Shown piece after piece: positions 1 through 38,820 of a stretch of DNA of 38,820 bases. The first letter of the stretch is position 1. Each line of letters opens with the position of its first letter. The notes under the pieces are model-generated. The model had not been told where the DNA came from. It saw only the letters and a list, made by a program, of their open reading frames with translations, and searched no databases. The translations under genes and the position numbers were made by a program. The stretch is from Promethearchaeota archaeon (GTDB lineage: Archaea; Asgardarchaeota; Lokiarchaeia; Sigyniarchaeales; SOKP01): NCBI GenBank assembly GCA_048941015.1, contig JBHLNZ010000030.1:1-38820 (forward strand). Direction: 5' to 3'.

Positions 1-2136
1 AAAGAAATTGAAATTCCAATTGAAGAAATTGAAATTAATGATCAATTAATTGTGAGACCTGGAGAAAAAATTCCAGTTGATGGAAAAATTATTGAAGGAA
101 AAACAAAAATCGATGAGTCTATGATTACAGGAGAAAGTAAATATGTTAAAAAGTTGATAGATGATAAAGTAATTGGTGCAACAGTAAATCAAACTGGTTT
201 AATTAAAATACTAACTGAAAAAGTTGGCAAAGATACACTTCTATTTCAAATAATCGATTTCGTAAAAGATGCTCAAGCTCGTAAAGGATCACGACAAAAA
301 TTAGCAGATAAGATTAGTAGTTATTTTGTTCCGATTGTAATAATTGTAGCTACTGGAGCATTCCTTTATTGGTTCTTAGCTGGACCTGGTATCGAAATTT
401 CTGCTCGTCTCGAAACTGCCTTACTAGTATTTTCATCAGTTGTAGTTATCTCTTGTCCATGTGCTTTAGGATTAGCTATTCCGACAGCGATTATGGTTGG
501 TACAGGAAAAGGTGCAGAAAATGGAATTTTAATGAAAGGAGGGGATTCTTTAGAAGCAGTTAATGACATTAATACAATTGTTTTCGATAAAACTGGAACC
601 TTAACAGTGGGAAAACCAAAAGTATCGATTATTTATTCTGAAAAAGATCTAAAAGCTGATGGTTTAAATGATAATGACATTCTTTTTTACGCTGGAAGTG
701 CCGAAATGGGTTCAGAACATCCACTCGCACAATCGATAATTGAGGAAGCAAATCAGAGAGGATTATCATTAGTTTCTCCTACTGATTTCGAAGCAATTCC
801 CGGAAAGGGAATCATTACAACTATATCTGATAAGAAAATACATCTTGGTAATGAAAAATTATTTGAAGATAATAAGATCTCAATTGAAAAATATAAAGAC
901 AAATTTAATGAATATCAGCAAAAAGGAATAACAACAATTTTAATAAGCTTAAATAATCAAATAAAAGGGATAATTGGTATTTCTGATAAATTAAAAGATC
1001 AAACTCCTGATGCTCTTAAGGAACTACGTAAAAAAGGTTTAAATATTTATATGCTTACTGGCGATAATAAACAAACTGCCATGAGTATTGGAAAAGAATT
1101 AAACTTTGATGAAGATCATATATTAGCAGAGATATTGCCAAATGAAAAAGCCCTTACGATAAAAAATTTGCAGGAATCTGGGGAAAATATTCATGTAGCT
1201 ATGGTAGGAGATGGTATAAATGATGCACCTGCTTTAGCACAAGCCGATGTTGGTATAGCAGTAGGATCGGGTACAGACGTGGCAATAGAAACAGCAGATA
1301 TAGTTCTAATGAGAGGGGATTTGAGAAATGTGGTAGCTGCAATTAATCTATCCAATAAAACATATCGAAAGATGCTTACAAACTTGTTTTGGGCATTTAT
1401 TTACAATATTATCGGCATTCCATTAGCAGCTGGTCTACTATATACCTTAACTGGGTTTTTCCTTCCGCCATATCTAGCAGCTATTTTTATGGCTTCAAGT
1501 TCAGTTTCTGTAGTGACAAATGCTTTATTCTTAAAGAGATATGAACCTAAGACAGAACAACAACTTCAAGAGCTGAAATTACTTACAGAGGAAAGGGTAA
1601 TTGATCCGATCTGTGGTATGAAAATTATCCCAAGTCAATCAATTGAATTTAAATATAAAGATAAGAAATATTATTTCTGTAGTGTTGGATGTGAAACAGA
1701 ATTTAAGTCTAATCCAGAAAAATATATGAATTTTGATAATATCAATCCTAAATTGATGCAAAAACAATCGATATCGGACTCTCTTGTAACTGATCCTGTT
1801 TGTGGAATGAAAGGAAAACCTGAGGATTGGATCGAATATGAGTATAATGGAAAAAAATATTATTTCTGTAATAATTCATGTCTGATAGAATTCAAAAAAG
1901 AACCAAATAAATATATCAAAAATGAAGAAGATTTTATTAAATCAAATAAAAAGGAGGTTGAAGAAAAAGTGGCAAAATTGAAGTGTGTTGAATGTGGTTT
2001 AGAGCAAGATTTACCGGCACATTGCGGTAAACCGATGCATGAAGAGGGTGATCAATTAGTCTGTTGGATGGGATCTTCATGTGGAACTCAACCAATTCCA
2101 AAACATCATGGGAAACCAATGAAAATTATTGATTGA
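1..2136 (+). CDS. copA: Cu(I)-translocating P1B-type ATPase (5' partial) with two C-terminal YHS/TRASH domains and a terminal Cys/His-rich domain
   Basis: Frame is open from base 1 ([10 protein letters not shown]...[11 protein letters not shown]), so the true start lies upstream of the window. Motifs [26 protein letters not shown] and MxxSS fit P1B-1. Tail has [14 protein letters not shown] and [14 protein letters not shown], then CxxCG..HCGKPM..C..CG..HHGKPM. Confidence 0.95.
1603..1914 (+). repeat. Two tandem YHS/TRASH-coding repeats in copA
   Basis: gatccgatctgtggtatgaaa (1603) vs gatcctgtttgtggaatgaaa (1792); each is followed by KKYYFC..C..EF...P.KY. Confidence 0.8.
1951..1971 (+). promoter_or_regulatory. 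Candidate internal ribosome-binding site (AAGGAGGT) and in-frame GTG within copA
   Basis: AAGGAGGT at 1951-1958, a 10-nt spacer, then GTG at 1969 in the copA frame exactly at the start of the terminal Cys/His domain. Confidence 0.45.
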
Positions 2137-2321
2137 AGGTGTTAATAATAAAAGAATTAAAATGTGTTAAATGTGGCAATATTATTGAGACAATTCCATT
2201 GCATTGTGGCTCTAGTATGATATATAACGAAGAGACAAATCAATTGGAATGTTATATGGGACCTAAATGTGGTTACATAAAATTTGATGAATTTATATGT
2301 GAAAATTGTTGTAAAGAATAA
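2133..2321 (+). CDS. Small Cys-rich metal-binding protein, paralog of the CopA C-terminal domain
   Basis: Overlaps the copA stop (TTGA). [28 protein letters not shown] aligns with Cop[29 protein letters not shown]. Start codon is uncertain. Confidence 0.8.
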
Positions 2322-2333
2322 TTTTTTTTTTTT
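2322..2333 (+). terminator. Oligo-T tract (archaeal-type terminator) after the copA operon
   Basis: T12 run immediately after the TAA at 2319-2321. Confidence 0.5.
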
Positions 2334-2624
2334 AAAAATTTACATCTCTTAATGTACAAAAATGTAAATATTTTCTTCTGTTTGTTCAAAGAATTTCTCG
2401 ATAGTTATTATAAATCGATTTATAAAAAGATCCTCAACTCTTTTAATTTTACTAGTAATTTGTGAAATTTTACCACCAAAATATTTGTTTTACTACTATT
2501 TTTCCTAAATTTGCTGGTTAAATTTAACATAATCCTTTTAATTCAAATTGAAAATGTAATATTTATTAAAAAAATTTCATTTTAATTTTCAGTTTCAATT
2601 ATTTTAAAAGAAAAATGATCAATA

Positions 2625-5321
2625 ATGAAAAAAATAAAGTATAGTGTTATTTTTTTAGTAATACTACTAATTGGTTGTGTGTTTTCTAGTTTTAATCCAC
2701 AAGGCGATAAAAACATCCAGTACGTTGAAAATATCGAGATAATCAATACATCAGGGACAATTCCTTTTATATATGGAACTGAAGAAGATCCAGTAAGAGT
2801 ACTTGATCCACACTCAGCTTTCAATATTGAATCTATTCAAGTGATAGATCAAGTTTGTGAAAGGCTATTTACCTATAATTTAACCAATTTAAGCTTACCT
2901 CTCATTCCTCAATTGGCTTCTAATTTTGGAATTTGGGAAGGACCTAATCTAGATGGAACATGGAATTATACGGTTTCTCTAAGAAGTGATGTTTATTTTC
3001 ATGATGGGACCCTATTTAATGCGACTGCCGTTAAATGGAGCTTTGATAGACTTAATTATTTTATTGAGCAAGATCTCACTGATATTGCAATATTGTATAA
3101 ATTTTACGATACAATAACACAAGATTTCGTTCTAATAATAAACAGAACTGAAATTGTAGATGAATTTGAAGTTAGATTTGTTCTTAATCAACCTTACGCT
3201 CCTTTTGAAGATTTACTTACATTTAGTGGCTCTAGTATATTATCTCCTGTTTCCACTCCTCTTTACAGTTTTATTAATACTATTACCGGTGATTTAGTCG
3301 GCACTGGTCCATTTGTGTATGATCGTTATATCCTTGATACTCAAGTAGACTTTCATGCTTTTGAAAACTATTGGGATGGTAAAGCTGATATCGATACTAT
3401 GATATTTAAATTCATCGCTAGCAGAGATGATAGAAATGCTGCTTTATCGTCTGGAGATGTCCACTTTATTAGAGATCCTTCTCCATCCTTTTATAGCAGC
3501 TTCCAAGCCGATCCTGATATAAATCTTTTGGATTCTGGAGTAAAGGGTACCTCAGGATATTATTTAGGCATGAATAATGATTGGATTAATTCAACCCTTC
3601 GACAAGCAATCTCATATGCGATTAATTACACCGATATCATTGAGAATTTTATGCATGAGCAAGCAGAGAGGTTAAAATCACCTATTCCAAACGGAATGCA
3701 TTATGCAAATTCAACCTTCGATGTAGCTTATTTTAATGTTACAAAAGCAAGAGAGATAATGCAAACTATGGGTTATGGATCAACTTTGGATACCACATAC
3801 CCAGGATCAGATGAATCTGAATGGACATCGTCTACTTTTGAGTCATTCAATTTTACTTATTGGAGTGGTTATCAGATAGGAGAGTATTTGTCAACTTTGC
3901 TAACTAACAATCTCAGTTTGATTGGTATGGAGGTTAATCCGGCTATTGTTTCTTATAATGAATTCAACAACAGATTATTTTTTAATAGGCATAAGTTACA
4001 ATTATTCTATACGGGATGGGGTGCAGATTATAACGATCCATCTAATTTTATTAATAATTTATTTACTAATAGAACTAGTGCTTTCAATTTTGCTAAGTAC
4101 AATGGTTATGAAGCTGCAATTGAAGCCGGAAGGGATGCCTATGATATAAACTACAACGTTCAATTATTAATGGAAGCTGCCCTATTCGAAATTAATCCAT
4201 CAGTAAGAAAAGGGATGTATGATCGAATTCAAGAATTACTTGTGGAAGATGATATGGCTATGGGATATCTTTTTGTTCAAAACGTGACATATGCTCACAA
4301 TGTCAATCTATCAAGTTATCCAGAAAATGGGCTTGGTAAAATATACTTTTATCCCTGTGAATGGAATGCTCCTGATAGCATTCTTTCCAGTCCTACAAAC
4401 TTAATTGCCACAACAAATTCCTGGAATCAGATAAGTCTCCAATGGACTGATACCGAATCAAATGAAGATGGCTTTCGAATTCAACGTAAATTAGGGGTAA
4501 TGGGAACTTATATGGAGATAGCTACAGTAGGGCCAAATATTAATACATATGTCGATACTGATTTATTACCTGAAGGTATGTATTATTACAGAGTTCAATC
4601 TTATAATTTTACTCTCGGAAGTTCAGATTGGTCAAACGAAGGAATAAATACAACTTTACCTGCATTAGCCCCTGTTTTAAATGTAATAATACCCAATCCT
4701 GATACAGATGGAGATATTTTCTTAAATTGGAGTGATGTAGATGGAGCCACTAGTTATAATGTATATCGAGATACATCATCGATTACAGATATTTCAGGAA
4801 TGACGCCTATTACCATGCCTATTTCATCTCAATATGATGATAATGGATTACCCGAAGGAACCTATTATTATGTGATTACAGGAGTGAATGCTGGCGAAGA
4901 AACTCCAATTTCAAACTGTGAATCCGTCTTAGTGGATCTTCCACCACCTGACGCTCCAGTTTTATCCACAATAACACCAAATCCCAATAAAGATGGAGAT
5001 GTTTTTTTGGATTGGAATGATGTAGATGAAGCTACAAGTTATAATATATACAGAGCTAGTTCAGTGATAACAGATATCTCCGGATTAACAGCAATTGGTA
5101 CATCCACTTCCTCTCAGTATAATGACAATGGATTAACCGATGGGACATACTACTACGTAATCACTGCTGTAAATGCAACTGGAGAATCATTAATTTCAAA
5201 TTGTGAATCTGTGACTATAAAAATTCCAAAAATCCCTGGTTCATATCCATTCGTGTTTATCCCTGCAGTAATTTTCGGATTAATAGGACTTATTATTAGT
5301 TTTAGAAAAAAACTCAAATAA
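2625..5321 (+). CDS. ABC-type peptide/nickel substrate-binding protein (family 5, OppA/DppA-like) with three FN3 domains and a C-terminal membrane anchor
   Basis: Signal peptide; LDPH..., LRSDVYFHDGTLFNATAVKWSFDR, GTGPF, LRQAISYAIN, GWGADYNDP. Three FN3-like repeats (W...Y.VYR...Y.D..L..GTYYY.V). C-terminus IPGSYP-hydrophobic-RKKLK. Confidence 0.9.
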   Translation: MKKIKYSVIFLVILLIGCVFSSFNPQGDKNIQYVENIEIINTSGTIPFIYGTEEDPVRVLDPHSAFNIESIQVIDQVCERLFTYNLTNLSLPLIPQLASNFGIWEGPNLDGTWNYTVSLRSDVYFHDGTLFNATAVKWSFDRLNYFIEQDLTDIAILYKFYDTITQDFVLIINRTEIVDEFEVRFVLNQPYAPFEDLLTFSGSSILSPVSTPLYSFINTITGDLVGTGPFVYDRYILDTQVDFHAFENYWDGKADIDTMIFKFIASRDDRNAALSSGDVHFIRDPSPSFYSSFQADPDINLLDSGVKGTSGYYLGMNNDWINSTLRQAISYAINYTDIIENFMHEQAERLKSPIPNGMHYANSTFDVAYFNVTKAREIMQTMGYGSTLDTTYPGSDESEWTSSTFESFNFTYWSGYQIGEYLSTLLTNNLSLIGMEVNPAIVSYNEFNNRLFFNRHKLQLFYTGWGADYNDPSNFINNLFTNRTSAFNFAKYNGYEAAIEAGRDAYDINYNVQLLMEAALFEINPSVRKGMYDRIQELLVEDDMAMGYLFVQNVTYAHNVNLSSYPENGLGKIYFYPCEWNAPDSILSSPTNLIATTNSWNQISLQWTDTESNEDGFRIQRKLGVMGTYMEIATVGPNINTYVDTDLLPEGMYYYRVQSYNFTLGSSDWSNEGINTTLPALAPVLNVIIPNPDTDGDIFLNWSDVDGATSYNVYRDTSSITDISGMTPITMPISSQYDDNGLPEGTYYYVITGVNAGEETPISNCESVLVDLPPPDAPVLSTITPNPNKDGDVFLDWNDVDEATSYNIYRASSVITDISGLTAIGTSTSSQYNDNGLTDGTYYYVITAVNATGESLISNCESVTIKIPKIPGSYPFVFIPAVIFGLIGLIISFRKKLK
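4668..5213 (+). repeat. Tandemly duplicated FN3 domains
   Basis: APVLNVIIPNPDTDGDIFLNWSDVDGATSYNVYR...ISNCESV vs APVLSTITPNPNKDGDVFLDWNDVDEATSYNIYR...ISNCESV, offset about 285 nt; similarity is visible at DNA level. Confidence 0.85.
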
Positions 5322-5328
5322 TTTTTTT

Positions 5329-6591
5329 TTATTCTTTTTTCTTAGAATATAGCCATATTTCCAATATTATAAAAATTACTAACCCTATAGCTGTTATTAG
5401 AGCACCGACAAGGAAGGAAGTTTGATATGCAAATAAATCTCCTGTGCCCTTACCGATTAAAAAATCTATAAGCGGACCAGAAATCAAGGTGCATGCTAAC
5501 CCCCATGAAAGGAAAAAAGTTGTATTGTAAACTCCAAATAATTTTGCCCGAATTTTAGCTGGAATAAGATCTGAAGCGATAGTATATGAGGCAGCATATA
5601 CAATTACTTCTCCACTTCCTATAAAGAAACTTCCTAAAAATATTAAAATTAAGTTAGATGTTAATGCGGTAATAATCAATGCGATAATCGCCAAACCCGC
5701 CCCAAGTATTAATGTATTACTTTTACCCATTTTTTTACTTAAAAAACCTGCTGAGAGACCTATTATAAGAATTGCTAATGAGCGAGCATTAGCAACAAAA
5801 CTCAGAGTGATACTATCCAAATTAAAACCGGAATCTAATATAAGATATTGTGAATAAGGAACGGAAATTGAATTTCTCCCGAAATTTATAAAAATTAACG
5901 AAATTATAAAAATTAAGAAAATTAATTTAAAATCTTTCCTTGGTTCACTATTATTATTATTCTGCTCATAATTAGATTCTGATTTGAGGTCTAATCCCCC
6001 TTCTGGAGCTAATAACATTGGTATTGTCGATATAAACATTACAAATGAAGAAACAAAAAATAGGGGTCCATTTCGAAATCCAAAGCCATTATCATAAAGA
6101 AAACCTCCAATTGCTATCCCAAACATTCGACCAAGTCCTCCAATACTAGATAATTGTCCCATAACTTTACTTCTTTCACGAGAGGGATATATATCACTTA
6201 TAAGAGCGCTCCATCCAATATTTGACATACTCCAGAACGCTTCTATACAAGTTAATCCTATAATAATTACATATCCCGCGATAAAGAGGTCTGAAACGAA
6301 AAAATGAATAGCCCAGACCGAAGTAGTACCGATTCCAGCTAAAATTTCACCTAAAATTATTAAGACTCTTCTACGTTGGATTTTATCAGATAAAGGACCC
6401 CAAACTAAGTTTTGAAATATTACACTCATTATCATAGGAAGGGTAGCATACAATGTAGTCTCTGTTACTGATAATTTAAGGAAATCTCTTAAATAGATCG
6501 AAAGATAAGTATAGAACATTCCTCTTCTAAACATAGCAAGGATTTGAAAAGAAGATAAACCGATAAAAGTTTTTAAAAAAAATTTAACCAC
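5329..6591 (-). CDS. Major facilitator superfamily transporter
   Basis: About 12 TM segments; motif A GPLSDKIQRR and its second-half copy GFLSKKMGKS; SDIYPSRERSKVMG / SDLIPAKIRAKLFG. Confidence 0.92.
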   Translation of the reverse strand: MVKFFLKTFIGLSSFQILAMFRRGMFYTYLSIYLRDFLKLSVTETTLYATLPMIMSVIFQNLVWGPLSDKIQRRRVLIILGEILAGIGTTSVWAIHFFVSDLFIAGYVIIIGLTCIEAFWSMSNIGWSALISDIYPSRERSKVMGQLSSIGGLGRMFGIAIGGFLYDNGFGFRNGPLFFVSSFVMFISTIPMLLAPEGGLDLKSESNYEQNNNNSEPRKDFKLIFLIFIISLIFINFGRNSISVPYSQYLILDSGFNLDSITLSFVANARSLAILIIGLSAGFLSKKMGKSNTLILGAGLAIIALIITALTSNLILIFLGSFFIGSGEVIVYAASYTIASDLIPAKIRAKLFGVYNTTFFLSWGLACTLISGPLIDFLIGKGTGDLFAYQTSFLVGALITAIGLVIFIILEIWLYSKKKE

Positions 6592-6644
6592 TTTAAATCA
6601 AACTATAAAGTGAAAAATTGCTTATGTATTTTCTTTCATCATAA

Positions 6645-8963
6645 TTAATCTGCTGAAAAAATGTCAATCTCTTTTTTAGGGAATATTTTAAAAATTTTTG
6701 AGATCTCTTCCCCTTTTTCGATTTTTTCTATTGTTTCGATATAGATTGGATAATAGTCATATAAGATTCTTAATACGTCATTCCACATGTTCTGTTTTTC
6801 TGTATTATGTCCAATACCTTTCCTTAATTTTGAAATTCCCGCTTTAGTTCTTTTTTTCTTTAAATTTTTCAGAAATCTCTTATTAAATTCTTTTTTGATT
6901 CTATTATATTCTTCAGGTCTAAAACTTGCTATACTATAAAGAAGATCTTCGTCAGCATAAGGAAAGAAACTAACTTTTTTATCTTCTGGTTCTTCAGGAT
7001 TATCGAGCAATTCTAATTCAATTTCAGTAGCTTTTAGGGATTCTAGAATTGGATAAAGTTCTCCAGGTGTGATCTTAGTTTCCAATTGCACTTGAGAAGC
7101 AATCTCAGAAATTGAATAATTAAAATCTGGATATTTTTCTTCATTTTCTATTCGATAAATATACTCTTTCTTTAAAATTTGGATTATGGCTTCGCTTAAA
7201 GCATCTGGTATCTCTTTATTAATGAAAGCAATTTCAGTTTCCTTTTGTTTCTTTTCAAATACTTTCAAGTCTTTTTGTTTTTTAGAATAATCATTTGTTA
7301 GTGATGATAGAAAAATGTCCGTAGCTTTTTCTGATTTAGTGTCATTAAGTAATTTTAATGATTTACGTTTTTTACTTCTCATTGTTTTATACAATCTATC
7401 TGAAAGAAATCTCTTTGCCTTTTTCTGTGCAACATCCTTACTATCAAATTTTTGAGTTACTGATACAAAATCAATAAATTTCTGTCTAACACCATAATCA
7501 TTCTTCCTTTCAGTAATAGTAATATCCATATTACTATCAGCTAATTCTTTTATTAAAGAATAAATAGACCCTTTAGATAATTTTGTTGCTTTTATTAATT
7601 CTCGGTCTAAAATTTCAATCGGATAGGAATCCGCTCTTCTAATATACTCACTTTTTAATAACTTATAAATTATTGTGAGCTTTTCTTCTTCATTGTTCAC
7701 AGTTTCTTTTTGTAATCTTATAAACATTGAGGTTTCATGAGGTTTCAAGTAATAAACTAATAGTGTAGCTCCAAGAAAGATAATCATTATTATCGAAACA
7801 ATATACTTATCTGATAATAATATATTTCCAATAAGAGTTATTTCTTGATTTGAAATTTCAGTTTGGAGAGCGTATCTTGTCAATGTTTGAGCAAAAACAC
7901 ATCCTAAAATAAGTACAATCAATCCATCTCGTTTAAATATAAAAATCTGCCACCCTAATGAACGTCCTAACTTCAATATTATTCTATATAAAAAAAACAT
8001 GGATATGATAAACTCTACAATAAATATTACTGAAACTGTCGAGCTTGTAGCACCAACTGTAGCTTTTAATGCATCAATTGTTTCAGGTCTTAATATTAAA
8101 AATATTGAAATTTGAAAAATTTGAAAGAAAAATATAAATAATACTATTAATGAAAAAGTGTAATTGTCATACAATCCTGCTCTCTTTGTTTCAGCTTTTC
8201 TTCTCGTAAAAACAAACTCGAATAAAATAAATAATAAAGTCAAAACAAGACTAAAGTAAATTAAAGGCATTATCAATCTCATCTCAATAGTATAAACTTT
8301 TACTGCCTCTTCGGGAGCAAAAGGTCCAAAAAAGTCCAAAGAAAGAAATACAAGTAATGCTCTATATGTTAGGGAAATAATAACTAAAATAGCTAAGATA
8401 AAATAGGGACTAATCATTGCTAAAAAACGTCTTAATGGAGAATATTCTGCTATAAATTTTGCTTCAAGTTTAGTTGCAAATTTTCTAGAATACATAAAAA
8501 ATCGAGTACTGTATAAAACTAGCCAAATCGTCGATAACATTAATAAGTAACTCATAAAGTTTATTGCTGTTGTAAATATGAATGAAAATAATAAATAAAA
8601 TCCCCCTATTATGCAGATATAGATTAAAGCCTGTTTTAATGCAGACTTGTTTTCAAATATAAATAGTCTTATTTTATCACTGCTATAAAGAAGTGATAAT
8701 ACTAAAAAGAATGTTACAAGAGAATTACAAAAAGCAAAAGGATTAAATAGTGTAATAATCTGAAGAAATAAAAAATTCTGAAAATTTAGTGAGATTAAAA
8801 GCATAAAAGAATAAAATAAAAATATTGAATATATTCCTATAAATTTCTTATTAAATGCAAAAGATTTAGGAGGCTCTTTGCCTTCAATATAAATTTCTCT
8901 AAAAAAGATTTTTTTAAAAATTTTTTTTAATTTGCCCTTGATATTAGACTTTTTGAAGGTCAT
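6645..8963 (-). CDS. Hypothetical polytopic membrane protein (~10 TM) with a cytoplasmic tandem winged-helix-like region
   Basis: About 10 hydrophobic segments in aa ~40-405. Soluble C-terminal half has two related repeats (LLKSEYIRR..TKLSKGSIYSLIKEL / ILKKEYIYR..TKITPGELYPILESL). Confidence 0.75.
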   Translation of the reverse strand: MTFKKSNIKGKLKKIFKKIFFREIYIEGKEPPKSFAFNKKFIGIYSIFLFYSFMLLISLNFQNFLFLQIITLFNPFAFCNSLVTFFLVLSLLYSSDKIRLFIFENKSALKQALIYICIIGGFYLLFSFIFTTAINFMSYLLMLSTIWLVLYSTRFFMYSRKFATKLEAKFIAEYSPLRRFLAMISPYFILAILVIISLTYRALLVFLSLDFFGPFAPEEAVKVYTIEMRLIMPLIYFSLVLTLLFILFEFVFTRRKAETKRAGLYDNYTFSLIVLFIFFFQIFQISIFLILRPETIDALKATVGATSSTVSVIFIVEFIISMFFLYRIILKLGRSLGWQIFIFKRDGLIVLILGCVFAQTLTRYALQTEISNQEITLIGNILLSDKYIVSIIMIIFLGATLLVYYLKPHETSMFIRLQKETVNNEEEKLTIIYKLLKSEYIRRADSYPIEILDRELIKATKLSKGSIYSLIKELADSNMDITITERKNDYGVRQKFIDFVSVTQKFDSKDVAQKKAKRFLSDRLYKTMRSKKRKSLKLLNDTKSEKATDIFLSSLTNDYSKKQKDLKVFEKKQKETEIAFINKEIPDALSEAIIQILKKEYIYRIENEEKYPDFNYSISEIASQVQLETKITPGELYPILESLKATEIELELLDNPEEPEDKKVSFFPYADEDLLYSIASFRPEEYNRIKKEFNKRFLKNLKKKRTKAGISKLRKGIGHNTEKQNMWNDVLRILYDYYPIYIETIEKIEKGEEISKIFKIFPKKEIDIFSAD

Positions 8964-9113
8964 CCTAAAATTTTAAGTTATAATAATTATACCGATCCAA
9001 TTTAACTAATATTAAATGAATTTTATAATAAAAAGTGTAAGTATACTTTTAAAATAAAGTTTAATTATCTAATGAAATCTTTAAAAATTTTCAAGTATAA
9101 TATAATTTTGAGC

Positions 9114-9395
9114 ATGGATAAACAACTTGATCCTTCTGATAAAGAAAGTATTCTAAAACTTATTAAACAAGCAATAGAAATGCTATGTGAGAAAAATATA
9201 TCAGAAGTAGTTATACTTTCTTCTTATAAGATTAATTCAGTCTTAAAAGAAAATTATGGTGTTGATATAAGGGTTGATAAAATAGGGCGAATTTTAAGTA
9301 ATCTAGCTAAAAGAAATCAATTAAAAAGATTGAGTACAAATATTCCTAAATATAAACTTCATATCTCAAAAATTTCTTCTTTAGAATTCTATTAA
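9114..9395 (+). CDS. Small hypothetical protein, probable winged-helix fold
   Basis: ORF is 9072-9395; ATG at 9114 is the more likely start. Pattern SSYKINSVLKENYGVDIRVDKIGRILSNLAKRNQLKRL..KYKL resembles a wHTH. Confidence 0.65.
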   Translation: MDKQLDPSDKESILKLIKQAIEMLCEKNISEVVILSSYKINSVLKENYGVDIRVDKIGRILSNLAKRNQLKRLSTNIPKYKLHISKISSLEFY

Positions 9396-9412
9396 AAATT
9401 TATTAAATCTCC

Positions 9413-10819
9413 CTATTTTAATTGTCTGAATTCTGATATCAATTTTTGTAACCTTTCAATTAAGTTTTCCATTTCCTTATATTTTTCTTTTATTGGATTT
9501 GAACTTAAATTTAGATCATCAATCTCATTTTTCAATTTATTTTGAAATCTTGATCCTGACAGTTCAATTTCTTTAATAAGATCTTCTGAAAGATTGTTTG
9601 CTTTATTAAATGACTTTGAAACTAATTTAGTTGTTTCATTCAAGATTGGATCTATTTCAGAGTTAATTTCAGATGTTTTACTTACTTTTTTTTCTATCGA
9701 AATTTCATACTTCTCTAATTGATTTAAAACTTGATTTACATTATTTTCAAGACTTTCTTTTAAATTCTCAGATATTTGATTAAAAATTGAATTTATTTCC
9801 TTTTTTAAATTTTTATCGTTTTCAATTCTGATATCTATATATTCAGAAACATCTTTCATAAAGACTTCAGAAATTTCATTGAAACTTCTTTCAAAATATG
9901 CTTGAACATTATCCAATCCTTTTGAAATAACGTTTTTCATTTGATTTATCGTACTTCGAATAATTTCTGTTCCTTTCAAACTTCCTTGAGTAAGATCCCA
10001 CATCCATTTCCTTAATTGTTCTTTATAAACTCCAATGAATAAATCATTAAATTTTGAGGTTCCTTCTTCAAATCCGGAAAAAATTGAATTTAATTGAGAA
10101 TAAAATTCGTTATGCTCTTCTTCAACTAAATCTTGTCCTTCTAATGGAATTTCTTGTAAATCTTCTTTAATTGGTTTTATTGATTCATTATATTCTCTAA
10201 TAATTATTGGAGATTTCATTTGTGATACTTCTATAAGCTCCTGAATCCACTTAAAATAGTTAAGCGAACTTGGTATTTCTAATTCATAATCAACTTTTTC
10301 AATTTCACTTTCTGAACCTTTTGAAAAATCCTTAAAACGAAAAATTTCAAATCCAAAAGATTTATCCTTCTCGATTAACTTTGTATCAAACACAATACCA
10401 AATCCGAAAGGATTTTGTTCATTTTGTAAATAAATTTGATTTTTTCTATCAGCACTTGATAAATCAAGACCATAACCAAGATGACTATGGTACCAGCCTA
10501 TAACGTTAATACCTTTATCCAATAAATCTTGATTAATCTTATTTAAAATCTCATGCATCTCCTCTGAGAAACCTAATTCTACAATATCCCCATGAGTTAT
10601 AGGATAAATATCTTGCAGGATAACTGATTTATTTTCATTATGAAATGAGCCTATACATAAACCCAAAACTTCGACAGGTTCTTCTAGTTCTTCATTTCCA
10701 AATCTTAAAATATGGGAGATCATCTTTTTAAACGCAATTCCTTTAATGATTACTTTTCCATCTTTTATAATCTTATGTTCATTAGGATTTTCTTTTTCAG
10801 TTTTTTTCTCGGTCGCCAT
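9413..10819 (-). CDS. MPN+/JAMM metallo-isopeptidase (Rpn11/CSN5-like) with long C-terminal coiled coil
   Basis: EVLGLCIG ... GWYHSHLGYGLDLSSAD gives an intact E-HxH-x7-S-x2-D motif; ~230-aa helical tail. Confidence 0.88.
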   Translation of the reverse strand: MATEKKTEKENPNEHKIIKDGKVIIKGIAFKKMISHILRFGNEELEEPVEVLGLCIGSFHNENKSVILQDIYPITHGDIVELGFSEEMHEILNKINQDLLDKGINVIGWYHSHLGYGLDLSSADRKNQIYLQNEQNPFGFGIVFDTKLIEKDKSFGFEIFRFKDFSKGSESEIEKVDYELEIPSSLNYFKWIQELIEVSQMKSPIIIREYNESIKPIKEDLQEIPLEGQDLVEEEHNEFYSQLNSIFSGFEEGTSKFNDLFIGVYKEQLRKWMWDLTQGSLKGTEIIRSTINQMKNVISKGLDNVQAYFERSFNEISEVFMKDVSEYIDIRIENDKNLKKEINSIFNQISENLKESLENNVNQVLNQLEKYEISIEKKVSKTSEINSEIDPILNETTKLVSKSFNKANNLSEDLIKEIELSGSRFQNKLKNEIDDLNLSSNPIKEKYKEMENLIERLQKLISEFRQLK

Positions 10820-10825
10820 TTAATC

Positions 10826-12268
10826 TCAACTTCCTTTTTTCAATTCTTTAATCTTACTTAATAATTCTTTTTTTTCATTAGTTAATTTCTCTATTTTACT
10901 TAAAATAGGTTCTCTTGATCCCTCTAATATAAGTATGGCTGCTTTTAAATCAGATAAAATATTTTTTAATTCTTTATCCAAGTTACTAAAATTCTCTTCA
11001 ATACTTCTTAACTTCTTTTTATAGTTTTCAATTACCTTTTCATGTGTATTTTCTATACCACCTAAAATTCTCGTTTTTGAGGGATCAATTATGTTTGAGA
11101 GTTCATTAAACGTTTCTTTGTTTTGTTTGTAATTTTTAAGAATATCTTGGCTTTTTTCTTCAATTTTACTTAATTTGATATCACTTTTCTCAAAATTTGA
11201 TATTAATTGACCTAAAAGTGGAAAAAATTTCTTTTGGAAGAGTTCCTCAAACTGTTTAATTAAATCTTTATTGAAATTATCAACAACATTTTTAAATTTT
11301 TCATTTTCTTCATCAAAGATATCCAACTTATCATCGATGTAAAAATCTAAATCCTTCAAATTATTTTGTAAAGAATAATTATATGATTTTTGTAAACTTT
11401 TGATGCCATTACTTAAATTATCTTTTAATTCAGCTAAATCTTTTCTCATTTGAGAATTATTATAGTAAATTTTATTTGTTAGGTCTTGGCTCCACGTGTT
11501 TAAAATATTAACTAAAGGCTCCATTGATAACTTTAAAAATGTTAAAATACTATTTGAAAGGGCATCAAATAGGCTTGTAAAATCTAAATCTGGTTTTTTC
11601 GAAACCAATCTTTCTTGTTCAGGTATAAAAACATCCCCGAAAAGAGATGAGGTTTCATTCAACTCTAAAATAGGAGGATTTCCAGAATGTATATTGTTTA
11701 TTAAATTTATAATATTTGCATAATAATTAAGGTTATCCGGAGGCTCTACAATAGATTTTACTTCATGATAACGTGAATTCAAGCCCTTAGAAGGATCATC
11801 TAGTCTAAATGTTCTAAAACCAAGATCTCCTAGTTGGTCTAAATATTTATGATCAAATACAATACCTATACCGCTAGGATTTTTATCTTGCCAAAAAAGT
11901 TGATTAAATACATCAGTACCAGAAAAAAATATTCCTAAGTTAGGATGACTATGATACCAACCTACAGTAAACCAGTTTTTAGGGCCATACTCTTCAAATA
12001 TTTGATTATCGATCTCCCCGAACGCTCCCAGTTGTTCTTCGCTAAACTTTACTTCTATTGACCCTCCATGTGATATAGGAATCGCATCTTCAACAATTAC
12101 GTTTTTTATATCACCTTCGCCTTCAAGATGGCCTATTAACATTCCTATGACTTCTTTAAATTGTCTAGGATCTTGTGCTTTTGACCCAAAACGTAAAACA
12201 TGTGTAAGCATTTTGTAATATGCTATGGGTTTGATAGTGACTATATTATCATCTATAAATTTCCCCAT
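10826..12268 (-). CDS. MPN+/JAMM metallo-isopeptidase (Rpn11/CSN5-like) with long C-terminal coiled coil
   Basis: AYYKMLTHVLR..EVIGMLIG...GWYHSHPNLGIFFSGTD; ~250-aa helical tail. GAGTGA SD-like sequence upstream; 6-bp gap to the downstream paralog. Confidence 0.9.
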   Translation of the reverse strand: MGKFIDDNIVTIKPIAYYKMLTHVLRFGSKAQDPRQFKEVIGMLIGHLEGEGDIKNVIVEDAIPISHGGSIEVKFSEEQLGAFGEIDNQIFEEYGPKNWFTVGWYHSHPNLGIFFSGTDVFNQLFWQDKNPSGIGIVFDHKYLDQLGDLGFRTFRLDDPSKGLNSRYHEVKSIVEPPDNLNYYANIINLINNIHSGNPPILELNETSSLFGDVFIPEQERLVSKKPDLDFTSLFDALSNSILTFLKLSMEPLVNILNTWSQDLTNKIYYNNSQMRKDLAELKDNLSNGIKSLQKSYNYSLQNNLKDLDFYIDDKLDIFDEENEKFKNVVDNFNKDLIKQFEELFQKKFFPLLGQLISNFEKSDIKLSKIEEKSQDILKNYKQNKETFNELSNIIDPSKTRILGGIENTHEKVIENYKKKLRSIEENFSNLDKELKNILSDLKAAILILEGSREPILSKIEKLTNEKKELLSKIKELKKGS

Positions 12269-12423
12269 TGCTTAATCACTCTTTTTATTAAGTTTAGATA
12301 TAGTTATTTTTCGAAATATTTATAGTTTAACTCAAATATTTTTTAGAACTTATATTTAAGATTAAACACCTTATTATATCTATTCGATTATTAAAAGGCT
12401 TAAAAGAAGATAAATTAAACATT

Positions 12424-13074
12424 TTAATGTGGTAAAGGTTTTCCACAATATGGGCAATATTTAAAGTTTAAATCCTTACCACAGTGAGGACAAAACGCTG
12501 AACCACTGGAAGCAGATATATCTCCTTTCGGAATCGCTGGTAAGTTTCTTGATGGATGGATCGTTGAACTAATTGCGGGTACTCCTTCTTTTTCTCTCTC
12601 TTCTGCTTTTTTTGCTATTAATCTTTCTTTGAATGCTTGACGTTTTTCTTCTTCCAATTCTTGAATTGTTCTCATACCTTCTTCTTTAACCCAACCTGTT
12701 GATTTAGGTCTTTTCAATTCGCTTTCAGGCACTTTTTCTAATTCAATCGCTTTTGTTTCAGAGATAGGGGCCATTACTTTTTTCTGTTCCTTCTTCTCTA
12801 AAGCTTGTTTGACTAAGGCTTGAGTAGTTTTCATTATCTGATGGGGATTAATATTTGGAATTGCTACTGTTCGTATTACCCATCCTACGATAAGATTCTG
12901 ATTTGGAAAATCACCTTCAACATCTTCATCTTTATAGATATATGAATCAATTACATTATTACCCTTCAATAATCGAGATGCCCACTTATCATTAATTAGC
13001 CCTAATTGTATTCTATATGAAGTTCCAGGAATTCCTAATTGACTTGTTAAGGGCTCAAAACCTTTCTCTGCCAT
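12424..13074 (-). CDS. Hypothetical protein with C-terminal double zinc ribbon
   Basis: Globular N-terminal ~95 aa, charged linker/helix, then FCPHCGKDLNFKYCPYCGKPL. Confidence 0.8.
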   Translation of the reverse strand: MAEKGFEPLTSQLGIPGTSYRIQLGLINDKWASRLLKGNNVIDSYIYKDEDVEGDFPNQNLIVGWVIRTVAIPNINPHQIMKTTQALVKQALEKKEQKKVMAPISETKAIELEKVPESELKRPKSTGWVKEEGMRTIQELEEEKRQAFKERLIAKKAEEREKEGVPAISSTIHPSRNLPAIPKGDISASSGSAFCPHCGKDLNFKYCPYCGKPLPH

Positions 13075-13353
13075 TTTAATTCATTTAAATTAATTAATTT
13101 ATAATAACTTGGAATCAGTAAAAATTTGATTTTAACTATATTATAATGGTATATTTTGAATTTAAATAATTTTATATTCTTCCTAAAAATTAATTATTAA
13201 TTGGGATTAGTAATTCTATACTTTAATTCCCTTCTCTTTTAAATTAAGTTTTTGAAACATGCAAATTAATAAATATATTTAAAATTCAAAAATTAACAAT
13301 CTTCTACTCTATAAAATAAAACCAAGTAAAAAAGTAAACATAAATATCTGTAT

Positions 13354-13360
13354 TTTTATA
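13354..13360 (+). promoter_or_regulatory. Candidate TATA box for the 13394 gene
   Basis: TTTATAA about 35-40 nt upstream of the ATG at 13394; weak evidence in such an AT-rich background. Confidence 0.25.
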
Positions 13361-13393
13361 ACTTTTTCAAAAGAAAGGTCTAATATCATTATT

Positions 13394-14344
13394 ATGACGG
13401 TTTTTATTCCTAAAAAAGTATATTTAACAATTGTGGCCGCCTCAGTTAGATTTGCCAATCTAAAAATTCCTCAAGATGATTGGCTTGAAGTTAGTGGAAT
13501 ATTTATTGGAAAAAATGAAGGTGAACATGTCTTTATCTCAGAAGCATATCCTATTATGCATCAAGAATTAGATAAAAATGCAGTAATTGATCAATATAAA
13601 TGGTCAGATGAAGATTATGAAGCACTTTATATTATTGATGATGAAGCATTTGCCCATGGTGAATTTACAGTAGGTTGGTGGCATTCTCATCCTGGATTTA
13701 AAGTTATGATGTCTCATATTGATATCAAAACTACATTATCATATCAAACTAATAATCAATTAGCAATTTCCCTTGTATTTAATCCAATGCGGTTATTAAA
13801 ACAGATTGAATTACCAAATAAAAAAGGAGATCCCGTAAAACAGTTAAAAAATGATCCTGGCTTTAAGATTTTCAGATTAGATGACGTTAATAGAGGAATA
13901 GAAGCTTCTTATCATACTGTTGATTATAAAGTAAATGATTATGAGAGTATGGAACAACTAGTTGCTTCAACACAGAAATTTATTATAGATGTAACCAAGT
14001 TATTCCCTAAAGATAAAATTGATGAAGTGTATGCAAAATTTGTAAAGGAAAGGATTAACAAATTAAATTCATTATTATTAGGTACAGAAGAATATCTAAT
14101 GACTTTAGTACGAAAAGGAGAATCAAATAGAATCCCCGAAGTTTTAAGAAATCAAACTAATGATATTCGAAATTATGTTGCTAAAACATTCATTAAAATT
14201 GAAAACATAAAGGAATATATGAATTATTTGGAATATAAAGAGAGGGATATAATCATTCCAAAAATCGAAGGAATTCTTGCTGAATGGGATGAAAATGTTT
14301 CTAAATTAAATGACAAATTAACACAAATTTCAAAAAAATTCTAA
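13394..14344 (+). CDS. MPN+/JAMM metallo-isopeptidase with helical C-terminal domain
   Basis: EVSGIFIG ... GWWHSHPGFKVMMSHID (intact JAMM motif); GFKIFRLDD is shared with the two divergently transcribed paralogs. Confidence 0.88.
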   Translation: MTVFIPKKVYLTIVAASVRFANLKIPQDDWLEVSGIFIGKNEGEHVFISEAYPIMHQELDKNAVIDQYKWSDEDYEALYIIDDEAFAHGEFTVGWWHSHPGFKVMMSHIDIKTTLSYQTNNQLAISLVFNPMRLLKQIELPNKKGDPVKQLKNDPGFKIFRLDDVNRGIEASYHTVDYKVNDYESMEQLVASTQKFIIDVTKLFPKDKIDEVYAKFVKERINKLNSLLLGTEEYLMTLVRKGESNRIPEVLRNQTNDIRNYVAKTFIKIENIKEYMNYLEYKERDIIIPKIEGILAEWDENVSKLNDKLTQISKKF

Positions 14345-14499
14345 ATAATCAAAATTTATTCTTGAAATTCAATTTATATTTACCTATTTTTAATCTCATG
14401 TAATTAAGGAAAAGGTTTATTTTGTTTAATACTTATTTTAATTACTAGATTAATTTAAGTAAAACTTTACTTTAGTATATTCAAGAGTTTTAGAGTAGC

Positions 14500-16704
14500 A
14501 TGAAAAAATTAAATTTTCCCTTTACCGCAATACTTGGACAAGATAAGATGAAAATGGGTCTAATTTTAAACGTTATAGATCCACAGATTGGAGGAGTGTT
14601 ATTAACTGGACATCAAGGAACTGGAAAATCTACAGCTGTACGATCATTGGTAGAAGTAATGCCTAATATTGAAATTGTAAAAGATTGTCAGTTCTCTTGC
14701 AATCCTAAATCTAATATTGATGATCTTTGTGAAGAATGCCAAATTAAAAAAGAAAAAGGTAAGCTTGAGACTTATACTCGAGAAATGAGGCTTGTGAATC
14801 TACCGTTAGGAGTAACGGAAGATATGGTTACTGGTTCATTATCGATTGACAAAGTACTTACAGAAGGAATAAGAAGTTTACATCCTGGTTTATTAGCAAA
14901 AGCTAATAGAGGTATTCTCTATATAGATGAGATTAATTTATTACAAGATCATATTGTTGATACATTATTAGATGCATCTGCTTCTGGTGTAAACATTATT
15001 GAAAGAGAAGGAATTTCTGTTATTCATCCATCCCGATTTATCTTAGTTGGGTCGATGAACCCAGAAGAAGGTGAATTGCGCCCTCAAATTGCCGATCGCT
15101 TAGGCTTAGAAGTAAAAATAAAAGCTACAAAAGATTCTAAATTAAGAGCTGAAATCTCAAGAAGAGTGATTGAATTTGATGATAATCCTAAGGAGTTTAT
15201 CAAGAAGTATGAAAAAGAACAAGAAGAGTTAAGAGAAAAAATTCTCAAGGCAAGAAAAATATTGAAAGATGTTACTATTCCTACTTCAGTTTATGAATTT
15301 GTTTCCATGATTGTAAGTGAACTTGAAATCTCTTCTCAAAGAGCAGATATTACATTTATCAGATGTGCAAGAGCCCATGCTGCTTACAATGGAAGGAATC
15401 AAGTTATAGAAGAAGATTTGAATGTGGCTTTAGATTTAGTATTTGAACATAGAATTCAATCTCTTCATTATGAAATGACCCCTAAAGAAGTAAAAGCAAA
15501 AATTGCGGAAGTTTATGGAAAAATTCAAAAGGCGTATGAAGATCCGAAAACGTATAAACCAAATAAAAACACAGAAGGTCCATTAAAGCATGATGATACC
15601 CCACAGAAAGAGTTTAAAAGACAATCAGTAGATCCTAAAAAAGTGTCAATGCCAGAAACTAAGGAACAGAAATTGCCTCCTCCAAAATACCCTGATAATA
15701 AAAAAAGAAGTCCGACACCCGCAGGTGGTTGGAAAGTAAAAAATATTCCATTTCAAGAAGACGAATTTAACTTTTTTGAAGATAATTTTGATACAATGCC
15801 TTTAATATATAAAATGGAAAAAAAAATGACCTCAATTTTAGATAACATCCGAAAAGATCGAAAGGTTTCTGATTATGGAGGACGAGGAATCGGAAGGCGC
15901 ATTAAAATAGCCTCTACTCAAAAAGGTAGATATGTTTCATATAGATCTCCAATAAATAAACCCAAAACTATAGCATTAGATGCTACAATAAGAAATTACC
16001 TAAAAAACACAATCTATAATCAGACTGATATAGAATTTCCTATTAAATTCAACAAATATGATTTGATGGATAAGATCTATGAATATAGAGCTCCTTTAGT
16101 TTTATTTTTTGTACTTGATAGTTCAGCTAGTATGTATTATGTAATAAAACAGATGACAGACGTTATTTTATCTTTACAAAAAGAAGGTTATAGAAAAAAA
16201 GATAAAATAAGTCTTATTATTTTTCGGGGTAAAGAAGCAATGGTTCTCCAAAATCCTACTGTATACTTTCAAAACGCAATAAAGAAGTTGAGAAAAGTGG
16301 AAGGGAGATCTTACACACCTATGGCTGCTGCTTTAAAAAAGTGCGTGAAATTAATTAACGCTGAAAAACTTAAAAACCGAAATATTATTCCTGTTATCTT
16401 CATATTTTCCGATTGTGGAGCAAATATTTCGGTTAAATACCCTGAATTAATTGCTCAGGTTCAATCCGATTATAGCTTAATAATTAATGAACTTGCTGAA
16501 ATTACTAAAAATCTATCTAGAACAGGCGTTCATATAGTAGTACTTGAACCAAAAAAGTCTTATGCTACAAGAGCTTTAGGAGTCAACACTTTTGCTGCGG
16601 ATCAAATAAAGGAGAATTTTAAGAGATATGGCAAAGCTACAATTTTCCAATTTGATAAATATAATCCCCAGAATTTAATTTTAGAGCTGAAGAAAATTCT
16701 ATAG
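14500..16704 (+). CDS. Mg/Co-chelatase ChlI/ChlD-like AAA+ ATPase fused to a VWA domain
   Basis: FPFTAILGQDKMK, Walker A GHQGTGKS, PGLLAKANRGILYIDEINLL (Walker B), GSMNPEEGELRPQ; Pro/Lys-rich linker; MIDAS VLDSSASM and YTPMA. Confidence 0.92.
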   Translation: MKKLNFPFTAILGQDKMKMGLILNVIDPQIGGVLLTGHQGTGKSTAVRSLVEVMPNIEIVKDCQFSCNPKSNIDDLCEECQIKKEKGKLETYTREMRLVNLPLGVTEDMVTGSLSIDKVLTEGIRSLHPGLLAKANRGILYIDEINLLQDHIVDTLLDASASGVNIIEREGISVIHPSRFILVGSMNPEEGELRPQIADRLGLEVKIKATKDSKLRAEISRRVIEFDDNPKEFIKKYEKEQEELREKILKARKILKDVTIPTSVYEFVSMIVSELEISSQRADITFIRCARAHAAYNGRNQVIEEDLNVALDLVFEHRIQSLHYEMTPKEVKAKIAEVYGKIQKAYEDPKTYKPNKNTEGPLKHDDTPQKEFKRQSVDPKKVSMPETKEQKLPPPKYPDNKKRSPTPAGGWKVKNIPFQEDEFNFFEDNFDTMPLIYKMEKKMTSILDNIRKDRKVSDYGGRGIGRRIKIASTQKGRYVSYRSPINKPKTIALDATIRNYLKNTIYNQTDIEFPIKFNKYDLMDKIYEYRAPLVLFFVLDSSASMYYVIKQMTDVILSLQKEGYRKKDKISLIIFRGKEAMVLQNPTVYFQNAIKKLRKVEGRSYTPMAAALKKCVKLINAEKLKNRNIIPVIFIFSDCGANISVKYPELIAQVQSDYSLIINELAEITKNLSRTGVHIVVLEPKKSYATRALGVNTFAADQIKENFKRYGKATIFQFDKYNPQNLILELKKIL

Positions 16705-16747
16705 TAGCAAAAAAATTTCTATATTATCCTATTTTATTTAATAATTA

Positions 16748-17995
16748 ATGAATAAGAATAAGAAATCTGTATTGGTTATTGGCTTTAATACCCGTCCATT
16801 AGCTTATTCATTATCTATCGCTGGTTATGAAGTATATGTGGTAGATTTTTTTGGAGATCTTGATCTTTATCCTTATATTAATGATTCTATAATTATTATT
16901 GAAACACTTGGAGCTAGTTATCATACAATTAAAGAATCCTATAGCAAGTTTTTAGAAAAATTTACTCTGAAAATACTAAATAAATACCCTAAAATAAATT
17001 TTTTAATTATTGGAAGTGGTCTAGATGATGCTTTTCAAGAAAGAGAAACAATTCTGAAAGAAATAGAAAATAGAAAACTTGGAATAATATCTTTGAATAA
17101 TGAGATAACGGTAATTAAAAAAGCTAGGGATATTGAAGACGTTTATAAATTCTTAATTAAAGAAAACTATAAAGTTCCATTTACAATTTCTTTAGAAAAT
17201 TCTAAAAGAAAACGTGATGATCTTCAATTTCCATTTATTTTAAAGAAGAAAAGAAGTTCTGGTGGGATTAATATACATAAAGTTGATAATAAGGAGTATC
17301 TATCCTTTTTACTTAACAGATTAGAGAATATAGATTTTACTCCTTCAGATTGGTTAATTCAAGAGTATATTGAAGGAATACCTATAAGCTGTACTATAAT
17401 TTCTAATGGTGAAGACCCTCAAATATTATCAATAAATCGTCAAATTATTGGAGAAAAATATCTTAACGCTCCTAGTGAATTTATGTATTGTGGAAATATA
17501 GTTCCTGCAAATTTATTAAAAAGTGATAATGATTTGATTTCTTTAATTTCATTACAATTAGCAAAATTGTTAAAGTTAAAAGGAATAAATGGTTTTGATT
17601 TTGTTTTAAAAGATCACTATCCCTATTTGATGGAAATTAATCCAAGGATACCTGGTTCGATTCGAGCATCAGAATCAGCTTTAAATTTGAATTTATTGGA
17701 TTTGCACATTAGGAGTTTTGATGAAAATCAATGGAAATCAATAAGAGAGGAAATATTAAAAAGAAAAATAACTAATTTTACAACTAAACTTATATTGTAT
17801 TCTCGAAAAAATTTAAATTCAATTGATTTAAAGAAAATAAATGAATTAGAATATGTTCATGATAAAACTGATCCAAATAAAGGTGCTTCAAGAGGAGATC
17901 CCGTATGCACTATCCTCTACAAAGATAAAACTTTTTCAGATTCTTACTTTGGAGCTTTAAAAGTAGTGGATAAGATTTATAAGATCATTCAATGA
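16748..17995 (+). CDS. ATP-grasp domain protein (archaeal predicted carboligase, COG2232-like)
   Basis: GFNTRPLAYS..VDFFGDLDL, PFILKK..SSGG, LIQEYIEG, YCGN, GINGFDF, MEINPRIPGS. Confidence 0.85.
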   Translation: MNKNKKSVLVIGFNTRPLAYSLSIAGYEVYVVDFFGDLDLYPYINDSIIIIETLGASYHTIKESYSKFLEKFTLKILNKYPKINFLIIGSGLDDAFQERETILKEIENRKLGIISLNNEITVIKKARDIEDVYKFLIKENYKVPFTISLENSKRKRDDLQFPFILKKKRSSGGINIHKVDNKEYLSFLLNRLENIDFTPSDWLIQEYIEGIPISCTIISNGEDPQILSINRQIIGEKYLNAPSEFMYCGNIVPANLLKSDNDLISLISLQLAKLLKLKGINGFDFVLKDHYPYLMEINPRIPGSIRASESALNLNLLDLHIRSFDENQWKSIREEILKRKITNFTTKLILYSRKNLNSIDLKKINELEYVHDKTDPNKGASRGDPVCTILYKDKTFSDSYFGALKVVDKIYKIIQ

Positions 17996-17999
17996 TTCT

Positions 18000-18740
18000 T
18001 TATATTTTACTGATGATCGTTTTGATTTTTGCTAAATATACTCCTAACTTTTTATCATCAATCTCTGGTACTGCAATAGCAAGAATTCTACTATTATCAA
18101 GTTCGTGAACGATGAATGAGCCATTTTCCCCTCCAATTATAGAATATTCTAAGGTTCCTTCAAGTAAAATTCCAGACAAGTTATAAATAGCAGATGTCAT
18201 TGCTGATAGTATTGGTTCGGGCATAGTTGATTGAACTTTTATTGGCAAACCATCATTTGTAATGATAGCTATAATAAGTGCATTTGGTATTGCCCTTTTA
18301 ATTGCAACAAAAACTTCTTCTTTTATTAAATTCGAAGTTTCAACGAAAGCAGATAGTTGCATCGCAAATTTCTTTAATGAACTTATATAAAAATCTAAAC
18401 CTTCCAACTCTGCTAATTCTCTATTTAAATATGCAATCAAAGCAATATTTTCTGTTAAAATTGAAAGTATAATTCTTTCTTTTCCAGTTATTAAATTATA
18501 TGAAATTTGTTGATTTAATGAATCCTTTAAAATCTTTGATGAAATAAATACTAAGCTACTACTTGCTGCTGATATCTCTGTTCTTGTCATTTTCACTTCT
18601 TTCCTAAATTTGCTAGCAAGGTGAGTGCCTCCGTGAGTTGCGATTGAAATTCCTAAAATTGCAGCATTTCCTTGAATTTCTTTATCGATTAATTCAATTA
18701 AATCTGTTTGTAATTTTTCAATATCAGAATCTGAGCTCAT
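18000..18740 (-). CDS. Tandem Roadblock/LC7 (MglB/LAMTOR-like) domain protein
   Basis: Two ~120-aa repeats: ILGISIATHGGTHLAS..ISAASSSL and LIIAIITNDGLPIKV..LSAMTSAI..IIGGENG..KLGVYL. Confidence 0.82.
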   Translation of the reverse strand: MSSDSDIEKLQTDLIELIDKEIQGNAAILGISIATHGGTHLASKFRKEVKMTRTEISAASSSLVFISSKILKDSLNQQISYNLITGKERIILSILTENIALIAYLNRELAELEGLDFYISSLKKFAMQLSAFVETSNLIKEEVFVAIKRAIPNALIIAIITNDGLPIKVQSTMPEPILSAMTSAIYNLSGILLEGTLEYSIIGGENGSFIVHELDNSRILAIAVPEIDDKKLGVYLAKIKTIISKI

Positions 18741-18914
18741 GAAAATATAATAAAAGATATTTAATTTAAAACTATTCTAGAAATTCTAAAAATAAAAACA
18801 TGAAAATCCTTTTTTAAAAGTTTTATAATTGATGATACCCAAATTAAACTAGAAATATAAAGAAATAATATTATTATTAATAGTAAGTTTGTTAAAAAAC
18901 GAAAGTTGCAAAAA

Positions 18915-19916
18915 ATGAGTAAATTGAATAAACAAAGAAAATCTGAGGAAGGCTCTATGAGTGATTTACAAGAAGAACTTAATCTTAGGGAAAAGGAAAT
19001 TATTGATCTAAAAAAAGCACTCCAAATAAAAGACGATAAAGTTTCTAATCTCCAAAAAGAAGTTGAATTAATACAACAAAAAATAGAAGCTAAAATCAAA
19101 GATATAGAACTACAACATAAAACTAGAGATGAAATAATTGAGAATTTGCAAAGTTCAGTAAAACTTAAAGACGATCAAATTCATACTCTTAAGGATTCAT
19201 TAAAGCTGAAGGGTGAACAGGTTGTAACTTTGGACAGTTCAATTAAATTTAAAGATGAAAAAATAACAACCTTAGAAAGAACTCTCAAATTAAAAGAAGA
19301 AGAAATAAAGAACTTAAGAGGAACCACTGTAGAAAAAGATATCTTGAATGAAAAAGAAACGTTAAATAAAGAATTAAAAGAAAAACTTGAAATTTTGACT
19401 GGAGAATTAACTAAAGCTGATGAGGACCTAGAAATGTTAGAAACTGAAAATGAGAAATTGCGAAATCAATTAGCTCTTTCAGAAGCTTCAAAAATTATTG
19501 ATTGGACTGATGTTAGTCTACCAAAACATGAAATTCTTAAAAAAATGCATGAAATATTAACAAAAGCTTTGCATAATGTTACGATAGTACTTCCAAATAT
19601 AAAAGATTTGCAAGAATTGTCTCTTTATGAGATGAGATCTTCAGTAAATATCAAAGTTTCATGCTCAATTGATCCTCTCGTAGCAGAAGATTCTGAATTA
19701 TTAGAAGAATTAGAGAGTCTAGATAATATTTCGATTAGATTGTATGAAGCAGAAGATAGATATGTTTTAGATCGGGATGGTGAAGAATTATTATTTGCCG
19801 TAATAGGAGAAAATGAAGATAATCATTTAGTTCTTCATACCAGAGACCCCAAACATTTAAAACTATTTAGAGCACTTGTGATGGAAGGCTGGTTGCGTTC
19901 AAGGAAAATAGAATAA
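18915..19916 (+). CDS. Coiled-coil protein with C-terminal TrmB effector-binding / inactive PLD-like domain
   Basis: About 190 aa of heptad repeats including four 14-aa repeats. C-terminal HEILTKALHNVTIVLP...NISIR..DRDGEELLFA..W..SRKI resembles the TrmB C-domain. Start is 18915 or 18957. Confidence 0.65.
   Translation: MSKLNKQRKSEEGSMSDLQEELNLREKEIIDLKKALQIKDDKVSNLQKEVELIQQKIEAKIKDIELQHKTRDEIIENLQSSVKLKDDQIHTLKDSLKLKGEQVVTLDSSIKFKDEKITTLERTLKLKEEEIKNLRGTTVEKDILNEKETLNKELKEKLEILTGELTKADEDLEMLETENEKLRNQLALSEASKIIDWTDVSLPKHEILKKMHEILTKALHNVTIVLPNIKDLQELSLYEMRSSVNIKVSCSIDPLVAEDSELLEELESLDNISIRLYEAEDRYVLDRDGEELLFAVIGENEDNHLVLHTRDPKHLKLFRALVMEGWLRSRKIE
19146..19313 (+). repeat. Four 42-bp (14-aa) coiled-coil repeats
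   Basis: LQSSVKLKDDQIHT / LKDSLKLKGEQVVT / LDSSIKFKDEKITT / LERTLKLKEEEIKN. Confidence 0.8.
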
Positions 19917-20018
19917 ATCTCTCTTTTAGAAAACATAGTAAAATTTTTGAAGATATTAGTGATTAGAACGTCGATATTGAATACTTTTTATATTTATCTT
20001 TTACGATATTAGATATAA

Positions 20019-20879
20019 TTATATATCAACAAATGATTTTGTTCTATTTTCAAATCGAGCTAATTTAGTAAAACCAATCTTTTTTAAGATTTCTAAAGCA
20101 CTTTTGAAATTAAATGCTATTTCATCAGGATGATGAGCATCCGATCCTAAAAGAACAGAAATATCTAAATTATAAACTTCATTCAATATTTCTAAACTAG
20201 GATACTGTTCTTTAATTGGTCTTCTAAAACCAGAAGTATTTAATTCAATTGTCGTCTTTCTTTTTTTGATAAGTTCTAACACAGATAAAACTTCATTCAT
20301 AACTATTTCTTTATTTTCAGCTTTTTTATTAAATTTTTTTGGCAAATCAAAATGCCCTATTATATCAAAATTAAAATCAGTGCTTTTTATCATCGATTGT
20401 AGGATTTTATAGTATTGTAAGAAAATAATATCAATACTCTTATAATTTTTATATTTTTCAATAGATTTTAGGTCATCAAAAGCAAATAATCCATCAGATT
20501 CTCTTAAGAAGTGTACAGAACCAATTATATAATCCAATCGAGTTACATATTTTTTAAGATAATTATTGAGGTATTTAACTTGGTTTTCTATAAATTCAAT
20601 TTCAAATCCAATTCTTATTTGGATTGCTTGTTTATTTTTTTCTTTCAAATGCTCCAAATTGGAAAGATAACCATTAATCTCATCCATTTTCATAGCATAT
20701 TCTTCAAATGGGACCCCTCTTATATCAGGAAAGGATTCCAACAGAAATTCATAAGGAAAATGACCACTTACACCAATAATATTTAGTTTTTTCTTAATGG
20801 CTTCTATAATATAATCTTCAACTGATCCTATTGCATGTTTACATAAAGAATTATGAGTATGCCAATCTTCAAATTTCAT
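20019..20879 (-). CDS. hisJ: PHP-family histidinol-phosphatase (HisJ/HisK family)
   Basis: DWHTH..CKHA, GFEIEF, LDYIIGSVH, IIGHFDLPKKF, IELNTSGFR, YPS, GSDAHHP. ATG at 20879 is the likely start. Confidence 0.85.
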   Translation of the reverse strand: MKFEDWHTHNSLCKHAIGSVEDYIIEAIKKKLNIIGVSGHFPYEFLLESFPDIRGVPFEEYAMKMDEINGYLSNLEHLKEKNKQAIQIRIGFEIEFIENQVKYLNNYLKKYVTRLDYIIGSVHFLRESDGLFAFDDLKSIEKYKNYKSIDIIFLQYYKILQSMIKSTDFNFDIIGHFDLPKKFNKKAENKEIVMNEVLSVLELIKKRKTTIELNTSGFRRPIKEQYPSLEILNEVYNLDISVLLGSDAHHPDEIAFNFKSALEILKKIGFTKLARFENRTKSFVDI

Positions 20880-20979
20880 CTGGAAAAAAACCAAAAGTAC
20901 TAGAACTTAATCTTTTATCTTAAATTATTAATTAATTAAGAAAAGATTTATTGTTTTAAGATATTAGGTTTGATATCAG

Positions 20980-21795
20980 GTGGAATTTAAAAAAAAACAA
21001 TTTGATGGCCCCTATGAGGTTTCCGAAATTGAGATACATAATGAGGGTCAAATTTTTAGAGGGATATTATACTTTCCATCAAAACCTTTTAATGAACCCT
21101 ATCCTGTAATAATATATTTTCATGGTTTTCCACAATTATTTACTTTGAAAGAAATAGTCAATGATCATCAATTTTTATTAGAAATGGGCTATTGTTTTAT
21201 TTCAATCAACTTCAGAGGATATAGATTTAGTGAAGGACAAATATCAATGAAGTCACAATTGTCTGATTCAAAAAGAATTATTGAATTTGTAGAATTAATG
21301 GCTAAAAAGGGAATTTTTAAAATTGATGATATAAATATTATAGCTCATGATTTTGGGGCTTATATTGCCATAATACTATGTTCTCAGATTGATTTAATCA
21401 ACAAATTAGTATTAAAATGTCCTATTATAGATTTGAATAAACATGTAAATAACAATAACTTTAAAAAAGTCCTAAATTACATAAATAGATTCCTTCCTGG
21501 TAATGTTAGAGGTATTGAAAACGTTAATGGTTTCATAGAAATGACGAAAAATGAATTAAAAAACCAGGAATTTCAAATTGAAAAAACAATCTCGAAAATA
21601 AATCTTAAAAAATTAAAGATTATAATTGGAAAGAAAGATAAAATAACTCCAGTAAATGAACTTAATTCAATAATTCAAAAAGTTAAGTTAGAACCTTCTG
21701 TAGTTGTTATTGATGACATGGATCATGATATTATTGAAGATGCACATATAGAATTAATAAATTCTGAATTGAAAGAATTTTTTAGAACAACATAG
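20980..21795 (+). CDS. Alpha/beta-fold hydrolase
   Basis: HGFP oxyanion motif, NFRGY..SEG, nucleophile elbow AHDFG, GKKD acid, DMDH His. Confidence 0.82.
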   Translation: MEFKKKQFDGPYEVSEIEIHNEGQIFRGILYFPSKPFNEPYPVIIYFHGFPQLFTLKEIVNDHQFLLEMGYCFISINFRGYRFSEGQISMKSQLSDSKRIIEFVELMAKKGIFKIDDINIIAHDFGAYIAIILCSQIDLINKLVLKCPIIDLNKHVNNNNFKKVLNYINRFLPGNVRGIENVNGFIEMTKNELKNQEFQIEKTISKINLKKLKIIIGKKDKITPVNELNSIIQKVKLEPSVVVIDDMDHDIIEDAHIELINSELKEFFRTT

Positions 21796-21857
21796 ATTTT
21801 AATTTTGTAGATTTTAAATCTTACCTTTTTAGTGTAAACCTTTTTAAAGGTTTTTTA

Positions 21858-23174
21858 ATGATCTCTTATATGTCAAGAGAATTGAGCTTAAAATTTAAAA
21901 TTAAGCTGATTTTTTATATTGCTTTAATTGTATCAAATATCGTAATCATTTCTACTTTTACAAGCTTGAACCTAATACAAACATATCACGATGTGGATAG
22001 GAGATCTAATGGAAATACTTTTGCTTGTATATCTCCTTTTTTCGATCTTATAGTAGATCAGATAACCATTGCACGAAATCCTGAAGTAGTTGGACCTCCT
22101 AGTTTAGTTGAACCTAATGATCCCAACCAAAGAGTAATTGAAATAAATCCAAAAGGCCAGATAGTCTGGGAAGCCTCAGGATTTGCGTTCCCTCATGAAG
22201 TATTAGAATTACCCAATGGTCATATCTTAGTAGCAGATACCTTCTTTGATAGGGTAGTCGAGATTGACTATCCTAATAAAAATATAGTATGGAGTTGGGA
22301 ACCTGCGCTGATAAATTGGACTGAGGTTAATCCAGCATGGGGAGAGGATCATTATTATAACACTCCCTTAGCTTATGATTGGACACATTTGAATGATATT
22401 GATTATAAAAATTATAGTACATGGGAAGCAATCTTAATAAGCATAAGAAATTTTGATTTAATTGTCGAAGTTAATTATACCGCAGAAAAAATAGGACCTG
22501 CAAATAATCCTCTTAATATTAATTGGTATTATGGTGATCGAGATAATCATTCCTTATTAAATCATCAACATAATCCTGATTATACTAGTACAGGAGATAT
22601 TATTGTTTCGGATTCTGAAAGTAATAGAATTGTTGAAATTGATTATAATACAAAGAATGTTTTATGGGAATATGATAAAGGATTACTTTGGCCTCGTGAT
22701 GCTGATGAATTACCAAATGGCAATATATTAATAACCGATTCTATCAATAACAGGATTATTGAAGTCGAAAAGAGTAGTAAAGAGATTGTATGGCAATATC
22801 GGACTGATCTTGTTGTTCCTTATGAGGCAGATCAGTTGCCAAATGGGAATATCTTGATCGGAAATGGATATGGTGGAGCTGTTTACGAAATAAATCGTCA
22901 AGGTATCGTGATTTGGCGTTTTGGATTTTCTTTTTTCAAGAGCATTGCATATGCTAATTTTATAAACATTATGATTTTATTATTTATATCTTCAATATTT
23001 AAATATCAAAAAATAAAAACTTCAGAATTAATTCGCAAGAAGAAAATCATAAATATTGTTATATTAGCGGTTTATATCTCCTTTATAATCTTTTTTATTT
23101 ATCTAACATTATTCTATAACGATTTAGTAGCTTGGATCTCATCAATGATTATCAGAGCAACATTCAATATATAA
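21858..23174 (+). CDS. Membrane-anchored arylsulfotransferase-like (ASST) beta-propeller protein
   Basis: Repeated ELPNG.IL..D..NRI.E....IVW blades; WTHLND and HQHNPD motifs; one N-terminal TM and two C-terminal TMs. Confidence 0.78.
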   Translation: MISYMSRELSLKFKIKLIFYIALIVSNIVIISTFTSLNLIQTYHDVDRRSNGNTFACISPFFDLIVDQITIARNPEVVGPPSLVEPNDPNQRVIEINPKGQIVWEASGFAFPHEVLELPNGHILVADTFFDRVVEIDYPNKNIVWSWEPALINWTEVNPAWGEDHYYNTPLAYDWTHLNDIDYKNYSTWEAILISIRNFDLIVEVNYTAEKIGPANNPLNINWYYGDRDNHSLLNHQHNPDYTSTGDIIVSDSESNRIVEIDYNTKNVLWEYDKGLLWPRDADELPNGNILITDSINNRIIEVEKSSKEIVWQYRTDLVVPYEADQLPNGNILIGNGYGGAVYEINRQGIVIWRFGFSFFKSIAYANFINIMILLFISSIFKYQKIKTSELIRKKKIINIVILAVYISFIIFFIYLTLFYNDLVAWISSMIIRATFNI

Positions 23175-23355
23175 GCTTTTCAATCAAATTAAATAGTTTT
23201 ATTTTTTCCCATTATTTATAAATTATTTTCAAAATTAAATGCTATAAAGATTGAAGAATATCAAAAGATATTATTATTATTAATTCCATTTTATAATAGA
23301 AAATTATTTAAGAATGGAAAAAAATCCTAATCTTACATAAGAATATTTTTTTAAG

Positions 23356-26300
23356 GTGCGAAAAAATTTGAGTTCTGGTAAAAACGAATCCAAATTAAAT
23401 ATTAAAGAAATGTTTGGAGATGATCAAAAACTAACCTTTCTTGTTGGAGCTGGCGTTTCTTTTGAAGCACCCTCTCAATTGCCAAGCCCTCATGAGTTTA
23501 TGAAAACAATAATCAAATACATTTGCACGCCATCAGAGATTCAAAACCTTATTGACACTAAGTATTTAAGGTTTGAAAATTTAATTGAAATAGTACGTGA
23601 TATAATAGATCATGACCTTAACCTTTTAGATTTTTATGCTGAGTGCGATAAACCAAATATAGAGCATTTTTTTCTAGCTGAAATGATAAAAAAAGGAAAT
23701 TTCGTTGTAACTACTAATTTTGATTATTTAATTGAATATGCTTTAAGTCACTTAGATATTCAGAAAAAGAAGATTATTCCTGTAATTACTGAAAAAGATT
23801 ATGAAAAATTTAACGATCCAGAGAAACTTTTTAAAAATGGAAAAATGCCCATAGTAAAAATTCATGGATCACCCAAAAATATAATTACGGGAGAAGATAC
23901 AAGAGATTCCTTTATCAATACAATTAAATTATTGGGATTAAATTTAGATCAAAGCAACATCATTCAGCTGGAACCTTTTAAAGCTAAGTTATTAGAAAAT
24001 GTTTCAAATGAACGTTCTTTGATTATATTCGGATATTCGGGGCGAAATGATTTTGACGTATTATCGACGATAAAAGTAATGAAAAATCTCAAAAATATTG
24101 TTTGGATAAACCATTTAGATAATGGAAAAGATTCTGAAGAAATATACAGTGTAGATTTAAATTTACAGGATTCATTAAAAAGTTTAGATGAGATTGATAA
24201 AATGCTTTTAAGTATCAAACAATTTAATAATTCGGTTGATATCTATCGAATTAATACTAATACATCTAAATTATTAGAAAAATTTGTTGAAGATAAACAA
24301 AATATTAGTTCTGAAAAATTTAGTTTTAACTTACAAGAGTGGATCAAAAATGTTATTAAAGAACCAGATGAATTGTCCAAATTGTATATCTCTAGCAAAA
24401 TTTACTATGAATCTAAAAGATATAGTGATGCTTTAAGATGCTTAGAAAGGTTATTTCGAAAAGCAGATGATAGAGAGGAAGACTTATGGAAAGCTATTTC
24501 TCTTTTAGAGATAGGAGTTATTAATAGAGATTTAGGAAATTATGAGAAAGCTTTAGAATGGTTCCGTAAATCACTCCAAGTCCAATTTAAAACTAAAAAT
24601 GTAGAATATAAAGTTAAAGCTTTTAAAAATATAGGCTTAATTTACCATGCAATTGGAAATTATAAAGAATCCCATAAATATTTAACTCAGGCATTAAAAG
24701 ATAACGAAAAAGTAAAGGATCTATCTGCAAAAGTTGAGATATTGAACAATCTTGGATTATTGTACCAATCTAGAGAGAATTACATTGAAGCACTAAAAAA
24801 TTTTGAGGCTTCGAATAAATTAAGTGATAAACTTCAAAATCTAAAACAAAAAGCAATCAGTCTAAAATGCATTGGAAAAATTTATCATATAAAAGAAAAT
24901 TATTCCGAAGCGTTAAAATATTTTAATGAAGCCCTTCAAATTGATGAACTATTAGAAAATCTTGAAGAGAAGGCGGAAATCTTAAATATTTTAGGTTTTT
25001 TATATCATGAGACCGGTAATTCTCTTCTTGGCATTGAAAAATGTAATGAAGCCCTTCGAATTTTTGAACGATTACAACTTATTGAAGGAAAATTGGAATC
25101 TTTAAATAATTTGGGAATAATTTTTAGAGATCAATGGAATTATCGTAAGGCATTGGAACATTTTGAAGAAGCATATCAAATAGCTGAGAGAAAAGAACTA
25201 ACCGATCTTGAAGCTAAGTATGCAAAAGAAATAGGAATCATTTTTAGAAGTCAAGATAAATATAATGAAGCTTTAGAGTGGTTGGACATATCACTTAATA
25301 TTTACGATCAAATTGGCGATACATCGGGAAAAGTGGAAGTTCTTGAAAATATGGGACATATCTATAAGATTCAAAGAGATTATACAAAAGCTTTAAGACG
25401 TTTTGATAAAGTTTTAGATATTTTTGAACAAGTGAATGATCAGGATAATAAAGCTACAACCTTGAATACTATTGGATTAATCCATTTAGAGCAAAGAAAT
25501 TATAATGAAGCTTTAAGGAATTTTGAAAATACACTCGAAATTTTCGAAGAAACTGAAAATATTGAAGGAAGTATTGAAACCCTAAGTAACTTAGGTTATT
25601 ATTATCAAGAACAAGGATACTATCCAGAAGCCCTACGTCGATATCAAGATGCTCTTGATATGACCAAAAAGAGAGGATTAACAAGAAAAAAGGGGATATT
25701 ATATAATAATATTGGACAGATTTTACAAGATCAAGGTGAATATAAAGAAGCGTTAAATTATTTTGAAAATGCTCTTGAGATATACGAGGAAGAAGGAAAT
25801 TTAGACGGATCTATTGATAGTTTACACAATATAGGATTAAATTATCACTATACGGGTGAAGATACATTAGCTTTAGAAAAATTTAATGAGGCCATCACTA
25901 TTGCTGAAAGAATTGAAAATCTTCATAAAAAAGCACAGTGCTTGCGAGTTATGGGAAACATTTATAAGGGGCAATGGAACTTTCTTGAAGCACTGAGAAT
26001 GTACGAAGAAGCATTAGTTATTGCTAATCAACTTGGACATTTAGATGAAGTCCTTGAAAACCTTAATATTATCGGAAAAATTTATCAAGCACAGAAGCAT
26101 TATCCCGAGGCAATTAGACGCTTTGGAGAAGCTTTAGATGTTGTTGAATCACAAAAAAATTTGGAAACTAAAGCTGATATTTATAATAGTATTGGTAATA
26201 TTCATTTTGATGAGGAAAATTACAATGAAGCGTTAAAATGGTTTAATGAGGCCTTAACTATCGATGAACAGTTAGCAAATAATCGAGGTAAGGCTAAAAG

Positions 26301-27426
26301 ACTAATCCATATAGGCGACATTTTCCAAATTTTCAAGAAGCGAGACGAGGCTTTAAACAGATATAAAGAAGCATTAGAAATAGAGGATAATTTAGGTGAT
26401 TTGACTAAAAAGGCGCTCATCATAAGAAAGATTGGCAAAATTTTTCATGAGCAAAATATGCATCCTGAAGCTTTAAAATGGTATGAAGAATCTTATACAA
26501 TTTATGATCAAATCGAAAATCTTGAAGGCGTTATTGACTCTTTTGTAAATATTGGAGAGATATACCAAGATCTTGACGATTTTCAACAATCATTAAAATG
26601 GTATGATGAAGCTCTAAAAATTGCTAATCAATTAGATGATAAAGAAAGAAAAGCCCTAGTTCTCAATAAAGTAGGAGCAATTTATTATCAACAAGGTATT
26701 TATCGTGATGCATTAAAGAGACATAAATCTGCTCATGAAATATTTGATGAGCTTGGAGATCTTATTGGAAAGAGCTTTAGCCTTAATAGAATCGGTATGA
26801 TTTATCAAGATCAAGGTAATTATAATGAGGCTTTAAAGTGGTATGATAAGGCTCTAAAACTCCATAAAGTTTTAGGAGATACTGAAGAAAAAGCTCAAAG
26901 CATACACAATACTGCTTTAATTCATAGGGATTTAGGAAATTATCTTGAAGCACTGAAAAATTTTGAAGAAGTTATTAGAATAGATAAAGAATTTAACAAT
27001 CAAGAAAGAATGGCAATTAACTTGTCTAATATTGGATTAATTTATTTAGATGAAGGAAATTATTCTGTTGCATCTAAAAGATTTCAAGAAGCTGTAATAA
27101 TCGCTGAAAAAATTAATAATAAAGAAATTCTTTCTAAATTTTTGAATAATTTAGGTTTAGTTTTTCTCAATCAAGGAAAATATACAGAAGCATGGAAAAG
27201 TTGCAATAAAGCACTTGAAATATTTAGCGAGCTAGAAAATCATGAAGGTGTAGCAGACAGTCTATATAAGCTGGGTTTAATCTATTTAGAACAAAAAAGT
27301 TATGCTGAAGCATTAAAAAATCATGAATTATCGTTAGAAACTTTAAATCAACACAAATTAACCAAATTACCTCTTACGAAGATAGTAAAAAGTAATATCA
27401 AGCTGATAAAGAGTAAAATCAAATAG
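23356..27426 (+). CDS. SIR2-like (SIR2_2) domain fused to 25 TPR repeats
   Basis: FLVGAGVS..PS.LP, VTTNFDYLIE, KIHGS, IFGYSGRNDFD, followed by 40-aa TPRs to the C-terminus. Confidence 0.9.
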   Translation: MRKNLSSGKNESKLNIKEMFGDDQKLTFLVGAGVSFEAPSQLPSPHEFMKTIIKYICTPSEIQNLIDTKYLRFENLIEIVRDIIDHDLNLLDFYAECDKPNIEHFFLAEMIKKGNFVVTTNFDYLIEYALSHLDIQKKKIIPVITEKDYEKFNDPEKLFKNGKMPIVKIHGSPKNIITGEDTRDSFINTIKLLGLNLDQSNIIQLEPFKAKLLENVSNERSLIIFGYSGRNDFDVLSTIKVMKNLKNIVWINHLDNGKDSEEIYSVDLNLQDSLKSLDEIDKMLLSIKQFNNSVDIYRINTNTSKLLEKFVEDKQNISSEKFSFNLQEWIKNVIKEPDELSKLYISSKIYYESKRYSDALRCLERLFRKADDREEDLWKAISLLEIGVINRDLGNYEKALEWFRKSLQVQFKTKNVEYKVKAFKNIGLIYHAIGNYKESHKYLTQALKDNEKVKDLSAKVEILNNLGLLYQSRENYIEALKNFEASNKLSDKLQNLKQKAISLKCIGKIYHIKENYSEALKYFNEALQIDELLENLEEKAEILNILGFLYHETGNSLLGIEKCNEALRIFERLQLIEGKLESLNNLGIIFRDQWNYRKALEHFEEAYQIAERKELTDLEAKYAKEIGIIFRSQDKYNEALEWLDISLNIYDQIGDTSGKVEVLENMGHIYKIQRDYTKALRRFDKVLDIFEQVNDQDNKATTLNTIGLIHLEQRNYNEALRNFENTLEIFEETENIEGSIETLSNLGYYYQEQGYYPEALRRYQDALDMTKKRGLTRKKGILYNNIGQILQDQGEYKEALNYFENALEIYEEEGNLDGSIDSLHNIGLNYHYTGEDTLALEKFNEAITIAERIENLHKKAQCLRVMGNIYKGQWNFLEALRMYEEALVIANQLGHLDEVLENLNIIGKIYQAQKHYPEAIRRFGEALDVVESQKNLETKADIYNSIGNIHFDEENYNEALKWFNEALTIDEQLANNRGKAKRLIHIGDIFQIFKKRDEALNRYKEALEIEDNLGDLTKKALIIRKIGKIFHEQNMHPEALKWYEESYTIYDQIENLEGVIDSFVNIGEIYQDLDDFQQSLKWYDEALKIANQLDDKERKALVLNKVGAIYYQQGIYRDALKRHKSAHEIFDELGDLIGKSFSLNRIGMIYQDQGNYNEALKWYDKALKLHKVLGDTEEKAQSIHNTALIHRDLGNYLEALKNFEEVIRIDKEFNNQERMAINLSNIGLIYLDEGNYSVASKRFQEAVIIAEKINNKEILSKFLNNLGLVFLNQGKYTEAWKSCNKALEIFSELENHEGVADSLYKLGLIYLEQKSYAEALKNHELSLETLNQHKLTKLPLTKIVKSNIKLIKSKIK
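24370..27370 (+). repeat. 25 x 120-bp (40-aa) TPR-coding repeats
   Basis: The Y..AL-type motif recurs exactly every 120 nt from 24421 to 27301. Boundaries are approximate. Confidence 0.88.
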
Positions 27427-27456
27427 GATTTAATCCTATTTCTAAATCATATTATT

Positions 27457-28296
27457 TTATATAATTGCGGTAATTTCTAATTCCTCTTGAGTATTCTGCT
27501 TTCTTTTTAGTATCTTTTCGTTTAATAAAGGTAATATTTTATCGTACAGTATATATAAATAAGGAGCACCTTGATTAAATAAAATAATGATCTCATATAG
27601 TAAGAATGTGATTCCTGTGGGTCTAATCCCAGTAATAAAAAGTGGAAATTCCATGAAAAACGATTCGATACAACCAATTATAAAAACAAAGTAAATAACT
27701 TTTAAATTTTTACTCTTAAATCGCTTTGTAGCATAAATCAATATTAAGATAGTATAGCCAATTATAACATTTATAATCCAAAGAACAAATTGAGAAGACA
27801 TATGGCGTACCGTCCTAATTTGAGTATCATTAAGGGGAATCCAAAATGAAAGATAGGGAATTAAAAACCATGATGCAAAGTAGAGTATTGTATAAGGTAT
27901 AATCTCTCTATAATTATTTTGCTTAAATTTCTCAAAAGCTATCCATAACCACCCAAATGCAAACATCCCATAGGAGATTGTCATCATAAAATCGGCACCG
28001 AACTTAATCCAGAAATATTCTCCTAAAGGTCGAGGAATATACACTCCTCCTATCCAATATTCTCGAATATATGTGCCCGGAGGATAACTAGAATTAACTG
28101 GTATATTGAACCAAGCAACTGCATCAATAATATAAACACAAATGCCTGTAATTATTCCAAATGAAATAGCAGACCACTTTTTCTTATAAATAAGAACTCC
28201 AAGCCAAATCGAAAGAAAAATCGCATCAAAATAGATGTAATCATATTCAAAAATTCTCCAAGCTTCTTTAAAATCCGCGATAAAATCATACAGCAA
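27457..28296 (-). CDS. Hypothetical integral membrane protein (~7-8 TM)
   Basis: Long ORF with multiple hydrophobic segments; no family motif recognised. Confidence 0.7.
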   Translation of the reverse strand: MLYDFIADFKEAWRIFEYDYIYFDAIFLSIWLGVLIYKKKWSAISFGIITGICVYIIDAVAWFNIPVNSSYPPGTYIREYWIGGVYIPRPLGEYFWIKFGADFMMTISYGMFAFGWLWIAFEKFKQNNYREIIPYTILYFASWFLIPYLSFWIPLNDTQIRTVRHMSSQFVLWIINVIIGYTILILIYATKRFKSKNLKVIYFVFIIGCIESFFMEFPLFITGIRPTGITFLLYEIIILFNQGAPYLYILYDKILPLLNEKILKRKQNTQEELEITAII

Positions 28297-28405
28297 AATT
28301 GATTCTCCATAGTAGCCTTCAAAGTAGAAGGAATAAAATTTATTAAATTAATTAGCTTTTTAAAGCATTTGAGATAATTACGAGTGTTATATGTAAGGAT
28401 TTTAA

Positions 28406-29053
28406 TTATTCGATATAACGCTGAATATATTCAGAAACCTTATCTGCAGGCTTAAAAACCCCAAAATGCCCTTCACATAAAATATCCGCCTCTAATTCTA
28501 ATAACATTTTAAGGGAATTTTGATAATCATCATAATTACTAATTCCTGGAATTATAGGTCCGTGTATATCTTGGCCAAATAAGATTTTTGTGTTTTCGAT
28601 TTTTAATAATATTGATAATGATCCTGGTGTATGACCTGGAGAATGAATGCATTGAAAATCAAAAGCCCCAAATTTCAATGTTAATCCCTTTCCTGTAATT
28701 TTTCGTTCTAATTTGATTGGTTTATAACTCACACCATACCAACCCGCAGCTGTTTCTCTGTCATGACCCGATTCTTCAATGGCATCAGCATCTAATTCAT
28801 GCGCATAGAATTTTATTTCCTTATTAAAATTTTTAAGGTCTGAACAAGCTCCAATATGATCAATATGAAAATGTGTTATGATGCAATGATTTATATCTTT
28901 AGGATTTAATCCAATCTTAGAAACTTTTTTTATTAATTCAAGGCTCATCCCACAATCAATTAGAACGAGTCCATCTTTGCTCAGCGTGTCAACTAGAAAA
29001 ACTGAACATCCTGAATCTCCTACATGATAAACATTTTTGAATACTTTTTTCAT
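28406..29053 (-). CDS. Metallo-beta-lactamase-fold hydrolase
   Basis: LIDCG, THFHIDHIG, PGHTPGS, FGQD, LCEGHFG. Confidence 0.92.
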   Translation of the reverse strand: MKKVFKNVYHVGDSGCSVFLVDTLSKDGLVLIDCGMSLELIKKVSKIGLNPKDINHCIITHFHIDHIGACSDLKNFNKEIKFYAHELDADAIEESGHDRETAAGWYGVSYKPIKLERKITGKGLTLKFGAFDFQCIHSPGHTPGSLSILLKIENTKILFGQDIHGPIIPGISNYDDYQNSLKMLLELEADILCEGHFGVFKPADKVSEYIQRYIE

Positions 29054-29078
29054 AATTTCTGCTAATCGAATTGCTTTT

Positions 29079-29873
29079 TTATTCTTGCTTCAAGTAATAT
29101 TTCTTGTAAAGTAAAATAGTTAGTATTATGGCAACAAAAGTTGGAAAAAGAACATCAGAAGCATAATGTGCTCCAACAACTATACGAGACAGTCCAACAA
29201 AAATACCCCAACCAATTATAAGTAGTGTTCCTATTATTCTAATTGGATTCTTCCATTGCCACTTACGTAACGGTATTAATAAAGGAAGGAACATCCATCC
29301 CATTGAAGTATGACCACTTGGAAAACTATGATTTCCAGTGATACCTTGCGGGATAAACCATGGAGTGAAGTCAGTGAAACCTGGAGAGAGATTTCTAAAT
29401 CTAATACGCCCCCAAAATAGCTTTACCAATTGAACAAATAGTAATGGATTAATTAATGCAAGCAAGGATATGATACCAGAAATAGTTCGATAATTACTCC
29501 AATCTTTATTCCACGTTATAATTACATATATAATTATCGGGATTATTAACCCTAATCCCGTTAAAATATCCGTACTATCTCCTGCGAATAAAATGAATAA
29601 GACTCCTACAATAATTGAGATATAAGCCGGGATTTTTTGTAGCTTTAAATTTCTAAAGAAACCCCCTAGAAAGGTAGCTAAGGCAATAGCTATTAATGCA
29701 TAACCTGGAGACTCACCATAATCTGCTCCAAAATTTCCCCAATTTGAATTCTCATCTACAACTGCGATTGAAATATTGAGATCAAATAATCCATCAAATA
29801 ATCCAAATATGATTGCTAAAATAATCCAAACAATAATTATAACAATTAATAGTGTATTTATTTTTTTTAACAT
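29079..29873 (-). CDS. PAP2-family membrane phosphatase
   Basis: K..WGRIRF (C1), SFPSGH (C2), SRIVVGAHYASDV (C3); multiple TMs. Confidence 0.92.
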   Translation of the reverse strand: MLKKINTLLIVIIIVWIILAIIFGLFDGLFDLNISIAVVDENSNWGNFGADYGESPGYALIAIALATFLGGFFRNLKLQKIPAYISIIVGVLFILFAGDSTDILTGLGLIIPIIIYVIITWNKDWSNYRTISGIISLLALINPLLFVQLVKLFWGRIRFRNLSPGFTDFTPWFIPQGITGNHSFPSGHTSMGWMFLPLLIPLRKWQWKNPIRIIGTLLIIGWGIFVGLSRIVVGAHYASDVLFPTFVAIILTILLYKKYYLKQE

Positions 29874-29931
29874 GACCTAGCACCTAATTTTTATTTATAA
29901 CAATAATCTGAGCCTTTCTTATATAAATAAT

Positions 29932-30666
29932 TTATCCTTTAATTTTATCCCTTAAATTAATAACTAAATCAGGATAGTCACTATAAATAGCATTCACACC
30001 TGCTTGTTTATACTTAAGATTTAAAACTCTTTTCATACGTGTCTTAGAATTAACACCCCAAACATAACACTTGAAACCATTATTAATAATTTCCCTAAAG
30101 TTAGAGAATGTAGCTCGCCAAGATATTATGTTAATAGTATCAACTCTTACTTCCTTTAAAAAATCGAAATTTACAGTTTTTTCATTAATTTTTGATATTA
30201 TTTCCGGTAGAGTGTGAACTATTTTTACTTCTTTGTTATATCTTCTTAAATGTAAAATATGGTTAAATCGACGTTCTGTAATTTCAATTTTTTTAAGCAT
30301 ATTTAATCTCTCGGTTAAGTCAATTAGTTTATATCCCGCAAAATTATCTCTTATATCAAAACTAAATCTTAATAAGTGGTTTTGATGTTTAAAATTTTCG
30401 ATTAATTCAATAGCAGTCGGGATTTCGCGATTATCATTAAATTTAAGGGATTTAAGTTCATATAGGGTCAAATTTTTAACGTTATATCTCTTTAAGTTTA
30501 ATTCAATATAATAATCATGAAAACAAATTAATTGATTATCTTTTGTAAGTTGGAGATCAGCTTCGATACCGGCGCCAAATTCTACAGCTTTTTTAAAGCA
30601 TGGCATTGTATTCTCAATACAATATCCCATAGCACCTCTATGTCCAAAAATGTATGGTTCTATCAT
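29932..30666 (-). CDS. Glycerophosphodiester phosphodiesterase (GDPD/GlpQ/UgpQ family)
   Basis: GHRGA..ENT, IEADLQLTKD..CFHD, YVWGVN, GVNAIYSDYPD. ATG at 30666 is more likely than 30744. Confidence 0.9.
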   Translation of the reverse strand: MIEPYIFGHRGAMGYCIENTMPCFKKAVEFGAGIEADLQLTKDNQLICFHDYYIELNLKRYNVKNLTLYELKSLKFNDNREIPTAIELIENFKHQNHLLRFSFDIRDNFAGYKLIDLTERLNMLKKIEITERRFNHILHLRRYNKEVKIVHTLPEIISKINEKTVNFDFLKEVRVDTINIISWRATFSNFREIINNGFKCYVWGVNSKTRMKRVLNLKYKQAGVNAIYSDYPDLVINLRDKIKG

Positions 30667-30768
30667 TAATAACGGTGCGAACTTAAAAATTCTAATATAA
30701 AAAACATAATTTTTATACCAATTTAAATTAAATATATCACCCATAATTTCAATGAGGAATTAATTAAC

Positions 30769-31593
30769 ATGGGAGATAATGAACTCAAAAAGAAAGAAAA
30801 AGGACAATCTTCATCGAATGTAAAAAATTATTTAAAAAACCTATTAGATTTTTCTAATTTCGATAAGAAAACAATTTTGTATATAATTTTATTCATCTTC
30901 TTAATTGGAATCTCTGTCGTATTGCTTTATTATATCTACTTTATCGATGATACATTTCTTTATCGTTTAGTTATTGAATGGTTTGTTAATCCTATTTATC
31001 TATTGGGGATTCTTGGTATTCTATTATTTATAATAATAATGGCTCTTCAAGGACTCTTAGTTCCAATACCCTCAGAAATAGTGTTGTTAGCAACTGGTAT
31101 GATCTGGGGCTTAATCGCAGGTGGGATTATGGGAATAATTGGGTCTATGAGTGCTGCCTTACTATGTTTTTATATTAGCAGAAAAGGGGGTAGACCATTA
31201 GCAAAAAAATTTGTTGGAGAAAATGCAATTGAATTGGCAGATAATTTTATCCGCAAATATGGTATGGGGGCTATTATAATAGCAAGATTTTTACCATTTA
31301 TTGCTTTTGATCCCATCTCTTATGCAAGTGGTCTAGTTGATTTGGATATAAAAAAGTATACCATTGGTTCCTTCATCGGATCTATCCCTAGAGCTTTTTT
31401 TTATTCGTGGCTAGGTTCTGCTCTTGGAATTAAACCACCAATAAATTTTGAAAGTTTGCCCCTTGAAACAATAAAAGCTCAAGCAGCTTTTTTTAACAAT
31501 GTATTATTAATAATTTTAGCAGTTTTAGCAGTTATGTTTATTGTTTATTACATTTTAAGTAAATCCTATGAAAAAAGGAAACTTAAGAATTAA
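30769..31593 (+). CDS. DedA/SNARE-associated (TVP38/TMEM64, VTT domain) membrane protein
   Basis: PIPSEIVLLATG..G, FYISRKGGRP, ARFLPFIAFDPISYASG. Confidence 0.92.
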   Translation: MGDNELKKKEKGQSSSNVKNYLKNLLDFSNFDKKTILYIILFIFLIGISVVLLYYIYFIDDTFLYRLVIEWFVNPIYLLGILGILLFIIIMALQGLLVPIPSEIVLLATGMIWGLIAGGIMGIIGSMSAALLCFYISRKGGRPLAKKFVGENAIELADNFIRKYGMGAIIIARFLPFIAFDPISYASGLVDLDIKKYTIGSFIGSIPRAFFYSWLGSALGIKPPINFESLPLETIKAQAAFFNNVLLIILAVLAVMFIVYYILSKSYEKRKLKN

Positions 31594-31716
31594 AGTATTA
31601 TCTCAATAAAATATTAGAATTTATATTTTCTTTTTTTTACACTATTGTGATTATATCCTATTCATAATATTGTGATATTATTCGCTTTTTTTACTATAAC
31701 TAACTGCTTTTGAAAT

Positions 31717-31887
31717 ATGGATAATAGAGATAGTTTCATAAAAACAGATTTAATTGAAAACGATCAATTAAACATCTCAAAATTCTATAGCGAACTAGAT
31801 AAAGCTATCACATCTAATAACATTCAATCAATATGGGAACTTTCGAAAATTATTACACGATTTCACTCTCAAAAACGTACTAAATAA
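31717..31887 (+). CDS. Possible 56-aa small protein (absent from the supplied ORF track)
   Basis: ATG..TAA ORF MDNRDSFIKTDLIENDQLNISKFYSELDKAITSNNIQSIWELSKIITRFHSQKRTK fills an otherwise empty 480-bp gap. Confidence 0.4.
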   Translation: MDNRDSFIKTDLIENDQLNISKFYSELDKAITSNNIQSIWELSKIITRFHSQKRTK

Positions 31888-32073
31888 TCTATTCTCTATA
31901 CATACGGGGTTTTGTATAAAGAAAATCAGAAACTGAAAATTAAATAATTAACTTGATTTTATTAGACTAGTTTGAATAGTTGAGATTTTTATAATTTTGT
32001 TTTAACTTAATTTTAAATTTATATACTTTATTAGATTAATAAGGGTTTCAAAAAATTTATTAGGTTTTTAAGA

Positions 32074-32325
32074 ATGTTTGTTCACGGGGATTATGAAGAA
32101 ATTTTAGAAAATTGTATGGAACAAGATTTCCAATGGGTAGTTGAAGAATTTAATGTTTTATTCAAGTTTAAAAACCATAAATTTGATGAAAGAGATGTAA
32201 GACTTGCTAATCAATTAATAGATTTCTGTATAGAAAAAGTCTCTCCTTCAGATAATAATCGAATTTTAAATATATTATCAGAAACTTTAAAATATCTCGC
32301 AGGGAATTATCCTGAATTTTTTTAA
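32074..32325 (+). CDS. Small acidic helical hypothetical protein
   Basis: 83-aa ORF with ATG start and protein-like composition. Confidence 0.7.
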   Translation: MFVHGDYEEILENCMEQDFQWVVEEFNVLFKFKNHKFDERDVRLANQLIDFCIEKVSPSDNNRILNILSETLKYLAGNYPEFF

Positions 32326-32462
32326 ATACCATTCTTCTGATTTTTTAAAATTAATAATCCAATAGCATTATTTAATTGAATTTCTTCTTTAAAATTATAT
32401 TAAGAATTATTTAATTAATATCAAAAAATATCTTTAAAATAAAATGTCAAAAGTTTGTAATC

Positions 32463-33542
32463 ATGGAAAGACTAATAATCGTTCATTGGAATAAGAGCAC
32501 TGGTCCCGAACCAATAATTCAATATCCTCCAGAAAAAACCTTTCCCCCAAAGGATTTATTTCTAAAAATTTGGGCTCGACATGAATTAAATAAAGAAGAT
32601 TCTATGATTGAATTAGATCCAAAATCTGAAAATGAGCAATTCAAATATTTTTCAATTATTCAAGAATATGAAAATGAACTTTACTTCTTAGTTTTAAGTT
32701 ATAACAAGGAAACAATGATTGATGTTATATCACCTGATATTTTATCTGTAATTGGTAAGAATTTACTTGAATTGATGAATACAAATAAAATTACAAGAGC
32801 TATATCTGAATCATTTAATACCATTAGAAATTATAGCAAACTTGAAGGGGAAGATTTGATTTTATTTTTTCAGGATAAACTTAAATATACTATTTTACAA
32901 ATTTTAAGAAATGGAGTTATTTCAAAAACAGAATTATCAAATTCATTAAGACGAGATTATGGCTTTTCTACTGTTAATATTGATTTAATATTAGTCTCAT
33001 TTCTTCGTGAAAATCTTATTGTTAAAAAAATTGTTCCTGGAAGTAAAGAATGTTATTTTTTAATAAAGGACCTTATATGTGCAAGAGTTCCCCCTAAGAG
33101 AATACCACAAGAGAATATAGAAGAAAAAGTATTAAAAAAATATAAAAAAGAATTTGTACGATTTTTCTCTAATTATGATCATAGTCAAGAAATTGAACAT
33201 AAAGATATAATCAATTATTTAGTTGATTCTGAAATAAATTCTTTAATAAAAGAACTAAGAAAAAAGGAGTTATCTGTAAATGAATGTTTGAATTTCTTAA
33301 ATAATAAAGAAGAATTATTTGATGAACTTCTCGATAAAAAGTTTATTTTTGAAGCCAAAGGGATTGTTTATCTTTTTTCCGATATAAGATTTATTAAATT
33401 TACTCCTTATTACATTATAAAAAGTTTAATTAATCGGTATAACGACCAGCAGATTTCATTAAATCAATATTTAAGCCATATAGAATTATTAATAGAAAGC
33501 TTAGAAGCCAACCTTAATACTTTTGATTATACTTTAATATGA
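32463..33542 (+). CDS. uDENN/longin-like (NPRL2/C9orf72-type N-terminus) protein with winged-helix-like C-terminal region
   Basis: N-terminal IIVHWNKSTGPEPIIQYPP matches the uDENN/longin hhxx[FW]xxxxGPxhxxxxP pattern. ILQILRNGVISKTELSNSL..IDLILVSFLRENLI and LIKELRK..LSV..ELLDKKFI look like wHTH. Confidence 0.62.
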   Translation: MERLIIVHWNKSTGPEPIIQYPPEKTFPPKDLFLKIWARHELNKEDSMIELDPKSENEQFKYFSIIQEYENELYFLVLSYNKETMIDVISPDILSVIGKNLLELMNTNKITRAISESFNTIRNYSKLEGEDLILFFQDKLKYTILQILRNGVISKTELSNSLRRDYGFSTVNIDLILVSFLRENLIVKKIVPGSKECYFLIKDLICARVPPKRIPQENIEEKVLKKYKKEFVRFFSNYDHSQEIEHKDIINYLVDSEINSLIKELRKKELSVNECLNFLNNKEELFDELLDKKFIFEAKGIVYLFSDIRFIKFTPYYIIKSLINRYNDQQISLNQYLSHIELLIESLEANLNTFDYTLI

Positions 33543-33659
33543 TTTTGTAATATTCCTTTTTCTACTATCAATCTTTTTAATAAAGATTTAAATTTTTCAA
33601 AAGTAACTATATATTCAGTATCATCTAATTAACCCAATAAATATTATTATGTGAATAAA

Positions 33660-34415
33660 ATGGCTCTAACTTTAGTGGATTATTTACAAGGTAGCTTTAG
33701 TCTGATTTTTGTTATTATTTCTCTTATTATAGGTTTTACTATTTTAGCCAAATATAAAAAATTCAAGTCTAGATTGTATCTTCTAGTAGGAATTTCTTGG
33801 ATAGGTGTTGCAAATCCTTGGTTTCCAGACTCAATTAGTTTTCTTATGAATATTTTTATTCAACAATCTTTACCAGTCGAGTTATATTTTATTATTGGTA
33901 ATGTCTTTATACCTTTTGCACTTTTATGCTGGTTAATTGCATATACGGATATGAGAAATAAAAAAAACCAAAAATTCGTAATCTTTTTGACTTTAGTTTT
34001 TAGTTTTGCATTCGAGTTTGTTTTCTTTGCCTTCTTTTTTACAGATATTACATTAATAGGAATCATTAATCCCATAAGACCTTTTACAGTTGAATTTGGT
34101 TTATTTATTACGATTTACTTATTAATTGTGATCGTAATAATGGTAATTTCTGGAATTAAATTTGCAAACGCTTCTGTAAGATCAGATAAACGTGAGATAA
34201 AGTTAAAGGGTAAACTATTACGTGCTGCTTTTATCACATTTACAATAGCTGCGATTTTAGATTCTTTGTTAGGATTAATTTTTGGAGATCCTACAGATCC
34301 TTTATTAGCAATTATGGTTGTAATAACAAGAATCTTGTTAATAATAAGTGCTTTTGAATTTTATGGAGGATTTATTTTACCTCGTTGGATGCATGCAATA
34401 TTTTTAAGAAGTTAA
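33660..34415 (+). CDS. Hypothetical seven-transmembrane protein
   Basis: Seven hydrophobic segments, a basic loop before TM6 (REIKLKGKLLR), C-terminal GFILPRW. ATG at 33660 (GTG at 33651 is the alternative). Confidence 0.72.
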   Translation: MALTLVDYLQGSFSLIFVIISLIIGFTILAKYKKFKSRLYLLVGISWIGVANPWFPDSISFLMNIFIQQSLPVELYFIIGNVFIPFALLCWLIAYTDMRNKKNQKFVIFLTLVFSFAFEFVFFAFFFTDITLIGIINPIRPFTVEFGLFITIYLLIVIVIMVISGIKFANASVRSDKREIKLKGKLLRAAFITFTIAAILDSLLGLIFGDPTDPLLAIMVVITRILLIISAFEFYGGFILPRWMHAIFLRS

Positions 34416-34453
34416 TCTATTTTTTTTTATTATATTAATAAATTAATGAGAAT

Positions 34454-35146
34454 TTACATTGTTAAAATAGAAGTATCTGAAATTTCCCCGTCTGTAGGTG
34501 CTTTTCCATCACCATATATTTGATATAGGGCAGTCCTACGAGCACATTCATGAAAACTTCGATAAATATCTTTTTCATTATCATAAAGGGCACAAGTTTT
34601 ATATATTAAGGGATTCCAAATAGAAAGTTTATTTCCAGGTTCATACCAAAGTTTTTCTCTTTTCAATATATGAATAAAATCTTCTTCATCAATAGTCTCT
34701 TTGAGATCTTGTTTATTCAACAACACTATAAAAGGAATTTTTTTGATAAGCCTATCATTAGAAAGACTCTTTAACTCCATTAAAGATTCAATATTATCTT
34801 CAAAAAAGTGAGTCTGTGAATCGACAACAAAAATTACTGCATCCGTTTCATCATCTTCTCTATTAAAAATTTTAACTCTCAAGGGAGTAAAACTTCTTTG
34901 ACCTGCTACAGTAAAGACGCGATAATAAACCTTTTTCTCTTTTGTAGACTGAAAAATTCCTTGATCAAAGTATAAGGTTGCTCCACTATCTCTTTCTATA
35001 ATCTGTAAGTTACCAATTGGTACAATATCTCGTTTTGTCTCTTTAGTTAATTTATAGAGCGTTTTTAAAATCGTAGTTTTCCCTGAACCACCCATACCCC
35101 AATAGACAATCTTTAAACATACCTTTCCATTCTTATAAAGGACCAT
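34454..35146 (-). CDS. mglA: MglA-family small Ras-like GTPase
   Basis: KIVYWGMGGSGKTT (G1), TLYFD (G2), TVAGQ (MglA-type G3 without Asp), DAVIFVVDSQ, NKQD (G4), TCAL (G5). Confidence 0.85.
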   Translation of the reverse strand: MVLYKNGKVCLKIVYWGMGGSGKTTILKTLYKLTKETKRDIVPIGNLQIIERDSGATLYFDQGIFQSTKEKKVYYRVFTVAGQRSFTPLRVKIFNREDDETDAVIFVVDSQTHFFEDNIESLMELKSLSNDRLIKKIPFIVLLNKQDLKETIDEEDFIHILKREKLWYEPGNKLSIWNPLIYKTCALYDNEKDIYRSFHECARRTALYQIYGDGKAPTDGEISDTSILTM

Positions 35147-35429
35147 GAGTTTTTCGCCTAGAAAACCTTAATTGTGAAGTATTATGTCCCTCTATTTTGT
35201 TGAGACTCAAATAAATTTTTAATCGTAATTTTTAAATTAATACCTTAAATAATAAAAGTTTTGTTTTATCTCTATTTATTTGTTTACCTTTTCAGAATGA
35301 GTATAAAATAATTTGAAAAAGAAATTCCTTTATAAATTATTTTTTGTAACACAATTATTTTTTTACTATGTATTTATCTACTATGTAGATAAAGAAATTT
35401 TCAAGTTAATAACATATCTTTTTTATAAG

Positions 35430-35939
35430 ATGGACGAATATTCTGACTCTGAATGGAATTGGGAATTTTATCGGGAACTTGTTGAGGATGTAGAGGAAAA
35501 TAAGAATATAATTCAATGCATTAATTGCGGTAAATGTGTGGGCGATTGTCCTGCAGCGAAAATTTCAAATTTTAATAGTCGTAAAATCATTCAAAAAGTA
35601 TTACAAGGCGATGAAAGTGTACTAAAGGATTCTGATATATGGCATTGCTACTTATGTGAGAGATGCAAAAGAGTTTGCCCAAAAGAGAATATAAACATTC
35701 CACTTTTAATAATTAACCTAAGAAATGAGAGTTTTAAAAGAGGTTATGGACCCAGATATAATGATTTAAGAAAATATGTTGAAATGTCTGAGAGATTTCT
35801 GACAAAAGGAGTTGTTGTTGAAGAAATCCTTGGCGAGGGACTCCCACAGGAACGAATTAAAGAATTAAATGAAATATGTAACTTTGCACGAATTAAGTAT
35901 GTATTTAAAGCGAGTAAGCTAAGGAAAAAAAAAAATTAA
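35430..35939 (+). CDS. hdrC: Heterodisulfide reductase subunit C-like 2x[4Fe-4S] protein
   Basis: CINCGKCVGDCP and IWHCYLCERCKRVCP. ATG at 35430 is likelier than TTG at 35313. Confidence 0.85.
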   Translation: MDEYSDSEWNWEFYRELVEDVEENKNIIQCINCGKCVGDCPAAKISNFNSRKIIQKVLQGDESVLKDSDIWHCYLCERCKRVCPKENINIPLLIINLRNESFKRGYGPRYNDLRKYVEMSERFLTKGVVVEEILGEGLPQERIKELNEICNFARIKYVFKASKLRKKKN

Positions 35940-35988
35940 TATAGAAAAAAGTTGTAACCAATTAAAATAGTATTAAACTAATGATGGT

Positions 35989-36474
35989 GTGAAAAAAATT
36001 ATTGATAAAAATAAATTATGGATTTTTTCTTTATTTTCCGGAATAATTGCTGTTATAGCTTTATTAACTCCTGCTTGGGGCATATCTGTATCATCCTATT
36101 CTTTTATTGTATGGTTATGGGGATTAGAAATTTCTACTGATTTAGGGATAAGATTTGTTTCAACACAATTTCTTATAATAGGGATTATTAGTTCAATTCT
36201 AATATCCATAAGCGGATTATTATTAATTTTAACATCTTATAAAAATCACAAAAAAAACGCTAGATTTGGTAATTTTTGGATAATTCAAGGTTTAATAATT
36301 ATTATAGCACCAATTATTTATATTGTTGGTCTTGAAATTCAATTTCCTGGGTTTTTCGGCGAATATTTACCAGGGACAGTATTTTTGGGGCCTCTTATTT
36401 CAGGTTTTTTAGCAATCTTAGTAGGAGTTGCGGATAAAAAGTTATTTTTAAAAAAAAATACTAATCAACAATGA
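35989..36474 (+). CDS. Small 4-TM membrane protein
   Basis: Four hydrophobic segments; TPAW..VWLWG loop. Confidence 0.7.
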   Translation: MKKIIDKNKLWIFSLFSGIIAVIALLTPAWGISVSSYSFIVWLWGLEISTDLGIRFVSTQFLIIGIISSILISISGLLLILTSYKNHKKNARFGNFWIIQGLIIIIAPIIYIVGLEIQFPGFFGEYLPGTVFLGPLISGFLAILVGVADKKLFLKKNTNQQ

Positions 36475-36510
36475 ATTAAAGATTATTAAGAAAATTAAAT
36501 TTGGGTTAAT

Positions 36511-37518
36511 ATGGATTTTGCAAATTTAGCTTTAGATTTAGAAGAAATAGAAAATATATATCCAGAAAATCCTTTAGAATATTTTAAAGATAAGAAGTTG
36601 TGCTTATTTAAAGCATGTTTAGAAAAATATTTTCCAGGAGTGCGATGGGGCATTCAGGATCTATTGGAAGAGCTAAATTTAAATGTAACTACATGTCTCA
36701 ATCAATCTTGTTGTAGTGGTACATTTTTCCAAAGAAACTTAATAACAAGAGCTCAATTTGCTGCTATAAATGAAAGAAACATCTGGGAACTTAATAAACA
36801 AACAGATTTAGTTTTATTTAGTTGTAATGGATGTTATAATTCCCTAATGAGGGGTCGAGAATTTTTAAGTAATCAAGATGTAAGAAGAAAAACAGAAGAA
36901 ATATTTGATATTTTAAAACAAAAAAAATCTGATAATTCGGAAAAATATCAAATCTTAGAAAATCCAAAATTAAAATTTATTCATGATCTTGATTTCATCT
37001 ATTTAATTAAAGAAGCTGTTATAAATGCTTTAAAGTTTGATTTGAAAGATCTTAAAGTAGCAATCCATTATGGATGTCATTACTTAAACTTATCAAGAGA
37101 TAAGAAAACCCCAGAGAGTTATGTAAAAGATAAGAACAAATTAGAAGAATTAGTGCAATTATTTGGTGGAAAACCAGTTGATTATCAAGAAAGAGAAAGT
37201 TGTTGCGGTTGGGGAGCGAGTCAATTAGTCATCCATCCGAAAGAAGCTTTAAAAATTACATATAATAAATTAAAAAGTGCTGAGAATGTTGGCGCGGATT
37301 TCATCTTAATGCCATGTCCAACTTGTTTGTATACTTTAAGTAAGCCAGAATATAGAGAAAAGATTCATAAATGGTATGGAGAAAAACTAGACATTCCCTC
37401 AATTCACTTAAATGAATTGATTGCTATTCTTCGAGGATGTGAAGAAGAACGCTGTATTACAATGAGAAGAAAAACACCTCGAATCGAAGAGATATTTGAG
37501 ATTATAACTCAACAATAA
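36511..37518 (+). CDS. hdrB: Heterodisulfide reductase subunit B-like CCG-domain protein
   Basis: KACL, SCCSG, SCNGCYNSL, VAIHYGCHY, CCGWG, PCPTC. Confidence 0.88.
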   Translation: MDFANLALDLEEIENIYPENPLEYFKDKKLCLFKACLEKYFPGVRWGIQDLLEELNLNVTTCLNQSCCSGTFFQRNLITRAQFAAINERNIWELNKQTDLVLFSCNGCYNSLMRGREFLSNQDVRRKTEEIFDILKQKKSDNSEKYQILENPKLKFIHDLDFIYLIKEAVINALKFDLKDLKVAIHYGCHYLNLSRDKKTPESYVKDKNKLEELVQLFGGKPVDYQERESCCGWGASQLVIHPKEALKITYNKLKSAENVGADFILMPCPTCLYTLSKPEYREKIHKWYGEKLDIPSIHLNELIAILRGCEEERCITMRRKTPRIEEIFEIITQQ

Positions 37519-37547
37519 AAATATTAGCTGATAACATTTTTATACAA

Positions 37548-37943
37548 TTACATCTCTTCAATAGCTTTTCTTGGACATGAATCTAAACAAAGTAAACATC
37601 CTATACATTTTTCATATGAGAATTCAAGTCTATCATTTTTATCAAAATGTAATGCATCTGTAGGACATAATGAAATACAGGCTCCACAATCTATACACTT
37701 ATCATCATCTACTATAACTCTTCCTTTCTTATTGACAATAACGTTATGCTTTATTAAAGATTCCGTTATTATGTCCACTTTATCGATAGGAATATCTAAT
37801 AATAAGGTAACACCACTTGAACCCGTTGAAAATTTGAGAATATTAAACGTTATATCGTATCTTAATATTTCATTTATAATTCTAGAATAATCATTAACAT
37901 CTTTTACTACTCCAAAAGGCAATGTACAATTTATTATCGTCAT
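37548..37943 (-). CDS. NIL-domain ferredoxin (MA1822-like partner of aspartate-semialdehyde sulfurtransferase)
   Basis: N-terminal NIL motif (YDITFNILK) plus CIDCGACISLCP and CIGCLLCLDSCP; directly downstream of the DUF39-CBS gene. Confidence 0.88.
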   Translation of the reverse strand: MTIINCTLPFGVVKDVNDYSRIINEILRYDITFNILKFSTGSSGVTLLLDIPIDKVDIITESLIKHNVIVNKKGRVIVDDDKCIDCGACISLCPTDALHFDKNDRLEFSYEKCIGCLLCLDSCPRKAIEEM

Positions 37944-37944
37944 T

Positions 37945-38820
37945 TTACATCAATTCCTCCGATGTTATTATTCCAATCACCTTTTTATTATCATCAATAA
38001 CAGGTAGTGCTGAAATTTCATTTAATTTCATCTTTCTGGCAGCTAATTCGATTGGTTCATTATCTGTGGTCGTAATTACTTTCTTTGTGATAATTTCTGC
38101 TAACTCCTTTTTATCTTTAGCAATCGCTTTTGTTACATCAAAACTTGTGACAATTCCTTTCAAATAGTTTTCTCGATCTGTAATGATGATATGATTCATA
38201 TTTTCTTCTATGATCTTTTCAGCAACTACTTTTAAGTCACAATCTTCGTAGCAAATGATTGCTTCTCGCTTTAAATCTTTGACAAACTTTAACTCTGATG
38301 TTTGACGCATTGGTTTGAATTTAGTATCTTGCGGTAATCTCTCCGCTGGAGGATTCAACAGAAATCGTCCTTCTTCTATCCATTTTTTCAATTCTTTTGC
38401 AATCTTTCGAGCAAAAAATAGTGATGATAATGAAGAACATTTAATTTTTTTACCATCTAAATCAATCATTCCCTCTTTTAATTCTTTATAGTTCACACTT
38501 CTTAAAACAGGTCTATCTCTTCTTGGAACACCATAATCTATAACTTCAGTGAAAATATTTTTATCTTTAATTGCTGTCTTTTCTGCTAATCCGTCATTTA
38601 AAATTGGAATTGGAATACCTACTCCAACAAACATTGATGTTCCATATTTTTCATAAGTTACCCCTCGTAAGTATTCTTGGTTCATTTGCTTTAGATCCCC
38701 TTTAAGGAAAAGAGATCCAAATCTATTCTCCGGACTATGCTGAGTACCTTCTCCCATTACATAACCTATTCCTCCTCCAAGAAAGATTCTCGTTCCAATT
38801 CCTATTGTTTCATAATTAGG
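37945..38820 (-). CDS. DUF39-CBS homocysteine biosynthesis protein (L-aspartate semialdehyde sulfurtransferase, MA1821/MJ0100-like), 5' partial
   Basis: Frame is open to the window end (PNYETIGIGTRIFLGGGIGYVMGEGTQH); GDLKQM, YGTSMFVGVGIPIPILN; C-terminal CBS pair. Confidence 0.9.
   Translation of the reverse strand, partial: PNYETIGIGTRIFLGGGIGYVMGEGTQHSPENRFGSLFLKGDLKQMNQEYLRGVTYEKYGTSMFVGVGIPIPILNDGLAEKTAIKDKNIFTEVIDYGVPRRDRPVLRSVNYKELKEGMIDLDGKKIKCSSLSSLFFARKIAKELKKWIEEGRFLLNPPAERLPQDTKFKPMRQTSELKFVKDLKREAIICYEDCDLKVVAEKIIEENMNHIIITDRENYLKGIVTSFDVTKAIAKDKKELAEIITKKVITTTDNEPIELAARKMKLNEISALPVIDDNKKVIGIITSEELM

Follow-up and report, generated by a model that had tools for sequence, protein, structure and literature searches.

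The presence of three genes coding for MPN (JAB) domain proteins within 5 kb of one another in a Lokiarchaeia genome raises the question of whether their products work together as one isopeptidase or are independent enzymes that merely share a neighborhood. We addressed it in a window of 38,820 nucleotides (contig JBHLNZ010000030.1 of assembly GCA_048941015.1), where a first-pass annotation had described a tandem MPN pair 6 bp apart and a divergent third gene, all with their catalytic residues kept, around a zinc-ribbon gene. All four ORFs were recovered at the positions given there (Table 1), the Glu and HxH-x7-S-x2-D motifs are exact, with the upstream Glu aligning in each protein, and the coordinates agree: 6 nt separate the stop codon of MPN-B (10826-10828) from the start codon of MPN-A (10817-10819). 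MPN-C is divergent from the zinc-ribbon gene, and both promoters presumably lie in the 319 nt between them. The host genome, 3.59 Mb in size, has six MPN+ genes in total, and by simple arithmetic the probability that three of the six fall inside 5 kb is ~4e-5. Together with the recurrence of the same arrangement across the whole of the archaeal family f1, where synteny confirms the proposed colocation in relatives, this indicates that the clustering is not random.

Table 1. Features of the MPN locus (positions in the window)
Feature	Coordinates	Strand	Length	Catalytic pentad	Remarks
Membrane protein	6645..8963	-	772 aa		~9 hydrophobic segments in residues 40-410 (hydropathy scan); synteny in f1
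Small protein	9072..9395	+	107 aa		Convergent with MPN-A; winged-helix-like by eye
MPN-A	9413..10819	-	468 aa	E50, H111, H113, S121, D124	PF01398, 43.2 bits; 6 nt downstream of MPN-B; sister paralog
MPN-B	10826..12268	-	480 aa	E39, H106, H108, S116, D119	PF01398, 49.0 bits; head 1-193, linker 194-240, long helix 242-478
Zinc-ribbon protein	12424..13074	-	216 aa		Upstream of MPN-B; alignment, zinc-ribbon Pfam matches barely below cut-off
Intergenic region	13075..13393		319 nt		Divergent, zinc-ribbon gene/MPN-C; from coordinates
MPN-C	13394..14344	+	316 aa	E32, H97, H99, S107, D110	PF01398, 48.4 bits; helical tail of ~130 aa

The eukaryote-type MPN+ style ascribed to these domains is borne out by profile and structure database searches. 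All three scores against Pfam JAB exceed the cut-off of 22.5 bits and are higher than those against Prok-JAB (cut-off, 25 bits), which gave no match for MPN-A, 22.8 bits (below the cut-off) for MPN-B, and 26.2 bits for MPN-C. PDB matches with E values of ≤0.01 comprised Rpn11, CSN5, BRCC36, AMSH, and a Caldiarchaeum Rpn11-like protein, along with apolipoproteins matched by the MPN-B tail; those to the MPN domains were exclusively MPN+ isopeptidases (E values of 1e-7 to 1e-12). By PDB sequence search, MPN-A and MPN-C match CSN5 and Rpn11 best (CSN5 comes first for MPN-C, E value of 5.5e-10), and both also rank among the best matches of MPN-B. The sequence evidence thus supports the identification of all three as eukaryote-type MPN+ proteins, predicted to be zinc-dependent isopeptidases. 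For MPN-B, the one of the three that was folded, the AF2 model (pLDDT, 75.6) supports the MPN fold: its head matches Rpn11 with a TM score of 0.68 to 0.69 (normalized to the target), and BRCC36, CSN5, and Rpn11 are its best Foldseek matches (E values between 5e-9 and 2e-7 for the cited chains). A conserved linker, modeled at low confidence, joins the head to a C-terminal region that forms one helix.

MPN-A and MPN-B have the same architecture, with an MPN head and then a helical tail of ~270 to 285 aa in each, and they can be aligned over up to ~490 residues, tails included. Their clades are neighbors in the paralog tree, and the B-type tail occurs in 24 of 25 f1 genomes and in none of 125 other genomes of the phylum. 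These comparisons show that the two genes derive from a tandem duplication seen only in the host's Lokiarchaeia order, in families f1 and f2. Of the 17 genomes (loci) examined, 16 have a B-A junction of between -19 and +15 nt, which survives even where insertions split the syntenic block elsewhere; in the one exception (G032), the genes are 6 kb apart. We found no published description of this pair.

The two paralogs differ in the fate of their active sites. A full-length MPN-B ortholog is present in all 49 sampled f1 genomes, its pentad is intact in 42/42 orthologs, and the five residues are invariant across 46 homologs. In contrast, the MPN-A pentad, while intact in the host genome, is so in only 13 of 39 orthologs (15 if Ser-to-Thr replacements are counted). 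The broken sites display ten distinct signatures, and the tree requires at least 5 changes between intact and broken states and 14 signature changes. The dN/dS values of the broken-site lineages (0.13 to 0.33; 0.11 to 0.33 for the MPN domain alone), against 0.10 to 0.21 for MPN-B, indicate that broken MPN-A is still under purifying selection. MPN-A is thus expendable as a catalyst yet conserved as a protein, and the data support the intact site of the host genome as a retained ancestral state. Among 39 distinct orthologous pairs of relatives, 24 combine an active with a dead paralog, whereas both are intact in the window; because MPN-A is not a pseudoenzyme here, the A/B asymmetry is deduced from the relatives, and the window shows, with both sites still in place, a pair that relatives have repeatedly turned into an MPN+/MPN- one. 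The earlier idea that every subunit is active, in a state preceding the active/pseudoenzyme split, accordingly keeps its first half, with three intact sites in this genome, and loses its second, the split having already been repeated in sister lineages.

On the basis of the abutting genes, the collinear paralogous tails, and the one-sided decay, we propose, with a probability of roughly 0.55, that a stalked JAMM isopeptidase is built from MPN-B and MPN-A as its two subunits. Their heads would pair as in Rpn11-Rpn8, CSN5-CSN6, and BRCC36-Abraxas, while the collinear tails would zip into a parallel stalk of some tens of nanometers. Cleavage would be performed by MPN-B, with MPN-A positioning or activating it, and the MPN-A of the host genome may itself cleave too. 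MPN-C would be a separate, older, always-active stalked JAMM that has a divergent promoter region in common with an adaptor-like zinc-ribbon protein. The substrate would most likely be an isopeptide conjugate of ubiquitin or a ubiquitin-like protein, made by the Ub/E1/E2 clusters found elsewhere in the genome.

The genomic context of the ubiquitin system bears directly on this last point. No ubiquitin, E1, E2, E3, PCI, or proteasome domain was detected with Pfam and NCBIfam in the ORFs scanned, which lie on either side of a 1,356-aa ORF at 23356-27426 (52-23174 and 27457-29873), and over these ranges the first-pass annotation was right that the window lacks such genes. Genome-wide searches for UQ_con and ubiquitin domains placed all matches on other contigs (C7, C29, C50, C90, and C126); the Ub-like, E1, and E2 genes of the host genome are on C29, C50, C90, and C126, and contigs with E1-like genes include C29 and C50. 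The MPN locus lies outside any Ub/E1/E2(/RING) cluster, and the two Ub clusters of the host genome already carry short MPN+ genes of their own (one of 166 aa on C50, the other of 277 aa on C29). The substrate, which had been called unknown, is nevertheless not wholly open, as stalked relatives are found in ubiquitin system clusters of other Lokiarchaeia. In three genomes (G010, G008, and G012), each from a different genus and together covering two other families of this class, the nearest stalked MPN relatives (472 to 487 aa) adjoin a 172-aa UQ_con E2 (E value of 5e-26), and in two of the three, genes for ThiF-type E1-like and VWA-RING proteins are also found beside the stalked MPN gene. The MPN domain tree does not support A/B as the sister group of this Ub cluster clade. 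The E1-E2-RING neighborhoods of the relatives, together with the Ub/E1/E2 clusters elsewhere in the host genome, make ubiquitin-like conjugates the best guess for the substrate.

MPN-C belongs to a clade with 100% support that includes family f2, its pentad (with Ser or Thr) is intact in all complete orthologs, and by sequence it is a separate MPN+ paralog that is older than A/B. The gene described previously as a double zinc ribbon codes for a zinc-ribbon protein, with a single CPxCG...CPxCG ribbon: a conserved unnamed N-terminal domain (residues 1 to 95) is followed by a charged linker, in which linear motifs are conserved, and by the C-terminal four-Cys ribbon, and the DZR and zinc-ribbon Pfam matches all fall slightly under their cut-offs. 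Its AF2 model was unusable (pLDDT, 52). Elsewhere, the N-terminal domain of this protein is fused to Ras-like GTPases. The position of the gene is constant through family f1, it adjoins MPN-C in one f2 genome, and its divergent arrangement with MPN-C is maintained in both families; the linkage of these two genes is the older one. Beyond gene neighborhood, we found nothing to tie either MPN-C or the zinc-ribbon protein into the A/B complex. The heteromeric assembly proposed earlier is retained as a proposal for the tandem pair, which behaves like an enzyme/partner pair, and not extended to the other two. On the other side, the small gene stands beside MPN-A in all 15 of the f1 loci that reach that far, and its product has no Pfam or NCBIfam match. 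The membrane protein has a cytoplasmic C-terminal half and, as its only Pfam signal, a weak PadR-like match. Both are conserved neighbors that may or may not be part of the system.

It is conceivable, though we consider it unlikely, that MPN-A, MPN-B, and MPN-C are independent paralogous deubiquitinases acting alone or as homodimers, colocated by tandem duplication and slow decay of synteny, with broken MPN-A surviving as a stand-alone ubiquitin-binding or scaffolding pseudoenzyme. The three intact sites of the host genome would fit such a scenario, as would the 6-kb separation in G032; moreover, the conserved block comprises ten genes across family f1, including unrelated chelatase-like, ATP-grasp, and MFS genes, so that synteny alone is weak evidence. 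Against this, the B-A junction remains abutting or overlapping despite insertions elsewhere in the block, decay strikes the downstream twin and never MPN-B, and MPN-A remains under purifying selection; furthermore, the well-characterized MPN- proteins, to our knowledge, function as partners of MPN+ proteins (for BRCC36, PMC4579573). A more doubtful alternative, itself compatible with an A-B pair, is a membrane surface isopeptidase, with the tails, instead of forming a dimerizing stalk, lying on a membrane or lipid surface as apolipoprotein-like amphipathic helices and the heads beside the 772-aa polytopic protein. The MPN-B profile matches apolipoproteins A-IV and A-I (E values of 6e-8 to 5e-7), Pfam Apolipoprotein matches MPN-A and the 472-aa relative, residues 242 to 350 have a hydrophobic periodicity of 3.6 to 3.67, and the membrane protein and small winged-helix-like genes are conserved next door. 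The periodicity of the first half of the B tail and the weak apolipoprotein-like matches count against the stalk, as surface-binding amphipathic helices would explain them no less well than a coiled coil. However, the second half is heptad-like (3.5 to 3.6), the tail has only two conserved prolines, unlike the proline-punctuated repeats of apolipoproteins, and the Pfam Apolipoprotein (PF01442) matches of MPN-A (20.9 bits) and the 472-aa relative (37.6 bits) are far under the cut-off of 90 and may reflect nothing but composition.

Several prokaryotic JAMM proteins process substrates other than ubiquitin, and it is improbable, but worth weighing, that the substrate here is likewise another modifier or precursor with a C-terminal glycine (SAMP/MoaD/ThiS type) or some other peptide. 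The lack of Ub system genes among the scanned ORFs and the separate MPN+ genes of the Ub clusters point that way, as do the many ThiF-like genes of the genome; the first two, like the G032 split, also count against the proposed A/B pair. Conversely, sequence and fold match the eukaryote-type Ub/Nedd8 isopeptidases and the Ub-processing Rpn11 of Caldiarchaeum and not the prokaryotic JAMMs, and the nearest stalked relatives adjoin E2, E1-like, and RING genes. We favor a stalked A/B isopeptidase acting on ubiquitin-like conjugates. A bolder version, which we would advance only tentatively as an unlikely one, is an independent heterodimeric stalked deubiquitinase in which MPN-B needs a twin that is turning into a pseudoenzyme, with the ancestral double-active condition preserved in the host genome, and in which the stalk, zinc-ribbon adaptor, and membrane protein target it to a site of membrane trafficking; if true, it would be an archaeal functional counterpart of the endosomal or BRISC-type deubiquitinase complexes.

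Enzyme/pseudoenzyme MPN pairs are central to the proteasome lid, the COP9 signalosome, BRISC, and BRCA1-A, and we know of no living intermediate in their origin. Family f1 offers a natural series, from both twins intact in the host genome to many independent dead-twin states with gene order unchanged, and these natural variants turn the matter into a testable question about MPN pairs. The Asgard ubiquitin toolkit would also gain specialized stalked deubiquitinase-like enzymes. The duplication, found in only one archaeal order, argues for an independent origin: A/B looks like a parallel to the Rpn11/Rpn8-type pairs and not like their precursor, and it does not speak to the immediate ancestors of the eukaryotic complexes.

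Among known systems, the best PDB match of MPN-B is CsRpn11 from Caldiarchaeum subterraneum (PDB 6fjv; E values of 9e-8 with a single sequence and 2e-12 with a profile), an archaeal MPN+ enzyme of the eukaryote type that belongs to a ubiquitin system (PMC6043591). It is short, stalkless, and encoded inside a Ub/E1/E2/RING operon, whereas MPN-A, -B, and -C are long-tailed and lie outside the Ub clusters. Rpn11-Rpn8 and CSN5-CSN6 have the same eukaryote-type E...HxH...S..D site and the same logic of an enzyme with a degenerate twin; they differ in that the lid and CSN subunits have short helical-bundle segments in place of the A/B tails, no PCI or proteasome gene accompanies A/B in the scanned ORFs, and the origin of A/B appears to be lineage specific. 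BRCC36-Abraxas and BRCC36-KIAA0157 (ABRO1) make up the cores of BRCA1-A and BRISC (PMC4579573). The archaeal pair is probably not orthologous to them, as its duplication was found in a single Lokiarchaeia order; their coiled coil is short, unlike the archaeal tails, and BRCC45/MERIT40-like or SHMT2-like partners were not seen here. Further, both heads are intact in the host genome, and the A/B heterodimer is a proposed one. In BRCC36-Abraxas, as in A/B, an MPN+ enzyme nonetheless stands beside a paralogous MPN partner, catalytically dead there and becoming so here in relatives, C-terminal helices extend each chain, and BRCC36 ranks first among the Foldseek matches of the MPN-B model, over 290 to 300 aligned columns that reach into the helix.

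Analysis of the window revealed three JAMM/MPN genes, here MPN-A, MPN-B and MPN-C, each of which was recovered as an open reading frame at its annotated position, with an exact H-x-H-x7-S-x2-D motif and an aligned upstream catalytic Glu, as the first-pass annotation had described. All three score above the cut-off of the Pfam JAB model (PF01398), and their Prok-JAB scores are lower or absent. Sequence searches of the PDB with the individual proteins and with a 46-sequence MPN-B profile matched the MPN domains only to CSN5, Rpn11, BRCC36, AMSH and a Caldiarchaeum Rpn11-like enzyme (E values of 1e-7 to 2e-12), which agrees with their earlier assignment to the eukaryotic rather than the prokaryotic JAB style. 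MPN-B and MPN-A lie in tandem, separated by 6 nt.

Positions of the MPN genes and the adjoining features in the window
Feature	Position	Strand	Remarks
772-aa protein	6645-8963	-	~9 hydrophobic segments, winged-helix-like C-terminal modules; no family assignment
107-aa winged-helix-like protein	9072-9395	+	no family assignment
MPN-A	9413-10819	-	468 aa; ORF confirmed
MPN-B	10826-12268	-	480 aa; ORF confirmed
ZnR (zinc-ribbon protein)	12424-13074	-	216 aa; ORF confirmed
ZnR N-domain	12790-13074	-	residues 1-95
MPN-C	13394-14344	+	316 aa; ORF confirmed
Fused ChlI/ChlD-type AAA+-VWA protein	14500-16704	+	TIGR02442 putative cobaltochelatase, 585 bits, below its cut-off
ATP-grasp_3 ligase	16748-17995	+	downstream of the AAA+-VWA gene
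246-aa protein	18000-18740	-	weak Roadblock/LC7 match, 24.4 bits; within the conserved block

The AF2 model of MPN-B (pLDDT 75.6) consists of an MPN head (residues 1-193), a linker (194-240) of low model confidence that is yet conserved in sequence, and a single helix (242-478). Foldseek searches with this model ranked BRCC36, CSN5 and Rpn11 at the top, and a word-index search using just the MPN head retrieved only Asgard proteins. The tail additionally yielded weak apolipoprotein and coiled-coil matches in the PDB searches, and nothing was returned for it from the ESM Atlas. Across 46 homologues, the hydrophobic periodicity is 3.6-3.67 over the first half of the tail and 3.5-3.6 over the second half, and just two prolines are conserved; this pattern fits a predicted long amphipathic or coiled-coil stalk.

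The genome in which the window is contig C62 (G000; 3.59 Mb in 144 contigs, ~24-33% G+C) encodes six MPN+ genes in total, and chance does not account for three of them lying within 5 kb. The others are a stalked 412-aa copy on contig C38 and two short copies within Ub/E1/E2 clusters on contigs C50 and C29, the last of which was absent from the PF01398 genome search and was recovered with tblastn. The C29 locus, at ~19.3-24.6 kb of that contig, represents a second ubiquitin cluster, comprising two Ub-like genes with acidic N-terminal extensions (129 and 111 aa), a 410-aa E1, a 175-aa E2 and a 277-aa MPN+ protein.

Full-length homologues of MPN-B number more than 300 (46-87% identity), and all named ones come from Loki-type Asgard metagenome-assembled genomes. 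Matches were found in 61/61 sampled genomes of the class and full-length orthologues in all 49 sampled genomes of family f1, one of two families (with f2) of the single Lokiarchaeia order in which we found the A/B duplication. The B-type tail is present in 24 of 25 f1 genomes and absent from the 125 genomes examined elsewhere in the phylum. A comparison of synteny over 20 regions bore out the expectation that these genes are co-located in related genomes, in that a block is kept throughout f1. It carries a Roadblock-like gene, the ATP-grasp gene, the chelatase-like AAA-VWA gene and MPN-C on one strand; the opposite strand bears ZnR, MPN-B and MPN-A, after which come the small winged-helix-like gene, the 772-aa membrane protein and an MFS transporter. 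The 772-aa and 107-aa proteins accompany the MPN pair throughout the family. The block is interrupted by insertions at varying points, and in 16 of 17 loci the B-A junction falls between -19 and +15 nt, the sole exception being G032, which has a 6-kb insertion there. In an f2 genome (G039), the B-A pair and a divergent MPN-C/ZnR pair occupy different contigs, so that MPN-C with ZnR is the older linkage and B-A a separate unit. No correlation between the lengths of MPN-A and MPN-B across these loci was obvious by eye. In one genome (G056; locus L040, 7014-7998), MPN-C is present as two ORFs of 107 and 212 aa, owing either to a frameshift or to an assembly error, and in another (G015; L039, 6372-7826), MPN-B has three additional residues between HxH and S..D.

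An alignment of orthologues from 40-odd genomes revealed a marked asymmetry in the Glu/His/His/Ser/Asp pentad. It is intact in all 42 MPN-B copies and, with Ser or Thr, in every complete MPN-C copy, as against just 13 of 39 distinct MPN-A orthologues, with 2 more having Thr for Ser. The remaining 24 MPN-A copies show ten different defects, which in pentad order are EHRSD, ESHSE, QHHSD, EVHTD, EIHTD/EIHND/EIHRD/EIHVD, ELRTT, ELHSG, KLHTD, ESHSA and SSRNN. Mapping these states on the MPN-B tree requires at least 5 changes between intact and broken, and 14 changes for the exact signature; the window groups with its nearest relative, G013, in a subclade that retains an intact MPN-A and has QHHSD and EHRSD lineages on its flanks. 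The broken copies remain under purifying selection, with dN/dS values of 0.13-0.33 overall and 0.11-0.33 for the MPN domain alone, close to the 0.10-0.21 of MPN-B. In the MPN-domain tree, the A and B clades are neighbors, and MPN-C and the C38-type copy each fall in a clade of their own with full support. Taken together, these data make MPN-A a sister of MPN-B for which catalysis is dispensable and presence is not, a combination that is the signature of a noncatalytic partner.

It had been proposed that the whole cluster forms one heteromeric isopeptidase assembly. The part of this proposal that stands is the predicted B-A enzyme/partner pair, which is well supported, albeit indirectly; membership of MPN-C and ZnR in the same complex is unsupported. 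The 216-aa ZnR protein has four Cys residues in all, and hence one 4-Cys ribbon in place of the double zinc ribbon first reported. Its N-domain has no Pfam family and belongs to a small family (146 clusters among 1.84 billion representatives), three members of which (P0154, P0174 and P0232) carry it C terminal to a Ras/Rab-like GTPase domain. These fusions hint at a trafficking or signaling adaptor module, and ZnR itself looks like an adaptor; its AF2 model (pLDDT 52) is unusable. In another archaeal family, f5, a ZnR homologue is divergent from a membrane protein combining zf-AN1 and a site-2-protease-like peptidase M50 domain (L090, 208-1332, minus strand; L091, 178-1263, minus strand).

The AAA+-VWA neighbor, 94% identical to its copy in G013, was considered as an Rpn10- or MoxR-like partner and ruled out as a ChlI/ChlD-type putative cobaltochelatase; moreover, insertions part it from MPN-C in several genomes. 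This gene and the ATP-grasp_3 gene are conserved neighbors of MPN-C that are probably metabolic. A canonical proteasome-lid operon is likewise rejected because no PCI or proteasome genes were found among the neighboring ORFs scanned (52-23174 and 27457-29873).

In line with the original note, the window ORFs scanned include no Ub-system gene, and the matches from genome searches for UQ_con and ubiquitin all lie on other contigs. A 172-aa UQ_con E2 adjoins the nearest stalked MPN gene in each of three genomes, which represent three genera of two further Lokiarchaeia families; the MPN protein there is 472-487 aa long, and its alignment to MPN-B runs into the tail. One such cluster (L053 of G010, contig C6, 5459-12468) adds a 409-aa ThiF E1 and another ThiF-like gene, as well as a UQ_con/RWD protein and a VWA-RING protein, the last being a candidate E3. 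L054 and L055 are further loci of this kind. On contigs C7, C29, C50, C90 and C126, G000 itself encodes four or five E2s along with E1s and Ub-like genes. This setting of the stalked relatives, together with the genome's own conjugation genes, makes Ub-like conjugates, purely by association, the most likely substrate.

No description of the B-A pair was found in searches of the literature. The suggestion that all subunits are active, in a state preceding the split into enzyme and pseudoenzyme, holds insofar as all sites are intact in G000; the split itself happened many times in sister lineages, and G000 is thus best read as a retained double-intact state of the pair. Kinship to Rpn11, CSN5, BRCC36 and AMSH was judged from PDB sequence, profile and fold rankings, with trees built from noneukaryotic MPN sequences. 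Given that the B-A pair looks lineage specific, it would represent a development separate from, rather than ancestral to, the eukaryotic pairs.
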